NCBI GenBank assembly: GCA_963752475.1
Contig: CAVVYR010000008.1
Location: 64,001 to 128,000 of the forward strand
Source of the DNA: an uncultured Chloroflexia bacterium
GTDB taxonomy: Bacteria > Chloroflexota > Limnocylindria > Limnocylindrales > CSP1-4
DNA: 64,000 bases
Direction: 5' to 3'
Shown: piece by piece, positions 1 to 64,000 of the stretch
How positions within the stretch are numbered: the stretch's first letter is position 1
Layout: each line of letters opens with the position of its first letter
The notes under the pieces: generated by a model
The model's database searches: none
Seen by the model: only the letters and a program-made list of their open reading frames with translations
What the model was told of the DNA's origin: nothing
Made by a program: the position numbers and the translations under genes

Positions 1-453
1 GCTCGTGGCGGCCTCATCAGCAACCGTGTGTACCGCGAGCGCGCCACCAAGATGATCGACGCGCTGAGCATCAAGACCCCGACACCTGATACGGCCGTGC
101 GCTATCTCAGCGGCGGCAACCAGCAGAAGACCGTCATCGCCCGCTGGCTCTCGGCTGACACTCAGGTATTCGTGCTGGAGGAGCCGGGCCTGGGCGTCGA
201 CGTCGGGGCCAAGATCGAGATCTACACGCTCATCAATGAGATGGCTGCCGCCGGTTCGGCGGTCATCATCGTCGGCTCCGACATCCCCGAGCTGCTGGGC
301 GTCTGCGACCGCGTACTGGTGATGTATCGCGGCGAGATCGCCAAGGAGCTCATGTCGGCGGAGACGACACCTGACACCGTGCTCTACTGGTCGACCAGCG
401 GAGGATCGAAGACGGACGCAGCGGGCACCGACACGGCGCAGTTGGCCTCATGA
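1..453 (+). CDS. Sugar ABC transporter ATP-binding protein, C-terminal part (5' end outside window)
   Basis: LSGGNQQK signature, LEEPGLGVDVGAK, GSDIPELLGVCDRVLVM, typical of the second NBD of RbsA/MglA; frame open from window start. Confidence 0.93.
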   Translation, partial: ARGGLISNRVYRERATKMIDALSIKTPTPDTAVRYLSGGNQQKTVIARWLSADTQVFVLEEPGLGVDVGAKIEIYTLINEMAAAGSAVIIVGSDIPELLGVCDRVLVMYRGEIAKELMSAETTPDTVLYWSTSGGSKTDAAGTDTAQLAS

Positions 454-1454
454 GTGCGATCTCCAACGCCTTCACCGGCGACACGCCCTGGGCACGCGCT
501 CTCGACTTCCTGCTCCGCTACGGCGGGCTGCTGATCATCGCAGCCGTCTTCATCTACTTCACCATCATGTCGCCGGTCTTCCTGACCGGCGACAACCTGA
601 TGGCCATCCTGAAGCAGTCGGCGGTGCTGGCCGTCGCGGCGTTCGGTGCTTCCACGGTCATGATCGGCGGCGGCACCCACATCATCAAGGGTGGTATCGA
701 CCTCTCGGTCGGCGCCCAGCTGGGCCTGACCACGGCTGTCTACGCGCTCATGCTGACCAACGGCTGGAACCCGTTCGTGGCGATCGCCGTCGGTACCGCC
801 GCGGCCCTGCTCATCGGACTGGGCAACGGCATCGCGGTGGCGATGGTCGGTATCGTCCCGCTGCTGGCCACGCTGGCCATGCAGAACGTGGTCAACGGCA
901 CCGAGCTGCTCATCACCAACAACGTCAACGTGCCGGTGTCGTCGGACTTCATCGACTGGCTGGCCAATGGCGAGATCCTGTTCCTGCCGGTACCGGTGGT
1001 CATCCTCATCTTCGCCTTCGTCGGCTTCTACCTCTTCATCGAGCGGACACCCCTCGGAGTCCAGATCCGGGCCACCGGCGGCAACGCCGACGCGGCCATC
1101 CAGGCCGGCATCGCCATCCGGCGCAACGTCATCCTGACCTACGTGCTGGCCAGCCTGGCCGTGGCCATCGCTGCCATCATCATCGTCGGGCGCGTCTCCG
1201 GTAGCGTCCGAGGCATCGGTCCGTTGATGCTCCTGGACATCCTGCTGGCAGCGTATGTGAGCGCCATGTTCTCGCGCCGCTGGGTCATCAACATCCCCGG
1301 CACCCTCGTCGGTGCCATCTTCGTCGGCGCCCTCACGAACGGCTTCACGCTCGTGAACATCGCGACCTATTGGGTCCTCGCAGTGAAGGGTGTGCTCATC
1401 CTCATCGTGGTGGCAGCCACGTCGCTACAGCGGCAGCGGGAGACCAGGCGATGA
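450..1454 (+). CDS. Sugar ABC transporter permease (RbsC/BPD_transp_2 family)
   Basis: GGIDLSVG motif, multiple TM helices, ATGA overlap with the upstream ATPase. Confidence 0.92.
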   Translation: MSAISNAFTGDTPWARALDFLLRYGGLLIIAAVFIYFTIMSPVFLTGDNLMAILKQSAVLAVAAFGASTVMIGGGTHIIKGGIDLSVGAQLGLTTAVYALMLTNGWNPFVAIAVGTAAALLIGLGNGIAVAMVGIVPLLATLAMQNVVNGTELLITNNVNVPVSSDFIDWLANGEILFLPVPVVILIFAFVGFYLFIERTPLGVQIRATGGNADAAIQAGIAIRRNVILTYVLASLAVAIAAIIIVGRVSGSVRGIGPLMLLDILLAAYVSAMFSRRWVINIPGTLVGAIFVGALTNGFTLVNIATYWVLAVKGVLILIVVAATSLQRQRETRR

Positions 1455-2446
1455 CTGCCGGCGTCAGCGTCCAGTCGTCGGACACCCGCTCGGGTGCGGC
1501 CCGAACCGTCGCCTTCCTGCGGCGGTATGCCGTCTGGATCGCCTTCTTCCTCGTCGTCGCCTTCTTCGCGGTCTTCGCGGAACGCTTCGCGACCACCAAC
1601 AACGCCCTCAATATCGCCAGCCAGAGCGTCATCCTGATGTTCGTGGCCCTGGCCATGACGCTCGTGGTCACCGCCGGCGGCATCGATCTCTCCGTCGGCG
1701 TCTCCTTCGACTTCGCCGCGCTGGCGGGCGTGAGCCTGCTGGTCGCCGACGTGCCCTGGCCGCTGGCCATCGCCGTGGGGCTCGGATTCGGCACCCTCGT
1801 CGGCGTCTTCAACGCCGGCATGATCGTGAAGGTTGGGATCAGCCCGTTCCTCGCGACCCTGGCCATGCTCTTCATCGGCGAGAGCGTGCAGCGCATCTAC
1901 ACCACCGGTGGTGCGCCGATCTACGTGGCCGTGATGGAGCCCGCCTACCGCTACATCGGCGGCGGCAAGATCATCGACAACGTGCCGTTCTCGCTGGTCC
2001 TGGCACTGATCCTCATCGTGGTCATGTTCGTGCTCATCGAGCGCATGGTCCACGGCCGCCGATGGCGCGCCATCGGCGCTCAGCCTGAGGCGGCGCGCAT
2101 CGCCGGCATCATGGTCCACCGCTACCAGGCCGCGACGTACATCATCGGAGCCTTCATCTGCTCCGCTGCCGGCATCATCCTCAGCTCATCGTTGAGCTCC
2201 TACGTCCCGGTCTCGGGTGGTGCATACCTGATGGACGCCATCGGCGCGACCTTCATCGGCACGGCCATCGACGAGGAGGGCCGACCGAACGTGCTGGGCA
2301 CGGTCCTGGGCGTGCTCTTCCTGGGCGTCCTCGCCAACGGCTTGAACCTCATCGGCATCAACTTCTACTGGCAGGCTGTGGCCAAGGGCGTGCTCATCTT
2401 CGGGGCCCTTGCTCTCGGCGTCCTCAACCGCCGCCGACAGTCCTGA
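1451..2446 (+). CDS. Sugar ABC transporter permease (RbsC family)
   Basis: GGIDLSVG, PFLATLAM, AIGAQPEAARIAGI; ATG at 1451 overlaps the previous stop. Confidence 0.92.
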   Translation: MTAGVSVQSSDTRSGAARTVAFLRRYAVWIAFFLVVAFFAVFAERFATTNNALNIASQSVILMFVALAMTLVVTAGGIDLSVGVSFDFAALAGVSLLVADVPWPLAIAVGLGFGTLVGVFNAGMIVKVGISPFLATLAMLFIGESVQRIYTTGGAPIYVAVMEPAYRYIGGGKIIDNVPFSLVLALILIVVMFVLIERMVHGRRWRAIGAQPEAARIAGIMVHRYQAATYIIGAFICSAAGIILSSSLSSYVPVSGGAYLMDAIGATFIGTAIDEEGRPNVLGTVLGVLFLGVLANGLNLIGINFYWQAVAKGVLIFGALALGVLNRRRQS

Positions 2447-2447
2447 G

Positions 2448-3459
2448 ATGTCCACCGGTCTCCGACCTCCCCGGGGGCTGCCGAGTTCCGGTCGCCTTGC
2501 CGCATGGCTGAAGCGGCCGGAACTCGTTCTCATCGTGGTGCTGCTGCTCGCGGGTGCCTTACTGCGGCCGGTCGCCGCACTCTGGTCCGAACCCATCGCG
2601 GTGGCGCCCCAGTACGGACGCTCGGCCATGACGCTTTGGGAGGTGCTGCCGGAGCCGGGCTACCTGGTGCCGGTCAGTCGACGCACCCCCGAAGTAGAGG
2701 TCTCACCCGAGAACGCGGTACGCCAGTTGCTGGCTGGCCCGGTCGCCGGCCCCGACCTCGAGGCTCCCTTCGCAGACGGGACCGAGCTGTTGGCGTTCGA
2801 GCTGGATGAGGAGCACGCTCGAGTGGCACTGTCGCCGACAGCACTCGAGACCGACGACTTCCAGCGCGCGATCGACGCGCTGGTGCTGACACTGACCGAG
2901 TTCCCTGAGGTCACGGTCGGTCTCTGTCGCGGTCGACCAGACCCACGCTGACGACCTCGAGCGCCCGACCGTCAACCCTGAGTCCGAGACCGCCGCCGAG
3001 GGCGGTACCTTGCTGTACTTCGCCTACCAGGGCGAGGATCGCTACCTAGTGCCGGTCACGCGCGAGTCCAAGTCCGATGGACCGGGGCCGGCGGCGGTCA
3101 TGGACGAGTTCCTGACCGGCCCGCAGGCCGGCAGCGGCCTCGAGCCGGTCGTGCCTTCGGACGTGCGCGTGCGAGAGGTGCGGTTCGAGAACGGCCTGGC
3201 TACGGTCGACTTCAACGCCAACCTCGTCTATGCCTACCGCCTCTCGAAGGCCAACTCGCTGTTCGTGCGCCGGGCGGTGATGGCCACGCTCACCGATCTG
3301 CCCGAGGTCGATGCCGGACTCATCGAGATCGACGGCTCGCGCCTGCTGCTATACACCTGCGTCAACGTGACCCAGGAGTTCCCACAGGCACGCCCGTGGG
3401 CCATCAACGACGAGTTCTACCTTGAGACCCTGCCCCTCCCGGAGGCCACGGCCGCATGA
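2448..3459 (+). CDS. Membrane-anchored protein with two GerMN domains; frameshifted near 2916
   Basis: N-terminal TM; YLVPVSR..QLLAGP..LVLTLTEFPEV and YLVPVTR..EFLTGP..ATVDFN..ATLTDLPEV repeats; removing one G near 2916 joins ORFs 2409-2951 and 3010-3459. Confidence 0.75.
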
Positions 3460-4620
3460 CCGCCGGAACGCCCGAGGTCGCCTACTTCGACAACGCGGCC
3501 ACCAGCTGGCCCAAGCCGCCAGGCGTCGCAGCCGCCATACAGCGGTACCTGCGATTCCGTCGGCGGCAGCCCGGGGCGTGCGGGACACCGCCTGGCGGTC
3601 GAGGCCGGTCGCGCGGTCTACGAGGCGCGCGAGGCCCTCGCCGAGCTCGTCGGGGGGAGCGACCCGGAGTCGGTCATCCTGCTCAAGAACGCCACTGAGG
3701 CCTTGAACCTGGCCATCCTTGGGACCATCGACCGAGGCGACCGGGTGCTCGTCAGCGCCCTCGAGCACAACTCTGTCATGCGGCCGCTGCGCCACCTGGA
3801 GGCCACGCTCGAGGTCACGGTCGAGGTCGTCAAGTGTGGACCGGACGGCACCATCGACCCGGCCTGCCTGGCGCGTGCGCTCAAGGAACCGGCCCGCCTG
3901 GTGGCCGTCAACCACGCCTCCAACGTGACCGGCGCCCTGGCGCCGATCGAGCGGGTCTCGGACATCGCGCATGCCGCCGGCGCCAGCCTCCTCGTCGATG
4001 CCGCGCAGACCGCCGGGGCCTACCCCATCGACGTGGCCGCCATGGGCATCGACTACCTCGCGTTCACCGGGCACAAGAGCCTCTTCGGGCCTCAGGGCAC
4101 CGGCGGTCTGGTCATCGAGTGCCGAGCCGCCGCGCCCGCTGATGTTCGGTGGAACCGGCAGCAACTCCGAGAAGGAACTGCCAGCCCGAGCTCTACCCCG
4201 ACCGGCTGGAGAGCGGGACGCTCAACGGCGTCGGGCTTCGCGGGCCTGGCCGCCGGTCTCGAGTACATCGACGAGCAGTCGGTGGAGGCCATCGGTCGCC
4301 GTGCTCGCGCCCGCCTCGGCCGACTGCTCGAGGGCCTGGCGTCGACGAACGGGGTGCGGGTCCATGGCCCGGCTGATCCGGAGCGACAGATCGGCGTCGT
4401 CTCGATCACCTTCGACGGGTCGCTCGCCGGCAGAGGCCGGCTTACTGCTGGACGACGACTTCGGGGTACTGACCCGCGTAGGGCTCCACTGCTCGCCGGC
4501 AGCCCACCGCACGCATCGGCACGTTCCCCGAGGGCACCGTCCGCCTGAGCATCAGCGACATGACCACGGATCGAGCAGGTCGAGCAGGCCATCGCGGCCG
4601 TCCGTGAGCTGGCCCGCTGA
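3456..4620 (+). CDS. Cysteine desulfurase / selenocysteine lyase-like aminotransferase class V; about 7 single-base insertions
   Basis: YFDNAATSWPKP, NATEALN, EHNSVMRP, VDAAQTAG, FTGHKSLFGPQGTGG, RVGLHCSPAAH spread over three frames; stop TGA at 4618-4620. Confidence 0.88.
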
Positions 4621-4639
4621 GCGATGGCCGGCAGCGGCC

Positions 4640-4904
4640 ATGACGCCACCTTCGAAGGCCGTCGTCACGTTCGAGGGCACGATGCAGGCGCTTCGAGCCG
4701 AGAAGCGGGTCAAGGCCGCCGGGGTCAGCTGCCGCCTCGTGCCCACACCTCGTGAGCTGAGCTCCACCTGCGCACTGGCCCTCTCGTTCGCGCGGGCAGA
4801 CCGCGGTCGTCGTGGGAGCCACGCTCGTGGCTGACGGCTGGCGCGTGGAGGCCGCCTACATGTACCCGCCTGGCGGAGGTGCCCCTGAGACATGGGCGCC
4901 ATGA
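4640..4904 (+). CDS. DUF3343 family putative S/Se carrier protein; frameshifted near 4815
   Basis: VTFEGTMQALRAEKRVK..LVPTPRELSSTCALAL matches the DUF3343 pattern; corrected frame stops at 4902-4904, overlapping the next ATG. Confidence 0.75.
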
Positions 4905-5365
4905 GGGAGCGCTCGCTCCAGCCCTGGATGGCCGGCGTGATCATCGGCGTGGTGGCCGTGCTGGCCGGCACCATCGGCGCTGTCAACCCGCCCGACGCGT
5001 ACGGCTTCTGCACCACCTGCCACGGTCGCGACCTCATCCTCGGGCTGGTTCGACCGCTCAGCGGCGCCACCTTCGACCTGCCCACGCTCTGGCCGGTACT
5101 GACCGTGGTGGGCGTGGTCGGCGGTGCCTGGCTCGCTCGGCGCCTCGCGGCCGAGACCGCGCGACCCGACCGGCTGGACACGATCACCATCGTGACCCGC
5201 GTGATCCAGGGCTTCGTGGTCATGAGCTTCGCGCTGCTGGCGATGGGCTGCCCCATCCGCCTCACGATCAGCGCCGCCAACCTCGCGGTCCCGGCCTTCA
5301 TCGGCCTCGCCGGCGTGGCCCTCGGTATCTGGCTCGGCGTCCAGTACCTCAAGGTGCGAGCCTGA
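4901..5365 (+). CDS. YeeE/YedE sulfur/selenium transporter, N-terminal half
   Basis: GFCTTCHGRD and AMGCPIR motifs, hydrophobic helices. Confidence 0.78.
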   Translation: MRERSLQPWMAGVIIGVVAVLAGTIGAVNPPDAYGFCTTCHGRDLILGLVRPLSGATFDLPTLWPVLTVVGVVGGAWLARRLAAETARPDRLDTITIVTRVIQGFVVMSFALLAMGCPIRLTISAANLAVPAFIGLAGVALGIWLGVQYLKVRA

Positions 5366-5865
5366 TGGTGGAGCTCGGACTGGTCACGCTGATCGTCGGC
5401 CTCATCGCCGGCTTCGTAGGACAGCGCTCCCGCTTCTGCAGCGTGGGCGGCTTCCGGGACTTCCTCATCGCACGCGATACGACGCTGCTGCTGGGCGTGG
5501 TCGCGCTCTTCGCGGCCGCGTGGCTGACCTTTCCGCTCGTCGAGGCCTACGAGACGCTGACGGCACCGACCGTCGTAGAGCAGAGCGAGGGCCTCGGTGG
5601 TCTGGACCCGCTGGCGGTCGAGGACGACACCGATCTGCTCTCGGACGAGGGCGGCTGGCCGGGCATGACGCTGGCAGCGGTCATCTTCGTGGGTGGCATC
5701 GGCGTCGGCGCGGTTTCCACGGTCGCCGGTGGCTGCCCGTTCCGCGAGCACGTGCTGGCCGGCCAGGGTTCGCGCCAGGCCGTCTTCTACCTGATCGGTT
5801 TCTACATCGCAGCGCTGGCCTTCGGCTTCTGGAGCCCGACGGTCCTACGCTTCATCCTCGGCTAG
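5365..5865 (+). CDS. YeeE/YedE sulfur/selenium transporter, C-terminal half
   Basis: QRSRFCSVGGFRD and AGGCPFR motifs; TGATG coupling at 5363-5367. Confidence 0.82.
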   Translation: MVELGLVTLIVGLIAGFVGQRSRFCSVGGFRDFLIARDTTLLLGVVALFAAAWLTFPLVEAYETLTAPTVVEQSEGLGGLDPLAVEDDTDLLSDEGGWPGMTLAAVIFVGGIGVGAVSTVAGGCPFREHVLAGQGSRQAVFYLIGFYIAALAFGFWSPTVLRFILG

Positions 5866-5899
5866 GTGGCCGAGCTGGCTAGGCATGGGGAGGATTGAC

Positions 5900-7423
5900 G
5901 TGAGCACCCGACTGCTCGGGGTCGACGTCGGTACATCGCTGGTGAAGGCGGTCATCTTCGACGCCCACGGGGCGGAGCTCGGCCTGGGGTCGAGGAGCGT
6001 AGCTGTGGCAGCTCCTCACCCCGGCTGGGCAGAACAGGACATGGATACCGTTTGGGAGGCAGCGGCCGAGGCTATTCGGGCCGCGCTCTACGAGGCTGGT
6101 CCGGGTGAGATCGCGGCGGTGGCGGTCGCTGGTCAGGGCGACGGCGCCTGGATGATCGACGGGGACGGCCGACCCGTCCGTCCCGCCCCGCTCTGGAACG
6201 ACGGGCGTGCCGCCGAGACGATCGAGCGCTGGGAGCGCGAAGGGGCGCTGCGTGACCTCTACCGCCGAGGCGGGACCGTGCTCTGGACCGGGTCGCAGGC
6301 CGCACTGCTGTCGTGGTTCGTCGAGCACGAGTCAGCAGCCCTCGAGCGGACGACAGCCGTCTTCTGCAGCAAGGACTGGATCAGGTATCGCCTGACCGGC
6401 ACGATCGGCACGGACGAGACGGACGGCTCCATCCCCTTCATGGATCTGGCGGGGCGCAGCGTCAGCATCGAGCAGGCAGCCATCGTCGGCCTGGAGGGAT
6501 CGATCGAGTTCGTACCCGAGGTCAGTCGCTCGACCGACGTGGTCGGAGCGGTGACCCGAGAGGCCGCCGCCGCGACGGGGCTGACTGAGGGCACACCCGT
6601 CGTCGCTGGCGTGCTCGACGTGGCGGCGAATGCCATCGGAGTCGGAGCCATCGACGGCGGACAGGCCATGGTCATCCTCGGCACGACCGCGCTCGCCGCC
6701 GTCATCCTCGACGAACCGCGCTTCGAGCCGGCCGACGTGGGCGCCAGCGTCTGCCATGCGCCCGAGGGGCGCTGGATGCGCGCCCTTGGTTCGATGGCCG
6801 GCACGCCCAACCTGGACTGGTACCTCGAGGCCATGGGTGGCGGCATCATCGCGGACGCCGAGGCCATGGGCCGTGACCGCTTCGCGGTGCTGGAGGACGA
6901 GATCGCGGCCTCGCCGGTCGGAGCGAGTGGCGTGATCTATCACCCGTACCTGCGCGGCGAGCGCGTGCCCTTCATCGCACCCGATGCCCGCGGCGCGTTC
7001 TTCGGCCTGGGCATGGAGACCACCAGGGGCGATCTCGCACGAGCCGTGTCCGAGGGCGTGGCTTTCGCTATTCGCCACATGTTCGAAGCCGTCGGGGCGC
7101 CGGTCTCGCAGGTGCGGCTCTGCGGTGGCGGATCGAGCAGCCAGACCTGGTCGCAGATCCTCGCCGACGTCACCGGTGCGCGCATGATCGAGGCCGCCGG
7201 CAGCCAGTTCGGCGCCCTCGGCGCGGCCATCGTAGCCGGGATCGGCGTGGGGCTCTATCAGGACTACGAGACGGCTGTCGAGCGTTGTGTGCGGGTGCAG
7301 CGCACGCACGAGCCGGACCCTGAGCGGCAGGCGCGATACGACGAGCGTTTCGCCCTCTATACCGACCTCATCGATGCGGTCCGACCGCACTGGGGGCGCC
7401 TCACCGGCGCGAGCCCACCGTAG
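5900..7423 (+). CDS. FGGY-family carbohydrate kinase (L-xylulokinase/erythritol kinase-like)
   Basis: LGVDVGTS, GWAEQD, AGQGDG, PLWNDGR, PYLRGERVPF, CGGGSSS; GGAGG before GTG 5900. Confidence 0.9.
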   Translation: MSTRLLGVDVGTSLVKAVIFDAHGAELGLGSRSVAVAAPHPGWAEQDMDTVWEAAAEAIRAALYEAGPGEIAAVAVAGQGDGAWMIDGDGRPVRPAPLWNDGRAAETIERWEREGALRDLYRRGGTVLWTGSQAALLSWFVEHESAALERTTAVFCSKDWIRYRLTGTIGTDETDGSIPFMDLAGRSVSIEQAAIVGLEGSIEFVPEVSRSTDVVGAVTREAAAATGLTEGTPVVAGVLDVAANAIGVGAIDGGQAMVILGTTALAAVILDEPRFEPADVGASVCHAPEGRWMRALGSMAGTPNLDWYLEAMGGGIIADAEAMGRDRFAVLEDEIAASPVGASGVIYHPYLRGERVPFIAPDARGAFFGLGMETTRGDLARAVSEGVAFAIRHMFEAVGAPVSQVRLCGGGSSSQTWSQILADVTGARMIEAAGSQFGALGAAIVAGIGVGLYQDYETAVERCVRVQRTHEPDPERQARYDERFALYTDLIDAVRPHWGRLTGASPP

Positions 7424-7439
7424 GGCCTAGTCGGCGCGC

Positions 7440-7526
7440 CACGACTGCCCGCAGCGTGGTGATGGACGCATCGAGCTCGATAGAGATCGCCGGCAGGGCG
7501 GTATCGACGACGGTGTTGTCAGGCAG
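7440..7526 (-). pseudogene. Fragment of a DHA2/EmrB-type MFS transporter N-terminus
   Basis: Minus strand reads DNTVVDTALPAISIELDASITTLRAVV, resembling the MFS TM1 motif LDxTIVNVALPxI..LxAS...LQWVV; no continuation. Confidence 0.55.
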
Positions 7527-7616
7527 ATGGCATTGCCTCTTCTGTCCGCTCTACCCAATAGCCTTGCGCTGCTAGTCATACGATGTAAGGGCGCTTGGCG
7601 ATACGACGGAAGAACC

Positions 7617-7973
7617 ATGTCGCCCGCGATCATGCGCTACTTCGACACCGTCGGCGGTCTCTTCCGCCAGGGTGGCTTCTCGGTCGATCTCATGCACCAC
7701 GCCATGCATGCGCTGGGCAGTCGCGTGCTCGGCTTCAAGCAGGAGCTCTTCGACGACTCGAGCGGGGACGCGCCGGATATGGATGAGGCCTTCGTCAGGC
7801 ACGTTCAGGAGGGTTTTCCCAACATCGCGGCGACCGTGGAGGAGATCCAGCACCAGGAGGAGACGATCGTCGGCTCAGGCTGCGACGACGACGTCGAGTT
7901 CCGCTTCGCGCTCGACATCCTCCTCGACGGCCTGGAGCGCCGCCGCGACGCCGAACTGGAGGGCGCCGGCTAG
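7617..7973 (+). pseudogene. TetR-family regulator C-terminal domain only (HTH missing)
   Basis: GGFSVDLMHHAMHALGSRVLGF..GCDDDVEFRFALDILLDGLE is a TetR_C-like tail; upstream sequence has no HTH. Confidence 0.7.
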
Positions 7974-8377
7974 TTCGACCGCCAGACGTCGAGACCGACG
8001 TGTGGAGCCATGTGTTCGAAGTCGCGATCGGTCGTCAGCATCACGAGGTCATGGCGTAGACACATCTCTGCGAGCAAGGCGTCGACGGTTCCTGCCTGTA
8101 CCCCACGTCGTCGGCAGGTGGCCTGCAACTCTGCTGCCGCGATGTGGTCGCTGCGGTCGGGCATCAGCAGCGGGAGGGCGGCGAACCGGTCAAGGAGTCC
8201 GGCCCGCTGGCCACCGTCGCGCAGGCCCTGAAGGATCTCCTGCAGCACCAGCCCGGTGGTGAAGACGGCCTCACCGGTCTCAAGGGCGCGACTCAGTCGC
8301 TCGACGGTCGGGTCGGTCGATGACGATCGGCGTCGGAAGGCCAGCGACCACACGCTCGTGTCGACGAAGAAGTTCAC
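7970..8377 (-). CDS. vapC: PIN-domain toxin VapC
   Basis: FVDTSVW, VLQEILQG, VDALLA, LTTDRDF conserved acidic PIN motifs. Confidence 0.92.
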   Translation of the reverse strand: MNFFVDTSVWSLAFRRRSSSTDPTVERLSRALETGEAVFTTGLVLQEILQGLRDGGQRAGLLDRFAALPLLMPDRSDHIAAAELQATCRRRGVQAGTVDALLAEMCLRHDLVMLTTDRDFEHMAPHVGLDVWRSN

Positions 8378-8574
8378 GAGCGAGAGCGTTGCGCCTTGTA
8401 GTCGTACTGCTGATCCCAGTCGAGAGCGCCGAACAGTTCCGTCAGCCGACGCTGCTCGTGTCGAGCGACGTACTCCTCGAGGGCGCGACGGACTGCGGCT
8501 GTCTTGGTCCGTTCACCGCTGATCTCGACGGCCTTCTCAAGCAGCTCTTGCTCGATATCGAGGTTGGTCGCCAT
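8374..8574 (-). CDS. vapB: VapB-type antitoxin (RHH / DUF2191-like)
   Basis: MATNLDIEQELLEKA..TKTAAVRRALEEY; 66 aa; overlaps the vapC start. Confidence 0.88.
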   Translation of the reverse strand: MATNLDIEQELLEKAVEISGERTKTAAVRRALEEYVARHEQRRLTELFGALDWDQQYDYKAQRSRS

Positions 8575-8592
8575 GTGCGAATACTCGCACAT
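8573..8592. promoter_or_regulatory. Inverted repeat, probable VapBC autoregulatory operator
   Basis: ATGTGCGA-atac-TCGCACAT, perfect 8-bp arms abutting the antitoxin start codon. Confidence 0.65.
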
Positions 8593-8711
8593 ATCACCGC
8601 ACAAGTCCAGAACTCTGGCTGCCGTGGCCGTGGAGCCGGTCGCGTCCGAGCTAGCGCGCCACAAGCCCTATCCTGAGTCGGTCACACCGATCGACGACAG
8701 GGAGGGCCACC

Positions 8712-10340
8712 GTGCGAACCGCCGAAGCACTGCTGGGTGCGCTGCGTGAAGCCGGCGCACGAGAGATCTTCGGCATCCCCGGCGACTTCGCGCTGCCCCT
8801 CTTCGAGGTCATCGAGCGCACCCGCACGCTGCCGCTGTATACGCTGAGCCATGAGCCGGCGGTGGGCTTCGCGGCCGACGCGGCAGCCCGCTTCCACGGT
8901 GGGATCGGGGTCGCCGCCATCACCTATGGCGCCGGCGCCTTCAACCTGGTCAACCCGGTCGCCGGCGCCTATGCCGAACGCTCACCGGTCGTCGTGCTCT
9001 CCGGCGCTCCCTCCCTGGCCGAGCGGTCCCGTGGGCTCCTGGTCCACCACCAAGCCCGCACCATCGAGTCGCAGCTCAACGTCTATCGCGAGATCACCTG
9101 CGACCAGGCCGTGCTCGACGACCCCTCGACCGCGGCCGAATCGATCGCCCGTGTCCTGCGCGCCGCGCGCGAGCACTCGCAGCCGGTCTACATCGAGATC
9201 CCGCGCGACATGGTCGCGGCGGAGATCGGCGAGGTGCCGGTGCTGCCGCCTTCCCCTGTCGATCCCGATGCGGTCCGTGCCGCGGCCACCGAGGTCCTCG
9301 ACCGGCTCGCCGCCGCCAACTCCCCGGTCTTGCTCGTCGACGCCGAGATCCGCCGCTTCGGAGTGGAGGCGGAGGTCGCCGAGCTGGCCGAGCTGCTGGG
9401 CATCCCTGTGGTCACGACCTTCATGGGCCGCGGCCTCCTGGCCGACGCACCGAACCCACCCATCGGCACCTACATCGGTGTCGCCGGCCAGCCCGAGATC
9501 ACGCAGCTCGTCGAGGGATCCGATGCCCTCTTCATGCTCGGCGTCATCCTCAGCGACACGAACTTCAGCACGGCCTCGCGCCAGATCGACCTGCGGCACG
9601 CGATCATCGCGGCCGAGCGCCAGGTCCGCCTCGGCTTCCACATCTACCACGACGTGCCGCTGCGCCATCTCGTGGAGGCCATGACCGTGGCGGCCACGCC
9701 CGCCGGCGGACGCCCCTCGCTTCCCTCCCCGCCCGAGCCCCCGACCGGACTCATCGCCGACGAGTCGTCCATCGGTCCGACCGACATCGCGACCGCGGTC
9801 AACGACCTCATGCGTGACCATCGTGCGATGCCCATCTCGTCGGACATGGGCGACTGCCTCTTCACGGCCATGGACATCGAGCACACGGCGCTGGTGGCGC
9901 CGGGCTACTACGCGGGCATGGGCTTCGGCGTTCCCGGCGGTCTCGGCATCCAGGCCGCGACCGGCGAACGGCCGTTGATCCTCGTCGGCGATGGCGCATT
10001 CCAGATGACCGGCTGGGAGCTGGGCAACTGCCAACGCTACGGCTGGGATCCCATCGTCATCGTCTTCAACAACGCCTCGTGGGAGATGCTGCGGGCATTC
10101 GGGCCGCAGGCCGGCTACAACGACCTGCCCGACTGGCCCTTCCACGAGCTGGCCGACTCGCTCGGCGGCGTGGGCATACGTGTCCGGACCCGCCGTGAAC
10201 TGGCCGAGGCGCTCGAACGGGCGGTGGCCGACGAAGGCCGCTTCGTGCTCATCGACGTGGTCATGGAGCGCGGACGCATCTCGAGCACGCTCAGCCGCTA
10301 CGTCGAGGGCTTCGAGCGGCAGCGAGCACGAGGCGCCTGA
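8712..10340 (+). CDS. ipdC: Indolepyruvate/phenylpyruvate decarboxylase (ThDP-dependent), copy 1
   Basis: IFGIPGDFALP, HEPAVGFAAD, LVHHQ, GDGAFQMTGWELGNC..FNNASW ThDP motif. Confidence 0.9.
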   Translation: MRTAEALLGALREAGAREIFGIPGDFALPLFEVIERTRTLPLYTLSHEPAVGFAADAAARFHGGIGVAAITYGAGAFNLVNPVAGAYAERSPVVVLSGAPSLAERSRGLLVHHQARTIESQLNVYREITCDQAVLDDPSTAAESIARVLRAAREHSQPVYIEIPRDMVAAEIGEVPVLPPSPVDPDAVRAAATEVLDRLAAANSPVLLVDAEIRRFGVEAEVAELAELLGIPVVTTFMGRGLLADAPNPPIGTYIGVAGQPEITQLVEGSDALFMLGVILSDTNFSTASRQIDLRHAIIAAERQVRLGFHIYHDVPLRHLVEAMTVAATPAGGRPSLPSPPEPPTGLIADESSIGPTDIATAVNDLMRDHRAMPISSDMGDCLFTAMDIEHTALVAPGYYAGMGFGVPGGLGIQAATGERPLILVGDGAFQMTGWELGNCQRYGWDPIVIVFNNASWEMLRAFGPQAGYNDLPDWPFHELADSLGGVGIRVRTRRELAEALERAVADEGRFVLIDVVMERGRISSTLSRYVEGFERQRARGA

Positions 10341-10349
10341 GCCGGTCCG
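10293..10349 (+). repeat. 57-bp direct repeat, copy 1 (3' end of ipdC1)
   Basis: agccgctacgtcgagggcttcgagcggcagcgagcacgaggcgcctgagccggtccg, identical to 20216-20272. Confidence 0.95.
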
Positions 10350-10355
10350 GCCTCG

Positions 10356-10892
10356 CTAACCGAGCGGCTCTGGGTAGACGCGGTTCGGCGTGTTGCGCCT
10401 GGTCGGCGCGGCCACGAGCTCGACCAGGCAACCGACATCGTCACCGTGCTCGTAGTAGGCGAAACGCCCGTCTCGTGAGAGGCCGAACCCATCGCCGGTC
10501 TGGACAGCGACCCAACCCTGGTCCTCGATCTCGGCGGCGGCGGCGGCGAAGTCGTCGACGTAGAAGTTGAAGTGATGGAGTGAGGCTCCTTGAGCGTCAA
10601 GGTACTCGTGCCAGATGCTCGGACCCTCGAGCGGCTGGATGATCTCCATGGTCAGATCACCCGACAGTGCCAGGCCATAGCGGATCTTGAAGTGCGCCGG
10701 CTGCCCGCGATAGGTCACACCCGTCAAGCCCTCACCGACCGTGTAGATCTTCCAGGGCCCGATGCCGAGTAGCTCCCAGTAGGCCCGGACCGAGGCATCC
10801 ACGTCCGGGACGACCAGGGCGATCTGGCCGACCGGCACACCGAATCGCGATCCACCGGCGAGTGGAGCTGGCACGTTTCCGACTCGTGGCAT
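10356..10892 (-). CDS. VOC family protein (methylmalonyl-CoA epimerase-like, Glyoxalase_4)
   Basis: QIALVVPDVD..GIGPW, MEIIQPLEGPSIWHEYL..LHHF, LVELV. Confidence 0.85.
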   Translation of the reverse strand: MPRVGNVPAPLAGGSRFGVPVGQIALVVPDVDASVRAYWELLGIGPWKIYTVGEGLTGVTYRGQPAHFKIRYGLALSGDLTMEIIQPLEGPSIWHEYLDAQGASLHHFNFYVDDFAAAAAEIEDQGWVAVQTGDGFGLSRDGRFAYYEHGDDVGCLVELVAAPTRRNTPNRVYPEPLG

Positions 10893-10936
10893 GGGGCCCT
10901 CCTCGGCTCCTCACTCGAACGCAGCGGCCCGCGCCC

Positions 10937-10991
10937 TTGACATGGAAGTGCGCCGCGGCCCACAATCCACACTGATTGTAACGCTGTTACA
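10937..10991 (+). promoter_or_regulatory. Sigma70-type promoter with downstream palindromic operator
   Basis: TTGACA (10937-10942), 18 bp, CACAAT (10961-10966); TGTAAC-gct-GTTACA at 10977-10991. Confidence 0.6.
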
Positions 10992-11025
10992 GACAGCTGC
11001 AGAGGTTCAGCACGGGGTGGCCGCG

Positions 11026-11781
11026 ATGTTCCAGGACTTGTTCTCCCTCGAGGGGAAGGTAGCACTGATCACCGGCGGCTCGGGGGCGATCGGACAGGGC
11101 GCAGCACAGGTCTTCCTCGAGCTCGGCGCCAAGGTCATCCTCGCCGGTCGGACCGAGGAGCACCTACGGGCTGCACGCGAAGCCCTGCCAGGCGACGCTG
11201 AGGTCGACACCGTCCTGGGCGATGCCTGTGACCCGACACACGTCGCCGAACTCGTCGAGGCTACCCGGGCGCATGGCGGTGTCGACATCCTCGTGAACAG
11301 CGTCGGCACCAACCGACGCAAGCCGATCCTGGAGGCAACGACCGAGGATCTCGAGTTCCTGTGGCAGGTCAACATGGCCAGCGTCTGGGCGGTGACGCAG
11401 GCGCTGGTGCCGCAGATGGTGGAGAAGGGCTACGGCAAGATCATCAACATGTGCTCGATCGGTTCATTCGTGGGGCTCGAGTTCAAGACCATGTACGCCA
11501 TCACCAAGGGCGCGCTGGCCCAACACACTCGCAGTGCCGCGGTCGAGCTGGCTCCGTACGGCATCAGGGTCAACGGGCTGGCTCCGGGCTACGTGGATAC
11601 GCCGATGACCCACGCCTGGATCCACTCCGAGCGTGAGGCCGAGTACCTGTCGAAGATCCCGCTCGGCAAGTACGCCGAAGTGTCCGACCTGCAGGGCGCG
11701 TTCGCGTTGCTGGCCTCGCCTGCCTCCGACCACATCACCGGCCAGATCGTCGTCATCGACGGCGGTGAGACGATCTGGTAG
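11026..11781 (+). CDS. SDR oxidoreductase (KduD / gluconate 5-dehydrogenase-like)
   Basis: TGGSGAIG, YAITKG (YxxxK), VNGLAPGYVDT, TGQIVVIDGG. Confidence 0.9.
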   Translation: MFQDLFSLEGKVALITGGSGAIGQGAAQVFLELGAKVILAGRTEEHLRAAREALPGDAEVDTVLGDACDPTHVAELVEATRAHGGVDILVNSVGTNRRKPILEATTEDLEFLWQVNMASVWAVTQALVPQMVEKGYGKIINMCSIGSFVGLEFKTMYAITKGALAQHTRSAAVELAPYGIRVNGLAPGYVDTPMTHAWIHSEREAEYLSKIPLGKYAEVSDLQGAFALLASPASDHITGQIVVIDGGETIW

Positions 11782-11809
11782 CCAGGCGCGGCAAGACCGG
11801 AGGAACAAG

Positions 11810-12469
11810 ATGCCTCTCAGGCGAGAAGCCACACTCGGGACGATGCTGGAGAGCGGCGTCGTGGCCGTCGTTCGGGTAGACGAGCCCAGTGGGCTCATCC
11901 CACTTGCCGGTGCGCTGCTGGAGGGCGGGGTCGCCCACACCGAGATCACGATGACCGTGCCGGGCGCGCTTCACGCCATCGAAGCGACGGTCCGCGAGTT
12001 CGGGGATGACGTCTTCGTGGGCGCCGGCACCGCGCTCGATGCCGTGACGGCTCGGTTGGCTATCAGCGCTGGTGCTTCCTTCATCGTAGCCCCCAGCTTC
12101 GATGCCGATGTGGTAGCCATGAGCCACCGCTATGGAGCGGTCGCGATCCCCGGCTGCCTGAGCCCGACTGAGATCATCACCGCCTGGTCGGCCGGCGCCG
12201 ACGTGATCAAGCTCTTCCCTGGACGCGTGGCCACGCCCGGCTACTTCAAGGACATCCTGGGTCCGTATCCCCAGGTGCGGCTGATGCCTACGGGCAACGT
12301 CAACCTCGAAACCACACCTGAGTACATCAAGGCCGGCGCGGTCGGCGTGGGTGTAGGCAAGGCGCTCGTCGATCCGGTCGCGTTCCGAGAGGGCCGCTGG
12401 GCGGACATCACCGACAACGCCCGCCGCTTGCGCACACTGGTCCAAGAAGCGAGGGAGTCGTTGGCGTGA
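11810..12469 (+). CDS. eda: KDPG/KHG aldolase
   Basis: VAVVR, EITMT, VGAGT, IPGCLSPTEI, IKLFPG, MPTGNV; GGAGGA RBS. Confidence 0.9.
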   Translation: MPLRREATLGTMLESGVVAVVRVDEPSGLIPLAGALLEGGVAHTEITMTVPGALHAIEATVREFGDDVFVGAGTALDAVTARLAISAGASFIVAPSFDADVVAMSHRYGAVAIPGCLSPTEIITAWSAGADVIKLFPGRVATPGYFKDILGPYPQVRLMPTGNVNLETTPEYIKAGAVGVGVGKALVDPVAFREGRWADITDNARRLRTLVQEARESLA

Positions 12470-13503
12470 GTGGGAGCCGCTTCAGGATGGTGGCCTTCGG
12501 AGAGCTGCTCATGCGGCTGGAGCCTCCGGGCCACCAGCGCATCGTCCAGGCGGGCTCCTTCGATGTCGGCTACACCGGCGGAGAAGCCAACGCGGCGGCG
12601 TTGCTGGCCGGGCTGGGCGTCGAGACAGCAGCCGTCTCCCGCGTGCCCGCCAACGAGGTCGGACAAGCCTGCATCAACCACTTGCGTCGCTATGGCATCG
12701 ACACGACCCATATCGCGCGCGGCGGCGAGCGGCTGGGTCTCTTCTATCTGGAGACCGGGGCGTCCCAACGCGCCTCGAAGGTCATCTACGATCGTGAGCA
12801 CACATCGCTGCGCAGTGCGTCGGCTGCTGACTTCGACTGGCCAGCCATCCTCGATGGCGCCGACTGGTTGCACTTCTCGGGCACCGCACCGGCGTCGGGG
12901 CCGGTAGTCATCGGTGTCCTCGAAGAGGGGCTCAGGTTGGCCCAGGAGCAGGGAGTCAAGGTCAGTTGCGATCTCAACTACCGTCGCAAACTGTGGACGC
13001 CCGAAGAGGCGCGAGCGGCGATGACTCGCCTGATGCCCTTCGTCGACATACTGATCGGCAACGAGGAGGACGCCATCACCGTCTTCGGTATCACTGCCGA
13101 GCACATCGATGTCGTCCAGGGGGAACTCGATACCGGGTCGTACCGACGTATCGCAGGTGAGCTCATGGAGCGCTATCAGCTGCAGGCAGTGGCGACCACG
13201 CTGCGCACGAGCATCTCGGCGTCCGTCAATCGCTGGGCCGGGCTGCTCTTCGACGGGACCGAGCAGTACCTCAGCCGCACCTACGACATCGATCCCATCG
13301 TTGACCGCGTCGGCGGTGGCGATTCGTTCGCGGGTGGACTCATCTACAGCCTGCTCCATGAGGTGGGGCCACAGGCGTCGGTCGAATTCGCTGTCGCAGC
13401 CTCCTGCCTCAAGCATGCCGTCCCCGGAGACTTCGCCTCCCTGTCGCTGCAGGAGATCGAGGCACTTGCGGGCGGCGATGCCTCGGGCCGAGTCCAACGA
13501 TGA
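12466..13503 (+). CDS. kdgK: 2-keto-3-deoxygluconate kinase (PfkB family)
   Basis: FGELLMRL, GGEANAA, CDLNYRRKLW, DRVGGGDSFAGG. Confidence 0.9.
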   Translation: MSGSRFRMVAFGELLMRLEPPGHQRIVQAGSFDVGYTGGEANAAALLAGLGVETAAVSRVPANEVGQACINHLRRYGIDTTHIARGGERLGLFYLETGASQRASKVIYDREHTSLRSASAADFDWPAILDGADWLHFSGTAPASGPVVIGVLEEGLRLAQEQGVKVSCDLNYRRKLWTPEEARAAMTRLMPFVDILIGNEEDAITVFGITAEHIDVVQGELDTGSYRRIAGELMERYQLQAVATTLRTSISASVNRWAGLLFDGTEQYLSRTYDIDPIVDRVGGGDSFAGGLIYSLLHEVGPQASVEFAVAASCLKHAVPGDFASLSLQEIEALAGGDASGRVQR

Positions 13504-13569
13504 TCTCGGCACGACGTTCGACGCCGATACGACGACGAGACATCGATGTGCGAGAGCTCAGGAGTTGAC

Positions 13570-15276
13570 ATGGCGACGCTACTCGGTCACACGCTTGGAA
13601 CACCCGGGCTGACGCCGCTCGAAGCCCTCGACCTGTTCGCGAAGTCTGGGCTCGACGGTGCCGAGATCATCTGGCTGGACGACTACCGCGGTGCCATCCC
13701 GGAAAGCGACGATGGCCGTGTGGTCGCGGAGGTCAGGGCGCACGCCGACGAGCTGGGCCTGTGCATCGGCGGTCTGACCCCCTATGTGACCGAGCTCAGC
13801 AGCCTTGACGACGATCTCCATGCGCGTGAGATCGCACGGCTGGAGCGGGCGATCGAGGTGGCTCGTGCGCTCGACTGCACACGCATCCGGGTCTACGCCG
13901 GCAAGCTCCTCGGCAACGAGCCCGAGGCTGACATCCCACGCTTGCGGGAGCGCCTGGTCGCTGCCCTCCGCCACCTCGGGCCCTTGGCCAATGACCAGGG
14001 CGTGGTGCTCTGCATCGAGAACCACTTCGGAACCATGACCGTCTCGGCGGCCGATACCGTCTCGATCATCGAGGAGGTCGACACCGTTGGCATCGGCATC
14101 CTCTACGACCAAGCCAATCTGACCTTCACCCGCCGTGAAGACTACGAAGAGGCCGTGGCCTTGCAGGCGCACTGGATCAGCCATGTGCACGTCAAGGATC
14201 TGGAGTGGATCCACCCTGACCGCGAACTCAGGACCGCCAATGTCGCCAGCATCGACAAGTCCGAGCGTGTCCACGCATCACGGATGATCGGCGACGGCGT
14301 CCTGAACTGGAAGGCGATCGTCGCGGCTATCCGCGCGACCGGCTACGACGGCAGCTACTCCCTCGAGTACGAGTACCGCTGGAACCCCGAGGACTTGCCG
14401 GTGCCTGAGGTCGGCTTCCCCGAGAGCGCGCGTCGACTGCGCGACTGCTTCGAATTCGTGAACGGCTCGGGCAGGATCGGTACGAATACCATCGGTCGCA
14501 CGATGCGTATGCTCGAACTCCTCGCGGGTGAGCCACGAGGACTGCGCATCACGGATCTGGCCAACGAGATGGGCCTCAACCGAGCCATCCCCCATCGCGT
14601 ACTGGCCGATCTCATCGGGCTCGGCTATGTCGCCCAGGACCCCCGCACCGAGCGCTACCGCGTGACCTACAAGCTGGGCAGCTTGGGTTTGCGCCAACTG
14701 GAGACCGCCGGCACCATGCGCTGGGCGCAGGACGAGCTCAACAAGCTGGCGGCAAGCACCCGAGAACTCGTGCGCCTGGCTGTCGCGGAGGGGGCCACCC
14801 TGACCTGGGTAGCCAAGGCCCAGGGCTCTGACTCGGCTCTGACCTACGACGGTGTCTCCGGCACGGAGGTCGTGCTGCACGCGACGGCCAGTGGAAAGGC
14901 CTTCCTCGCCACCCTGCCCGTGGCCGAGGCGGAGCGCACCATCGCCGAGCACGGGCTCGATCCCCAGACGAACCGCACCGAGACCGACCTCGAGGGGGTG
15001 CTGCAGGAGCTCGGCCTCACGCGCGAGCGCGGGTATGCCCTCGTAGAGGAGGAGATGGAGGTCGGCGTCTCGGCCATCGCGGCCCCCATCGTGCCGCCGC
15101 AGTCCGTGGATGGCCGGGCCGTCGCTACGGTAAGCATCGCGGGGCCTTCAGCTCGCCTCGACCACGAGCGCATGACGCGATACGCCGACGACCTCGTGGA
15201 GGTCGCCAACGAGCTGGCCGCCCAGTGGCATACCTACGAGTACATGACCGTGCTGGCCGCAGCAGGCGTGGACTGA
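13570..15276 (+). CDS. Sugar-phosphate isomerase/epimerase TIM barrel fused to an IclR-family regulator
   Basis: N-half CIENH, LYDQAN, HVHVKD, SLEYE (AP_endonuc_2); C-half HTH plus LHATASGKAFLA..RERGYA..SAIAAP..SIAGP (IclR). Confidence 0.85.
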   Translation: MATLLGHTLGTPGLTPLEALDLFAKSGLDGAEIIWLDDYRGAIPESDDGRVVAEVRAHADELGLCIGGLTPYVTELSSLDDDLHAREIARLERAIEVARALDCTRIRVYAGKLLGNEPEADIPRLRERLVAALRHLGPLANDQGVVLCIENHFGTMTVSAADTVSIIEEVDTVGIGILYDQANLTFTRREDYEEAVALQAHWISHVHVKDLEWIHPDRELRTANVASIDKSERVHASRMIGDGVLNWKAIVAAIRATGYDGSYSLEYEYRWNPEDLPVPEVGFPESARRLRDCFEFVNGSGRIGTNTIGRTMRMLELLAGEPRGLRITDLANEMGLNRAIPHRVLADLIGLGYVAQDPRTERYRVTYKLGSLGLRQLETAGTMRWAQDELNKLAASTRELVRLAVAEGATLTWVAKAQGSDSALTYDGVSGTEVVLHATASGKAFLATLPVAEAERTIAEHGLDPQTNRTETDLEGVLQELGLTRERGYALVEEEMEVGVSAIAAPIVPPQSVDGRAVATVSIAGPSARLDHERMTRYADDLVEVANELAAQWHTYEYMTVLAAAGVD

Positions 15277-15282
15277 GGGGTC

Positions 15283-16845
15283 ATGATCACTTCGAAGGTG
15301 GTCAGCGCGGCCGGGGCCGTGTCGCTGATCGAGGACGGACAGACGGTCGCCGCAGGCGGCAGCGGTCACCTACTGCAAGTCCCTGACGGCACCCTTGCCG
15401 CGCTGGGCGCCCGCTTCGAAGAGACTGGCGAACCGAGCGGCCTGACGGTCGTGCACACGATGGGCATCGGAGATAACGGCGAGCGGGGCCTGGGCCGCCT
15501 GGCGCGAAAGGGTCTGGTGCGCCGCTTCATCGGTTCACACTACGGGCACAACCCCGAGATCATGCGCATGATCGCCGACGACGAAGTCGAGGCCCTGGGC
15601 ATCCCGGGCGGGACCCTCTCGCTGCTCTATCGCGAGATCGCCGGGCACCGACCGGGTTTGCTGACCAAGGTCGGCATGGGCACGTTCGTCGATCCTCGCG
15701 TGGATGGCGGGCGTCTGAACGAGCGCACCACCGGCAACGTGGCCGAGGTCGTGGAGTTCGCGGGCGAAGAGTGGCTGTTCTACAAGGCCTTCCCCATCGA
15801 CGTGGGCATCATCCGCGCGACCACTGCCGACAACGACGGCAACGTGACCATGGAGGACGAGGCCGGCTTCGCCGACAACCTCGCATTGGCCTCGGCCGTG
15901 CACGTTTCGGGTGGCACGGTCATCGCCGAGGTCAAGCGCCTGGCGCAGGCCGGGACGCTGCCGGCCAAAGAGGTCGTGGTCCCGGGCATCCTCGTCGACG
16001 CCATCGTGGTCGACCCCGACCAGCACCAGACCGGCGCCACCGTCTATAGCCCCTATCTCGCGGGCACGCTGCGGGCCCCGGGCGCATCGATCCCGCGCTT
16101 GCCGACGGGGCCTCGCAAGGTCATCGCCCGACGCGCAGCCGACGAGCTGCACCCGGGAGACATCGTCAACCTGGGCTTCGGCGTCTCCAACGGCGTGGCC
16201 TCGGTGCTGGCCGAGGAAGGGCACTACGAGGACGTCGACTTCAGCATCGAGCAGGGCATCGTCGGCGGCATCCCCGGCGTCGGGCTCGACTCGGGCACGG
16301 CCATCAACGCCGGGGCCTACATCGACGAAGGCGCCCAGTTCGACCTCTACGATGGCGGCGCGCTGGACGTGGCCTGCGTGGCCTTCGGTGAAGTGGACGC
16401 CGTGGGCAACGTCAACGTGAGCAAGCTGGGCGGTCGCGCGGTGGGCCCCGGCGGCTTCATCAACATCACCCAGAACGCCCGCCGCGTCGTCTTCTGCGGC
16501 ACGCTGACCGGCGGCGGGCTGGACATCGGCGTCAGCGAGGCCGGCCTGGAGCTGCGGACCGAGGGCCGCTACCGCAAGTTCGTGGGGCGCACGGCGCACA
16601 TCACCTTCTCGGCCGCGCACGGCGACCCGCGACGCGAGGTCCTCTATGTCACCGAACGCGCCGTCTTCCGGCTGGCGAACGGCGGCCTGGAGCTGATCGA
16701 GGTCGCGCCGGGCATCGACCTCGAGCGGGACGTGCTGGGACAGATGGACTTCGCGCCGGCAGTGGCCGACCAGCTACGGACCATGGATGCACGCCTCTTC
16801 CGCGATGGGTTCATGGGCAACGTCAGACACCTGGTGGAGGACTAG
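15283..16845 (+). CDS. Acyl-CoA:acetate/3-ketoacid CoA transferase (YdiF/Pct family)
   Basis: TKVGMGTFVDPR, VNLGFG, SIEQG (catalytic Glu), GPGGFINITQNA, YVTERAVF. Confidence 0.9.
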   Translation: MITSKVVSAAGAVSLIEDGQTVAAGGSGHLLQVPDGTLAALGARFEETGEPSGLTVVHTMGIGDNGERGLGRLARKGLVRRFIGSHYGHNPEIMRMIADDEVEALGIPGGTLSLLYREIAGHRPGLLTKVGMGTFVDPRVDGGRLNERTTGNVAEVVEFAGEEWLFYKAFPIDVGIIRATTADNDGNVTMEDEAGFADNLALASAVHVSGGTVIAEVKRLAQAGTLPAKEVVVPGILVDAIVVDPDQHQTGATVYSPYLAGTLRAPGASIPRLPTGPRKVIARRAADELHPGDIVNLGFGVSNGVASVLAEEGHYEDVDFSIEQGIVGGIPGVGLDSGTAINAGAYIDEGAQFDLYDGGALDVACVAFGEVDAVGNVNVSKLGGRAVGPGGFINITQNARRVVFCGTLTGGGLDIGVSEAGLELRTEGRYRKFVGRTAHITFSAAHGDPRREVLYVTERAVFRLANGGLELIEVAPGIDLERDVLGQMDFAPAVADQLRTMDARLFRDGFMGNVRHLVED

Positions 16846-16847
16846 AC

Positions 16848-17339
16848 ATGGAAGGTGGCCTCCTGCGCTACGAGGACCTGCACGTCGGGCTCGAGTTCGA
16901 CAGCCCCACCCGCACCATCACCGAGAGCGACGTCATGACCTTCGCGGGCTTGACCGGCGACTACTCGGAGCTCCACACGAGTGCGGCCTTCGCCGAGCAG
17001 ACGCAGTACGGGCGGCGAGTGGCCCATGGCCTGCTGGGCCTGTCAGTGGCGCACGGGCTGATGTGGCCCCGGACCAACGCCATGCGCGACATCGCCATCG
17101 CCCTGCTGGGCATCTCCGACTGGCGCTTCCGGGGCCCCGTCTTCCTGGGCGACACCGTCCGCGTGCGCTACCGCGTGGCCGAGATGCGCGACAGCCGCTC
17201 CAACCCCGAGCAGGCCATCGTGACCTTCGAGGTGGAGGTCTTCAATCAGTCCGGCGAGCTGGTGCAGGGCGGCCGCAAGGTACTGCTCGTTTCCAAGACA
17301 CCGCTGCCCGCCACCAAAGACGATCAGGACCTAACGTAA
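16848..17339 (+). CDS. MaoC-family (R)-specific dehydratase
   Basis: RTITESDVMTFAGLTGDYSELH..RVAHGLL..WRFRGPVFLGDT. Confidence 0.88.
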   Translation: MEGGLLRYEDLHVGLEFDSPTRTITESDVMTFAGLTGDYSELHTSAAFAEQTQYGRRVAHGLLGLSVAHGLMWPRTNAMRDIAIALLGISDWRFRGPVFLGDTVRVRYRVAEMRDSRSNPEQAIVTFEVEVFNQSGELVQGGRKVLLVSKTPLPATKDDQDLT

Positions 17340-17349
17340 CAGTGTTACA
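17335..17349. promoter_or_regulatory. Second copy of the GTAAC-N3-GTTAC palindrome, upstream of the ABC genes
   Basis: cGTAAC-agt-GTTACa, matching 10977-10991. Confidence 0.55.
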
Positions 17350-17388
17350 CTGCGCCAACCAGACGCGACCTGGGGAGACTACAGCCTG

Positions 17389-18234
17389 ATGTCCGACGCC
17401 TCGCGCAACAGCGCCAGCACGTCTGTCGGGCGGTCCACCGAGGAGTGGGATCGCGAACGGCGGAAGCGCAAGGTCCGTCGTGTCTGGTACTCGCTACTAC
17501 CCGTCCTGACCTTCAGCCTGATCCTGCTGGGCTGGTGGGCCTTCGTCGTCATCGCCGATGTGCCCGAGTACATCGTGCCCTCGCCGCTGGACGTGTTCCC
17601 GCGGCTCATCGAGGACCTCGACCGCTTGGTCGAGGAGTCCATGGTCACGATGCAGGAGATCTTCCTGGGCTACTTCCTGGCTGTGGTGCTGGCCATCCCG
17701 CTGGGCCTGTTGCTGGCGATGAACGAGATGGCCAAGCGCGCGCTCTATCCGGCCGTCGTCTTCATCCAGCTCATCCCCAAGATCGCGGTGGCGCCGCTGT
17801 TCCTCGTCTGGTTCGGCTTCGGCATGCAGTCCAAGGTCCTGCTGGTCTTCCTGCTGACCTACTTCCCGCTGCTGCTCGCGAGCATGGCCGGCTTCTCCAT
17901 CCTCGACGACCGGCTGCTCCACCTCACCCGTTCCATGGGTGCCTCGCAGCTGCAGACGTTCCGCTACCTGCGTTTGCCCAGTGCCCTGCCCATCATCTTC
18001 AGCGGCCTCAAGACCTCGGCCACCATCGCCGCCACGGCCGCCATCGTGGCCGAGTTCGTGGGTGCCAACAAGGGTCTGGGCTACCTGCTCCTGGAAGCCA
18101 CATCCACGCTCGATACCGAACTCATCTTCGCCATCATCCTCGTGCTCACGCTCATCGGCATCGGTCTCAACTACCTTGTCGAGTTCGTCGAGTACTTCAC
18201 CACGCCCTGGACGCGTAAGGCCAAGGAACAATGA
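17389..18234 (+). CDS. ABC transporter permease (NitT/TauT/SsuC family)
   Basis: YIVPSP, IPKIAVAPLFLVWFGFG, LRLPSALP, AEFVGANKGLGY. Confidence 0.92.
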   Translation: MSDASRNSASTSVGRSTEEWDRERRKRKVRRVWYSLLPVLTFSLILLGWWAFVVIADVPEYIVPSPLDVFPRLIEDLDRLVEESMVTMQEIFLGYFLAVVLAIPLGLLLAMNEMAKRALYPAVVFIQLIPKIAVAPLFLVWFGFGMQSKVLLVFLLTYFPLLLASMAGFSILDDRLLHLTRSMGASQLQTFRYLRLPSALPIIFSGLKTSATIAATAAIVAEFVGANKGLGYLLLEATSTLDTELIFAIILVLTLIGIGLNYLVEFVEYFTTPWTRKAKEQ

Positions 18235-18322
18235 CCAACCGAATCGAGTAGGAAGTGTCGGAGCACCCGGAGTCCTCGTCCAGGGGGGTCTCGACGGTGC
18301 TCCGCAAGACAAGGAGGAGTCC

Positions 18323-19342
18323 ATGCGGACCAAGAGGACACTGGCTCTGGGAATGAGCTTCGTGATGGCATTGGGAGCGGCGACGTCCATCGCCGGCACC
18401 GTTGCCGCCCAGGACGAGCCGCTCGAGCAAGTCACCTTCCAGCTCAACTGGGTCCCGGGTGGCTTCCACGCCGGGTTCGCCCTGGCACGTGAGGCCGGCT
18501 ACTACGAAGACGAAGGCCTCTTCGTCCACCTCGTGCCCGGCAACGGCTCGGCCACCACGGCTCAGCTGACCGCCGCCGGCAACGTCAACCTCGGCAATGC
18601 CGATGCGGCGCCGGTGACGCAGCTGGTAGCCAAGGGCGCGCCGGTCAAGGTCATCGCCACGCTCTTCCAGGGCTCGCCCATCCAGATCACGGCCAAGGCC
18701 GATTCCGGCATCACCGAGATCAGCGACCTCGAAGGCCGGTCGCTGGCCTATCCATCGGGTGGATCGCAGGCCGCGCAGCTGCCGCTGGTCTTCGCCGCCA
18801 ACGGTGTCGATGCCGACGCGGTCGAGCTGGTGCCGACCCCGCGCGAGGCACTCGTGCCCGTGTTGCTCGAGGACCAGGTCGACGCCATCGTCGGCTCCAT
18901 GGACTTCTTCGGCATCCAGCTGGCCGACCGCGGCATCGAGACCGTCGACTTCCCGATGTACGAGAATGGCGCACCGACGGTGAGCACCTCCATCATCGGC
19001 AACGAGGACTGGATGGCTGAGAACCCCGAGACGACGCAGAAGTTCGTCAAGGCCAGCCTGCGTGGCTGGGCCGAGGCGCTGGAGAACCCCGACGCAGCCA
19101 TCGAAGCGCTGGCCGCGCTGTTCCGCAACGTGGATGCCGAGGAGGCCCAGAAGCAGCTCGAGGCCACGATCCCGCTGTACTGTGCCAATGGTGCCCAGTA
19201 CCTGGGCAAGGCCACCGAGGAAGCGTGGGTCAACCACGAGATGGTGATGCGCGAGTCCGGCAGCATCGAGGAGGCAGTCGAGCCGACCGACCTCTACACC
19301 TACGACTACCTGCCTCCCGACGAAGAGCTGTCGCCCTGCTAG
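18323..19342 (+). CDS. ABC substrate-binding protein (NMT1/THI5-like)
   Basis: Signal peptide; FQLNWVPGGFHAGF..AGYYEDEGL..GNGS; AGGAGG RBS. Confidence 0.88.
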   Translation: MRTKRTLALGMSFVMALGAATSIAGTVAAQDEPLEQVTFQLNWVPGGFHAGFALAREAGYYEDEGLFVHLVPGNGSATTAQLTAAGNVNLGNADAAPVTQLVAKGAPVKVIATLFQGSPIQITAKADSGITEISDLEGRSLAYPSGGSQAAQLPLVFAANGVDADAVELVPTPREALVPVLLEDQVDAIVGSMDFFGIQLADRGIETVDFPMYENGAPTVSTSIIGNEDWMAENPETTQKFVKASLRGWAEALENPDAAIEALAALFRNVDAEEAQKQLEATIPLYCANGAQYLGKATEEAWVNHEMVMRESGSIEEAVEPTDLYTYDYLPPDEELSPC

Positions 19343-19380
19343 CAGTCCCGGCAACCGAGGAGTAGGAGACAGGGTCAGGG

Positions 19381-20217
19381 ATGATGGATCGAGCCGAAAC
19401 GGAAGCCCGTGGTGTACGCCTCGAGGTCGATGGCGTGTCGCGCGTCTTCAATGAGTTCAGTGACGACCCGTTCCTGGCCCTGTCCGAGACCGATCTGACA
19501 TTCGAGCCAGGTGAGTTCGTGAGCGTGGTCGGCCCGAGTGGCTGTGGCAAGTCCACGCTCATGCTCATCGCCGCCGGACTGCTGCCACCGTCTACCGGAG
19601 AGATCCGAATCGATGGCGAGGTCCAGACCAAGCCGATGACCGATGTCGGCATCGCCTTCCAGGACCACCTCTTGCTCGATTTCCGGACGGCCAAGGAGAA
19701 CGTCCTCTTGCAGGCCGACATCCGGGGTCTGGACCGGGCCGAGCTGACCAGGAGGACCGACGAGCTCTTCGAGCAGCTCGGGTTGCACCAGGGTGCGGGT
19801 GACAAGTACCCGCGCCAGCTCTCAGGCGGGATGCGCCAGCGCGTCGCGCTTGCGAGGACGGTCGTCCACCGCCCATCGATGCTCATGCTCGATGAGCCGT
19901 TCGGGGCCCTCGATGCCCTGACCCGCTTGCAGGTCCGCCACGATCTCGAGCAGTTGTGGCTGCAGTACCGCCCAACGGTGCTTTTCGTGACCCACTCCGT
20001 CGAGGAGGCGGTCGGCCTCTCCGACCGGATCGTGGTCTTCTCCACGTCACCCGGCAGCATCGTCGACGAGATCACAGTCGACCTACCCCGACCACGGCCA
20101 CTGTCTCTGGGCGACACGCCCGAGTACGCCAAATATGCCGACCGCGTCTTCGAGCACTTCGAGTCGATGGGCGTGCTTTCCGAAGGCAGCGGCGGAGAGC
20201 CCCCGACCGTTCTCTAG
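19381..20217 (+). CDS. ABC transporter ATP-binding protein (NitT/TauT)
   Basis: GPSGCGKST, LSGGMRQR, LDEPFGALD, FVTHSVEEAV. Confidence 0.93.
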   Translation: MMDRAETEARGVRLEVDGVSRVFNEFSDDPFLALSETDLTFEPGEFVSVVGPSGCGKSTLMLIAAGLLPPSTGEIRIDGEVQTKPMTDVGIAFQDHLLLDFRTAKENVLLQADIRGLDRAELTRRTDELFEQLGLHQGAGDKYPRQLSGGMRQRVALARTVVHRPSMLMLDEPFGALDALTRLQVRHDLEQLWLQYRPTVLFVTHSVEEAVGLSDRIVVFSTSPGSIVDEITVDLPRPRPLSLGDTPEYAKYADRVFEHFESMGVLSEGSGGEPPTVL

Positions 20218-20272
20218 CCGCTACGTCGAGGGCTTCGAGCGGCAGCGAGCACGAGGCGCCTGAGCCGGTCCG
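20216..20272 (+). repeat. 57-bp direct repeat, copy 2 (orphan ipdC 3' end)
   Basis: Identical to 10293-10349; overlaps the ATPase stop codon. Confidence 0.95.
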
Positions 20273-20381
20273 ACGAATCCGGTCCGAGCACCCGCCGAAT
20301 GGTCCGTTCGGCGCTTGTCAAGGGTCGTAGACAGGAGCATCGTCATGAGCGGCAGGGCGTGCCCTGCGAAGGAGGTGGACG

Positions 20382-20900
20382 ATGGAAGCGACGGTTTCCA
20401 GAGGCCCCATGAAGAGCCTGACGACCTGGCTGGACTCAGCAGGCGTCGACTACGAACTCCACGAGCACGACCGATCGCTCACGGCCCTGGCCACCGCACG
20501 AGCCGAAGGCGTCGACCCGAGCACCTTCGAGAAGGTCGTGTGGGTGCGCTCGGTCGATGGCGGCGATGCGCTCATCGTGCTCGATGCCAACGATCACCTT
20601 GACCTCGGGAAGGCCAAGGACGTGCTTCGATCAGGCAAGGTCCAACTCGTGCCGGAGGAAGAGCTGATCGAGCTCGCACCCGACTGCGATCCCGGTGCCA
20701 TGCCGGCGGTGGGCAGCTTGTTCGGGCTCCCGACCTACGCGGATCTGCACGTGAGTGACGCCGCGGAGGTCAGCTTCAACGCCGGTAGCCACACGGTCGC
20801 GGTTCGGGTGGATCGCGCAGCTTGGGAGAAGGCACTGGGCGTCGTGTACGCCGACCTGGCAGCGGCCACCTGGCACGAGCCCGCCTGGCACCGATCCTGA
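20382..20900 (+). CDS. YbaK/EbsC family aminoacyl-tRNA deacylase
   Basis: YELHEH..TA..KVV..PDCDPGAMPAVG..FNAGSH; AAGGAGG RBS. Confidence 0.85.
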   Translation: MEATVSRGPMKSLTTWLDSAGVDYELHEHDRSLTALATARAEGVDPSTFEKVVWVRSVDGGDALIVLDANDHLDLGKAKDVLRSGKVQLVPEEELIELAPDCDPGAMPAVGSLFGLPTYADLHVSDAAEVSFNAGSHTVAVRVDRAAWEKALGVVYADLAAATWHEPAWHRS

Positions 20901-20975
20901 CGCTCGCCGCTCGGTGATGACGGGTCCCACAGGCCGTGGGACTCCTCCGTAGCGCCGCTCGAGAGGAGGCGTGAG

Positions 20976-21863
20976 ATGCGAGTCCTTGTCGCTATCGATG
21001 GTTCGGAGTGCGCCGGTGTGGCCATCGACCTCGTCGGTGGGCTCCACTGGCCCGCAGGTACGGAGGTGAGAGTGCTGGAGGTGGTGCCCGCCGGCGCTGC
21101 CGTCTTCGGGGGTCCGTGGCCGCCGATCCCGCCGCTCGACACCACCCTGATCGATCGTGACATCCGCGAGCAGGCCTCGCGCGACCTGCAAGACGCGGCC
21201 GAGAAGCTAGCCGGCCCGGGACGCTCGGTCGAGACGACCGTAGCCGCTGGACGAGCGGGCGACACCATCACCTCGCTCGCGGAGCAGTCCGAGGTGGACC
21301 TCATCGTCGTCGGCTCCCGTGGTCACGGGACCCTCGGGACGATGCTGCTCGGCTCCGTCTCGTCGGAGGTCATCGATCACGCGCACGTGCCCGTGCTCGT
21401 CGCTCGCGGGCGAGAGATCAGGCGGGTCGTCTTCGCCTGGGATGGCTCGGATCGCGCCGAGGCGGCGGTGGCACCGCTGAGCGCGTGGGGGCTGTTCGGC
21501 GATGCCCACGTGGACGTGCTCAGCATCGCCGACGCCGAACCCCCGTGGTGGGCTCGTGCCGACATGGTCTCCGAGGAGGTCGCGGCCGAGGCCTACCACG
21601 AGGCCGCGGCGCCATCGCGGCAGCAGCACGAAGAGATGGCAGAGCGGATGGCCGAGCGGCTCCGGACCGCCGGTCTCGATGCCGTGTCCGTGAGCCGTGA
21701 GGGCGATCCGGCCGAGGCGATCGTGGCCTTCGCCAAGTCCCACGAGGTCGACCTGGTCGTGCTTGGCACGCACGGACGGACGGGGCTGCGACGGCTGCTC
21801 CTGGGCAGCGTAGCCCGGAACGTGTCCCTGCACGCCCATTGCTCGGTGTTGGTGGCGCGCTAG
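20976..21863 (+). CDS. Universal stress protein (tandem USP domains)
   Basis: VLVAIDGS, VGSRGHG..LLGSVS, VLGTHGRTG..LLGSVA. Confidence 0.92.
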   Translation: MRVLVAIDGSECAGVAIDLVGGLHWPAGTEVRVLEVVPAGAAVFGGPWPPIPPLDTTLIDRDIREQASRDLQDAAEKLAGPGRSVETTVAAGRAGDTITSLAEQSEVDLIVVGSRGHGTLGTMLLGSVSSEVIDHAHVPVLVARGREIRRVVFAWDGSDRAEAAVAPLSAWGLFGDAHVDVLSIADAEPPWWARADMVSEEVAAEAYHEAAAPSRQQHEEMAERMAERLRTAGLDAVSVSREGDPAEAIVAFAKSHEVDLVVLGTHGRTGLRRLLLGSVARNVSLHAHCSVLVAR

Positions 21864-21932
21864 CGGGCTTCGGGTCAATCGTCCGAGAAGTACGCTGGAG
21901 GGGCTCGAACAGGTCGCTCAGGGGGTGCTGTC

Positions 21933-23561
21933 ATGCAGTTGGCCGAGGCGCTTCTGGAAGCGCTCCACCGTGCTGGAGCGAGGGAGATCTTCGGCATCCC
22001 GGGGGACTTCGCGCTGCCCTACTTCGAGGTCATCGAGCGCAGTGGCGTGATGCCGCTGTACACGCTGAGCCACGAACCGGCGGTGGGGTTCGCGGCTGAT
22101 GCCGGCACCCGCTTCCGCGGTGGCCTGGGCGTGGCCGCGATCACCTACGGCGCGGGTGCCTTCAACCTCGTCAACGCCGTAGCCGGCTCGTACGCTGAGC
22201 GGTCCCCGGTGGTCGTGCTCTCGGGAGCACCGTCGCGCCCTGAACGCACCTCTGGCCTGCTCGTCCACCATCAGGCCCGAACGCTCGACTCCCAGCTCAA
22301 CGTCTATCGCGAGATCACCTGCGACCAGGCCGTGCTCGACGATCCGCGCACAGCACCGGAGGCCATCGCCCGCGTCATCCGTTCCTGCCATGAACGGTCG
22401 CAGCCGGTGTACATCGAGATCCCGCGCGACATCGTCGGTGCCGAGGTGGAACCGGTACCCGACCTGCCGGCGAGCCCGGTCGACCCCGATGCCGTGGAGG
22501 CAGCAGCCGTGGAGGTGCTGGCCCGTCTGGAGGCCGCTCGCTCGCCGGTGATGATGGTCGACGCGGAGATCCGCCGCTACGGCGTCGAAGCCAAGGTGGC
22601 CGATCTGGCGCACAAGCTGCATATCCCGGTGGTGACCACGTTCATGGGCCGTGGCCTCCTGGTCGACTCGGCCAACCCGCCGCTGGGCACCTACATCGGC
22701 GTCGCCGGCGAGCCGGAGATCACCGAGCTGGTCGAGACCTCCGATGCGCTGCTCCTTCTGGGGGTCATCCTCTCGGACCTCAACTTCGCGGTCTCACTAC
22801 GCAAGATCGACCTGCGCAAGACCATCCTCGCCGCGCAGCGGGAGGTGCGGCTGTCGCACCACATCTATCCCCATATCCCGCTCGAAGCGCTCGTCGACGC
22901 CATGGCCCTGCGGGCACGGCGGCTGGGTGACCGGCCAGACGTCGCAGCGCCCCCGCAGCCACCCTATGGCCTGGCCCTCGACGACGGATCGGTCACGCCA
23001 CATGACATCGCCACCGCGGTCAACGACATGATGCACCGGCACGGACCGCTGCCCATGGCATCCGACATGGGTGACTGCCTGTTCACGGCCATGGACGTCG
23101 ACCACCACGCCATCGCTGCGCCCGGCTACTACGCGGGCATGGGCTTCGGCATCCCCGCGGGCCTGGGCATCCAGGCCGCCACGGGCGAGCGTGCGCTGGT
23201 GCTGGTCGGCGACGGCGCCTTCGAGATGACCGGCCTCGAGCTGGGCAATTGCCGGCGCTATGGCTGGGATCCGATCGTCATCGTCTTCAACAACGCCTCG
23301 TGGGAGACCCTGCGTGCCTTCGTGCCCAAGGCCCGCTTCACCGATCGGGAGAAGTTGGCCTTCCACGAGATGGCCGAGCCACTCGGCGGCGTGGGCATCC
23401 GTGTCCGCACCAGGCGTGAGCTGGCGGCCGCACTCGAACAGGCGGTCGAGACCCGCGGCCGCTTCGTGCTCATCGACGTCGAGCTCGAACCGGGCGGCAT
23501 GTCGCGCACGCTCCGTCGCTACATCGAGGCCTTCGAGCGCAAGCGCGGCCAGGGAGGCTAG
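21933..23561 (+). CDS. ipdC: Indolepyruvate/phenylpyruvate decarboxylase, copy 2
   Basis: Same length (542 aa) and motifs as 8712-10340. Confidence 0.9.
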   Translation: MQLAEALLEALHRAGAREIFGIPGDFALPYFEVIERSGVMPLYTLSHEPAVGFAADAGTRFRGGLGVAAITYGAGAFNLVNAVAGSYAERSPVVVLSGAPSRPERTSGLLVHHQARTLDSQLNVYREITCDQAVLDDPRTAPEAIARVIRSCHERSQPVYIEIPRDIVGAEVEPVPDLPASPVDPDAVEAAAVEVLARLEAARSPVMMVDAEIRRYGVEAKVADLAHKLHIPVVTTFMGRGLLVDSANPPLGTYIGVAGEPEITELVETSDALLLLGVILSDLNFAVSLRKIDLRKTILAAQREVRLSHHIYPHIPLEALVDAMALRARRLGDRPDVAAPPQPPYGLALDDGSVTPHDIATAVNDMMHRHGPLPMASDMGDCLFTAMDVDHHAIAAPGYYAGMGFGIPAGLGIQAATGERALVLVGDGAFEMTGLELGNCRRYGWDPIVIVFNNASWETLRAFVPKARFTDREKLAFHEMAEPLGGVGIRVRTRRELAAALEQAVETRGRFVLIDVELEPGGMSRTLRRYIEAFERKRGQGG

Positions 23562-24133
23562 GTTCGCGAGCGCCCGAACGAGCCGTCTGGCATGTGGCGC
23601 ACTCGAGCCCACGCCCGATCGTCGCGACGACGCCGCTGCGTCGAGCGCGGGCCGGCGGCTACGACGTAGGACACGAGGCTGCCCGCGGGCACCTCCGCCC
23701 CGGCCCGCGGCCGCGTTCGGATGACGAGACCCTCGCTGACCGCGTCGGATCGACGGGTCGCACGCCTGGCGGTTCCCAGACCAGCCTGGCGCAGCATGGA
23801 GAGCGCGTCATCCTCAGCGCGGCCGCGGACATCGGGGACGATCACGTGGGGCCTGGCGCCGACGGTCAGCATCAGGATCGCATCAGCGTCCGGCGCCTCA
23901 CCGGGCAGCGGCACCTGTTCGAGTACCCGACCCCTCAAGCCAAGTGTCGTGGCACGCTCGATGACGTAGACCTGCTGACCCTTGAGCCGTGCCACGCGGC
24001 GAGCCTCCGCCAGCGGCATGCCCACGAAGTCGGGCACTGGAGTCGATCGCGGCTCCGTCGTCTGGATGACCTCCGGCGCCACGATGGGCACCGGGCGACG
24101 GCTGGCGAGGACGGTAGAAAGGTGGCGCCACAT
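23558..24133 (-). CDS. PASTA-domain protein (two PASTA repeats)
   Basis: VPDFVGMPLAEARR..GRVLEQVPLPG and VPDVRGRAEDDALSMLRQAGL..GLVIRTRPRAG; start uncertain. Confidence 0.78.
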   Translation of the reverse strand: MWRHLSTVLASRRPVPIVAPEVIQTTEPRSTPVPDFVGMPLAEARRVARLKGQQVYVIERATTLGLRGRVLEQVPLPGEAPDADAILMLTVGARPHVIVPDVRGRAEDDALSMLRQAGLGTARRATRRSDAVSEGLVIRTRPRAGAEVPAGSLVSYVVAAGPRSTQRRRRDDRAWARVRHMPDGSFGRSRT

Positions 24134-24392
24134 GGGGACGTGACCTCGTCGGATCGTACCCGGCTCGCGGCTCACCTGGCTGCGGTCAACGGGATCGAAG
24201 TGACAGGATTGTTGCGCCCGCCGGAGCCTCGATGTCAATGGCCTCGTCCATGAAGAATCCGTAATCGACTCGACATCGATCAGAGCATCGACGAGGGCCC
24301 TCGAAACGACGTACATTGCGATTGGATCCGCGCTGCGCATTCCGGCCGATCGTTGGCCTTGAGCGGCAGCTGTGGTGAGAGGTCCCTACCCC

Positions 24393-24653
24393 ATGGCGAT
24401 GCGACCGCAGCATCCTGGTCCTCAGTTCGACCTGCCGATCCCCCCGGTACGGCCCGAGCACCTCGCTACCAGCGCCCGCAGGCCCGGCGTGATCGATGTG
24501 TCCGTCTGCGAGTGGACGGCCGACCTGTCCGTGGGGTGGGACCGCGACAGGACCCCTGCCCACACGACGGTCAGCGGCATCGGATTCGTCGACTTCGACG
24601 CCACCGACTCGATCCACGAGACGACCGAGTCGGTGGGGAGCGTCGGGTCATGA
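24393..24653 (+). CDS. Hypothetical small protein
   Basis: GAGAGG RBS; ATGA coupling to the next ORF; no recognised domain. Confidence 0.45.
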   Translation: MAMRPQHPGPQFDLPIPPVRPEHLATSARRPGVIDVSVCEWTADLSVGWDRDRTPAHTTVSGIGFVDFDATDSIHETTESVGSVGS

Positions 24654-24937
24654 CCGCCATGCTGTCCGGCATGCCCAACCCCTTGGGCGGTCCCGAGCGG
24701 CCACTTCCGGGCGGTCGCGATGAACGGCGGGAGCAGGAACGCGAGGCCCGACGCCTGGCTGTGCGTCTGGCTGCTGCACAGCGGCGCCTGGGCCAGCCGG
24801 GCCCGACGAGCCCTGCACTGACGGTCGCCGTCGTAGAGGACATCGCGGAGCTCGCCGAGGCCACGAGCGACTCAAGGAAGCGTGGCGCGCGACAGCGCGT
24901 GTGGGCGCTCTGGCGCCCACGGCGTGGCCGGTCCTGA
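24650..24937 (+). CDS. Hypothetical small protein (Arg-rich helical)
   Basis: ATG overlaps the previous stop; GGGGAG upstream. Confidence 0.45.
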   Translation: MTAMLSGMPNPLGGPERPLPGGRDERREQEREARRLAVRLAAAQRRLGQPGPTSPALTVAVVEDIAELAEATSDSRKRGARQRVWALWRPRRGRS

Positions 24938-24958
24938 TCAGCATCCGGCCACAGGGCC

Positions 24959-25195
24959 ATGACCGAGCTCCTGCCCGATGGTCGTCGTGCGGCTTCGTTG
25001 GCCGTGGGTCTCGCGGTCGCGGTCGCGCTCGGCTGGCCCCAGAGCCTGGCCGCAGCCTTCGCTGACGACCTCGACCTGCACGTCCGCACGGTCGGAGAAG
25101 GCGTGAATCGGGTCCCCGCTGACGGCGGCGTCCGGCGCGCGTTCGAGGCCCAGTGCGCCTTGCGGTACCACCTCGACGAGGCTCTGCATCACTAG
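24959..25195 (+). CDS. Hypothetical small protein
   Basis: 78-aa ORF co-oriented with its neighbours and mgtE. Confidence 0.4.
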   Translation: MTELLPDGRRAASLAVGLAVAVALGWPQSLAAAFADDLDLHVRTVGEGVNRVPADGGVRRAFEAQCALRYHLDEALHH

Positions 25196-25255
25196 AGGTT
25201 CGGCGGCGGACGTCGTTCGTTACGATGCAGGGGCGACCACGCACCGGAGAGCCGC

Positions 25256-26617
25256 ATGACCATCGAGACCGACCGTCGCTCGTGGGAGCACCTGCGCGAG
25301 CTGGCCGCATCCGGAGACCGTGAGGGCCTGGACGCCGCCATCGAGGCGATGCAGCCCGACGAGGCGGTGCGCGCCATCCTGCGGCTCGAGCCCGAGGACC
25401 AGCAGTCCCTGCTCACGACCCTGTCGCCGCCGGAGGCGGCCGACCTCATCGAGGACGCGCCTGACGAGCAGGCCGCCGACCTCATCGAACAGCTGGCGCC
25501 GCAGGCTGCGGCCGCCATCGTCACCGAGATGCAGTCCGACGAGCAGGCGGACCTCATCGCCGACCTTGACCGGGCCGAGGCGGACGCGATCCTCGGCGAG
25601 CTGGAGCCGGACATGGCCACCGAGGTCCGGGCCATGGCCGACTACGACGATGACGTCGCCGGCGGCCTGATGATCACCGAGTACGTGGCGGTGGGCGAGG
25701 ACGTCAAGGTCGGAGCCACGCTCGACCAACTGGTGCTCAACGCCGAAGACAGCGACGACCACTTCAGCCGCTACGTCTATGTGCTCTCGGGCTTCGGCCG
25801 GCTGGTGGGGGTAGCGGCCGCCAGCGAGCTTGCCGCTGCCCCGCGCAACAGGCGCATGGCCGACGTCATGGTGGCGCCGCTGTTCACCGCTGCCACCACC
25901 GATCTCGACGAGTTGCGCGACTTCTTCGAGGCCCACCCCATCGCGGCCGTTCCCGTCGTGGACCAGCGCGCGCGCCTCCTGGGCGTGACCCGGCGCACGG
26001 CTGTGCTCGACGCGATCGCTGAGCGCACCGAGCGTGACATGCTGCGCATGCGCGGCATCGTCGGCGGCGATGAGGTGCGCAGCCTGCCGACCCGCACCCG
26101 CTCACGGCGCCGGCTCAGCTGGCTCTCGATCAACATCGTGCTCAACATGATCGCCGCCAGCGTGATCGCCCTCTTCATCGACACGCTCGACCAGGTCATC
26201 GCGCTGGCGGTCTTCCTGCCCATCATCAGCGACATGTCCGGCGCCAGCGGCAACCAGGCCGTGGCGGTGAGCATGCGCGAGCTCTCCCTCGGCCTGGTCA
26301 AGCCCTATGAGGTCGGCCGCGTCTGGCTCAAGGAGATCAGCATCGGCCTCATCAACGGCGTCGCCCTCGGCGTGCTAATCGGCCTCGTGGCCATCGTGTG
26401 GGACGGCAACACGTGGCTCGGCCTCGTGGTCGGCGTGACGCTGGCGCTCAACACGCTCATCGCCGTCTCGGTGGGCGGCACGGTCCCGCTCATGCTCAAG
26501 CGCTTCGGGGTGGACCCGGCCATCGCCTCGGGCCCCATCCTCACCACCGTCACCGATATCTGCGGCTTCTTCCTCGCGCTCAGCTTCGCCAGCCTGTTGC
26601 TGGTCCAGCTGACCTAG
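25256..26617 (+). CDS. mgtE: Magnesium transporter MgtE
   Basis: MgtE_N repeats, CBS pair (AGGLMITEY), RRRLSWL, SDMSGASGNQ, DPAIASGPILTTVTD. Confidence 0.95.
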   Translation: MTIETDRRSWEHLRELAASGDREGLDAAIEAMQPDEAVRAILRLEPEDQQSLLTTLSPPEAADLIEDAPDEQAADLIEQLAPQAAAAIVTEMQSDEQADLIADLDRAEADAILGELEPDMATEVRAMADYDDDVAGGLMITEYVAVGEDVKVGATLDQLVLNAEDSDDHFSRYVYVLSGFGRLVGVAAASELAAAPRNRRMADVMVAPLFTAATTDLDELRDFFEAHPIAAVPVVDQRARLLGVTRRTAVLDAIAERTERDMLRMRGIVGGDEVRSLPTRTRSRRRLSWLSINIVLNMIAASVIALFIDTLDQVIALAVFLPIISDMSGASGNQAVAVSMRELSLGLVKPYEVGRVWLKEISIGLINGVALGVLIGLVAIVWDGNTWLGLVVGVTLALNTLIAVSVGGTVPLMLKRFGVDPAIASGPILTTVTDICGFFLALSFASLLLVQLT

Positions 26618-26730
26618 CAGCATCACTCCGCACCCGCCCGCGTGAGAGCCATCATGTGTCGAGGAAACGCGGTCGACCACTCACCGGGTGTCGGCACCCG
26701 ACGGCCCCCCACAGGCAAGGAATACCACTG

Positions 26731-27525
26731 ATGTCATCGCTTATCACCGAGATCGTACAGATCGCCGAGGGCCAGGAGCCGATTATGGCTACGGCCATCC
26801 ATGACGGACACGGCCTGCGTCCGGAGGTCGACGCCCTGATGGCACTGCCGGAGCCGGACCGACTCCGCGAAGAAGACCCGTTCAGCGGCATCTGGACGAG
26901 CGTGGTAACGACACAGATGGTGGCGCTACGATCGCGCTTCGAGGTGGACCTGAACCGGCCTCGCGAGAAGGCGGTCTACCGCACGCCAGCGGAGACCTGG
27001 GGCCTGGACGTCTGGCGCGAGGAGCTGCCCGCCGACGTCCTCGAGCGCTCGCTCGAGGAGTACGACGCCTTCTATGCTGAAGCGGAACGGATCTGCTCCG
27101 AGCTGGAGCGCCGCTACGGGCGCTTCGTCGTGCTGGACCTGCACACCTACAACCATCGAAGAGGTGGACCGGAGGCCGACCCGGAGGATCCCAAGGCCAA
27201 CCCGGAGGTCAACGTCGGAACCGGCTCCCTGGACCGCGAGCGATGGGGTGGCCTGGTCGATGGGTTCATCTCCGACTTGCGCGACCATCGGTTCCTTGGC
27301 CGCCAGCTCGACGTTCGCGAGAACGTGCGCTTCCAGGGTGGGTACCTGTCGCGTTGGGTGCACGAGCGCTACCCGGAGTCGGGCTGCTGCCTGGCCATCG
27401 AGTTCAAGAAGTTCTTCATGGACGAGTGGACCGGGAAGCTCTCTCCCGAGGAGTACGAGGCCATCCCACAGGCGCTGGAGGCAACGCTTCCAGGCCTGCT
27501 CGCGTCCCTCGGCGCCATCGAATGA
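26731..27525 (+). CDS. N-formylglutamate amidohydrolase family protein
   Basis: TAIHDGH, LREEDPF, SRFEVDLNRP, LDLHTYNH, ENVRFQGG, AIEFKKFFMDEWTG. Confidence 0.9.
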   Translation: MSSLITEIVQIAEGQEPIMATAIHDGHGLRPEVDALMALPEPDRLREEDPFSGIWTSVVTTQMVALRSRFEVDLNRPREKAVYRTPAETWGLDVWREELPADVLERSLEEYDAFYAEAERICSELERRYGRFVVLDLHTYNHRRGGPEADPEDPKANPEVNVGTGSLDRERWGGLVDGFISDLRDHRFLGRQLDVRENVRFQGGYLSRWVHERYPESGCCLAIEFKKFFMDEWTGKLSPEEYEAIPQALEATLPGLLASLGAIE

Positions 27526-29486
27526 AGAAGCTCGTCGACTCCGTCGGCGCCGGCGTGATGGCCCCGGCCCGAACGCCCTTGGACGCGGTACCACCGGCAC
27601 AGGTGGTCAATGCCTTCGTGGAGGCGGCTTGCCAGCGGGTCCGCGAGGGCAAGCCCCTGCGGCGCAAGCTCAGCCCGTGGGGCCGGGTCCACGTCGATCG
27701 TCCCCTGCCATTCGTAATCGTCTACCGACGACCGCTCAAGCGCCAAGACGATGGCACCGAGGCGCTCATCGTCGGCGAAGCCTCGTATGTCATCGCGGCC
27801 GGCGGGCGCCGGGCACGACCTGGCCTGGAGGCGCTCATCGAGGGCATCGCCAAGGCCCAGACCGAGAACTTCGGCTCGTTCCTGATCGTGGAGCTGTGGT
27901 CCACCACGGATTCGGAGCTGCCGTCGGATGCCAGGGCATGGTCGCCGGGCTTCCGTATCCACCAACCGCGTAGGAGCAAGCTCTCGGCCACGATCACCTC
28001 GCTCGAGAACGCCCTTGGCGAGGTCCGTGTGAAGGGCGACTTCGCGGTCGTCGAGACCGTGGGCGTGGCCAACGTGCGTCCACCAGGCCTGCCCTCGATC
28101 ATGACCGCGAGCCGGGCGGCAGCGCTGGGAGTCCATGTCATCGGGCTGGAGGTCCAGCCGGCCTTCCGCAGTCCCGGCGGGACAGAGGTCTACCCGCTGG
28201 TGCACCGGGCCCTTCACCATGGCATCTCGCGCGCCTTGAAGCGGGCTGTCTTCGACTTCACTCGTCTGCGCACGTCGCACAAGCCGCCCAACTACCATGC
28301 GCTCGGACGTCACAGCGTGGTCAAGGCTGTGTGGGACGTGGACCGCCGCTTGGCCCAAGTCAGCAGTGCCTTCGACTTCATCCTGCAGGTGACCCCGACC
28401 AACGCCGATGCTGCCTGGGCGGAGTTCCGTCGCCGACGCTTCGAGGTGCCCCCCGAGTTCACTTCGCGACCCCTGAAGCTGGACACCGCGCTGGCCAAGC
28501 GAGAGCTATTCAGGATCCCCATCGAACGCGTCGAGGATCCAACGCTGGCCCAGCTCTTCCGCGCACAGCAGACGTCGCTCGACCGCAAGCTCACCATGCT
28601 GGGGGATCGCGGGCGGCCCGAGTTCCTCTACGGCAGCCTGCAGGTCTTCGGTGGCGTCGACGAGCCGTTGCTTAACCTTGCGTACGAGGTGCTCAACCGG
28701 GTTCCGTCACGCACGCGAGGTGAGTCAAGCAAGGGGGCCGCCGACGCCAGAACTCTGGCCGCCCTGGCCACTAAGGAACTTGAACACTACCGGGCCCAGT
28801 ATCCGGAGCTGGTGAGTGGCGTCGACATTCGCAAGGACGTCGTAGGTGCCATGGTCTCGCGCGGCCGCCTGCTCGTGGGAGCGCGCATCAGGGTTCCCGT
28901 CAGCCGTCTCGAGGCGCTGTTGACACACGAGGTCGGCACCCATGTCGTGACGTACGTCAACGGCAAGGCCCAGCCCTTCCGCCAGCTGGCCATCGGCCTG
29001 CCGGAGTACGACGAACTCCAGGAGGGCCTGGCGGTCTTCTCCGAGTACCTGGTGGGGGGCTTCAGCCGCCCACGGGTACGACTCCTCGCAGCACGTGTGC
29101 TGGCGGTCCGGCGCATGCTGGATGGAGCCGACTTCGTGGAGGTCTTTCGGGAGCTCGACCGGGCGCACGACTTCGAGCAGCGCACGGCGTTCGGCGTGAC
29201 CATGCGGGTGTTCCGCGGGGGCGGGCTGACCAAGGATGTGGTCTATCTGCGGGGCCTGGTGGGTCTGCTGGCCTACCTGCGCGAAGGCGGGTCGCTCGAC
29301 ACGCTACTGATCGGGAAGCTCGGTCTCGCAGATGTGCCCATCATCGAGGAGCTACAGTGGCGCAAGATCCTGCGGCCGCCGCCGCTTCGGCCCCGACACC
29401 TTGACGACCCCGAACCCCAAGCACGATTGCAGGCAGCCCGACAAGGAGTGACAGTTCTGGACCTCGTCAAGAAAGGACGAAGATGA
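27522..29486 (+). CDS. QEGLA-motif (DUF1704 / MATCAP-like) metallopeptidase
   Basis: HEVGTH (HExxxH), LQEGLAVFSEY, RVFRGGGLTKDVVYLRG. Confidence 0.9.
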   Translation: MKKLVDSVGAGVMAPARTPLDAVPPAQVVNAFVEAACQRVREGKPLRRKLSPWGRVHVDRPLPFVIVYRRPLKRQDDGTEALIVGEASYVIAAGGRRARPGLEALIEGIAKAQTENFGSFLIVELWSTTDSELPSDARAWSPGFRIHQPRRSKLSATITSLENALGEVRVKGDFAVVETVGVANVRPPGLPSIMTASRAAALGVHVIGLEVQPAFRSPGGTEVYPLVHRALHHGISRALKRAVFDFTRLRTSHKPPNYHALGRHSVVKAVWDVDRRLAQVSSAFDFILQVTPTNADAAWAEFRRRRFEVPPEFTSRPLKLDTALAKRELFRIPIERVEDPTLAQLFRAQQTSLDRKLTMLGDRGRPEFLYGSLQVFGGVDEPLLNLAYEVLNRVPSRTRGESSKGAADARTLAALATKELEHYRAQYPELVSGVDIRKDVVGAMVSRGRLLVGARIRVPVSRLEALLTHEVGTHVVTYVNGKAQPFRQLAIGLPEYDELQEGLAVFSEYLVGGFSRPRVRLLAARVLAVRRMLDGADFVEVFRELDRAHDFEQRTAFGVTMRVFRGGGLTKDVVYLRGLVGLLAYLREGGSLDTLLIGKLGLADVPIIEELQWRKILRPPPLRPRHLDDPEPQARLQAARQGVTVLDLVKKGRR

Positions 29487-30529
29487 AGATCGGTTTCATG
29501 GTCAATGACATCGCCACGGAAGAGCCGGGCTACACCACCAGTCGGCTCGCGATGGCCGCCATCAACCGCGGCCACGAAGCCTGGGTCATCGGTGCAGGCG
29601 ACTTCGCCTACGACAGCGACGAGACCATCAAGGCTCGAGCGACAGCAGCACCGAAGAAGGCCTACAAGTCCTCCGACACGTATGTCTCCGACCTGAAGGG
29701 TCGCAAGGCCAAGCAGGAGCGCGTCAGCGTCGACGAACTCGACGTTCTCATGCTGCGCAATGATCCCTCCGCGGACTTGGGCCACCGGGCGTGGGCTCAG
29801 TCGTCGGGCATCATCTTCGGTCGCGTGGCGATGCGCGGTGGTCTCATCGTGCTCAACGATCCCAACGGCCTGGCCAAGGCCATGAACAAGATGTACTTCC
29901 AGTTCTATCCGGAGGAGGTCCGTCCGCGCACGATCATCACGCGCTCACGCGATGAGATCAAGGCCTTCTGGAAAGAGGAAGGTGGGCAGATCGTCCTCAA
30001 GCCGCTGCAGGGCTCGGGCGGTTCTGGCGTCTTCCTCGTGCGCAAGGACGACGGGTCCAACCTGAACCAGATGGTCGACGCGGTCAGCCGTGATGGCTAC
30101 GTGATCGCCCAGGAGTACCTACCAGCGGCCGAGGAAGGCGACACCCGCCTGTTCCTCATGAACGGCCAGCCCTTGCGCTATCGCGGCAAGTACGCAGCCT
30201 TCCGTCGCGTCCGCTCAGGCGACGACATGCGCAGCAACATCCATGCCGGCGGCAAGCTGCGCGAGGCGGTCATCACCGACGCACACCTGCGGATCGCGGA
30301 GATCGTACGACCAAAGGTCGTTCAGGACGGCATGTTCCTGGTCGGGCTAGACATCGTGGGTGACAAACTCATGGAGATCAACGTCTTCAGCCCCGGAGGT
30401 CTGGGCAGCGCGCAGCGCTACGAGAAGGTCAACTTCGCCCATGCGGTAATCGAGGCACTCGAGCGGAAGGTCGACTACATGAGCTTCTACCGCCGCAACT
30501 TCGACAACGTGGACATGGCCACCCTCTAG
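29483..30529 (+). CDS. gshB: Glutathione synthetase-like ATP-grasp ligase
   Basis: LMLRNDP, VLKPLQGSGG, AQEYLP, GDTRLFL, RSNIHAGG, VGLDIVGDKLMEINVFSPGG. Confidence 0.85.
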   Translation: MKIGFMVNDIATEEPGYTTSRLAMAAINRGHEAWVIGAGDFAYDSDETIKARATAAPKKAYKSSDTYVSDLKGRKAKQERVSVDELDVLMLRNDPSADLGHRAWAQSSGIIFGRVAMRGGLIVLNDPNGLAKAMNKMYFQFYPEEVRPRTIITRSRDEIKAFWKEEGGQIVLKPLQGSGGSGVFLVRKDDGSNLNQMVDAVSRDGYVIAQEYLPAAEEGDTRLFLMNGQPLRYRGKYAAFRRVRSGDDMRSNIHAGGKLREAVITDAHLRIAEIVRPKVVQDGMFLVGLDIVGDKLMEINVFSPGGLGSAQRYEKVNFAHAVIEALERKVDYMSFYRRNFDNVDMATL

Positions 30530-30748
30530 ACCATGCAGCCTGGGGCCTGCTTCGCCAGCTTCCGGGCAGGCACAGGGGAGCCACCGGAGGCGTAGGCCCC
30601 CGCCACTTCTCGGGACTGAAGACCGTGGCGGGAAGGCTGGCGCAACAATAGACACACAGGAACCGGACGGTCTACAGCCCTGTACGATGAAGGGTCAAGC
30701 GGAGAGTGGGTGCGTGCAACCGTGCCCGACGCAGGAGTAGCACGACGA

Positions 30749-32986
30749 GTGACGGACACCACGATGGTGACCCTGGCGCAGGCTGGGGACTCGCACGGAA
30801 CCAAGGCGGCCAACCTGGCCTGGCTCATCGAGCACGGCTATCGCGTGCCGCCCGGCGTCGTGGCTCGCTCGTCCGGGGTCAGCGACCTGGTCGGATGGAC
30901 CCGGCCCGGACAGGCCTACGCGGTCCGCTCCTCCAGCTCCGTCGAGGACGGGTCGGACTTCAGTTTCGCGGGACAGTTCAGCTCGGTCTTGGGCGTCGAG
31001 GGCCCCGACGCCATCCGTGCCGCCGTCGAACGGGTCGAGGAGTCCGCCCATGACGAACGGCTCCTCCCGTACCTCGAGCACGCCGGTGTCGCGCCCGATG
31101 CGGTGCGGATGCACGTCATCGTGCAGGAGATGGTGCCGGCGGTCGCTGGCGGCGTCGGCTTCAGCCGCAACCCGCTCACGGGCTTGACGGACGTGCTCAT
31201 CGAGGCCGTGGCGGGCACGGGCGATGCCCTCGTCTCCGGGCAGCAGACACCGGAGCGCTGGGTCCGCCACTGGGGGGAGTGGACCCAGCGACCAGACGAT
31301 CCCGTCCTGACGCCGGCGGCGGCCGACGAACTGGCCGAAGGCGTCGAGTCGATCGCGGAAGCGTGGGGAGCGCCGGTCGACGTGGAATGGGCCTGGGACG
31401 GCAAGTCCATCTCCTGGCTTCAGGTCCGGCCCATGACTGACACGGACGTCCCGGTCTACTCCGCTCGGTTGTCCAAGGAGTTCCTGCCGGGCATGATCCC
31501 GCCCCTCGTGTGGTCGTTCAACGTGCCCATCGTCAACAGCGCCTGGCTCGACCTGTTCACCTCGGTCGTGGGCCCGCTCGACCTTGAGCCAGAGGACCTG
31601 TCCCGGCAGTTCGCCTATCGCGCGTACTTCAACATGGGCGCGGTCGGTGACATCTTCGAGGCCATGAGCATGCCCCGAGACCTGCTGGAAGTGCTAGCCG
31701 GCATCGAAGGCGGTGAGGACCGGCCCACCTTCCGCCCCAGCCTGGGTGTCGTGCGCCACCTCCCGCGCATGAGCCGCGTCGGCTGGCGCATGGCCCGCTA
31801 CCACCATGAGCTGGACCGGCTCATCCCTCGAGTCCAGGACGAGATGGACCGACTCGCCGCCCGCGATCTGCGCTCGATGTCCGACAACGGCCTCGTAGGC
31901 CATCTCGCGGACCTATCGGCCATGGTCCGGCGTGTCGCGGCGGCCAACATCCTGGCGCCGCTCCTGTTCAATGCCTACAGCTCGGTCCTGCGGCGGCGGT
32001 TGGCCAAGCGTGGCATCGATGCCGAGGCCATCGACATGGGGGCTGGGCGGCCGGGCCTCGACGCGTTCGACCCCACACCGCATCTGCGGCGGATGGCGCC
32101 CCGCATGGCCGAGCTCGACGAGGATGCGCGCGAACGGATCCGTGGCGGCGAGGTCCGGCTGGTCCCAGGCATGGACGACTTCCTGGCACGCTTCGGACAC
32201 GTCTCGGATTCGGGGAACGACTTCTCCCACGTGCCCTGGCAGGAGGACCCCTCCCCGCTCGTGGCACTGCTCGAAGGGTTCGCCCCAGAAGGCATTGCCA
32301 CAGAGTCGGCCAGGCTGCCCGAAGATCTCTCCCGCCTGGAGCGCAGCCTGTCGGCACGCACCTCGCGCTACCGGCTGGAGCGCGAGCGTGTCTCTTACAC
32401 CTACACCCGCAGCTACGGCCTCTTCCGCCCCGCCGTCCTCGAGATCGCTCGTCGGCTCGTCGAGCGGGACACGCTGGACGATGCCGAGCAGGTCTTCTGC
32501 CTGACGCGCGCGGAGATGGAAGCCGGACTGCTGGGGGAGCGGACGGGCCTGCGAGACCTGGCCGAGGTGCGACGGGCGGACATGGAGCGGGTGGCCGATG
32601 TCGACATGCCCGAGGTCATCTTCGGCGACGAGTTCGAGCCGGCGCCTCCGGTCGATCCAGATCACCAACTGCTGGGTACCCCCAGCTCGCGCGGCGTGGC
32701 CCGCGCCACGGCCCGTGTCATCCGTGGCATCGACGAGGCCGATCGGGTAGCACCCGGCGACATCGTGGTCATCCCCTATTCCGATGTCGGCTGGACGCCA
32801 TTGCTGGCCAGGGCTGGCGGCATCGTGGCCGAGTCGGGTGGACTGCTGTCTCACTCGTCCATCGTCGCCCGTGAGTTGGGCATCCCCTGTGTCGTCAGCG
32901 TCCCGGGCGCGATGCGCGTGCCGGACGGCTCGGCAGTGCGAGTCGACGGCTTCACCGGCGAGGTCCAGTGGGAACCGGCCGCCTGA
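30749..32986 (+). CDS. PEP-utilizing dikinase of rifampin-phosphotransferase-like architecture (ATP-grasp, central domain, phospho-His swivel)
   Basis: GTKAANL, AVRSSSSVEDG..SFAGQF, VQEMV, DVEWA, LQVRP; C-terminal GGLLSHSSIVARELGIP; no PEP-binding barrel; start may be 30710. Confidence 0.85.
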   Translation: MTDTTMVTLAQAGDSHGTKAANLAWLIEHGYRVPPGVVARSSGVSDLVGWTRPGQAYAVRSSSSVEDGSDFSFAGQFSSVLGVEGPDAIRAAVERVEESAHDERLLPYLEHAGVAPDAVRMHVIVQEMVPAVAGGVGFSRNPLTGLTDVLIEAVAGTGDALVSGQQTPERWVRHWGEWTQRPDDPVLTPAAADELAEGVESIAEAWGAPVDVEWAWDGKSISWLQVRPMTDTDVPVYSARLSKEFLPGMIPPLVWSFNVPIVNSAWLDLFTSVVGPLDLEPEDLSRQFAYRAYFNMGAVGDIFEAMSMPRDLLEVLAGIEGGEDRPTFRPSLGVVRHLPRMSRVGWRMARYHHELDRLIPRVQDEMDRLAARDLRSMSDNGLVGHLADLSAMVRRVAAANILAPLLFNAYSSVLRRRLAKRGIDAEAIDMGAGRPGLDAFDPTPHLRRMAPRMAELDEDARERIRGGEVRLVPGMDDFLARFGHVSDSGNDFSHVPWQEDPSPLVALLEGFAPEGIATESARLPEDLSRLERSLSARTSRYRLERERVSYTYTRSYGLFRPAVLEIARRLVERDTLDDAEQVFCLTRAEMEAGLLGERTGLRDLAEVRRADMERVADVDMPEVIFGDEFEPAPPVDPDHQLLGTPSSRGVARATARVIRGIDEADRVAPGDIVVIPYSDVGWTPLLARAGGIVAESGGLLSHSSIVARELGIPCVVSVPGAMRVPDGSAVRVDGFTGEVQWEPAA

Positions 32987-33023
32987 GCCGTCGCCGCCCA
33001 GGACTACGCCAAGGTCCAGGTCT

Positions 33024-33821
33024 TCAGCGGCCGTCGGCCTCCAGCGCCTCGAGCATGTCGTCCTCGTCCATGTAGTCGTAGTGGACCAGGCCTCGCTTCC
33101 GCAGCCACTTGTGGACGTACCCGATGTGGTTGGACTCGAAGGCCTCGTGGAACTCCCGTGTCTCGAACTCGCCGGCGTGCTTGTGGCGAGCCATGGACAC
33201 CATCTCCGGCACCGAAGCTGCCCAGCGCACGAGGTTCACCGCCAGCGTCCAGGCTGCCAGGTCGCGCTTGCCCCGGGCCAGGAAGTAGAGCGTGAGCACG
33301 CCCGTCCAGGCGTGGGCGCCCAGCAACGGGTCACGCATCACGTAGATGCCCACGACCTGGCTGACGGCGACGCTCACCGGGACCGACGCAGGATCCAGGG
33401 CGAAGGCCGTGCCGGTCAGGATGGCCTCGGCACGACCGCCGCGGAAGCGGTGCTGCACCGGCAGCATCTGGCCCACGGCCACGGCGGTGGCCCAGACGAT
33501 GTCCTCGTGGGTGTCGGGATACGCCCGGCGCAGGACGAGCACGGGCACGACGGCCTTGCCCATGTCGAGCAGCGCCGCCGCCGCGCCGAGGGCAGGGCTG
33601 GTAGTGACCTCGACGGTCGTGGAGCCGGCGGCGTTGAAGCGGATGCGCTTGCCATCACCCCACTCCAGGTCGAAGTGGTCGGTCACCGGTTGCGTGCTGT
33701 AGCGCCGCTGGAGCAGCCGCGGCACCTGGACAGAGCCGACCGCGTAGGCCACGGCTGCCAAGGCACCGAGACGAACGTTCCTGGGTGTGATGAGCTTGGC
33801 GAAGGAAGCCATGGAGGTCAT
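33024..33821 (-). CDS. Divergent glycerol-3-phosphate acyltransferase (PlsY)-like membrane protein
   Basis: AYAVGSV, GSTT, LLDMGKA, GQMLPV..FRGGRA resemble degenerate PlsY motifs. Confidence 0.65.
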   Translation of the reverse strand: MTSMASFAKLITPRNVRLGALAAVAYAVGSVQVPRLLQRRYSTQPVTDHFDLEWGDGKRIRFNAAGSTTVEVTTSPALGAAAALLDMGKAVVPVLVLRRAYPDTHEDIVWATAVAVGQMLPVQHRFRGGRAEAILTGTAFALDPASVPVSVAVSQVVGIYVMRDPLLGAHAWTGVLTLYFLARGKRDLAAWTLAVNLVRWAASVPEMVSMARHKHAGEFETREFHEAFESNHIGYVHKWLRKRGLVHYDYMDEDDMLEALEADGR

Positions 33822-33919
33822 GTCCAAACCATACAGGGCGACGGACGATCGACCGTTGGCCCGGGTCGGGCGCCCCAAGAGCGAGTACGCTGCATGGAGG
33901 AGTGAGGAGGGCCTGTCCG

Positions 33920-34810
33920 ATGAGCGATCGAATCCTGTTCGGAATCTGCATCCCGAACTTCCGTCCGGGTACGGGGCCCGATACGATGCTGGCGGCGACC
34001 CAGACGGCCGAACGGCTGGGCTGGCACTCCGCCCTGGCCACCGACCACATCCTCGTCGATGGCGCCGAGCGCGGGAAGGACTACCGGCACATCTACGAGG
34101 CCCTCACGACCGTGGCCTGGCTGGCAGGCCAGACGACCACCATCCGTCTGGGCATGAGCGTCCTCGTCGCACCGATGCGCAACGCGCTGGTGATGGCCAA
34201 GGAGCTGGCCACGATCGACGCTCTCAGCGACGGTCGGCTCATCGCCGGGATCGGCATCGGCTGGAACCGGGTCGAGTTCGAGAGCGTCGGGGAGGGCGAG
34301 CGCTTCCGCCATCGAGGCGCGTGGCTGGAGGAGACGGTCGCGATGTGGCGCCACCTCTGGTCGGGCCAGACCGGACCGTACCGTGGCCGCTTTGATGGCT
34401 GGGACGAGGGCTATTTCGGTCCCCTTCCGCCCCAAGGCGAGGAGCTGCCCATCTGGATCGGCGCCACCGCCGAGCCGGCGCTCCGCCGCACCGGTCGCAT
34501 CGCCGACGGCTACCACTCCACCCGCACCGACCCTGAGACCATGATCGAGCACCTGCGGACCGTGCGAGAAGCTGCCGATGGCGTCGGTCGCCCGATGCCC
34601 GTGGCCTCGACACGACTGTCGGTCGACTTCAGCGGGACCCGTGAGGGGACCTCGATCATGACCGGCTCGCCGGAGCAGATGGCCGCCCGCCTCCGCGCCT
34701 ACCGCGAGGCCGGCACCGACCACGTCGCGCTCGACTTCGGCGAGGTCGACCCGGACATGGCGGCCAAGGCCATCGAGCGCTTCGACCGCGAGGTCGTACC
34801 ACAGGTCTGA
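33920..34810 (+). CDS. LLM-class (probably F420-dependent) oxidoreductase
   Basis: AERLGWHSALATDH, IRLGMSVLVAPMR, LATIDALSDGRL..GIGIGW, PIWIG. Confidence 0.88.
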   Translation: MSDRILFGICIPNFRPGTGPDTMLAATQTAERLGWHSALATDHILVDGAERGKDYRHIYEALTTVAWLAGQTTTIRLGMSVLVAPMRNALVMAKELATIDALSDGRLIAGIGIGWNRVEFESVGEGERFRHRGAWLEETVAMWRHLWSGQTGPYRGRFDGWDEGYFGPLPPQGEELPIWIGATAEPALRRTGRIADGYHSTRTDPETMIEHLRTVREAADGVGRPMPVASTRLSVDFSGTREGTSIMTGSPEQMAARLRAYREAGTDHVALDFGEVDPDMAAKAIERFDREVVPQV

Positions 34811-34870
34811 GGCCCAAGCCGCGCCCGTGGCGGCGAGCTCCGCGCCAGCGGTCGCCGCCACGTCGCTCGT

Positions 34871-34954
34871 GCCCTCGCCGTGCTGGTCAGGCGCTCGCCA
34901 TGCTGGTCGCCGAGCCCTGCCGGTCGGGCGCTCACCATGCTGGTCAGGCGCTCG
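34871..34954. repeat. Degenerate 20-bp direct repeats (gcgctcgccatgctggtcag)
   Basis: Copies at 34871, 34891, 34928 and a partial copy at 34948. Confidence 0.6.
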
Positions 34955-35327
34955 TCGCATGGTTGGTGGTTCCCAGTTGTCCGCGTGCCCTTGTGGTCAC
35001 ACGTCGCCCGAGCCGACCCTATCGGTCAGTTCCGGCCATGCCAATGGACACCTGTCGGCCGAGTCGACGCTAGACCCACGTGGCTGGTCGCATCGCCCTT
35101 CTCGGCGGCCCTCGAGCCGTTCGGGTATGCCCAGGCATGACCAGGATCGGCGGCCGATCGTCGCGCGCTGGCTGCGGTCGTGACTACGAGCTGGTCTTGG
35201 GTCGGTGGGGACGACGGGTGTCCATGAGATCGCGCCGCGGGGCTGACCATCACCAGCCCTGGCATGTGCTGGCACCGGTTGGAAAGCCGAGCTCGGGGCC
35301 GCTCCCGAACCGCCCCGGAACGGCGAG

Positions 35328-36272
35328 CTAAGGCGTCGGCGAGGGCGACGCCGACGAGCGCCTGCGCCGGAGGCTTGGAGCGAGCTGGACCAGGAACACG
35401 CCGGCTACCGCCGCCAGCAGTCCCACGACCTGCACCGGGCCCAGCGATTCATCGAGCACGAGCCAGCCGATGATCGCGATGAGGATGACGGTAAGGTCGC
35501 CGAGCGCGCTGGCCTCGACCGCTCGCAGTGTCCGTTGGGTGTGAGTCCAGATCGTATAGGTCAGCGCCGTGTTGATCACGGCCAGCCAGCCGATGAAGAG
35601 CCAGGCTCGAAGTGCGAAGTCCGGCACACCTTCAGCGATGAGTGCGACGACCAGGAGGATGACACCGCCGAAGGCCATCGACAGCGCGGTCAGGCCCAAC
35701 GGACCCCCGAACAGACGCCTGGCGTCGATGGCCAGATAGCGCCCGAGGCTGAAGCCGACCCCAGCGACGATAGGGATGCTCATGCCCGCCAGCAGCGCGA
35801 TCGTCAGGCCTACCTCCGGCAACTCGAGACCGAAGTAGGCGACCACGCCGACGATCAGGATGCCGATGCCCAGCAGCTGGACGGGACTCGCTCGTTCATG
35901 TTCGCTGCCCATCGTCAGCATCGCGGTGACGATGGGGGCCAGGCCCATGAGCAGCCCCACGGTCGCAGCCGAGAGTTCACCGAGCGCGAGGACGAATCCG
36001 ATCTGCGCCAGGCAGAACACCAGGAGTCCGTAAAGGCCGACCCCGGTCAACGACCGTCGGCCGGCGGTCCAGACCCTTGCAGCGCGCAGACGTGGCGTGG
36101 CCACGACCAACAGGATCATCCCGGCCAGGCTGAAGCGAACGCCGGCGAAACCCAGCGGCGGCAGATCCTCGTCGGTCAGGCCGATGCGAATGAGCACCAC
36201 CGATGTGGCCCACAGGAAGGTGACGACGATGCCGAGAGCGATCGCGACACGGTGACTCGGTGCCGAGCCCAT
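35328..36272 (-). CDS. DMT/EamA family transporter
   Basis: VTFLWATS, GVRFSLAG, about 10 TM helices, GWLVLDESL. Confidence 0.88.
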   Translation of the reverse strand: MGSAPSHRVAIALGIVVTFLWATSVVLIRIGLTDEDLPPLGFAGVRFSLAGMILLVVATPRLRAARVWTAGRRSLTGVGLYGLLVFCLAQIGFVLALGELSAATVGLLMGLAPIVTAMLTMGSEHERASPVQLLGIGILIVGVVAYFGLELPEVGLTIALLAGMSIPIVAGVGFSLGRYLAIDARRLFGGPLGLTALSMAFGGVILLVVALIAEGVPDFALRAWLFIGWLAVINTALTYTIWTHTQRTLRAVEASALGDLTVILIAIIGWLVLDESLGPVQVVGLLAAVAGVFLVQLAPSLRRRRSSASPSPTP

Positions 36273-36424
36273 CACGACCCGATGCCCGCCCACTCCGACT
36301 GTCGTCCCTCCACGCCTCCACAGTAGCCGCGAGCCCCGAAGCGCGCGGCCCAACGCCACGACCCTGCGCCACTAGACTCGCTCCACCACTCAGCAGCGCG
36401 TGCCTCAGGGAGGGCTAGATCCAG

Positions 36425-38875
36425 ATGAAGTTCGGACGGTTCGATGACGAGCGGCGGGAGTACGTCATCACGCGACCGGACACGCCCCTGCCGTGGATCA
36501 ACTACCTCGGCTCGGAGGACTACCTCGGGCTCATCAGCAACACCGCCGGCGGCTACTCGTTCTACCAGGACGCCCGCCTGCGCCGCCTGACGCGCTACCG
36601 CTACAACAACGCCCCGCTCGATATCGGCGGCCGCTACGTCTACGTCCGTGACGACGACTCCGGTGACTACTGGAGCCCGTCATGGCAGCCCGTCGGGAAG
36701 GACGTCGAGGACTTCGAGTGTCGCCACGGCATGGGCTACACCGCCATCGGCTCGCGCACCGACGGCATCCGCACCGAGACGACGTACTTCGTGCCCGTCG
36801 GCCAGAACCTGGAGGTCTGGCGCACGCGCGTCACGAACGAGCGCGCGATCGCCGCCAACGTGTCGCTCTTCAGCGCGATCGAGTGGTGCCTGTGGGAGGC
36901 CAACGACGATGCCACCAACTTCCAGCGCAACTACTCGATCGGCGAGGTCGAGGTAGAGGACGGCGTCATCTTCCACAAGTCGGAGTACCGCGAGCGGCGC
37001 GACCACTTCGCCTGGTTCGCCTGCAGCGAGGAGTTGGCCGGTTTCGACACCCAGCGCAGCGACTTCCTTGGCGCCTATCGAGGCTGGGATCGTCCGCTTG
37101 CCGTGGAGGAAGGCCAGGCGCACGACTCGATCGCCCACGGCTGGCAGCCCATCGGCTCACACCACGTCCGCCTGCAGCTCGCGCCCGGTGAGACCCGCGA
37201 GGTCATCTTCGCCCTGGGCTATGCCGAGAACGAGAAGGACGCGAAGTTCGATCCGCCCGGTTCGCAGCGCATCGACAAGGCCGGTGTGCTGCCGACCATC
37301 GCGCGCTATACCGACGCCGATGCGGTGGAGCAGGCCTTCGCCGACCTGAACAGGTACTGGGATGCCCTGCTGGGCCTCATCCACGTCGAGACGCCCAACG
37401 AGCACCTCGACCGCATGGTCAACATCTGGAACGCCTACCAGTGCATGGTCACCTTCAACCTGTCTCGCTCGGCTTCGATGTTCGAATCGGGCATCGGCCG
37501 GGGCATGGGCTTCCGTGACTCCAACCAGGACCTGCTCGGCATCGTGCACCAGGTCCCGGAGCGCGCGCGGCAGCGGATCCTCGATATCAGCGCGACCCAG
37601 TTGCCCTCGGGCGGCGCCTACCACCAATACCAGCCGCTGACCAAGCGCGGCAACGATGCGGTCGGCGGCGGGTTCAACGACGACCCCTGCTGGCTCGTGC
37701 TGGGCGTAGCGGCGTACCTGCGCGAGACCGGTGACACCGCCATCCTTGACGAGCCGGTGCCCTTCGACAATGCGCCCGGCACCGAAGCTCCGCTGTACCA
37801 ACACCTCGTGCGCGCGACCGAGTACACGCTCGAGCGCCTGGGCCCGCATGGGCTACCGCTCATCGGCCGGGCCGACTGGAACGACTGCCTCAACCTCAAC
37901 TGCTTCAGCGAGACCCCTGGCGAACCCTTCCAGACGACCGAGAACAAGGAAGGCGGCGTGGCTGAGTCGGTCTTCATCGCCGCGCTCTTCACGCTCGCGG
38001 TGCAGGAGATGCGCCTCATCGCCGAGAACCGACGTGACGCGGTCTTCACCCGCCGCTGCGACCAGGCCGAGCGGGACATGGTGGCCGCGGTCGACGCCCA
38101 CGGCTGGGATGGCGCCTGGTTCCGCCGCGCCTACGACTACTTCGGGAGTGTCCTCGGCTCGGCGGAGAACGAGGAGGGCCAGATCTTCGTCGAGCCGCAA
38201 GGCATCGCGGTCATGGCCGGCATCGGCACCGACGATGGGCGTGCCCGGAAGACGCTGGCCTCTGTGCGCGAACGCCTGGCCACGCCCCACGGCATCGTCC
38301 TCCTCGACCCGCCGTTCAGCCGCTACTACCCCGAGTACGGTGAGATCAGCTCGTACCCGCCGGGCTACAAGGAGAACGGCGGCGTCTTCTGCCACACCAA
38401 CCCCTGGCTGATGCTGGCCGAGGCTGCGGTGGGCAACGGCGAGGGTGCGCTCGACTACTACCTGCGCATCAACCCCTCCGCGCGCGAGAAGATCTCGGAG
38501 ATCCACGGCACCGAGCCCTACGTCTATTGCCAGATGATCGCCGGCAAGCACGCCGCCAAGCCCGGCGAAGCCAAGAACTCATGGCTGTCGGGGACCGCGG
38601 CGTGGAACCTCGTGGCCGCCACGCAGGGCATCCTGGGCGTCCGGCCCGAGCACACCGGCTTGCGTGTGAACCCGGTGCTGCCGGCAGACTGGGACGGCTT
38701 CAGGATGACCCGCCACTTCCGCGGCACCGAGTACCGCATCTCGGTCGAGAAGGCGGTGGGCGTCACCGGTCGCGTGACCTCGCTCGAGGTCGAGGGCGAG
38801 ACGGTCCCAGGCAACATCATCCCGTTGGCCGCCGAGCCCGGCGGAGTCGTCGAGGTCCGCGCCACGGTCGAATAG
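36425..38875 (+). CDS. cbpA: Cellobiose phosphorylase (GH94)
   Basis: EYVITRPDTPLPWINYLG, GRGMGFRDSNQD, ADWNDCLN, KENGGVFCH, SWLSGTAAW. Confidence 0.92.
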   Translation: MKFGRFDDERREYVITRPDTPLPWINYLGSEDYLGLISNTAGGYSFYQDARLRRLTRYRYNNAPLDIGGRYVYVRDDDSGDYWSPSWQPVGKDVEDFECRHGMGYTAIGSRTDGIRTETTYFVPVGQNLEVWRTRVTNERAIAANVSLFSAIEWCLWEANDDATNFQRNYSIGEVEVEDGVIFHKSEYRERRDHFAWFACSEELAGFDTQRSDFLGAYRGWDRPLAVEEGQAHDSIAHGWQPIGSHHVRLQLAPGETREVIFALGYAENEKDAKFDPPGSQRIDKAGVLPTIARYTDADAVEQAFADLNRYWDALLGLIHVETPNEHLDRMVNIWNAYQCMVTFNLSRSASMFESGIGRGMGFRDSNQDLLGIVHQVPERARQRILDISATQLPSGGAYHQYQPLTKRGNDAVGGGFNDDPCWLVLGVAAYLRETGDTAILDEPVPFDNAPGTEAPLYQHLVRATEYTLERLGPHGLPLIGRADWNDCLNLNCFSETPGEPFQTTENKEGGVAESVFIAALFTLAVQEMRLIAENRRDAVFTRRCDQAERDMVAAVDAHGWDGAWFRRAYDYFGSVLGSAENEEGQIFVEPQGIAVMAGIGTDDGRARKTLASVRERLATPHGIVLLDPPFSRYYPEYGEISSYPPGYKENGGVFCHTNPWLMLAEAAVGNGEGALDYYLRINPSAREKISEIHGTEPYVYCQMIAGKHAAKPGEAKNSWLSGTAAWNLVAATQGILGVRPEHTGLRVNPVLPADWDGFRMTRHFRGTEYRISVEKAVGVTGRVTSLEVEGETVPGNIIPLAAEPGGVVEVRATVE

Positions 38876-39065
38876 CCTCCTTGACTCCCTCTGGGGCATC
38901 GCTTGCAGGGATCGTCGGCCACGCCACCGGTCGCGAGAGCGCTTCGCCGGCGCCGGCGAAGCAGAGGATGACGATGCTGAGGGTTTGCACCAGACCCCCG
39001 GGTGCGTTGGCCCCACGATGCCAAGCCTGACCCCTTACCATCGGAGAGAGCAGGGAGGTCGACAC

Positions 39066-39647
39066 GTGGCGCAGAACCAGGACTGGGGCCAGCCGCCGCA
39101 GAACCAGGGCGGTTGGGGCCAGCAACAACAACAGCCACCGCAGGGCCCACCACCAGGGCAGCAGCCGCCGCAGTGGGGCACGCCGCCACCGCCGAGCGGA
39201 CCGGGCTTGGGCACCAAGCACTGCCCCTCATGTGGCTCGGTCATCGACGCCGCTGCTGCGGACTGTCCGCGCTGCGGCGTTCGCCAGTCGGATGCGGTGT
39301 ATCGGGAACCCAAGAGCCGCCCGCTCGCCATCGTGCTGGCGCTGCTGCTCGGCGGCTTTGGCATCCATCGCTTCTACGTGGGGCCGATCAGCTGGGGCGT
39401 CGCGTACCTCATCTTCTTCTGGACCGGCATCCCCGGGTTCCTGGGCTGGCTCGAGGCCATCTACTGGCTCACACGGAGCGATGTCGAATGGGCCCAGAAG
39501 TACGGCGGCCCGGTGCGCCAGTCGAACGGCTTGGCCATCGGCTGCCTATGGATCCTGGCGCTGCTGCCGCTACTCGCGATCGTGCTCGTGCTGGCCCTCG
39601 TGGTGGGCGGAGTCACGACCATCACGCTATTCGAGCTGTCGAACTGA
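39066..39647 (+). CDS. TM2/NINE domain protein with Gln/Pro-rich N-terminus and zinc ribbon
   Basis: CPSCG..CPRCG; KSRPLAIVLALLLGGFGIHRFYVG; GGAGG before GTG 39066. Confidence 0.85.
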   Translation: MAQNQDWGQPPQNQGGWGQQQQQPPQGPPPGQQPPQWGTPPPPSGPGLGTKHCPSCGSVIDAAAADCPRCGVRQSDAVYREPKSRPLAIVLALLLGGFGIHRFYVGPISWGVAYLIFFWTGIPGFLGWLEAIYWLTRSDVEWAQKYGGPVRQSNGLAIGCLWILALLPLLAIVLVLALVVGGVTTITLFELSN

Positions 39648-39685
39648 GGCGATAGCCGCTGGACGCGGCCGATCCACCGGGCGGC

Positions 39686-40940
39686 TTACGCTCGGTCGCG
39701 CCACCCCTGGAGGTGCTCGCGCCCCTCGGACACAGCAGCAAGGACGCGCTCGGCCTCGCCTGAGGGCACGCTGTCCGGCCAGCACGATCGGAGCAAATCG
39801 GCGTCGTAGCCGTGGTCGGACCCACCCGCACGCAAGACGTCCAGGCCCGCGGCCACGCCCATGGCGTAGCGTGGTGTCGGCACGTCCACGGTCAGGCCCA
39901 GCCGGATGAGCCCGATGAGCCGGTCCTCCCAGCCCAGCTTGCGCCGCGGATCGCGAGCCGCCCGCTCGATGGTGTCGGCCAGGTACGGGTTCACCATGCG
40001 CTCCAGCAGGTCGTCGGCGAAGGCCTCGTAGCCGGATCCGGTGAAGAGCTCGTCAGCACCGGCCCAGCGTCGGCGAAGGGTCGCGCCGGACTCCTCGATG
40101 AAGGCCTCTCGCAGGAGCGCCATCGCACCGTCGACCTCGCGCAGGTCGGCCACCAGCGTCAGACCAAGGACGGAACCCAGGAACCCGGCCAACGCATGCG
40201 TCGCGTTGTGGCCCAGCAGCTTCGCGTCCTCGAACGGCGCGAGGTCATCCACCTCTCGCAGCACCGGCATGCCCGGGTGGAGCCGCAGATCCTGCACGGG
40301 AGACGAGGATGCGGTCGAACTCCTCGACCAGGAAGGCCGAGCCCAGCGCGGAGGTGACGCTGGCAAGGCCGTGCTGCCGCAGCTCGTCGGGGTCGGTGAT
40401 GATGCCGCTCATCTTGCCGATGACGGTGTCCACGTAGCGGGCACGCCCGGACACGAACTCCCGCTCCTCGGCCGGCACCGCCTCCAGCACGGCAGCTTCC
40501 AGCAGCTCGGCCGCGGAGCGGTGGTTCTCGGCGCAGAAGACGATCAGCGGTGTCATCCGTGTCCGGTGCCGCAGGCCCTCGGCCAGGAGACGATGCGGGC
40601 TGTTCGGACCATCGGTCTGGTAGAACGCGACGCTCGGAAGCGCTGACGTGAGCTCATCGGCCCCGGCGATGGCCTCGACCACCAGCTCGGCTTCGGCCGG
40701 GACCGTGGAATCGGACACGTTGATTGGGCCCACCTCGGCCACATCGACCCGGTCGAAGCGGGCGATGTTGACCCGGAAGTGGCCGTCATCTGCGCGTAGC
40801 CCGGCGACGAGGTCGGCACGCACGTCCACCACCAGCGGCGGGGCGTAGTCGCCCGTCCGATGCGCTTCGTAGACGAAGAGGCCCGACTGGATAGCGCCGA
40901 AGCCCAGCCCCACGAGGCGCCGAGTGCCGGTGAAGGCCAC
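39686..40940 (-). CDS. Mannitol-1-phosphate 5-dehydrogenase-like protein; frameshift near 40298
   Basis: GFGAIQSG, CAENH, DTVIGKM, then in another frame FEDAKLLGHNATHA, RMVNPYLADTIERAARDPRRKLGWEDRL. Confidence 0.8.
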
Positions 40941-40941
40941 C

Positions 40942-42210
40942 TCAGACGTCCGCGAGGTACTGCTGTTCGTCCTCGGCCGACCAGCGCGCGACGTCACGGA
41001 TGGCGTCGCTGCGCCGTTGCGGGTAGACGATGGCCTTGCCCTGGACGCGCCCGGCACGGGCCATCCCCAACAGCTCCGGTGCATGGTCCAGGTCGCCGAC
41101 GTGGCCGATATGCGCAGCGGGATCGATCTGGCCGGCGACCATCAACCGCAGTGTCTCGATGACGTCCCAGGGTCCACCACCCGACGAGCCGGTGATGTTG
41201 ATCTCCTGGTAGTGCACGAAGCGCTCGTCGATGCCGATGATCTCCTCGCCCGGCTTGAGGCCCGCGAAGAGATCGAGCACCCCGTAGCGCGCGAGCAGGT
41301 GCTGGACCCGCTCCATCAACGCCCCATCCGCCGCGGTGACGATGAGATCATCCGCGCCTGCACCGTCGCTGACCCGGCCGACGACCGCCGCCAGATCCTG
41401 CGTGGTCGTGTTGACCGTGACGAGCTCCACGCCGGCCGCGGCCGCCCGTTGCCCGAAGGTCTCGTGGATCCAGGCCAAACGCTCGTCGCGACGTGCGGTG
41501 GCGATGATGACGCGTGGCCGCGCGGCGATGGCCAGGTCGACATGGATGCGCCCCATCGGGCCCACGCCGATGACGACGGTGACGCCGTCGGGCTTCAGCC
41601 CGGTGGTCGCGGTCCGCGCCTGCGTGCGATCGGGCTGCGACAGATGCATGTGGTGCGCGTGCGAGCTGATGATGCAGCTGATGGGCTCGGCGATGGCCGC
41701 ATGGCCGGCTGGCAGCGTGTCATCCGGCAATGGGATCAGGCAGCCGGCCTCCAACACCTCCTCGGTGATGAGGATGTATTCGGCCAGCAGGCCGGGCAGG
41801 GAGTAGCCGACCGCGATCTTGGCCACGCCGCGACCATCGTCGTCGTACCGCTCGAGGTGATTGATGGGCGCATGGTCCACGGCCGGCTGGACGGAGCACC
41901 GCTGTCCCTCGCTCCACTCACCCGTCAGCTCGCGCCCGACCTCGACGATCGTGACCACACCCTCGTCACCGACGATGGCCGGGTGCTCGGCCGGGTCCCA
42001 GCCGTGCATCAGCGGGTGCTGGGACCCCTGGTCGACCAGCTTGTTGACCGAGGTACAGATGCCCGCAGCATCGACGCGCGCCAGCAGCTGGCGCGGTCCG
42101 GGCTGTGGCACCGAGATGGTTTGCACGGCTAACGACTCGGTCCCGACGCCCGAGAGGACGGTCGCACGCATCTCCGTCGGCAATGCCCCGACCTCCCCCG
42201 GCCGGATCAT
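40942..42210 (-). CDS. MDR/Zn-dependent dehydrogenase (L-sorbose-1-phosphate reductase-like)
   Basis: DAAGICTSVNK, IVGDEG, GLLAEY, AEPISCI, GVGPMG, HYQEINITGSSGG. Confidence 0.8.
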   Translation of the reverse strand: MIRPGEVGALPTEMRATVLSGVGTESLAVQTISVPQPGPRQLLARVDAAGICTSVNKLVDQGSQHPLMHGWDPAEHPAIVGDEGVVTIVEVGRELTGEWSEGQRCSVQPAVDHAPINHLERYDDDGRGVAKIAVGYSLPGLLAEYILITEEVLEAGCLIPLPDDTLPAGHAAIAEPISCIISSHAHHMHLSQPDRTQARTATTGLKPDGVTVVIGVGPMGRIHVDLAIAARPRVIIATARRDERLAWIHETFGQRAAAAGVELVTVNTTTQDLAAVVGRVSDGAGADDLIVTAADGALMERVQHLLARYGVLDLFAGLKPGEEIIGIDERFVHYQEINITGSSGGGPWDVIETLRLMVAGQIDPAAHIGHVGDLDHAPELLGMARAGRVQGKAIVYPQRRSDAIRDVARWSAEDEQQYLADV

Positions 42211-43142
42211 CGGGGCGGCTCCAGCCCGGCCATGCGCCAAGCGTCGGCGGGCTCGTCCGGACCGGTGAAGGTGTCGATCGTGGTGGTGCACAGCGCACCC
42301 ATGGCTGCACCCATGCGCGCCGAGTCCTCGGCCCCGAACCCGTGGATCAGCGCCGTCAGCACGCCGCCGGTGAACGAGTCACCGGCGCCAGTCGTATCGA
42401 TCGTGTCCACCTTGAAGGCCGGGATGTGACCGACGAAGTCATCGTGGTTCACCCAGGCGCCGTTCGGGCCGTCGGTGACGACGGCGAAGCCGACACCCAG
42501 CTCACGCAGTCGGGCGGCTGCCGCCGCGGGGTCGGACAGGCCGGTGATGCCCTCAGCCTCAGGGAGGCTGGGGATGAACAGATCCGTGAATGGCATGGCC
42601 GCCAGCACGCGGCCCCACTGGGCCGTGGAGTCGTGAACCACGTCGAGGCTGGTGTGGATCCCCTTGGCCTTGGCACGCTCGAAGAGCCCGGCCAGCGGTG
42701 CCCCGTCGGGATCATCGAGCGAAGGCATGATGAGGGCGCCGCCCACGTGCAGGAAGTCACTCGTCATCAACGGCTCGATGTCCTCTGCGGTGATGTCGCC
42801 GTCAGCACCGATGTTGTGCAGCATCGTGCGCTCACCGTCCTTGTCGACGGCGACCAATGAGGTCGAGGTCGGCTTGGCCGAGGCCACGAACCGCACGTCA
42901 AGATGCGGAGCCGGCACGCTCTCACGCAGCCAGCGTCCGAAGACATCGTCACCTGCGGGGATGATCAACCGCGTCTCGATGCCCATGCCCGCGAGCACTC
43001 GACCGGTCCGCAGCGCGGGACCGCCTTCAGCGGTGGAGAACGTGTCGACCAGGCCCAACACCCCGATGGGGAGCGGGCCGGCGGCCTTGGCCAGCACGTC
43101 GAAGGTCGCGCTACCGGCACATGTGATCTGGATCTGGCTCAT
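42207..43142 (-). CDS. PfkB-family carbohydrate kinase
   Basis: [26 protein letters not shown]. Confidence 0.9.
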
Positions 43143-43346
43143 GGGTCGATGATAGGGCGCCCATGGGAACGTCTTCACGTGCGCTCGCCGGCGGTACCAA
43201 GAGGCGGTTCGTGGCAGATAGGACTAGTACTGATGGGCCCCTCCCATCTGCCCTCCACTACACCGAACATGAGCCGAGCAAGCCCACCGTACGGGACCCG
43301 AACCGATTCGCATGCACCCTCACCGGCACGTGCACGAGCTCGCGCG

Positions 43347-45947
43347 ATGACCGAACCACGCCTCTGCCCCAGCTGCCAGCGGGAGAACGCGCCCGACGCG
43401 CTGTTCTGCGTTGCCTGTGATGCGATGCTGCCGCTCGAGAGTGCGACGATGCACTCCCCGGCCAACCAGACGGGTCCGACCGAGACCGTCCTGCGCTGCC
43501 CCAACTGCCTCACGCGCAACTCCATGGACCAGGTCTACTGCTGGCGCTGCCTGCACGAACTGCACTCGACCGATGCGCTCGAGGACACTTCGCCGCGTCC
43601 GCTGACGGCGGCCTTGGCGAAGGCGTCGGACTCTGCTCCGGCCGAGCCGGCATCGTCGCCGTTCGACCCGACGCTCCAACCGGTCAGTGCCGACGAGGAT
43701 GCACCCAAGAGCTCGGAGGAGCCCGAGGTCGCACCGCCGATCGCCGCGTCGGTAGAGGTCGAGTCGGATGACCAGCCCGAGCCCTTCGTCATCCCGGCGC
43801 CCGTTGAGCGGCCGAGTGATGTGACGCTGATGCCGACGTTCACCGCTGCCTCGGCCATCGAGCGCGATCGGCACCAGCAGCGTCGCGTGCGCCTGGGAGC
43901 TGCTGCCTCGGTCGTTGCGCTGGCCGCTGTGGGAGTCTTCACGGCCGCGTTCATGTTCGGCTCGGGAGACGACAGCGCACCGCTCACGGCTGAGGCCACG
44001 GCCACGCCGCGCGTGGAGCCCACGCTCGAAGTCGTCGAGCCCGAGGGTTCGACGGTGCCAGTGGCCGCGAAGATCGATCCTGATCTGCTGACCGCCGCAG
44101 CCGAGTCCCCGACACCGGAGCCGACGCCCGAGCCGACGCCCGAGCCGACGCCCGAGCCGACACCGGAGCCGACGCCCGAGCCGACGCCCGAGCCGACGCC
44201 GGAGCCCACGCCCGAGCCGACGCCCGAGCCGACGCCCGAGCCCACGCCGGAGCCGACGCCCGAGCCGACGCCCGAGCCCACGCCGGAGCCCACGCCGGAG
44301 CCCACGCCGGAGCCGACGCCGGAGCCGACGCCCGAGCCCACGCCCGAGCCGACGCCGGAGCCGACGCCGGAGCCGACGCCGGAGCCGACGCCCGAGCCCA
44401 CGCCCGAGCCGACGCCGGAGCCCACGCCGGAGCCGACGCCGGAGCCCACGCCCGAGCCCACGCCGGAGCCGACGCCGGAGCCGACGCCCGAGCCGACGCC
44501 GGAGCCGACGCCGGAGCCCACGCCGGAGCCCACGCCGGAGCCCACGCCCGAGCCCACGCCCGAGCCGACGCCGGAGCCCACGCCCGAGCCGACGCCGGAG
44601 CCCACGCCCGAGCCGACGCCGGAGCCGACGCCGGAGCCCACGCCGGAGCCCACGCCGGAGCCCACGCCGGAGCCCACGCCCGAGCCCACGCCCGAGCCGA
44701 CACCGGAGCCCACGCCGGAGCCCACGCCGGAGCCCACGCCCGAGCCGACGCCGGAGCCGACGCCGGAGCCCACGCCGGAGCCCACGCCCGAGCCCACGCC
44801 GGAGCCCACGCCGGAGCCCACGCCCGAGCCCACGCCGGAGCCCACGCCCGAGCCCACGCCGGAGCCCACGCCCGAGCCCACGCCCGAGCCCACGCCGGAG
44901 CCCACGCCCGAGCCCACGCCGGAGCCGACGCCGGAGCCGACGCCCGAGCCCACGCCCGAGCCGACCGAAGAACCCGTCACCACGTTGGCCAACGCAGCGC
45001 TCACGTGCGAAGCAGCGCTGACCACGTCAGCCGACGTGCAGGCCGGCGTGACCGACTCGCAGCTGTGCCAGCCCACCGACGAAGCCATCGGTCAACTCAC
45101 ACTCCAGACCTTCGCCGATACCGGCGGCCTCCGCGAGGCTTGGCAAGCCGACGCTGACGCCACGGCTGACCTGACGATCGACGAGGCCATCTGTGAGAAC
45201 GCCACACCTGGCGCCGACAAGTGGGGCTACGGCAACCTCCTCTGCGGCGTCAGCAACGACGGGACTGCGCAGATCCGCTGGACCGACACCCGCAGCGACA
45301 CATTCGGCGTGGTCGAGAGCGCAACGGACGACCTGGCTGCACTGCATCAGTGGTGGCAGACCAACGCTCGCCCACTGGGACGACCTGAGCCCGGTTCGAC
45401 AAGCGACCAGAGCGACACCACGACGGCCACGCCGACATCGGCACCTGGAAGGCTCGTGCGCGTCCCGGGCAAGCCCAAGAACGCCACCTGCGCGACCTCG
45501 GTCGATCCCATCCTCGACGAGTGGGACCGGACCTGGAATATCACCACGGTCGACTTCCAGAACAAGAACGGCTACGAACGGGTCGTGATCAACCTGGAGC
45601 GCAGCGGCAAAAATCGCTCAACTACACCGACCAGGACGACCGTCAGGCGGATGACCGTGGGTAACATCCGCAACTCCCAACCCAAGGCTCCGACCCCGAC
45701 GAAGGGCAAGCTCGCCATCGTGCTCGACATCGACGGCATCAAGGACTCGCCCACGCTCTACAACTTCGAGCCCAGCAGCCTCGACTACATGCGGCAGCTC
45801 TCGATCTTCAGGAGCAACGGCGGCTATGCCGCAGTGATCACGACACCATCAGCCATCTGCTACCAAGTCCGCATCCCGGTCTGGAGCAACGCCGCCACCG
45901 GCAACGAGCGGTCAGCCGAGATCTACGTCGACCTCAAGCCTCGCTAG
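43347..45947 (+). CDS. Membrane protein: zinc ribbons, TM helix, (PTPE)71 stalk, extracellular C-terminal domains (possibly AMIN-like)
   Basis: CPSC..CVAC and CPNC..CWRC; [25 protein letters not shown]; repeat; C-terminal [10 protein letters not shown]. Confidence 0.8.
44109..44960 (+). repeat. 12-bp coding tandem repeat, 71 units (ccS acg ccS gag = PTPE)
   Basis: 852 bp of contiguous units varying only at synonymous positions. Confidence 0.95.
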
Positions 45948-45950
45948 CGC

Positions 45951-47459
45951 CTACAGCTGCCGGGTGATCGGCGCGACCGCCGGGTAGACCTCTCGATAGC
46001 GTTCGTACAGTTCCGAGTAGGCCGCATGGCGCTTGGCGTCGGGCTCGAATGTGCGGGTCAGCTCGAGGAACCGCTCGGCTCCTTCGGCTGCCGACGACCA
46101 CAGCCCGACACCGGCACCAGCCAGCAGCGCCGCACCGAAGGCCGCCGCCTCGGTGATACGCGGCGTGATGACGGGGATGCCCGTGATGTCCGCCTTCAGC
46201 TGCAACCACAGCTCGGAGCGCGCACCGCCGCCGATGGCTCGCAGCACATCGATGGCCACTCCCCCATCGCGCAACAGATCGAGGTTCAGCCGCAACTCGT
46301 AGGTCAGGCCCTCGAGGATGGCTTTGGCCAGGTCCGTCCGCGTCGTCGAGAAGGTGAGTCCAAGGATGGCGCCCTTCGACGCCGTGTCGAAGGTAGGCGT
46401 GCCAGCGCCCGCGAAGTGCGGCAGTACGAGCAGCCCCGTCGGATCGGCCGCCGCCCCACCCAGGATCAGGTCGTAGGCATCGTCGCCTGACTCGGTCGCT
46501 CGCGCCACTTGCGGTTCGCAGAAGCCGTCCCGGAACCAGCGCAGCGCCAGCCCGCCACTGTGGTTGAGCGCCATCGCCAGGAACAGCTCCGGCACGGTCG
46601 CGCGGTAGACGCTGATGTTCCCCTCGTACAACGGCGTCGTGACCACCGGCGACCCGAGCGCCACCTCGACCACCTCGGCCGTGCCGGTCGAGACCATCGT
46701 CAGCCCCGGCTCCGTCAGCCCCACGCCCAGCGCGCCACAGGCCTGATCGTGACCACCGGTCACGATCCCGGGTGCCGCTGACAGTCTGAGTCGTTCGGTC
46801 AGCTCGCCGCTGAGCCGGCCGACCATCGTGCCCGAGGGCACGACCTCGGCAAGACGGTCGGGCTCGAGCTCCAGGACGTCGAGGATCTCGGCCGACCAGC
46901 TCCCCGCCTCCAAGTCGAACGCCTGCGTCCGTGACGCGAGACAGGAGCTGATGGCGGGCTTGCCGGTCATGCGCGCGATGAGGAAGTCCTCGACCAGCAG
47001 GAAGCGATCGGCCGCAGCCCATACGTCCGGCTCGTGCTCGCGGATCCAGAGCAGCTTGGGCAGCGTGTTGACGGTGTGGATGGGCATGCCCGTGCGCTCG
47101 AACAGCGCCTGCGCCCCAAACCGCTCGCGCAGCCAGGCGTTCTGGGCGTCGGTGCGCGTGTCCATGCCCAGGATCGTCGGGCGCAGCGGCCGCAACGAGG
47201 CGTCGACCGGCGTCACCGCCTCGCCATGGACGGAGAGCCCGATGGCGGCCACCTCACGCACAGCAGCAGCGGCGATCGCCTCCTCCATCGACGCGAGCGC
47301 CAGATCCCAGACGGCCTCGATGTCCTGTTCCGCCCAGCTCGGATGCGGCAGGTCCACGGGATACTCTCGCGACGCTGCCGCCAGGAGCGACCCGTCCTCG
47401 TCGAAGACGACGGCCTTGCAGCCGGTAGTGCCGACGTCGAGCCCGATGAGTGAGCTCAA
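45951..47459 (-). CDS. FGGY-family sugar kinase (xylulokinase-like)
   Basis: IGLDVGTTGCK, SWAEQD, GGHDQACGALG, STGTAE, IGGGARS. Confidence 0.9.
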   Translation of the reverse strand: MSSLIGLDVGTTGCKAVVFDEDGSLLAAASREYPVDLPHPSWAEQDIEAVWDLALASMEEAIAAAAVREVAAIGLSVHGEAVTPVDASLRPLRPTILGMDTRTDAQNAWLRERFGAQALFERTGMPIHTVNTLPKLLWIREHEPDVWAAADRFLLVEDFLIARMTGKPAISSCLASRTQAFDLEAGSWSAEILDVLELEPDRLAEVVPSGTMVGRLSGELTERLRLSAAPGIVTGGHDQACGALGVGLTEPGLTMVSTGTAEVVEVALGSPVVTTPLYEGNISVYRATVPELFLAMALNHSGGLALRWFRDGFCEPQVARATESGDDAYDLILGGAAADPTGLLVLPHFAGAGTPTFDTASKGAILGLTFSTTRTDLAKAILEGLTYELRLNLDLLRDGGVAIDVLRAIGGGARSELWLQLKADITGIPVITPRITEAAAFGAALLAGAGVGLWSSAAEGAERFLELTRTFEPDAKRHAAYSELYERYREVYPAVAPITRQL

Positions 47460-48595
47460 ACCGCGACCGCTCCGTGTGCAAGCGCCGCCTGGTACATGAC
47501 CTCGATACGGTCAGGTGAGACGTCCGGCTGGATGTTGTGGGCGGCGCAGAACACGTAGCCACCGCCACGACCCAGCGTCTCGATGCTGTAGTCGACCTCG
47601 CGCCTGATCTCGTCGTGCGTCGCGGTCGGCAGCACCTGCTGCACGTCGATGCCGCCACCCCAGAAGGCCAGCTCGGAGCCGAACTGCTGCTTCATCTGCG
47701 CGATGTCCATCTTGGCCGCGCTGCGCTGGATGGGGTTGAGCGCATCGACGCCGCACTCGATGAGGTCCGGGATCAGATCGAAGACCGAGCCGCACGAGTG
47801 CATGAAGACCTTCGCGTCGGTCTTGGAGTGGATGAAATCGTAGAGCTCCTTGAGGTACGGCTTGACGTCCTTGCGGAACATCTCAGGCGCTGTCCAGGTG
47901 GCCTTCTGCGTGCCCAGGTCGTCTCCCTGGGCCACCACCTGCACGTACGGTTCCACCTGCTGCAGGAAGAGGTCCCACAGCTGGATATCCGTCTGGGTGA
48001 TCTTGTCGAGGATGGCGTGGGCCATGTCACGGTTCCAGTAGAGGTCCATGCAGAACTGCTCATAGCCGCGCATGAAGCAGGCGCCCTCGAACGGACCCAG
48101 GCACATGATGTCGGCCACGACGGCGTAGTCGGTCTCCTCGTACAGCCGCTTCGCGTCCTCGCGCACTCCGGCCACTCGGCCGGGGTCGTACGGATCGGGC
48201 CACTGCACCGAATCGAGGTCGCTGGGTCGCTCCAGATCGGCAAAGGGCCGTTCGACCACGTCGTAGTAGAACGAGGCCTTCTGCCAGGTCAGGTCGTACT
48301 CGTCGACGAAGCGGTCGCCGGGCAACTCCCTGGTCTCGAAGGCCCAGGGGCCCTTGAGGTACACGGCCCGAGCGTCCACGTCGTAGCGCTGGAGCAGGTC
48401 CCCGCGCGGGTAGACGGTGTCCATCTGGCGGTGGGAGATGTCGGGCTCGGGATCGGGCGGCAGGCCCAGGTGCTCGAGCAGGTTCTGATAGGCGATGCGG
48501 GTGGCTGTCGTGACGATGGTCGAACCGAGGTCGATCGGCACCCGATCGGTCTGCTGATGGTTCAGCGCAGCCACGACACGCTCTCGGTGATTCAC
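47456..48595 (-). CDS. Uroporphyrinogen decarboxylase / MtaA-CmuA methyltransferase family protein
   Basis: RERVVAALNHQQTDRVPID, GDDLGTQ, MHSCGS, LNPIQ, FWGGGID, HNIQ. Confidence 0.85.
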   Translation of the reverse strand: MNHRERVVAALNHQQTDRVPIDLGSTIVTTATRIAYQNLLEHLGLPPDPEPDISHRQMDTVYPRGDLLQRYDVDARAVYLKGPWAFETRELPGDRFVDEYDLTWQKASFYYDVVERPFADLERPSDLDSVQWPDPYDPGRVAGVREDAKRLYEETDYAVVADIMCLGPFEGACFMRGYEQFCMDLYWNRDMAHAILDKITQTDIQLWDLFLQQVEPYVQVVAQGDDLGTQKATWTAPEMFRKDVKPYLKELYDFIHSKTDAKVFMHSCGSVFDLIPDLIECGVDALNPIQRSAAKMDIAQMKQQFGSELAFWGGGIDVQQVLPTATHDEIRREVDYSIETLGRGGGYVFCAAHNIQPDVSPDRIEVMYQAALAHGAVAV

Positions 48596-48646
48596 GTCAC
48601 TCCTCCTCGAGTGCTCGCTTTCCCTCTCGACCCGCCCGCGCCGCCG

Positions 48647-49666
48647 TTAGGACGGTGCGGGCGCGGGTTTCGCTTCTGGTGGGCCCGAATCCCCCTTGTC
48701 GACGCGGATGTTGCGACGCTCCAGGCGGGTGATGAGGCGCATGCGCTGGGCGTCCACGAGGACCGCGAAGAAGATGACCGCCGCTGCGACCATGTCCTGC
48801 AGATAGATGTCGATCTGCAGGTAGACCAGGCCGGTATTGATCATCTGCACCAGCAGTACGCCGATGACGGTGCCGGGGAAGACCGCGCCCACGCCACCGA
48901 AGAGGCTGGTACCGCCGAGCACGGCGGCGGCGATGGCCCGGAACTCGGTACCCTCGCCGATACCAGCGCTCACGCTGCCCTGCTGGCTCATGGCGATGAC
49001 GCCGGCCAACGAGGCACAGAAGCCGCTGATGACGTAGACCGAGCCGGTCAGGCGGATGACGTTGAGACCGGCCTTCTTGGCCGCCTCGAGGTCGTTGCCC
49101 ATGGCGTAGATCTGGCGGCCCATGGCCGTGTAGCGCAGGAAGACCACGGCCACCGCCACGACCACGGCGAAGACCCAGATCGGAACCGGGATGCCCAGGA
49201 AGTCCACGTTGGCGTAGTTCATCTCCGGCGGCAGGATGAACTGGCGCGATTCGGTCAGCAGCAGGCCGATGCCACGCCCGACGGTGAGGGTAGCGAGGGT
49301 GGCCACGAATGGCACCAGGCCAACCTTGGCGATGAGGAAGGCGTTGACGAAGCCCCAGGCGGTGCCGGCCACGATGCCGCAGGGGATGGCGATGAAGTGC
49401 GAGACGTCCTGCTGCAGCAGGGTGCCGATGACGGCCGCGGTGATGTACATCGTGGCACCGACCGAGAGGTCGATACCACCAGTCAGCAGCACCACCGTCA
49501 TGCCCACCGCCAGCAGGCCTACGAAGGCCGCCGACTCGGTGATGTTGGAGAGGTTGCCCAGCGACAGGAATCGCTCGTCGAGCACACTCAGCAACACGAA
49601 CACGACGACGAACAAGATCGCCGGGAAGTTGCGCAGGATCGGCATGGTGAAGCGGTTGCTGGTCAT
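48647..49666 (-). CDS. Sugar ABC transporter permease
   Basis: GGIDLSVG, PFVATLA, IAAAVLGGTSLFGG. Confidence 0.92.
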   Translation of the reverse strand: MTSNRFTMPILRNFPAILFVVVFVLLSVLDERFLSLGNLSNITESAAFVGLLAVGMTVVLLTGGIDLSVGATMYITAAVIGTLLQQDVSHFIAIPCGIVAGTAWGFVNAFLIAKVGLVPFVATLATLTVGRGIGLLLTESRQFILPPEMNYANVDFLGIPVPIWVFAVVVAVAVVFLRYTAMGRQIYAMGNDLEAAKKAGLNVIRLTGSVYVISGFCASLAGVIAMSQQGSVSAGIGEGTEFRAIAAAVLGGTSLFGGVGAVFPGTVIGVLLVQMINTGLVYLQIDIYLQDMVAAAVIFFAVLVDAQRMRLITRLERRNIRVDKGDSGPPEAKPAPAPS

Positions 49667-51174
49667 GCCACCTGCTCCCTGAAGGCCGTGCGCAGGATGG
49701 CCTCCTGGTCGAAGTCGGCCCTGTCGAACGCGCCCAGGACCTCACCCTGGCCCATCACCAGGATGCGGTCACACATGCCCGTCAACTCCTCGATCTCCGA
49801 CGAGATGAAGAGCACTGCCGTACCCCTTGCCGCGATCTGGTCGATGATCTCGTAGATCTCGTACTTGGCACCCACGTCGACGCCACGGGTGGGCTCGTCG
49901 ATGATGAGGATGGAAGGCTCGGTCATGAGCCACTTGCCCAGGACCACCTTCTGCTGGTTGCCGCCCGAGAGGCCCTTGGCCTCGTTGCGGAAGGCGTCGT
50001 TGACCTTGATCGAGAGGACCTCGACGGTCTCCTTGACGGCCTTGGCCACCTGGCTCGTTTTGATGCGCTTGACCCAGCGGCTCGTGTACTCGGGCAGGGC
50101 CGCGAGGGACAGGTTGTCGGAGACCATGGCCTCCATCATCAGGCCCTCCTCGCGCCGGTTCTCGGTCACGAAGGCCATCCCGCCGCGGATGTTCGAGCCG
50201 GGGGACAACTGCTTGACGGGCTGGCCGTCGATCAGCACCTCGCCCTCGTCGAAATCCTCCAGGCCGAAGATGATCTGGGCCAGCTCCGAGCGACCCGAGC
50301 CCATGAGGCCGAAGACGCCCAGGACCTCGCCCTTGTGCAGCTGAAGGTCGATCTGGTGGCTGATGCCGGCCTTGGACAGGTTCCGGACCTCCAGCATGAG
50401 GTCCTCGGTCGGCGGAGCCGAGCGCTCGGGATAGAGGTTCTCGATGTCGCGGCCGACCATCGAGCTGATCATGCGGTCGACGGTGAACTCGTCCTTGGGG
50501 CCGTGGGTCACGAGGCTGCCGTCGCGCAGGACGGCGATGGCGTCGGAGATCCGCATGACGTCGCCGAGGATGTGACTGATGTAGATGATCGTCTTGCCGT
50601 CGTCGTGGAGCCGGCCGATGAGCTCGAAGAGTCGCTCGGTCTCACGCGCGGTCAGTGACGTCGTGGGCTCATCGAAGATGATGATGCCCGCGTCCATGGA
50701 GAGCGCCTTGGCCACCTCCACCAGCTGTCGCTCGCCCGGAGTCAGGCGCTCCACGCGCATATCTGGCGAGACCTCGAGATCCACCTGGCCAAGGAACTCG
50801 CGGGCCCGGTTGCTGAGGTCTCGTCGATTGAGCAGGGGCAGGCCGCCAGTGGTCGGGAAGTCGTTGATGAAGAAGTTCTCGGCGATGGTCAGGTTGGTGA
50901 AGAGGTTCAGCTCCTGGTGGATGAAGGCGATGCCGGCCTCGTCGGCGACCTTGGGGTCGTGTGGCCGGTAGGCCTCGCCGTTGAGCAGCATCTGCCCCGA
51001 CGTGGGCGGCACCACCCCGCCGAGGATGTTCATCAGCGTCGACTTGCCGGCCCCGTTCTCGCCCACCAGGCCGACCGTCGTGCCTCGCTCGATGTCCAGG
51101 TCGATGGCCTTGAGCACCGGCACGCCGAAGAACGACTTGTGGATGTCCTTGAACTGCAGGATCAGATCACTCAT
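49663..51174 (-). CDS. Sugar ABC transporter ATP-binding protein (RbsA-like)
   Basis: GENGAGKST, FDEPTTSL, LSGGNQQK, DEPTRGVDVGAK. Confidence 0.95.
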   Translation of the reverse strand: MSDLILQFKDIHKSFFGVPVLKAIDLDIERGTTVGLVGENGAGKSTLMNILGGVVPPTSGQMLLNGEAYRPHDPKVADEAGIAFIHQELNLFTNLTIAENFFINDFPTTGGLPLLNRRDLSNRAREFLGQVDLEVSPDMRVERLTPGERQLVEVAKALSMDAGIIIFDEPTTSLTARETERLFELIGRLHDDGKTIIYISHILGDVMRISDAIAVLRDGSLVTHGPKDEFTVDRMISSMVGRDIENLYPERSAPPTEDLMLEVRNLSKAGISHQIDLQLHKGEVLGVFGLMGSGRSELAQIIFGLEDFDEGEVLIDGQPVKQLSPGSNIRGGMAFVTENRREEGLMMEAMVSDNLSLAALPEYTSRWVKRIKTSQVAKAVKETVEVLSIKVNDAFRNEAKGLSGGNQQKVVLGKWLMTEPSILIIDEPTRGVDVGAKYEIYEIIDQIAARGTAVLFISSEIEELTGMCDRILVMGQGEVLGAFDRADFDQEAILRTAFREQVA

Positions 51175-51183
51175 GGTCGCCCC

Positions 51184-52278
51184 CTACACCTGCTGCAGCG
51201 CAAGGCGCCGGCGCACGACATCGAGCAGTGCAGCCAGCAGGATGACCGAGCCCTTGACGATGCCGATGTAGAAGTACGGCACGTTGAGCAGAGATAGCGC
51301 GTTGTTCAGCAAGATCAGGAAGACGACGCCGAAGAAGGTCCACATGATCTTGCCGCGACCACCGGCCAGGCTGGTGCCGCCGATGACGACCGCGGCGATG
51401 ATGTCGAGCAACAGCGTCTCGCCCATGGTCGGGCGGCCCTGCTCGACCCGGGCCGTGTAGATGACCGAGGCCGCAGCCGCGCAGAAGCTGCTGAACATGT
51501 AAGTGGCGACGATCACCTTCTTGACCGGCACGCCCGAGACGACGGCCGCACGCGGGTTGTTGCCGATGCCGTAGAGCCAGCGTCCGAATAACCCGCGGCT
51601 CAGCACGTAGTGCGCCACGACGGCGATGCTGATGGCGATGACCATGGCGATCGAGAAGAACGTGAAATCGTCGTTGAAGAACGCGAACTCCTCGCCGATG
51701 GCGCTGAAGGCGTCGGGCAGGTCGATGATGTTCTCGCTCTTGGTCAGGTAGATCGCGAGCGCGGCCACGAACATCGAGGTCACCAACGTGACCATGAACG
51801 GTGGGATCCGCGCGAAGGCGACGGCACTGCCGTTGAAGGCGCCGATGAGCAGGCCCACCAGGAGCATGGCGATGATGGCCACGGGGATGCCGATGACGGT
51901 ATCGCTGAGGATGGCTCCGTCCTCGAAGAGCATGGTCCCGAGGAGCGGGCTGCGCCTGAAGACGATGGGGTTCGCGGACTCCGCGATGAAGGCCGCGCCG
52001 ACGACGCTGGTCAGCGAGACGACCGCACCCTGCGAGAGGTCGATGCCGGCGATGATGAGCACGAAGGTCTGCCCTACCGCCAGCACCAGCAGCGGCCACA
52101 TATTGGAGAGCAGGTTGCCGATGTTGTAGGGCGTGGCCACGGTCGGTGAGACCAGGTACAGCCCGACGAACATGGCGATGCAGAGATAGAGGATCAGGAA
52201 CTCCGACATCAGGACGCGCTTGCTGAACGCGACAGCGCGATCGAGTGCGGAGTCCTGTGTCGGTGCTGCGGCCGTCAT
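51184..52278 (-). CDS. Sugar ABC transporter permease
   Basis: AGIDLS, PPFMVTL, IAAVVIGGTSLAGGRG. Confidence 0.92.
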   Translation of the reverse strand: MTAAAPTQDSALDRAVAFSKRVLMSEFLILYLCIAMFVGLYLVSPTVATPYNIGNLLSNMWPLLVLAVGQTFVLIIAGIDLSQGAVVSLTSVVGAAFIAESANPIVFRRSPLLGTMLFEDGAILSDTVIGIPVAIIAMLLVGLLIGAFNGSAVAFARIPPFMVTLVTSMFVAALAIYLTKSENIIDLPDAFSAIGEEFAFFNDDFTFFSIAMVIAISIAVVAHYVLSRGLFGRWLYGIGNNPRAAVVSGVPVKKVIVATYMFSSFCAAAASVIYTARVEQGRPTMGETLLLDIIAAVVIGGTSLAGGRGKIMWTFFGVVFLILLNNALSLLNVPYFYIGIVKGSVILLAALLDVVRRRLALQQV

Positions 52279-52343
52279 CCGTCGCGGCCTCTGCCGGTGG
52301 TCATCGCCTGGCTCATCGCGTCCTGTGTGAGGTGGTGGAAGTG

Positions 52344-52400
52344 GCGGGCCCCGTCAAGCGAGGCCCGCGGCGCGGAGGAGCGGATCGGCTCCGCCCCTCC
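52344..52400 (-). terminator. Tandem GC-rich hairpins after the binding-protein gene (mRNA stabiliser or attenuator)
   Basis: gcgggcc..ggcccgc and ggagg-agcgga..tccgcc-cctcc stems between SBP and permease; no U-tract. Confidence 0.4.
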
Positions 52401-52414
52401 CCGTCATGGATCGA

Positions 52415-53428
52415 CTACGGGTTGTAGTCGGGATCGGCCAGCAGGATGCAGCCCCACATGTCCATCTCACGCTCGGCCAGGTTTCCGGCCGTAAGCGCGA
52501 AGCCCGGATCGGGGATCCACTCGTCAGGCTGCGTGTTGCCTTCCTCGATGGCCTTGAGGAGCGCGTCGAGCATGACCTCGGCCTCGAAGTACAGGTTCTG
52601 CACGCCGGTGCTGTCGACGTAGCCTTCCTTGATCTGGCGGCAGGCGTTGACGTCGCCGTCGAGGCCGGCCATCAGCACGTGGTTGGGATCGTCACGCGTG
52701 ACCCACTTGCCCAACTTCTCGAACTCGGTCGCGATGGTGGGGAAGAGGAAGTCGGACGAAGTGAACAGGAAGTCCACGTCGGGGTTGGCAGCCAACGCGG
52801 CCTGCAGGCCGGCCTGGGCGGTGGCGGCGTCCCAGTTGGTGGCGACCTCGATGGGCTCGCCGAAGAACTCGGGGTCGGAGTCGACGACGTCGTAGAAGCC
52901 CTGGTAGCGCCCGACGGCGTTGGGGTCTCCGAGGTCACCGACCATGATGAGCGGCGTCACGGACTCCTTGCCCATCTCCATGGCGACCTCGTAGATGTAC
53001 TGCACGGCGTCGCGGGCGATGGTCTGGTTGTCCGCCTGGACCACGATGGCGTTGCCATCTTCGCTCTGCGGCGGGCGGTTGAAGATGCCGATGGGGATGT
53101 CGGCCGCGTTGGCCTCTTCGATCAGCGTGAGGGCGATCGAGCCATCCTTGGGGATGACGAAGATGCCGTCCACGCCCTGGGCGATGCAGTCACGCTGCAG
53201 CTCGAGCTGCACGTTGGCATCGGGGCTGTACTTCGTGATGACGTTGTGGCCCTGGTCCGCAAGCGTCTCGGTCATGGCCCTGTGACCGGCCAGCCAGAAC
53301 TCGGTCTCGAGGTCCTCGTGGATGAAGCAGATGTCGAGCGCCTCGCTGTCCTGGGCCACGACGGGCACCGCGGACAGGGCGAGCGTTGCGACGGCGGCGA
53401 GCCCGATGGCTCCCTTGAGATTGCGCAT
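52415..53428 (-). CDS. Sugar ABC substrate-binding protein (Peripla_BP_4)
   Basis: Signal peptide; QGVDGIFVIP, IPIGIFNR, VQADN, RYQGF, AGLDG. Confidence 0.9.
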   Translation of the reverse strand: MRNLKGAIGLAAVATLALSAVPVVAQDSEALDICFIHEDLETEFWLAGHRAMTETLADQGHNVITKYSPDANVQLELQRDCIAQGVDGIFVIPKDGSIALTLIEEANAADIPIGIFNRPPQSEDGNAIVVQADNQTIARDAVQYIYEVAMEMGKESVTPLIMVGDLGDPNAVGRYQGFYDVVDSDPEFFGEPIEVATNWDAATAQAGLQAALAANPDVDFLFTSSDFLFPTIATEFEKLGKWVTRDDPNHVLMAGLDGDVNACRQIKEGYVDSTGVQNLYFEAEVMLDALLKAIEEGNTQPDEWIPDPGFALTAGNLAEREMDMWGCILLADPDYNP

Positions 53429-53505
53429 TCCTGATGTCTCCTCCAGATCAGTGATGTAGACGTCTACTGACTCTCCCTTTGCGCCTTCAGCACCTCCTGT
53501 CTTCG

Positions 53506-54918
53506 CTACTCATGTCGGAAGACCTCCCAGTCGAGGTAGTTCTCGAGCGCCTCGGCCACGGCGTCCGCGGTGTGCGCGGGGCTCATGGCGCAGTGGTGCT
53601 CGAACCCGACCTTGCAGATGAGCTTCAGCAGCGGCTGGAAGTTGGGGATCTCCACGACCGCCCGAGAACCGAAGGTGTCGAGCGGATCGTCGAGGAACTG
53701 GCCCTCAGCCACATATGCCTTGCACTTGCCGTTGATGTCATCGGTGCTGATGCGCGCGATGGTCAGTGGCGCTGCCGGTGCGCGGCCGTTGATCGCGCCG
53801 TAGACGTTGTCGTTGCCGAGCGTGGTGCCCAGCACGTCCGCGATCTGGATCTCAGCCTCGCCTTCGGGGTAGAAGTTGAGCGGCCAGTTGCCGCAGTGGA
53901 AGAGGACACACTTGTCAGGGTCCTCGCCATAGTTGTTGTTGAGATCGACGATGGCGGCCGGCTGCTCGGCAGCCAGCTGCAACGCATACATCGAGGCCAG
54001 CCCGGTGATGTCCGTCTCGCAGGCCGACGGCATGAGCTTGTTGCTCATGATGCTCATGAGCGTGCACACGTTGACGCCGTAGTTCTCCTGCAGGCTGGAC
54101 CAGCACTGCATGGCCGTGGCGTTGAGGTCGTTGTCCGCCATCCAGTCGTCCACGACCACACCCAGCTTGGCCATCTTCACGAGCTTCTCCGGCGGCACCG
54201 TGGGATGAGGCATGTGAGCCCGGATCTCGTCCAGCTTGACCTTGGTCTTGGCATCGTCGTCAGAGAGGCGGTTGGCGTTGCCGAAGACCTCACTGAAGTC
54301 GATGACGCTGACGGCGATGCCGCTGGCTTCGAGCAGCTTCTCGCTATAGCGCACGGTCTTGAAGGCATCAGGCCGGGTGCCGATGGCGCCCAGGCGCGCG
54401 TGCTTCATGCCGTTGGCGACCTTGCACACGCGGACGAACTTGTCGAGATCGGCGCGGAAGGCGTCGGACTGCACCGGCACCGTGTGGTTCTCGGTGAGCG
54501 AGTAGTTGAAGCCGTACTGACGCAGGTCGCTGGAGACGGAGATCTTGCCGCAGAAGGCGTCACGGCGGCGGTCGAGCGTGAAGGCCGTGACGTCGTCGGG
54601 GTAGGCCTGCAGCAGGATGGGCACATCCAGGCCGGACAGGCGCATCGTGTCCGCTACTCCCTTCTCGTCGCCGAAGTTCGGCAACACGACCAGGACGCCC
54701 TCGATGTCCTTGCGTCGCTGATCGAAGAGGTCAGCACAGATCTGCGCCTCCCGCCAGGTCTCCACGCCACCGAGCTTGGTGGCCTGGGCATCGAGGATGA
54801 CTGCCTCGAGATCCATCTCCCCGAACAGGGAGAGCACGTCTGCGCGGGCTTCGGTGACAAGGGCGTCGGGGAAGAAGTCGCGGTTTCCGACGATGACTCC
54901 CAGTGTGGCTCGTGCCAT
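53506..54918 (-). CDS. L-fucose/L-arabinose isomerase family protein
   Basis: LPNFGDEK, RRDAFCGK, QCW, SACETD, LFHCG, FEHH. Confidence 0.88.
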   Translation of the reverse strand: MARATLGVIVGNRDFFPDALVTEARADVLSLFGEMDLEAVILDAQATKLGGVETWREAQICADLFDQRRKDIEGVLVVLPNFGDEKGVADTMRLSGLDVPILLQAYPDDVTAFTLDRRRDAFCGKISVSSDLRQYGFNYSLTENHTVPVQSDAFRADLDKFVRVCKVANGMKHARLGAIGTRPDAFKTVRYSEKLLEASGIAVSVIDFSEVFGNANRLSDDDAKTKVKLDEIRAHMPHPTVPPEKLVKMAKLGVVVDDWMADNDLNATAMQCWSSLQENYGVNVCTLMSIMSNKLMPSACETDITGLASMYALQLAAEQPAAIVDLNNNYGEDPDKCVLFHCGNWPLNFYPEGEAEIQIADVLGTTLGNDNVYGAINGRAPAAPLTIARISTDDINGKCKAYVAEGQFLDDPLDTFGSRAVVEIPNFQPLLKLICKVGFEHHCAMSPAHTADAVAEALENYLDWEVFRHE

Positions 54919-54942
54919 GTCCTTCTCCTCCTTGACTCTCTG

Positions 54943-56289
54943 TCAGTCGGTTGCCAGCTGGTCGATGGCAGACAGCAACTCAGGCTCGGCGATCGATCCG
55001 TCCGACCACTGGTCCTGCAGTTGCCGCAGGCTGTACACGGTGGACGGCCTGATCTCGACGTCGGTGGTGGTGATGGGCGTGTCCATGGTCACCGGACGGA
55101 TCACCTTTGCGCCGTTCGCGAGGCCGATGGGCAGCAGTCCCTCGTCACGTGCGGTCTGGTACGTGTCGATCAGGCTGTAGTAGGCGGTGCCACCGATGGC
55201 GTCGAGCGTGTCTCCAGGGACCAGGTCGCGCTTGGCGACGGCGAAGACCTCCGAGGCCAGTCGGTCCAGCGGGACCATGTTCGACTGGCGACGGATGGCC
55301 AGCATCGCGCAGGTCAACGGGACTTCGATGCTGCACAGGTGGAAGGGGCGGAAGAGCGTGTAGTAGGGCCCGTCGCCCATGTCGCGCAGGACCATCGCCT
55401 CACGCAGGCGCGGGTGATCGGTGTGCACGATGAGGAAGACGCCAGGGGCGACCGCCCCGATGCCGTAGTCGACGACGCCCATCTGACCCAGCACGCCGCC
55501 ATCCTCGGTCAGGCGGAAGACCTCGTGGAGGTGGTCGCGGTCGGTCTCCGGGCCGTGCATGCCGCGGATGTCGGGGATCAGGCCGGTGGCGTTCGACACC
55601 GCGGCCATCTCGATCATCGTCTTGGAGCCGTCCACGAACTCGACCAGCATGTTGGGCGAGAGTCCACGTCGGGCGGCCTCGGCCTGGACCGCCGGGTCGG
55701 CCGGCGTGGAGTGGCGGTCGAGCGGGTTGTTCTTGCCCTTGCCTGCGGCCACGATGGTGAAGCCCATCGACTGGGCCAGGTCATAGAGCTCCATGCAGGC
55801 GGCCGGCTCGTCACCCGCGGCGAGCGCGTAGAGCACGCCCTTCTGCACCGCGTACCAGTGCAGCAGTGGGCCTACGGTGATGTCGGTCTCGACGTTCATC
55901 ATGGCCAGGTCCTGGCCGCTCCGCGCCGAGAGCAGGGCGGCGCGGGTGCCCACCTCGGGCACGCCGGTCGACTCGAGCATGACGTCGATCGAGCGCATGG
56001 CCGTGACCACGCGGTAGTCGGGCACGGCCACGTACTTGCCGGCCTCGACCGCGGCGTCGGCCTCTGCCGCGGTCTCGGCGGTCACGACCTCACCCTCGAC
56101 CTGGCCGATACGGTAGGCGTCACGCGCCCGTTCGATGTCAAGGTCCGCGGTGACGACCACGCGCAAGCCCTGCATCTCCTGGGCCGTGGCCACGACGTCA
56201 GTGCCCATCTGGCCGGCACCCACGAGCCCGACGCGGACGGGTCTGCCCTCTGCCTCACGCTGCTGCAGCTCTGCGTTCAGTCCGATCAT
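54943..56289 (-). CDS. NAD(P)-dependent oxidoreductase with C-terminal SAF domain (COG4091-like), copy 1
   Basis: VGAGQMG, MNVETDITVG, AGDEP, GKGKNN, DGSKTMIEM, RPFHL, AKRDL. Confidence 0.85.
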   Translation of the reverse strand: MIGLNAELQQREAEGRPVRVGLVGAGQMGTDVVATAQEMQGLRVVVTADLDIERARDAYRIGQVEGEVVTAETAAEADAAVEAGKYVAVPDYRVVTAMRSIDVMLESTGVPEVGTRAALLSARSGQDLAMMNVETDITVGPLLHWYAVQKGVLYALAAGDEPAACMELYDLAQSMGFTIVAAGKGKNNPLDRHSTPADPAVQAEAARRGLSPNMLVEFVDGSKTMIEMAAVSNATGLIPDIRGMHGPETDRDHLHEVFRLTEDGGVLGQMGVVDYGIGAVAPGVFLIVHTDHPRLREAMVLRDMGDGPYYTLFRPFHLCSIEVPLTCAMLAIRRQSNMVPLDRLASEVFAVAKRDLVPGDTLDAIGGTAYYSLIDTYQTARDEGLLPIGLANGAKVIRPVTMDTPITTTDVEIRPSTVYSLRQLQDQWSDGSIAEPELLSAIDQLATD

Positions 56290-56290
56290 G

Positions 56291-57346
56291 TCAGGCCAGT
56301 CCTTCCTGTCCGATCTCGACCATGACCTTGAGCGCCTCCCCTGCCGCGACCGTGCGGAAGACCTGCTCGGCCTGGTCGAGGGGGAAGCTGTGGGTGATGA
56401 TCGCGTCGGGGTCGATCTGGCCCCGCTCCAGCAGCTGCAACGCTTGTCGGTGGTAGTCGGGGTGGTAGCTGAAGGAGCCGATGACGCGGATCTCGTCGTA
56501 GTGGATCCGATTGGCGTGGAGCTCGGTCATGGGCGCGGCCTTGGGCAGGCCACCGAAGAGGACCACAGCGCCCTTCTTGCGCACCGCGTCGACGGCCTGC
56601 TGATGGGTCGCGGCGACGGGGTTGGCACAGATGGCGCTGTCCGCCCCAAGCCCGCCGGTGAACGCCTTGGTCTCCGCCACCACGTCCTGGCTGAACGGGT
56701 CCAGCACGAGATCGGGCTTGAACGGCGCGGCCATCTCGCGGCGCAGCTCGTTAGGTTCGCTAAGGATGACGCGCGCACCCCGGAGGTGAGCGATGGCGGT
56801 ATGCAGGCAACCGATGGGTCCGGCACCCATGACCAGCACGGTGTCGCCCAGCTTGGTGCCGATGTCCTGGTGGCAGGCCTGGACGGAGCTGAGCGGCTCG
56901 CCCAGCGCGCCCTGTGCCCAGCTCAGCGAAGCGGGCATCTTGTGGATGGTGCCGCCCGCGAGCGCGTGCGCCGGTAGCAGGCAGTACTCGGCCAGCCCGC
57001 CCATGAAGCCGGGCGTGATGCCGATCATGGTCATGTCGTCGCAGAGGTTGTAGAGCCCCACGCTGCAGTACCAGCACTTCAGGCAGTGAACGTCTGGCGC
57101 TACGGCAAGGTGATCGCCCACGGCGTAGTCGGTGACCTGGGCGCCGACCTCCGCGACCTCACCGGCGAACTCGTGGCCGGGGACGGTGATGCCGCCTCCC
57201 ACGGGGCCTTCCTTGTAGCGGCGCAGGTCGGAACCACAGACGCCACAGGCACGCACGCGCAGCAGCACGCCGTCCTCGGGGGGTTCCGGGACGGGCACGT
57301 CGACCAGCTCGATGGTCTCGGGGCCGGTCAGCTGAGCGGCTTTCAC
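56291..57346 (-). CDS. Zn-dependent polyol dehydrogenase (sorbitol/iditol DH-like)
   Basis: CGVCGSD, GHEFAG, CLKCWYC..C, GAGPIG. Confidence 0.9.
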   Translation of the reverse strand: MKAAQLTGPETIELVDVPVPEPPEDGVLLRVRACGVCGSDLRRYKEGPVGGGITVPGHEFAGEVAEVGAQVTDYAVGDHLAVAPDVHCLKCWYCSVGLYNLCDDMTMIGITPGFMGGLAEYCLLPAHALAGGTIHKMPASLSWAQGALGEPLSSVQACHQDIGTKLGDTVLVMGAGPIGCLHTAIAHLRGARVILSEPNELRREMAAPFKPDLVLDPFSQDVVAETKAFTGGLGADSAICANPVAATHQQAVDAVRKKGAVVLFGGLPKAAPMTELHANRIHYDEIRVIGSFSYHPDYHRQALQLLERGQIDPDAIITHSFPLDQAEQVFRTVAAGEALKVMVEIGQEGLA

Positions 57347-57951
57347 TTGGCGTCGTTCTCCTTGATCTTGTGGCCGACGGCACCGCCGGGATGGGTCTCA
57401 CCGAAGTCGTCGATGGTGTAGCCGCGGACCTCGAGGAGCGCCACGCAGATGGCGTCACAGAGCGCGGAGTTGAAGAGCGAGCTGCCGGTGGCGACCATGC
57501 CGAAGGGATCGACGCCCTCGGGTGCGGTCACGTGCAGCACGACGTCGGCCAACTGACCCAGGCTGGACCCGGGCTGCTCCGTGATGGCCACGACCATGGC
57601 GCCGCGCTTCCTGGCGATGCCGGCGAGGAAGATGACCTCTGTCGTCTCGCCACCCTTCGACAGGCCGACCCAGACATCGCCCTCGGCCACGGCACCGGCC
57701 GCGCCGTGCTGGCTGTCACCGGGGTGCAGGAAGAGCGCAGGGGTGCCGACGCAGGAGAGCAGGTGGGCGAAGCGCAACGCCACCGCGTGCGAGGTGCCCG
57801 AGCCGGAAACGAGGACCTTACCCTCGCACTCGAGCATGGCCTGCACGACGGCCTCGAAGCTATCGTCGAGCTGCTCGGCGACCGAGGCCACGGCCGCGCT
57901 CTCGCGCTCGATGACCTCGACACCCAATCGGCGGATCGCAGCGGCGTCCAT
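57343..57951 (-). CDS. SIS-domain sugar-phosphate isomerase (KdsD/GutQ-like, no CBS)
   Basis: VSGSGTS, GTPALFLHPGD..HG, SKGGET, HPGGAVG. Confidence 0.85.
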   Translation of the reverse strand: MDAAAIRRLGVEVIERESAAVASVAEQLDDSFEAVVQAMLECEGKVLVSGSGTSHAVALRFAHLLSCVGTPALFLHPGDSQHGAAGAVAEGDVWVGLSKGGETTEVIFLAGIARKRGAMVVAITEQPGSSLGQLADVVLHVTAPEGVDPFGMVATGSSLFNSALCDAICVALLEVRGYTIDDFGETHPGGAVGHKIKENDAK

Positions 57952-58916
57952 CACACGTTCTCCAGCAACTTCTCGGCGGTGACCGAGTCGGTGATGAGCA
58001 CGTTGATGAGCTGTCCCGCGAGCGCGGCGCGGATCGCCGCGACCTTCTGCGGACCGCCCGACACGCCCACGACCTTGGGCACCCTCTTGATCTGCTCCAG
58101 GGTCAGGCCGATGATGCGCTCGTTGATCTCGGACTCGAGGCATTCGCCGTTGCTGTCGTAGTAACGCAAGGCGATGTCGCCGACCGTGCCCTTGCGCAGC
58201 AGGTCGTCGAGTTCGGCGCGGGTGATGATCGAACCGTCGCGCATCGTTACCGAGTCGGTGGTGGGAGCGCCGATGCCGACGAAGGCGATGTCGAGGTCGT
58301 CGAAGGCCTCGAACGCCCGCCTGACGTGTACGTCGTCGAGGAGCGCCTCTCGTGTGCGCTGGTCGGCCACGATGCCCGGCACCGGCAACAGCGTGAGCCG
58401 GCACTCGAGCGCGCGGGCCATTCCCCGGCACAGCTCGGTGGCGTGGACCTCCGCGTCTGGCTGGCCGATGCCACCGATGATCTGCACCACCTCCGCGTTG
58501 GGGAAGCGGTGTGTAGACATGCTCGTGACCATGTAGCGCAAGGTGTCGCCCCAGCACATGCCGATGGTGCTGCGGGCCGAGACGACCCGGCCCACGTAGC
58601 CCGCGGCGGCCCTGCCGACGGCCCGGCTGACGTGGCCCTGCGAGTCACCGGGCTGGGCGCCCACGACCACGGCCTCCTGCAGCCCGAAACGGCGCTGCAG
58701 CTCGCTCTCCATGTCAAGGAAGAGATCGTCCGGCTCGACGACGGTGATCTGGACCACGCCCTGCTCGCGTGCCTGCGCCATGAGCCGGGACACCTTCGAG
58801 CGTGAGAGCCCAAGGCGATCGGTGATGGCGTCCTGGTTCAGCCCGTCCTCGTAGTAGAAACGGGCGACCTTGACCAGCAAGCGCAGCTCCTCGTTCGTCG
58901 ACTTCGATGCCATCAC
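57951..58916 (-). CDS. SorC/DeoR-type sugar-binding transcriptional regulator
   Basis: VARFYYEDGLNQ..LGLSRSKVSRL, WGDT, VGDI, KVAAIRAAL..LITD. Confidence 0.92.
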   Translation of the reverse strand: MMASKSTNEELRLLVKVARFYYEDGLNQDAITDRLGLSRSKVSRLMAQAREQGVVQITVVEPDDLFLDMESELQRRFGLQEAVVVGAQPGDSQGHVSRAVGRAAAGYVGRVVSARSTIGMCWGDTLRYMVTSMSTHRFPNAEVVQIIGGIGQPDAEVHATELCRGMARALECRLTLLPVPGIVADQRTREALLDDVHVRRAFEAFDDLDIAFVGIGAPTTDSVTMRDGSIITRAELDDLLRKGTVGDIALRYYDSNGECLESEINERIIGLTLEQIKRVPKVVGVSGGPQKVAAIRAALAGQLINVLITDSVTAEKLLENV

Positions 58917-58918
58917 TC

Positions 58919-58983
58919 TGAGAGAATTCCCACACGTGAGAATATTCTCAGGGAGGCTAGCACGCGAGCGGAAGCGGAGTCAA
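58919..58983 (-). promoter_or_regulatory. Sigma70 promoter with tandem operators, upstream of the regulator operon
   Basis: Minus strand TTGACT (58983-58978), 18 bp, TGnTAGCCT; perfect palindrome TGAGAATATTCTCA at 58937-58950 and degenerate copy at 58919-58932. Confidence 0.75.
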
Positions 58984-59017
58984 CCGATTCCGCAAACGAA
59001 TGCATGAACGCTGATCC

Positions 59018-59938
59018 CTACCAACCAGCGCCCGGGATGGCATAGCCATTGGGGTACTCGGGGCTGAGCTGCCAGGCAGCGATCCGCTCGGCCAGCTTGA
59101 GCACCGCGATCCCGTCCTCGGCAGAGCGGTCCGAAGAGGGCACCATGGGCGCGCTCTCGATGGTGCAGTAGCCCTCGTAGCCGGTCTTGAGGAAGGCGCG
59201 CATGACCGCCGTCCAGTCGGTCTTGCCGTAGCCGGGCGTGAGCGAGTTGGAGTCACGGAAGTGCCCGTGCCAGAGGTAGGGCTGCGCATCCATGACCGCC
59301 TCGTACGAGCCCAGCTCCTCGAGGTTGACGTGGAAGAAGTCGAGCTGGATGCCGATGTTGTCGCGACCGGTGAGCTCGATGACGCGCTTGTGGTTGGAGG
59401 CGGTGTTGACGAACTTGCCCATCTCCAGGTGGTTCGTGGCCTCGAAGACGAGTCTCATGTCGCGGGTCTTGGCATGGTCGCTCATGGCGCGCAGCGACTC
59501 GACAGCCACGGCCGTGGCGTCGTCGACGTTCTCCGCGGTGATGGGCGCGTGGACGGCCGTGGCCAGCGTCACGGACTTGGCGCCCAGCTCGGCGGCGAAG
59601 TCGATGGACTCCACCGTCTCGCTCACGGCCAGTGCGGCAGTCTTGGGCTCGGTCAGCGTCTTGTAGTCAGGGGAGAAGGGGTCCCACATCTCACCCCAGC
59701 ACTCGTTGACGTTGGAGACGTCCAGCCCGAAGTCGGCCTTGAGCTGCTTGTGCGTGGCGAGGTAGTCCTCCATCGAGACGCCCATGCCGTAGCGGCCCTT
59801 GGGCGGGCAGACCTCGATGGCGTCGTAGCCACAGCGGCTGAGCCGTTCGTAGGTCACCTCCGGGTGCAGGTAGGCCTCCTCCTGTCCGAATGTCAGCTGG
59901 AAGTAGCTGTACTTCTGCGGTGCGAAGTCTGTGGACAC
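59018..59938 (-). CDS. Sugar isomerase/epimerase (ketose 3-epimerase-like TIM barrel)
   Basis: GYDAIE, FEATNHLE, LDFFHVNLEE, HFRDSN..PGYG, TIES. Confidence 0.85.
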   Translation of the reverse strand: MSTDFAPQKYSYFQLTFGQEEAYLHPEVTYERLSRCGYDAIEVCPPKGRYGMGVSMEDYLATHKQLKADFGLDVSNVNECWGEMWDPFSPDYKTLTEPKTAALAVSETVESIDFAAELGAKSVTLATAVHAPITAENVDDATAVAVESLRAMSDHAKTRDMRLVFEATNHLEMGKFVNTASNHKRVIELTGRDNIGIQLDFFHVNLEELGSYEAVMDAQPYLWHGHFRDSNSLTPGYGKTDWTAVMRAFLKTGYEGYCTIESAPMVPSSDRSAEDGIAVLKLAERIAAWQLSPEYPNGYAIPGAGW

Positions 59939-59971
59939 TGGTTCCCCTCCTCCTCGTTGCCCTTGGCTCGT

Positions 59972-60517
59972 TCAGTCCTCGGGCGGGTAGACCTTCTCCG
60001 GTGGGTGGCGGCGCGCCGGCCGCTGGATGAGCTCGATGGTCACGCCGTACACCGCTTCGGTATCGATGTAGGCGTAGTGGCCGTCGCCGTCGGGCCCGAA
60101 GCCGGAACCGTCCATGATCATCCGGAAGCCGGCGGCCTCGGCCTGGGCCAGGGCCTCGCTCATGTCGTCGACGAGCACACCCAGATGCTGGACGCCGAAG
60201 CCGTGCTCCTTGACGAAGTCGGCGTAGACCGTGGGGCCCTCGACCATCTCGATGAACTCCACACGCATGGACCCGAAGTAGGACAACGCCACGCGCATGC
60301 GGTATTCGCAGGGCTGGCCGTAGTACGACATCCGCTGGCACAGGCCAGTGCCGTAGGTGTAGAAGTGCCAGCCACCGATGCCGAAGGCGCGGTGGTACAT
60401 CTCGACCGTCTTGTCGAGGTCCTCGACCACGAAGGCGATCTGGGCGATGCCATCGTCGAGGAACGGCAGTGGCGCCTCTGGCTTGGAGCGCAGCTCGGGT
60501 GTGTCGGCGGCGCTCAT
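59972..60517 (-). CDS. VOC family protein (methylmalonyl-CoA epimerase-like)
   Basis: QIAFVVEDLD..GIGGW, VEFIE..GPTVYADF..GVQHLG, IELI. Confidence 0.87.
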   Translation of the reverse strand: MSAADTPELRSKPEAPLPFLDDGIAQIAFVVEDLDKTVEMYHRAFGIGGWHFYTYGTGLCQRMSYYGQPCEYRMRVALSYFGSMRVEFIEMVEGPTVYADFVKEHGFGVQHLGVLVDDMSEALAQAEAAGFRMIMDGSGFGPDGDGHYAYIDTEAVYGVTIELIQRPARRHPPEKVYPPED

Positions 60518-61800
60518 GCGTAGAGGGCGTCCTGCAGGCGCCGGAGTCGGGCGACGAAGGTCGATTCATCGACCGTGACGTCCTCGTCGGTGATGGTCGC
60601 GCCCTTGGCGATGGGCCGCTTGACGACGGCGTTCGCGCCGATCCCGATGGGCACGGCGCCGGCGGTTCGCGCCTCCTGGTAGGTCATCAGCACCCCGTAC
60701 CAGTCGGGCCCGCCGATGCCCTCGAGGGTGGCCCCGGGCTCGAGGTCCCGCTTGGCCGTGCACACGACCTCGCTGTGCATCTGCTCGGGCGTGACCGTGA
60801 CCTCGTCGAGCAGCACGGCTTCGGCCACCGACTGCGGCGTCTCGAGGTCGCACAGGTGGTAGGGCCGGAAGTGCAGGTAGTAGGGCCCGTCCGCGTAGGT
60901 GATGAACTTCATCTCCTTGCGGATGCGCTTGTCGTACGAACGCACCACGGCGAAGACACCGGGTGCGATGGGGCCGGTGGAGTAGTCCACGCAGCCGGCC
61001 TTCGAGAGGATGCCGCCATCGGCCTCGGGGATGAAGGTGCTGACCAGGTCGTCGTGCTCGATGAAGGGCCCGTGCATGCCCGGGACGTCCGGCACGAGGC
61101 CGGTCGCGTTGGACACCGCGGCCATCTCCACCATCGTCTTGGTGCCGTCCTTGAAGGCGCTCAGCATCTTGGGGTTCATGCCCTTGCTCGCGGCCTCCGC
61201 GACACAGGCTTCGGGGGTGGCGGCAAGATCGATGGTGTTGTTCTTGCCCTTGCCCAGGGTCACGACCTCGAAGCCCATGAGCAGCGCCTGCTCCCAGAGC
61301 ATCTTGAGCACGCCGGGCTCGTCGCCCGAGGCCACGGTGTAGACCGAGCCCATCTGGCGCGCGAGACGGTCGAGATAGACGCCGATGGTGATGTCGGTCT
61401 CGACGTTCATCATGATCACGGGCACCCGATTCATGATCGCGTCATGGGCCACGCGAGCACCGACGTCCGGCACGCCGGTGACCTCGACGATGGCCTCCAG
61501 GCCCTCGAGTCGCGGCATCGCAAGCGCATCGGGTGTGACCATCGCGCGGCCGGCGCGGATGCCGTCCTCGACCGCGCCCAGGTCCTCGGCCACCTCGATG
61601 TCCCCGGCCTCGCGACCCATGTCAGCGAAGGTGGTCAGGCCGCGCTGCGGATCGAGGTCGGCGATGGCCGCGACGCGCATGCCCTCGATGTTGTTGATGG
61701 CGTGCGCCAGGCCCGAGCCCATCTGGCCGCAGCCAACGATGCCGATGCGGATGGGATCGCCGTCGGCTTCGCGTTGCCTGAGCTTGCTAACGAGCTCCAC
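60514..61800 (-). CDS. NAD(P)-dependent oxidoreductase with SAF domain (COG4091-like), copy 2
   Basis: VGCGQMG, MNVETDITIG, SGDEP, GKGKNN, DGTKTMVEM, RPYHL; AGGAG before GTG 61800. Confidence 0.85.
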   Translation of the reverse strand: MELVSKLRQREADGDPIRIGIVGCGQMGSGLAHAINNIEGMRVAAIADLDPQRGLTTFADMGREAGDIEVAEDLGAVEDGIRAGRAMVTPDALAMPRLEGLEAIVEVTGVPDVGARVAHDAIMNRVPVIMMNVETDITIGVYLDRLARQMGSVYTVASGDEPGVLKMLWEQALLMGFEVVTLGKGKNNTIDLAATPEACVAEAASKGMNPKMLSAFKDGTKTMVEMAAVSNATGLVPDVPGMHGPFIEHDDLVSTFIPEADGGILSKAGCVDYSTGPIAPGVFAVVRSYDKRIRKEMKFITYADGPYYLHFRPYHLCDLETPQSVAEAVLLDEVTVTPEQMHSEVVCTAKRDLEPGATLEGIGGPDWYGVLMTYQEARTAGAVPIGIGANAVVKRPIAKGATITDEDVTVDESTFVARLRRLQDALYA

Positions 61801-61816
61801 GTCTAACTCCTGTCTG

Positions 61817-63376
61817 TCATGCCGACTGTCTCGCGCGCAGGCGGGCCAGCTCGACGAAGTCCCCCTTGAGGTCCTGGTAGACCTGCTTGAAGAGGGCGAA
61901 CCGTTCCATGTACGCCGCGTGGGCCTCGGGGTCAGGCTCCATGGGCTCGATCGTGGTGGCCCAACCCTTGGCCACCGAGAAGTCGGGGAAGACGCCCGTC
62001 GCGACACCGGCCAGGATGGCGTCGCCGTAGGGCGCGCCGGTACGGCGCTCGAGCAGGACCGTGCCCACGTCGAAGACGTCGGTGATGATCCGCCGCCAGA
62101 GCAGGGACTTGGCGCCACCCTCGTTGAGCACGAGCGGGTAGTTCACCGTCAGGCCGGCAGCGCTGAGGGTCTCGAACGAGTGGTAGAGCGCGAAGGCCAC
62201 GCCCTCCATGGCCGCGCGGACGACGTGGCCCTTGCTGTGGTTGAGCGACAGGCCGAAGATGACGCCACGGGCGTTGACGTCCCAGATGGGCGTGCGTTCG
62301 CCCATGAGATAGGGCAGGAACAGCAGCCCGTCAGCGCCCGCCGGCACCGCCGCGGCCTGCTGGTTGAGCACGTCGTAGACGTCAGGCCCACCGGCCGCCT
62401 CCTGCTCCAGCTCGAGGGCGCTGAACTCGTCGCGCAGGTAGCGCAGCGTCTGACCGCCAGTGGTCGTGGTCGGCACCGTGATGTACGTGTCGTGCGAGTC
62501 GACGGTGTAGGGGAAGTTGATCGAGGCCGCGCCCGACTCGCTGAAGAGGAATTCTCGTGAGCGGTGGATGATGCCGAAGTTGCCGGCCGTACCCAGGTTC
62601 ATCTGGATGTCGCCGGGCTCGATGGCACCGCCCTGCATCCAACCGGCGTTGCAGTCGACCTGTCCGCCCGCGACCGGTGTGCCCGAGGCCAGGCCGCATT
62701 CAGCGGCGGCGGCACCGGTGATCTCGCCGATGACGTCCTCGCAGCGGCAGAGCTCGGGCATCAGCGCCGGATCGAGGCCCATCTCCTCGAGCAGGTCGGT
62801 ATCGAAGCGCTGGTCGAGGATGTCGTAGACACCGAAGAACGGCGCCGCGCTGTAGTGCGCGGTCGAACGGCCGGTGAGCTTGAAGTTGATGAAGCCGTCG
62901 ATGGTCAGGACCTTGGCCACGGTCGCGAAACGCTCCGGGTGGTGGTTCCGCTCCCAGAGCAGGTTCATCACCGCGGGGTGATCCTCGAGGCGGTTGGCGG
63001 TGATCCTGAAGATGCGCTCGGCGCCGATGTTCTCGGTGACCCAGGCGACCTCTTCGGTGGCCCGGCGGTCCATGAGGTTGTATGCACGCGGCAGCGGCTC
63101 CCCGTCACCATCGACGAGGACGACCGAGGGGAGCGCGGAGGAGGTGGCCACGCCCCGGATCTCGGCCGGGTCCACACCGGTGTCGGTGAGGACCTTTCGA
63201 ACCATGCGGCAGAAGGCTTCCCAGTAGCGGGGCGCATCATGCTCGGACCAACCCGAACGCTCGGTGTGGATCGGGTACTCCTCGTAGGCGTACCCGAGCT
63301 GCTCGCCCGACGAGTCGATGAGTGCGATCTTGGCACCGCCGGTGCCGTAGTCCGCGCCCAGCAGATAGTCAGCCAT
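61817..63376 (-). CDS. FGGY-family sugar kinase
   Basis: [37 protein letters not shown]. Confidence 0.9.
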
Positions 63377-63393
63377 TCGTGACAGTCATCGTG

Positions 63394-63459
63394 TGAGAAT
63401 TCTCTCGCTCTTGAGAAATTTCTCATACGACGCTAGCATGCTGCTCGGGTCCGAGTCAA
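63394..63459 (-). promoter_or_regulatory. Sigma70 promoter with tandem operators, upstream of the FGGY kinase operon
   Basis: Minus strand TTGACT (63459-63454), 18 bp, TGnTAGCGT; perfect palindrome TGAGAAATTTCTCA at 63412-63425 and degenerate copy at 63394-63407. Confidence 0.75.
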
Positions 63460-63613
63460 CGGCTCGGACGCACAAACCCTCGTCGTGCGCGGCGGTTCAG
63501 GGCTCGCTCGGTGGCTACTGACGGGTCGCCTGGCCGTGGCGTTCGCTACGAGAAGTCGTTGACACGGGCGTGCTCGATCGCCGCCCAGTGCCATCCGGGA
63601 AAGGATGATCCAC

Positions 63614-64000
63614 ATGAAGACCGCCAAGGACAAGCATGTCGTGATGGCCGCCGACTTCGCCGGCTATCCGCTGCAGCAAGCTGTCAAGGAGTACCTCCAG
63701 AACAACGGCTGGACCGTCGAGGACCTCACTCCGGTGAAGGACGAGATCCCCATGTTCCACCGCGTCGGATTCATGCTCGGCGCGAAGATCGCCGAGAAGG
63801 AGTACGAGAAGGGCCTCCTCTTCTGCGGCACCGGCATGGGCATCCACCTCGCCGCGGCCAAGGTGCCGCACGTGCACGCCGCCGTCTGCGAAAGCGTGCG
63901 CGCGGCCAAGCGCTGCGCCACCGGCAACAAGTGCAACGTCATGGCCATGGGCGCGCTGTGGATCGCACCGAACCTGGGCTTCGCCATGGCCGACGCCTTC
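63614..64000 (+). CDS. rpiB: RpiB/LacA/LacB sugar-phosphate isomerase (3' end outside window)
   Basis: Read manually: MKTAKDKHVVMAADFAGYPL..GLLFCGTGMGIHLAAAKVP..NKCNVMAMG. Confidence 0.88.
   Translation, partial: MKTAKDKHVVMAADFAGYPLQQAVKEYLQNNGWTVEDLTPVKDEIPMFHRVGFMLGAKIAEKEYEKGLLFCGTGMGIHLAAAKVPHVHAAVCESVRAAKRCATGNKCNVMAMGALWIAPNLGFAMADAF

Follow-up and report, generated by a model that had tools for sequence, protein, structure and literature searches.

Within a 64-kb stretch of DNA from a poorly known soil lineage of Chloroflexota (hereafter the window), an accessory catabolic gene cluster is bracketed by a 57-bp direct repeat that is a recent copy of the 3′ end of the genome's own ipdC1 gene. 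The repeat pair marks a recent DNA rearrangement, but no further hallmark of a self-mobile element accompanies it. We tentatively suggest, giving the idea somewhat less than an even chance, that the insertion occurred by general recombination rather than through a dedicated integrase, leaving a duplicated stub of homology.

The ipdC1 end and its second copy

The ipdC1 gene (8712-10340, + strand; 542 aa; TGA stop codon at 10338-10340) encodes an indolepyruvate/phenylpyruvate decarboxylase with the N, M and C domains of TPP enzymes (Pfam TPP_enzyme). The left copy of the repeat, R1 (10293-10349, + strand), consists of the final 48 nt of this gene, stop codon included, and 9 nt downstream. The right copy, R2 (20216-20272, + strand), is identical to R1 at 57/57 positions and separated from it by 9,866 bp. 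Its first 2 nt overlap the TAG stop codon (20215-20217) of an ABC transporter ATPase gene. No ipdC body was found upstream of R2, an orphan stub of the ipdC1 3′ end. The exact duplication, its make-up of 48 bp of ipdC1 plus 9 bp of downstream sequence, and the placement of the second copy right after the ATPase gene in a place devoid of ipdC had all been noted in a preliminary description of this DNA and proved correct.

With as many as 3 mismatches allowed, a search of the window for the 57-mer returned R1 and R2 alone (0/100 dinucleotide-preserving shuffles yielded any match); a 12-nt tandem array excepted, they also form the longest exact direct repeat of the window. A segment 63% identical to the 57-mer (23514-23570) was rejected as a third copy, being simply the 3′ end of the ipdC2 paralogue. 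The preliminary description had proposed checking whether the 57-mer is a dispersed repeat; with two copies only in the window and the exact sequence in none of the 80 related loci searched, no such dispersal was seen. R2 is followed by a 109-nt spacer (20273-20381, + strand) that precedes the ybaK gene and is characterized by a doubled 9-mer (at 20265 and 20279, the sole two copies in the window) and an 8-pair hairpin (approximately 20293-20313). A stem-loop also spans the junction between R1 and the cluster and is not significant (z -1.19).

Both ipdC1 and a divergent paralogue, ipdC2 (21933-23561, + strand), exceed the 554.5-bit cut-off of TIGR03394, the NCBIfam equivalog for indolepyruvate/phenylpyruvate decarboxylase (843.9 and 835.2 bits, respectively), so the ipdC name is a fair one. 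The two genes share 72% amino acid and 73% nucleotide identity, with saturated four-fold sites. Of the two, ipdC1 is orthologous to the one ipdC that related genomes carry; it is sister in the tree to the ipdC of relative L070 (support 99/99), and its upstream flank is colinear with relative L001. ipdC2, basal and on a long branch, has a downstream flank colinear with L070 and L001. It is an old paralogue occupying the ancestral slot beside a PASTA-domain gene, with which it overlaps by 4 nt.

R1 is the native copy, as shown by its alignment to the 3′ ends of five ipdC orthologues (31-38/48 nt identical); the same 48 nt match ipdC2 at 33/48 positions. Nowhere is ipdC less conserved than here, yet R1 and R2 are completely identical; the copy was therefore made within this species or genome. 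The poor conservation of the 57-mer fits better with an in situ copy than with a conserved integration target.

Gene content and provenance of the cluster

The ten ORFs that lie between the repeats all have metabolic, regulatory or transport functions and form tightly packed coding sequence throughout the interval. A VOC/glyoxalase-family gene, convergent with ipdC1 (10356-10892, - strand; Pfam Glyoxalase_4, 7.7e-16), has its stop codon 6 nt from R1 and a complete C-terminus relative to a paralogue at 59972-60517 (the alignment reaches residue 174 of 178). All the other genes lie on the + strand. An SDR oxidoreductase resembling KduD or gluconate 5-dehydrogenase (10891-11781; Pfam adh_short_C2; NCBIfam matches under the equivalog cut-offs) has a domain beginning at about residue 46 and probably starts later than 10891. 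It is followed by a KDPG/KHG aldolase, Eda (ORF limits 11633-12469; Pfam Aldolase, 8.2e-40; TIGR01182, 166.5 bits with a cut-off of 156), whose true start is probably near 11780-11820, and by a PfkB-family sugar kinase of the 2-keto-3-deoxygluconate kinase type (12466-13503; Pfam PfkB) that matches the kinase half of NF041633 (1e-145), under the whole-protein cut-off. The next ORF (13546-15276) joins a sugar-phosphate isomerase/epimerase TIM barrel (Pfam AP_endonuc_2, residues 29-299) to an IclR/KdgR-type regulator (HTH_IclR, 316-366; IclR_C, 392-557); its 28 strongest homologues (P0241-P0268) are unfused and mostly of about 317 aa. A FadX-like, fused-subunit CoA-transferase (15283-16845; Pfam CoA_trans; NF052271, 1.1e-112, under the cut-off) and a MaoC-like (R)-hydratase/dehydratase (16848-17339; Pfam MaoC_dehydratas, 1.4e-22) precede the transport genes. 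These specify a NitT/TauT-family permease (17389-18234; Pfam BPD_transp_1 and the names of homologues of the partner ATPase), an NMT1/SsuA-type substrate-binding protein (ORF limits 17939-19342; Pfam NMT1, 1.5e-49) and the ATPase (19381-20217; Pfam ABC_tran). The NMT1 domain begins at residue 162, and the true start of the binding protein is past the permease stop codon, at about 18235 or later. Among 11 homologues, the ATPase core is conserved up to an MGVL motif and the tail is variable. With its KDG kinase, KDPG aldolase, SDR, isomerase, VOC, CoA-transferase and MaoC functions, IclR regulator and NitT/TauT ABC importer, the ensemble is a self-contained accessory catabolic cluster for sugar-acid utilisation. 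Beyond R2 lie a YbaK/aminoacyl-tRNA deacylase gene (20382-20900, + strand; Pfam tRNA_edit) and a gene for a tandem-domain universal stress protein, Usp (20976-21863, + strand; Pfam Usp, two stretches).

The composition of the cluster is host-like. Its GC content is 66.3%, compared to 65.6-69.6% across 28 same-sized chunks of the window, and its tetranucleotide correlation is 0.987 (chunk range 0.958-0.992). In the protein collection, only 2 clusters are at least 80% identical to the ATPase versus 59 for ybaK; the latter, at 80-94% identity, include named representatives from Limnocylindrales and Chloroflexota, and ybaK is a lineage-typical gene. The closest relatives of the ATPase are P0002 (91%) and P0003 (87%), and the nearest named ones, at 78-79%, belong to Actinomycetota. 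Given the scarcity of relatives and the Actinomycetota affiliation of the nearest named ones, the cluster may have a foreign history despite its host-like composition.

Mobility features and related loci

The preliminary description had presented the islet as free of recombinase genes, and the domain search agrees: none of the 58 ORFs of the window matches an integrase, resolvase or transposase Pfam family. The window likewise yielded no tRNA gene and no Rfam match. No decayed mobility genes were found between the repeats, and the intergenic gaps of the cluster leave insufficient space for remnants of integration or transfer genes. The best dyad in the 57-mer, scored with 11-nt arms, paired 8/11 positions, a value equalled by 34% of 2000 random 57-mers from the window; the 57-mer contains no imperfect inverted core-type recombinase sites around a short spacer, and no special fold was found in it. 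Coding sequence adjoins the repeats on either side (6 nt to the stop codon of the end gene on the left, 0-2 nt on the right), leaving no space for arm-type sites. The best match between the cluster's ends as terminal inverted repeats (12/25) was equalled by 67% of random pairs. Transposon insertion was rejected on account of the length of the repeat (57 bp) and the lack of a transposase and of terminal inverted repeats.

Among 80 fetched loci, four Chloroflexota relatives about 80% identical in DNA provided a usable flank downstream of ipdC; in two of these (L002 and L066) the scan covered selected ORFs only. All four have a single ipdC; the cluster, ybaK, the Usp gene and ipdC2 are missing from them. 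The full 13.2 kb separating the two old ipdC paralogues is therefore lineage-specific, with the islet nested in this larger interval. Cluster genes adjoin ipdC in none of the 80 loci, and no island, ipdC-end repeat or recombinase was seen at the ipdC 3′ end of the four relatives at this level of identity. The empty site anticipated by the preliminary description, ipdC1 followed by ybaK, was not found; in L001 and L070, ipdC is followed directly by the PASTA-domain gene and MgtE, and ybaK, the Usp gene and ipdC2 are missing as well. The ipdC region is structurally plastic in relatives, with three different genes found downstream of ipdC among the four genomes and a 5.09-kb tandem duplication downstream of ipdC in L066.

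Origin of the repeat pair and known parallels

As in homology-driven insertion, the repeat is exactly the recipient's own sequence and carries no recombinase signature. Two alternative arrangements, ipdC1-cluster and ipdC1-ybaK, would have been joined within the species. Entry could have involved a Campbell-type single crossover with a circle carrying the cluster and the ipdC1 end, or a linear piece making one homologous and one illegitimate join; either route would duplicate a short stub of shared homology. We infer this order of events and these routes, and likewise that the two repeats would now leave the cluster deletable, restoring ipdC1-ybaK, or amplifiable by RecA-type recombination. 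Excision between the repeats, as put forward in the preliminary description, is compatible with this, recombination between two identical 57-bp direct repeats being in principle able to remove the intervening DNA. General recombination is favored by the full identity of R1 and R2 over a poorly conserved stretch, the lack of recombinase genes among the 58 ORFs and of tRNA genes and Rfam matches in the window, the host-like composition, the lack of dyad symmetry and of terminal inverted repeats, the repeats' abutting coding sequence, the plasticity of the region in relatives, the presence of two ipdC paralogues in the window and an experimental precedent in Escherichia coli (PMC3240628). Against it, 57 bp is short for a homologous recombination substrate, a donor (the cluster natively beside ipdC1, or a circle) was found in none of the 80 loci, the few and partly actinomycetotal relatives of the ATPase leave room for a foreign history of the cluster, and a repeat covering a gene's 3′ end and terminating a few bases past the stop codon has the classic att layout.

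That layout underlies the attL/attR reading of the preliminary description. In a CIME-like version of it, the islet would be a cis-mobilizable element that once entered, or still enters, the ipdC1 3′ end by site-specific recombination, with R1 and R2 as attL and attR and a recombinase encoded elsewhere acting in trans. Part of this reading stands: the perfect repeats restore the 3′ end of the target gene, the cargo they flank has no recombinase and is missing beside ipdC in 4/4 relatives, the ATPase is rare relative to ybaK (2 versus 59 clusters at 80% identity or above), and the phylum itself offers a precedent. For the rest no support was found: neither the islet, nor the ybaK-Usp-ipdC2 segment, nor the remainder of the 64 kb encodes an integrase. 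The 9.87 kb are fully packed with coding sequence devoid of decayed mobility genes, the composition is host-like, and the 57-mer has no dyad symmetry, special fold or arm sites and, unlike usual integration targets, is poorly conserved among orthologues. An island or recombinase occupies the ipdC 3′ end in 0/4 relatives (selected ORFs only in L002 and L066). We regard this explanation as unlikely. Its bolder form, with the 57-mer as a working att site through which a recombinase encoded elsewhere in this Limnocylindria-like genome shuttles a recombinase-free, operon-sized metabolic cassette in and out of ipdC1, seems highly doubtful; the repeat would then be the only non-coding DNA of the cassette, and an uncultured soil lineage would have a cassette economy, integron-like or CIME-like, that operates on whole catabolic pathways.

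Alternatively, the cluster could have occupied its place between ipdC1 and ybaK for longer, R2 alone being new, as a templated patch (55-57 nt, from template switching or break-repair filling, with its source 9.9 kb upstream) or as a stub left by tandem duplication and then deletion. The two parental junctions that this scenario supposes look natural. ipdC1 and the glyoxalase gene would converge, their stops 15 nt apart (a 4-nt overlap joins ipdC2 and the PASTA-domain gene in this same genome), and without R2 the spacer from the ATPase gene to ybaK would measure 109 nt. The stem-loop over the R1/cluster junction, although not significant, the tandem duplication near ipdC in L066 and the odd doubling of a 9-mer exactly at the R2 boundary point the same way. 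However, duplication plus deletion requires two events with a coincident end point, to our knowledge templated patches of this sort are rarely documented in bacteria, and the contrasting abundance of ATPase and ybaK suggests differing histories on either side of R2; we consider this scenario distinctly improbable. Very unlikely, in our view, is an assembly artefact or mixed-population path, by which an ipdC1-R-ybaK chromosome and a separate cluster-R molecule or strain variant were threaded through the 57-mer. An A-R-B-R-D path is what an assembler outputs for a loop on a short shared node, 57 nt is near common k-mer sizes, the relatives' assemblies contain indel errors (such as a frameshift in the L070 ipdC), and the in-frame fusion at 13546-15276 is unexpected. 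Yet the window's proteins are recorded on a contig of 638,109 nt, suggesting a well-supported assembly; such a path requires both junction sequences in the reads; and a cluster molecule sharing the 57-mer with ipdC1 would still demand a biological explanation.

Should the repeats be no more than a scar of homology-driven rearrangement, they reflect ordinary accessory-gene flux and are of use as a marker of a recent, deletable or amplifiable structural variant in this lineage. A true att site served in trans would matter more, since it would mean that Chloroflexota move entire catabolic operons in the form of recombinase-free cassettes, extending the proposal made for the Dehalococcoides ssrA islands.

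Among known systems, transposon target-site duplications likewise place direct repeats of target sequence around an insert. They usually measure from a few to about 14 bp; the present repeat, unlike them, is 57 bp long and comes with neither terminal inverted repeats nor a transposase. CIMEs are described as integrase-less islands retaining attL and attR (PMC5704250), an example being the Dehalococcoides ssrA genomic islands that lack integration modules (PMC3146451, PMC5704250). As in these accounts, cargo-only DNA in a member of Chloroflexota, itself lacking integration and transfer genes, lies between direct repeats that include a target gene's 3′ end (here exact over 57 bp, 48 nt of them from ipdC1). 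The CIMEs so described differ in targeting conserved tRNA or tmRNA genes rather than a poorly conserved protein-gene end, in usually standing in tandem with an integrase-bearing element, of which there is none within the 64 kb, and in showing decay remnants, whereas no ICE/IME remnant or integration module was found here (10/10 ORFs being metabolic, regulatory or transport genes). Also unlike CIMEs, there are no related islands at the same site in the four relatives, nor is the 57-mer present in the 80 loci. Homology-facilitated illegitimate recombination (HFIR), described in transformation or conjugation (PMC3240628), offers a parallel in combining one homologous anchor with one illegitimate join at a microhomology; a candidate for such a join is the AG dinucleotide with which R2 starts and which it shares with the ATPase stop codon. 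As presented there, the typical outcome of HFIR is loss of recipient DNA and not its duplication (PMC3240628), and we infer a duplication as its outcome here. In the Escherichia coli lacZ system of the same study, single crossovers by circular DNA with short homology leave duplications of 109-950 bp flanking the insert (PMC3240628). The homology there is carried on a plasmid circle, whereas here no circular donor is known and the homology spans 57 bp; as in that Campbell-type integration, the order is homology-insert-homology and the duplication is exact, without a site-specific recombinase (PMC3240628).

A 57-bp repeat around a sugar-acid gene cluster

The sequences at 10293-10349 (R1) and 20216-20272 (R2) are identical over 57 nt. 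R1 comprises the final 48 nt of the ipdC1 ORF (8712-10340, plus strand), stop codon included, and the 9 nt that follow. R2 starts two bases into the TAG stop codon of an ABC transporter ATPase ORF (19381-20217) and is not preceded by an ipdC body. The identity thus bears out the preliminary description, in which the repeat was placed at these positions and read as a duplicated ipdC1 3' end with an orphan right-hand copy. When the window was searched at up to three mismatches, R1 and R2 were the sole two matches; none of 100 dinucleotide-preserving shuffled controls gave a match, which excludes a chance origin. The count of two copies in the 64-kb window and none in 80 loci fetched from other contigs argues against a dispersed repeat. 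R1/R2 is also the longest exact direct repeat of the window, except for an array of 12-nt units at about 43950-45130. This array, which encodes a 4-residue repeat, has at least 73 register-shifted copies and lies within a plus-strand ORF (42903-45947; 1014 aa) that also specifies a double zinc-ribbon domain. At the right edge of R2, the 9-mer CCGGTCCGA is found twice (20265-20287), one copy spanning the boundary between R2 and the spacer and the other lying 14 nt further on; these are its only two copies in the 64 kb. The doubling may represent a footprint of the joining event.

The interval between the repeats (10350-20215; 9,866 bp) is nearly all coding. It contains a minus-strand gene of the VOC/glyoxalase family and genes for an SDR oxidoreductase, a KDPG/KHG aldolase, a PfkB kinase resembling 2-keto-3-deoxygluconate kinases, a sugar-phosphate isomerase/epimerase TIM barrel in one frame with an IclR/KdgR-type regulator (13546-15276, plus strand), a fused CoA-transferase, a MaoC hydratase and a NitT/TauT-type ABC importer made up of permease, NMT1-type binding protein and the ATPase bordering R2. 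The name "sugar-acid cassette", proposed at the outset, fits this content and is a reasonable label for a module complete with its own enzymes, regulator and transporter. The glyoxalase stop codon lies 6 nt from R1. Truncation of this gene by the left junction was considered and rejected, as its C-terminus is complete in comparison with a paralogue at 59972-60517. The conserved core of the ATPase stops 12 residues short of the stop codon, and the length of the tail varies among 11 homologues, a pattern compatible with either a trimmed or an intact ATPase end at the junction. A second VOC/glyoxalase gene paired with a xylose-isomerase-like TIM gene is present at 59018-60517 (minus strand); the pairing is also seen on a Herbiconiux plasmid (locus L081, 8402-9852), and in one protein (P0269) the two domains are fused. 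These associations suggest that the two enzymes work together.

The isomerase-IclR ORF spans 576 aa with no intervening stop codon. Its 28 strongest homologues are unfused and mostly about 317 aa long, and no identical 576-aa protein was found among the matches listed in the protein collection. The single ORF may be a real fusion, or result from a lost stop codon or an assembly indel. Elsewhere in the window, the N- and C-terminal domains of a mannitol dehydrogenase are encoded by two overlapping ORFs (39686-41084, minus strand), suggesting a frameshift.

The two ipdC genes and the corresponding loci of relatives

Both ipdC1 and its paralogue ipdC2 (21933-23561, plus strand) match the NCBIfam indolepyruvate/phenylpyruvate decarboxylase equivalog above the cut-off of 554.5 bits (843.9 and 835.2 bits, respectively). 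They share 72% amino acid identity and are offset, in exact register, by 13,221 nt (10345-23575 lying between). A maximum-likelihood tree pairs ipdC1 with the gene of the Chloroflexota locus L070 as its sister (support 99/99), with that of locus L001 next (96/95); ipdC2 is the basal, long-branched member of the Chloroflexota clade, its split from the other six being not strongly supported (88/87). Four-fold degenerate sites are saturated in every pair (51% identity between ipdC1 and ipdC2, 57% between ipdC1 and the L070 gene). The paralogy is old and the 57-nt repeat is perfect; therefore, the repeat reflects a separate, much more recent event. Gene conversion between the paralogues was suspected from a 50-nt exact block (9072-9121 and 22293-22342) and rejected because the block is near-invariant in all orthologues as well. 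Mosaic genes arising by crossover within ipdC were likewise discarded: the reciprocal identity pattern is absent along the genes.

A search of genome contigs with ipdC1 as the query returned 80 loci, among which the window's own species was absent. Five came from Chloroflexota MAGs (78-86% protein identity), while the remaining 75, labelled Pseudomonadota or unclassified, stood at 55-65%. Genes of the cluster adjoined ipdC in none of the 80. L001 and L070 have one ipdC, followed by a PASTA-domain gene and MgtE, and L001 shares with the window the upstream TetR and PIN genes. The DNA of L001 is colinear with window positions 7979-10344, ending 4 nt beyond the ipdC stop codon, and resumes at 23576. 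The whole 13.2 kb, comprising the cluster, R2, ybaK, Usp and ipdC2, is therefore extra relative to L001 and L070; the ancestral upstream flank is kept by ipdC1 and the downstream flank by ipdC2. The PIN-domain (VapC-like) ORF and a small ORF upstream of it (7970-8664, minus strand) lie directly upstream of ipdC1 and are colinear with L001. The L070 ipdC is split by a frameshift at about 10804-10809, making it a pseudogene or the product of a long-read indel error.

The empty site anticipated in the preliminary description, with ipdC1 followed directly by ybaK, was found in none of the four relatives whose downstream flank is usable; the fifth, L003, is not counted because its contig ends too early. 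Downstream of ipdC, L002 carries a LacI regulator and arabinose isomerase, and L066 an alpha/beta hydrolase, after which comes a tandem duplication of about 5.09 kb with MgtE in it (L066 positions about 12037-21136; 87-98% identical). The ORFs scanned near the relatives' ipdC included no recombinases. The ipdC neighbourhood is structurally plastic. Two further segments of the window, 30533-33937 (a PPDK-like gene and an acyltransferase) and 34796-36423 (an EamA transporter), are missing from L001 amid colinear surroundings; no exact flanking repeats of at least 14 nt were seen at either.

Mobility functions, composition and gene distribution

The absence of a recombinase from the islet was confirmed by Pfam searches, which found no integrase, resolvase or transposase family in any of the 58 ORFs across the 64 kb. 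The window contains no tRNA or tmRNA genes and no Rfam matches. The repeat shows no unusual fold (z +1.23), its best dyad symmetry (8/11) is at chance level, being equalled by 34% of random 57-mers, and no inverted repeats occur at the ends of the interval. Megablast of the islet returned no phages and a single irrelevant 59-nt plasmid match, and a protein search turned up no more than a sugar-catabolic cluster of loose similarity (47% identity) on the Herbiconiux plasmid; a phage or plasmid origin was accordingly set aside. In a window of high GC overall (about 66-70%), the interval is not a compositional outlier: its GC content is 66.3%, as against 65.6-69.6% in 28 chunks of equal size, and in tetranucleotide usage it correlates with the remainder of the window at 0.987 (0.958-0.992 for the same chunks).

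Only two protein clusters at 80% identity or more were found for the ATPase (91% and 87%), and the closest relatives with names are Acidimicrobiia and Actinobacteria MAGs at 78-79%, whereas ybaK has 59 at 80-94%, the named ones from Candidatus Limnocylindrales and Chloroflexota. The taxonomic hint is weak because only about one quarter of the collection's proteins carry names. Judged from these protein comparisons, the contrast suggests that the cluster is accessory and ybaK typical of the lineage. The best relative of the isomerase-IclR ORF stands at 75%; its count of close relatives is unreliable, the length filter (at least 316 aa) falling at the homologues' own length.

Origin of the structure

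Nowhere is ipdC less conserved than in the segment corresponding to the repeat (identity at 31-38 of 48 nt in five orthologues, at 33 of 48 in ipdC2). Because the segment is so poorly conserved, yet the copy is exact, R2 can only stem from the resident ipdC1 or that of a very close relative. An accretion model with the ipdC2 3' end (R3) as the original chromosomal end was rejected, since R1 is nearer the orthologues (38/48 at best, against 33/48). The exact copy of the host's own poorly conserved sequence, the host-like composition and the plastic locus lead us to favour, tentatively and at somewhat below even chance, an event within the species in which homology-driven recombination joined two alternative arrangements downstream of ipdC1. 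The 2-nt AG common to the ATPase stop codon and the start of R2 may then mark the illegitimate join. That the cluster has been resident for longer, with R2 being a templated patch or duplication remnant, seems quite unlikely, and a path through misassembly or a mixed population very unlikely. Whatever their origin, 57-nt direct repeats would be expected occasionally to delete the cluster, leaving ipdC1 next to ybaK, or to amplify it.

The succession of flank, repeat, cluster, repeat and flank is what site-specific integration would yield, and to this extent the initial reading of an integrative element holds. Islands that lack an integrase and have a repeat of the target gene's end on either side are called CIMEs (cis-mobilizable elements); among them are the ssrA islands of Dehalococcoides, themselves Chloroflexota (PMC3146451, PMC5704250). 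All further CIME features testable here are missing. Unlike CIMEs, the islet has no decay remnants, no integrase-bearing neighbour within 64 kb and no recognisable core site in its repeat; its target, the ipdC1 3' end, is poorly conserved, and the same target in relatives carries no related islands (0 of 4). A CIME-like islet served by a recombinase in trans is unlikely, and nothing found here positively marks the cluster as a mobile element. The same layout can arise with no dedicated enzyme: in E. coli, a single crossover of circular DNA with short homology duplicated that homology (109-950 bp) on each side of the insert (PMC3240628). The repeat around this recombinase-free accessory cluster is real, and adds a further instance of a type of structure already known.

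What the first reader, a model, noticed from the sequence alone, without database searches (positions are those of the whole stretch)
10356..20217. Candidate CoA-dependent entry into Entner-Doudoroff sugar-acid catabolism
Seen: kdgK and eda cluster with an SDR, a TIM-barrel epimerase, a YdiF/Pct CoA transferase, a MaoC dehydratase, a methylmalonyl-CoA-epimerase-like VOC and a NitT-type ABC importer. No IlvD/Edd, enolase-superfamily or UxaA/UxuA dehydratase is present. Established: those families normally make the 2-keto-3-deoxy acid, while MaoC and MCE act on acyl-CoA thioesters. Inference: an aldonate could be CoA-activated, epimerised at C2 and dehydrated by MaoC to a 2-keto-3-deoxy acid for KdgK/Eda. 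I do not know of a described route like this.
Basis: inference. Interest (0 to 1): 0.7.

Follow-up and report, generated by a model that had tools for sequence, protein, structure and literature searches.

The report
CoA-linked sugar-acid breakdown gene island
A 9.9-kb accessory gene island in an uncultured Chloroflexia bacterium joins the last two Entner-Doudoroff enzymes to a CoA-transferase, a MaoC hydratase and an importer instead of a normal sugar-acid dehydratase, which suggests, but does not prove, an undescribed CoA-dependent way of breaking down acid sugars.

Summary
It holds no classical sugar-acid dehydratase.

The region is one unit. Exact 57-nt direct repeats flank it, and a DNA contig from a public run lacks exactly this stretch.

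The whole gene set recurs in 6 of 80 CoA-transferase-anchored genome loci, all Chloroflexota, in one metagenome contig, and twice more in this MAG. Other KdgK/Eda pairs in the MAG sit beside enolase-type dehydratases.

The sub-module of importer, MaoC and CoA-transferase is widespread in soil metagenomes and on Burkholderiaceae plasmids. There it pairs with other acid-sugar enzymes: a 2,4-diketo-3-deoxy-acid hydrolase-like FAH, D-erythronate dehydrogenase and a DUF1537 kinase.

This supports CoA-dependent processing of an acid sugar feeding KdgK/Eda (confidence about 0.4). Most relatives carry further acyl-CoA enzymes. The TIM barrel is not excluded as the dehydratase.

Nothing similar turned up in my literature searches. 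The nearest published case is a proposed deoxyribonyl-CoA route.

The parts
10293..10349 (.). Left copy of an exact 57-nt direct repeat. It is the 3' end of the flanking TPP-enzyme gene, including its stop codon.
   Evidence: a contig of DNA run X1 joins 10292 to 20216
10356..10892 (-). VOC/glyoxalase-fold protein (178 aa), transcribed divergently from the operon.
   Evidence: PF13669 at 58.8 bits; MCE model 31.5 bits against cut-off 114.95; best PDB match 3gm5
10937..10966 (+). Promoter-like site (TTGACA-18-CACAAT) in the 133-nt divergent spacer.
   Evidence: a consensus match only
11026..11781 (+). SDR of the gluconate 5-dehydrogenase / KduD / DhuD group. The start is inferred from the N-terminal Rossmann motif.
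11810..12469 (+). Eda, KDPG/KHG aldolase.
   Evidence: PF01081 at 136.8 bits; TIGR01182 at 166.5 bits against cut-off 156; start
12466..13503 (+). PfkB kinase of KDG-kinase type. It overlaps the eda stop by 4 nt.
   Evidence: GGGD motif at residue 283
13546..14461 (+). Xylose-isomerase-like TIM barrel (isomerase, epimerase or dehydratase). The end is given as in short-read contigs. In the window's letters the frame runs on to 15276.
14458..15276 (+). IclR-family regulator. The GTG start at 14458 applies if base 14453 is absent.
15283..16845 (+). Family I CoA-transferase, fused YdiF/Pct type, 520 aa. Glu323 aligns with YdiF Glu333.
16848..17339 (+). MaoC-type hydratase/dehydratase, 163 aa. Asp38 and His43 are invariant in 8 orthologues.
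17389..18234 (+). ABC permease, NitT/TauT type.
18323..19342 (+). NMT1/THI5-type solute-binding protein with a signal peptide.
19381..20217 (+). ABC ATPase.
20216..20272 (.). Right copy of the 57-nt direct repeat.

Best explanation
The island is a self-contained, IclR-controlled operon for catabolism of an imported acid sugar, most likely a hexonate or hexuronate. The steps below are inferred, not shown.

1. The NitT/TauT-type ABC system takes the acid up.
2. The YdiF/Pct-type CoA-transferase converts it to its CoA thioester.
3. The thioester acidifies the alpha-proton, so the MaoC hydratase, running in the dehydration direction, eliminates the beta-hydroxyl.
4. The enol product tautomerises to a keto-deoxy acyl-CoA. 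The transferase passes the CoA on to the next substrate molecule.
5. The free keto-deoxy acid is brought to 2-keto-3-deoxygluconate by the KduD/Ga5DH-like SDR and the TIM-barrel isomerase or epimerase.
6. KdgK phosphorylates it, and Eda splits it to pyruvate and glyceraldehyde 3-phosphate.

Two regiochemical versions fit the gene set equally.

- An aldonate is activated at C1 and loses the 3-OH. This gives the 2-keto-3-deoxy acid directly, and SDR and TIM then normalise stereochemistry through a 5-keto intermediate.
- A hexuronate is activated at C6 and loses the 4-OH. This gives 4-deoxy-5-keto-uronate, with the TIM barrel and SDR standing in for KduI and KduD.

What is shown: the gene content, intact catalytic residues in the transferase and MaoC, conserved linkage, the unit character of the island, and the absence of classical dehydratases. 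What is inferred: every biochemical step.
For: 1. The island is one unit. All nine + strand genes run from 11026 to 20217 with overlaps or gaps of at most 88 nt. Exact 57-nt repeats bracket VOC to ATPase. A contig of DNA run X1 skips exactly this 9923-nt stretch.

2. Linkage is conserved.
- The full set occurs in 6 of 80 CoA-transferase-anchored genome loci, all Chloroflexota MAGs.
- It occurs in 1 of 33 MaoC-anchored metagenome loci of at least 6 kb (L104).
- It occurs in two further copies in this MAG, on C1 and C30.
- Gene order differs in L011, L012 and L104, yet the genes stay together.

3. The MAG provides its own contrast. Its other KdgK/Eda pairs, on C6, C34 and C27, lie next to enolase-superfamily genes. 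The three copies of this cluster have none.

4. The only transporter in the island belongs to a module that is conserved across phyla. Against Burkholderia sp. SFA1 the identities are MaoC 60%, permease 59%, ATPase 68%, binding protein 46% and CoA-transferase 52%.

5. That module sits next to other acid-sugar enzymes.
- An FAH protein scores 395 bits to 2,4-didehydro-3-deoxy-L-rhamnonate hydrolase, below the cut-off of 500. FAH is present in 5 of 33 loci.
- D-erythronate dehydrogenase scores above its cut-off in L129 and L094. A similar gene is present in L153 and L161.
- A DUF1537-type kinase is present in L129.
- A LacI regulator accompanies the module on the plasmids.

6. Catalytic residues are intact. 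CoA-transferase Glu323 aligns with YdiF Glu333. MaoC Asp38 and His43 are invariant. The roles of these residues are recalled, not taken from a call.

7. The SDR's best solved relatives are gluconate 5-dehydrogenases and DhuD/KduD.

8. There is no thiolase or acyl-CoA dehydrogenase in the island. Chain shortening is therefore not encoded here.
Against: - No biochemical or genetic datum exists, and the substrate is unknown.
- The window's cluster is the reduced form. 8 of 10 complete clusters also carry a crotonase, and 7 of 10 carry a second SDR and a family III CoA-transferase. 5 of 10 carry a DegT-type aminotransferase. A single dehydration may be too simple, and the C1 copy could supply missing steps in trans.
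- The commonest form of the module in soil has no KdgK, Eda or TIM barrel (1 of 33 loci). It carries a shikimate-dehydrogenase-like gene in 17 of 33 loci. This could point to alicyclic hydroxy acids rather than sugars.
- The TIM-barrel family includes dehydratases (IolE, AsbF), and its profile scores them about as well as epimerases.
- 2-Oxoacyl-CoA thioesters are reactive. No MaoC enzyme acting on a 2,3-dihydroxyacyl-CoA is known to me (recalled).
- The MAG has two KduI/IolB-family genes elsewhere, and no GH28 or GH88 was found. A uronate source is therefore not evident. The MAG is 88.8% complete.
Confidence: 0.4

Rival explanations
1. The CoA module performs a beta-oxidation-like sequence of hydration, oxidation and hydrolytic ring or chain opening. 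Its substrate would be an unsaturated or alicyclic polyhydroxy acid, such as a shikimate- or quinate-like compound or an unsaturated uronate. SDR, TIM, KdgK and Eda then consume the linear polyhydroxy product. On this reading MaoC acts as a hydratase, not as a stand-in for a sugar-acid dehydratase.
For: - Most clusters combine MaoC with a crotonase and a dehydrogenase: ECH in 26 of 33 metagenome loci, a shikimate-DH-like gene in 17 of 33, and ECH plus a second SDR in 7 of 10 Chloroflexota clusters. This is the enzyme trio of alicyclic ring cleavage on CoA esters (recalled from the benzoyl-CoA and cyclohexanecarboxylate pathways).
- The regulator resembles PcaR/PcaU: TIGR02431 at 137 bits, below its cut-off.
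- The TIM profile also hits AsbF and the TIM-plus-VOC dehydroshikimate dehydratase entry 5hmq.
Against: - The window's own cluster and L082 have neither a crotonase nor a second SDR.
- The C7 ring-opening products I could derive for shikimoyl-CoA lack a primary alcohol for a KDG-type kinase (inference).
- Shikimoyl-CoA appears in the searched literature only in biosynthesis.
- Acid-sugar enzymes (DenD, a DUF1537 kinase, the rhamnonate-type FAH) accompany the module.
Confidence: 0.2
2. The TIM-barrel protein is the dehydratase, acting as IolE or AsbF do on a keto intermediate made by the SDR, and it supplies the keto-deoxy acid for KdgK and Eda. CoA-transferase and MaoC handle a second moiety or a by-product of the imported compound, for example a hydroxyacyl group.
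For: - The family contains dehydratases. IolE (45.3 bits) and AsbF (43.5 bits) score close to the best hit, Art22 (51.3 bits).
- TIM and SDR always travel with KdgK and Eda.
- A VOC-TIM fusion exists in a homologue.
Against: - The module occurs with keto-deoxy-acid enzymes of other kinds where no TIM barrel is present, as on the plasmids and in L118, L148 and L149.
- No hydrolase that would split a conjugate is encoded in the island.
- The only importer is the one bound up with MaoC.
Confidence: 0.15
3. These are two unrelated operons, a KDG utilisation set and a short-chain acyl-CoA set, that merely lie side by side.
For: Homologues of the CoA-transferase at 54% identity or less occur in many unrelated contexts: 74 of 80 loci lack KdgK, Eda and TIM.
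Against: - The two sets stay together in 10 of 10 clusters, across rearrangements and within-genome duplication.
- A single regulator sits between the two halves.
- Genes abut or nearly abut across the two halves: KdgK overlaps the eda stop by 4 nt, the transferase starts 7 nt after the regulator's stop, and MaoC starts 3 nt after the transferase's stop.
- The whole set is gained or lost as one 9.9-kb unit.
Confidence: 0.05

Closest known systems
Classical KDG or KDGal operons (dehydratase + KdgK/DgoK + Eda/DgoA), including the MAG's own copies on C6, C34 and C27
   Same: A PfkB kinase and a class I aldolase end the pathway. Each cluster is a self-contained unit for one acid sugar.
   Different: Those clusters carry an enolase-superfamily, IlvD/Edd or UxaA/UxuA dehydratase. 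This island has none, and has a CoA-transferase plus MaoC in its place.
CaiB/CaiD 'carnitine dehydratase' and Pct plus lactoyl-CoA dehydratase: dehydration of a hydroxy acid on its CoA ester, with CoA recycled by a transferase (recalled)
   Same: The proposed logic is the same: a transferase paired with a hydratase gives a net, CoA-catalytic dehydration of a free acid.
   Different: The protein families differ. CaiB is family III and CaiD is a crotonase; here the pair is family I and MaoC. The substrates differ as well, and nothing is shown biochemically here.
Proposed CoA-bound deoxyribonate route of Klebsiella michiganensis (Price et al. 2019, PMC6365646; passages read)
   Same: A sugar acid is proposed to be carried as a CoA thioester. 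The cluster combines a CoA-activating enzyme, a CoA-transferase and a sugar-acid kinase.
   Different: [quoted passage not shown] This island has no thiolase, has a MaoC hydratase, and ends in KdgK and Eda.
KduI/KduD and UxaC/UxuB/UxuA hexuronate routes (recalled)
   Same: An aldose-ketose isomerase plus a keto-acid reductase feed KDG to KdgK and Eda. The SDR's nearest solved relatives include DhuD/KduD and gluconate 5-dehydrogenases.
   Different: The isomerase here has a different fold, the xylose-isomerase-like TIM barrel. UxaC and UxuA were not found in the MAG, which is 88.8% complete. The SDR is below every curated cut-off.
Non-phosphorylative L-rhamnose/L-fucose diketo-hydrolase branch (LRA5/LRA6; recalled), as comparator for the proteobacterial form of the module
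   Same: The FAH protein of the Burkholderia cluster scores 395 bits on the 2,4-didehydro-3-deoxy-L-rhamnonate hydrolase model.
   Different: The score is below the cut-off of 500. The neighbouring dehydrogenase is shikimate-DH-like, not an SDR. No enolase-type rhamnonate dehydratase is present.

Membership tests
KDPG/KHG aldolase (Eda) | Match to the curated eda model above its cut-off | tested here: met
   TIGR01182 at 166.5 bits against 156.05; PF01081 at 136.8 bits
KDPG/KHG aldolase (Eda) | Schiff-base lysine and catalytic glutamate | not tested
   No residue-level alignment to a solved Eda was made
KDG kinase (PfkB family) | PfkB fold and the C-terminal GxGD anion-hole motif | tested here: met
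   PF00294 at 101.7 bits; DRVGGGD at residue 283 (the motif is recalled)
KDG kinase (PfkB family) | Match to a curated KDG-kinase equivalog above its cut-off | tested here: not met
   NF041332 at 213 against 440; NF052444 at 34 against 400. The kinase half of NF041633 scores 486 against 700, a cut-off set for the whole fusion
Family I CoA-transferase, fused YdiF/Pct type | CoA_trans domains in one chain, aligned end to end with YdiF, with the catalytic glutamate | tested here: met
   PF01144. 2ahu at 430 bits, residues 6-514. Glu323 aligns with Glu333 (the role of Glu333 is recalled)
Family I CoA-transferase, fused YdiF/Pct type | Acceptor specificity (short-chain or hydroxy acids versus acid sugars) | not testable with these tools
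   Requires an enzyme assay
MaoC / (R)-specific enoyl-CoA hydratase | Hot-dog MaoC domain with the Asp...His hydratase motif | tested here: met
   PF01575 at 80 bits. GDYSELH, with D38 and H43 invariant in 8 of 8 orthologues. The usual N-P of the motif is replaced by S-E (the motif is recalled)
Methylmalonyl-CoA epimerase | Match to TIGR03081 above its cut-off | tested here: not met
   31.5 bits against 114.95. PDB MCE entries score E of about 0.003
Characterised subfamilies of the xylose-isomerase-like TIM barrel (IolE, IolO, ketose 3-epimerase, OtnI, AsbF) | Match to any curated subfamily model above its cut-off | tested here: not met
   IolE at 42 against 290; IolO at 40.5 against 300; psicose epimerase at 33 against 300; OtnI at 20 against 325. 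A profile against the PDB gives 25-51 bits for all of them
KduD / gluconate 5-dehydrogenase | Match to a curated model above its cut-off | tested here: not met
   KduD at 184 against 369; Ga5DH at 195 against 279; PRK07231 at 210.6 against 215. The nearest solved structures are Ga5DH and DhuD
NitT/TauT ABC importers of known ligand (TauA, SsuA, NrtA, ThiY) | Binding protein above the cut-off of a curated model | tested here: not met
   SsuA_fam at 87 against 163.5; TauA at 37 against 304. Best PDB match is 4nmy, of unknown ligand, then ThiY at 65 bits
Sugar-acid dehydratases (enolase superfamily, IlvD/Edd, UxaA/UxuA) | Presence of a member in the cluster | tested here: not met
   None by Pfam. 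None by tblastn of 8 own-genome members against the window and 91 loci

The most novel reading that the evidence does not exclude
Importer, family I CoA-transferase and MaoC, with or without a crotonase, form a mobile and widespread 'CoA-dependent acid-sugar dehydratase' module. It replaces all three metal-dependent sugar-acid dehydratase superfamilies. It has been plugged into at least three different downstream routes: KdgK/Eda in Chloroflexota; a dehydrogenase plus diketo-acid hydrolase in soil Proteobacteria; and D-erythronate dehydrogenase plus a DUF1537 kinase in others. Chain length or stereochemistry would be set by the binding protein and by accessory epimerising enzymes.
Probability: 0.3. 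Interest if true: 0.8.

Novelty: new variant of a known kind. Interest (0 to 1): 0.6.

Why it matters
Formation of 2-keto-3-deoxy acids is the committed step of nearly all acid-sugar pathways. It is currently assigned to three metal- or Fe-S-dependent dehydratase families. A thioester-based alternative would have several consequences.

- It would add a new mechanistic solution to this step.
- It would explain 'missing dehydratase' gaps in pathway reconstruction.
- It would give a function to a module seen at least 518 times in one metagenome scan, mostly from soil-type records, and present on Burkholderiaceae and Rhizobium plasmids.
- It would provide a metal-independent route for engineering.

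The claim can be tested directly with a handful of recombinant proteins. Cultured carriers of the module also exist for genetics.

Tried and rejected
- TIM::IclR enzyme-regulator fusion: rejected as a feature. All 31 of 31 homologues cover only the TIM half. Relatives have a stop and a spacer. Contigs of DNA run X1 and of RNA-library run X2 both lack base 14453, which restores two genes overlapping by 4 nt.

- VOC as methylmalonyl-CoA epimerase: rejected as a membership claim.

- Flanking TPP enzymes, YbaK and Usp as parts of the pathway: rejected. They lie outside the 57-nt repeats and are absent from all related loci.

- Pectin or uronate supply in the MAG: no GH28, no GH88, no UxaC and no UxuA were found. 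Two KduI/IolB-family genes lie elsewhere. The MAG is 88.8% complete, so this does not decide between the aldonate and uronate versions.

- Identity of the best TIM relative, Art22 (PDB 8z1i): two literature searches gave nothing usable.

- The 246-aa protein of the proteobacterial clusters: no Pfam or NCBIfam match. Atlas neighbours are all hypothetical proteins.

- Flanks of metagenome locus L149 and the KdgK/Eda cluster on C27 gave nothing that bears on the function.

- RNA-library contigs (X2 and X5 of study P2; X4 of study P3) lie on parts of the island at 90-100% likeness. The tool warns that DNA can be present in such libraries, and no silent stretch was laid. I therefore do not count this as shown transcription.

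- Literature. There were no papers for gluconyl-, glucuronyl-, galacturonyl- or xylonyl-CoA names. Shikimoyl-CoA appeared only in two biosynthesis papers. The searches found nothing describing this system. These searches cover only the held open-access and bioRxiv library. Supplements were not consulted.

Full report
**What is there**

The window is G000:C8:64001-128000 of a 4.25-Mb, 38-contig MAG that is 88.8% complete with 5.8% contamination. Its closest public relatives are 'uncultured Chloroflexia' MAGs. Window G+C is about 0.65-0.70.

- VOC, 10356-10892, minus strand.
- SDR, ORF from 10891; the likely start is 11026.
- Eda, likely 11810-12469.
- KdgK, 12466-13503.
- A xylose-isomerase-like TIM barrel, from 13546.
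- A fused family I CoA-transferase, 15283-16845.
- MaoC, 16848-17339.
- A NitT/TauT-type permease, 17389-18234.
- An NMT1-type binding protein. Its true start is 18323, with a Shine-Dalgarno sequence and a signal peptide.
- An ATPase, 19381-20217.

Genes on the + strand overlap or are separated by at most 88 nt. A promoter-like site lies in the divergent spacer between the VOC and SDR genes.

No thiolase, acyl-CoA dehydrogenase or classical sugar-acid dehydratase is encoded. I also ran tblastn with eight of the MAG's own enolase-superfamily, IlvD and UxaA-like proteins. It found nothing in the window or in 91 related loci.

**Component details**

- CoA-transferase. It aligns end to end with E. 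coli YdiF (2ahu, 430 bits). Glu323 lies opposite YdiF Glu333. That this is the catalytic glutamate is recalled.
- MaoC. It has the Asp-x4-His hydratase motif as GDYSELH. D38 and H43 are invariant in eight orthologues from two phyla.
- Eda. It passes the curated eda model (166.5 bits against 156).
- KdgK. It is a PfkB kinase with a GGGD motif. It scores 486 bits on the kinase half of an aldolase/kinase fusion model. It is below the cut-offs of the curated KDG-kinase equivalogs.
- SDR. Its nearest solved relatives are gluconate 5-dehydrogenases and DhuD/KduD.
- TIM barrel. It cannot be placed. A 27-sequence profile scores Art22, ketose 3-epimerases, IolE, AsbF and others at 25-51 bits.
- VOC. 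It is not a methylmalonyl-CoA epimerase by the curated model (31.5 bits against 114.95).

**The apparent TIM::IclR fusion is probably an assembly error**

- All 31 of 31 database homologues cover only the TIM half.
- Relatives have a stop codon and a spacer at this position.
- Short-read contigs of DNA run X1 and of RNA-library run X2 both lack one base at 14453.
- Without that base the TIM gene ends at 14461, and the regulator can start at GTG 14458.

**The island is one unit**

An exact 57-nt direct repeat occupies 10293-10349 and 20216-20272. It consists of the last 48 nt of the upstream TPP-enzyme gene plus 9 nt, and it brackets VOC through ATPase.

In DNA run X1 one contig joins 10292 to 20216 and so skips 9923 nt. 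Its depth is 12.6. The flanks have depths of 13.6 and 11.8, while the island bins have 1.8-6.9.

This fits a population in which many genomes lack the island. A de Bruijn-graph short cut through the repeat cannot be fully excluded. X1 may also be the sample the MAG came from.

The island is rare among relatives. A TIM orthologue at E <= 1e-20 was found in 1 of 300 other genomes sampled from the class, and in none of the 3 genomes of the same genus.

**Gene-neighbourhood test**

Anchored on the CoA-transferase. 6 of 80 genome loci carry the whole set: L009, L010, L011, L012, L082 and L087. All are Chloroflexota MAGs with transferase identity of 69-84%. The other 74, at 54% identity or less, lack KdgK, Eda and TIM.

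Within the MAG. The whole cluster occurs three times: on C8 (the window), on C1 (60-80% identity, with some frameshifts), and on the 11-kb contig C30 (many frameshifts).

Complete clusters compared. Adding metagenome contig L104 gives ten complete clusters.

- All ten keep SDR, Eda, KdgK, TIM, IclR, CoA-transferase, MaoC and the ABC genes together, although gene order differs in L011, L012 and L104.
- Only the window and L082 have this minimal set.
- 8 of 10 add a crotonase.
- 7 of 10 add a second SDR and a family III CoA-transferase.
- 5 of 10 add a DegT-type aminotransferase.
- The VOC is present in 7 of 10.

Contrast inside the MAG. Its other KdgK/Eda pairs, on C6, C34 and C27, lie directly beside enolase-superfamily genes.

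**The module outside Chloroflexota**

Plasmids of Burkholderia sp. SFA1, YI23 and RPE67 and of Caballeronia sp. NK8 carry this arrangement: a LacI regulator, then permease, binding protein, MaoC, ATPase, crotonase, a 246-aa unknown protein, FAH, CoA-transferase, a shikimate-dehydrogenase-like gene and IclR.

Identities to the window's proteins are 60% for MaoC, 59% for the permease, 46% for the binding protein, 68% for the ATPase, 52% for the transferase and 40% for IclR.

A metagenome scan with a MaoC alignment found 518 relatives, and 80 loci were kept. Among the 33 loci of at least 6 kb the counts were as follows:

| Gene near MaoC | Loci of 33 |
|---|---|
| ABC genes | 31 |
| Crotonase | 26 |
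| CoA-transferase | 25 |
| Shikimate-DH-like gene | 17 |
| IclR | 17 |
| 246-aa unknown protein | 16 |
| FAH | 5 |
| KdgK/Eda/TIM set | 1 |

Many of the loci that lack a gene are cut short by contig ends.

Other acid-sugar enzymes accompany the module:

- The FAH protein scores 395 bits on the 2,4-didehydro-3-deoxy-L-rhamnonate hydrolase model, below the cut-off of 500.
- In L129 the module lies next to a DUF1537-type kinase and a D-erythronate dehydrogenase that passes its cut-off (348 against 325).
- The Rhizobium plasmid locus L094 has a D-erythronate dehydrogenase as well (364 bits).
- Similar genes end the operon in L153 and L161.

The module therefore keeps company with enzymes of acid-sugar catabolism of at least three unrelated kinds.

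**Interpretation**

The simplest reading of the window's minimal cluster is that the transferase and MaoC together perform a net dehydration of the imported acid on its CoA ester, with CoA recycled. The CaiB/CaiD carnitine system works this way (recalled). SDR, TIM, KdgK and Eda then finish the job.

An aldonate activated at C1 and a hexuronate activated at C6 both use every gene, and I cannot separate the two. UxaC and UxuA were not found in the MAG. Two KduI/IolB-family genes exist elsewhere, and no GH28 or GH88 was found.

The extra acyl-CoA enzymes of most relatives and the shikimate-dehydrogenase-like gene of the common soil form keep a more complex CoA-level chemistry, or a non-sugar hydroxy acid, in play. 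The TIM barrel could itself be a dehydratase. I put the main reading at 0.4.

**Novelty**

My searches found no paper naming aldonyl- or uronyl-CoA esters. They found no description of this gene set either.

The nearest published idea is the proposed deoxyribonyl-CoA route of Klebsiella michiganensis: synthetase, hydroxyacyl-CoA dehydrogenase, thiolase, CoA-transferase and glycerate kinase (Price et al. 2019, PMC6365646; passages read). The companion paper PMC9007349 mentions an unknown glyceryl-CoA hydrolase (passages read). That route cleaves a 2-deoxy acid rather than dehydrating a polyhydroxy acid.

I therefore rate this a new variant of a known kind. It is supported by comparative genomics only.

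**Limits**

- All function is inferred.
- Several relatives come from long-read MAGs with frameshifts.
- Identities from tblastn segments are approximate.
- The literature library is partial, and supplements were closed.

Noticed in passing
window 10293-10349 and 20216-20272: An exact 57-nt direct repeat, the 3' end of the TPP-enzyme gene, brackets the 9.9-kb island. No integrase or transposase lies inside. A contig of DNA run X1 has the empty-site form at higher depth than the island.
   Followed up: partly
window 14453: Short-read contigs of a DNA run and of an RNA-library run lack one base here. The window's TIM::IclR fusion ORF (13546-15276, 576 aa) is therefore probably an assembly error.
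   Followed up: yes
G000:C1:192975-209286 (L098) and G000:C30 (L099): Two further copies of the whole cluster lie in the same MAG. The C1 copy is the extended form, with a crotonase, a second SDR, a family III CoA-transferase, DegT, EamA and a DeoC/LacD-type aldolase. Both copies show frameshifts in several genes. C30 is an 11-kb contig made up only of the cluster and may be a mis-binned strain variant.
   Followed up: partly
L089 (AP022308.1) 11273-17110, minus strand; also L092: Next to the proteobacterial module lies a second operon. It holds another YdiF-type CoA-transferase (52% identical to the window's), an SDR, an aldo-keto reductase, an MFS permease and a class II aldolase/adducin-family protein.
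   Followed up: no
protein P0029 (459 aa, ENA contig of 39 kb): A homologue of the TIM barrel (40% identity) is fused to an N-terminal Glyoxalase_4 (VOC) domain. This VOC is not detectably similar to the window's VOC by BLASTP.
   Followed up: partly
G000:C27:56000-67500 (L097): Another Eda plus KdgK pair (70% identical to the window's) sits with a sugar ABC system, a cytochrome P450 and a URO-D-like protein. This is an odd combination for a sugar cluster.
   Followed up: no
window 44115-44962: A 12-nt tandem repeat (CCGGAGCCCACG, 70.7 copies, 91% matches) lies inside a 1014-aa ORF (42903-45947). It causes the composition spike at 44-46 kb (G+C 0.729, AT skew 0.45).
   Followed up: partly
window 7527-8377: A truncated TetR-like ORF (C-terminal domain only) lies next to a PIN-domain ORF on the opposite strand. 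An FGGY sugar kinase lies at 5885-7423.
   Followed up: no
window 8712-10340 and 21933-23561: Two paralogous 542-aa TPP-dependent enzymes flank the island, together with YbaK and Usp genes. They are not conserved next to the cluster in any relative.
   Followed up: partly
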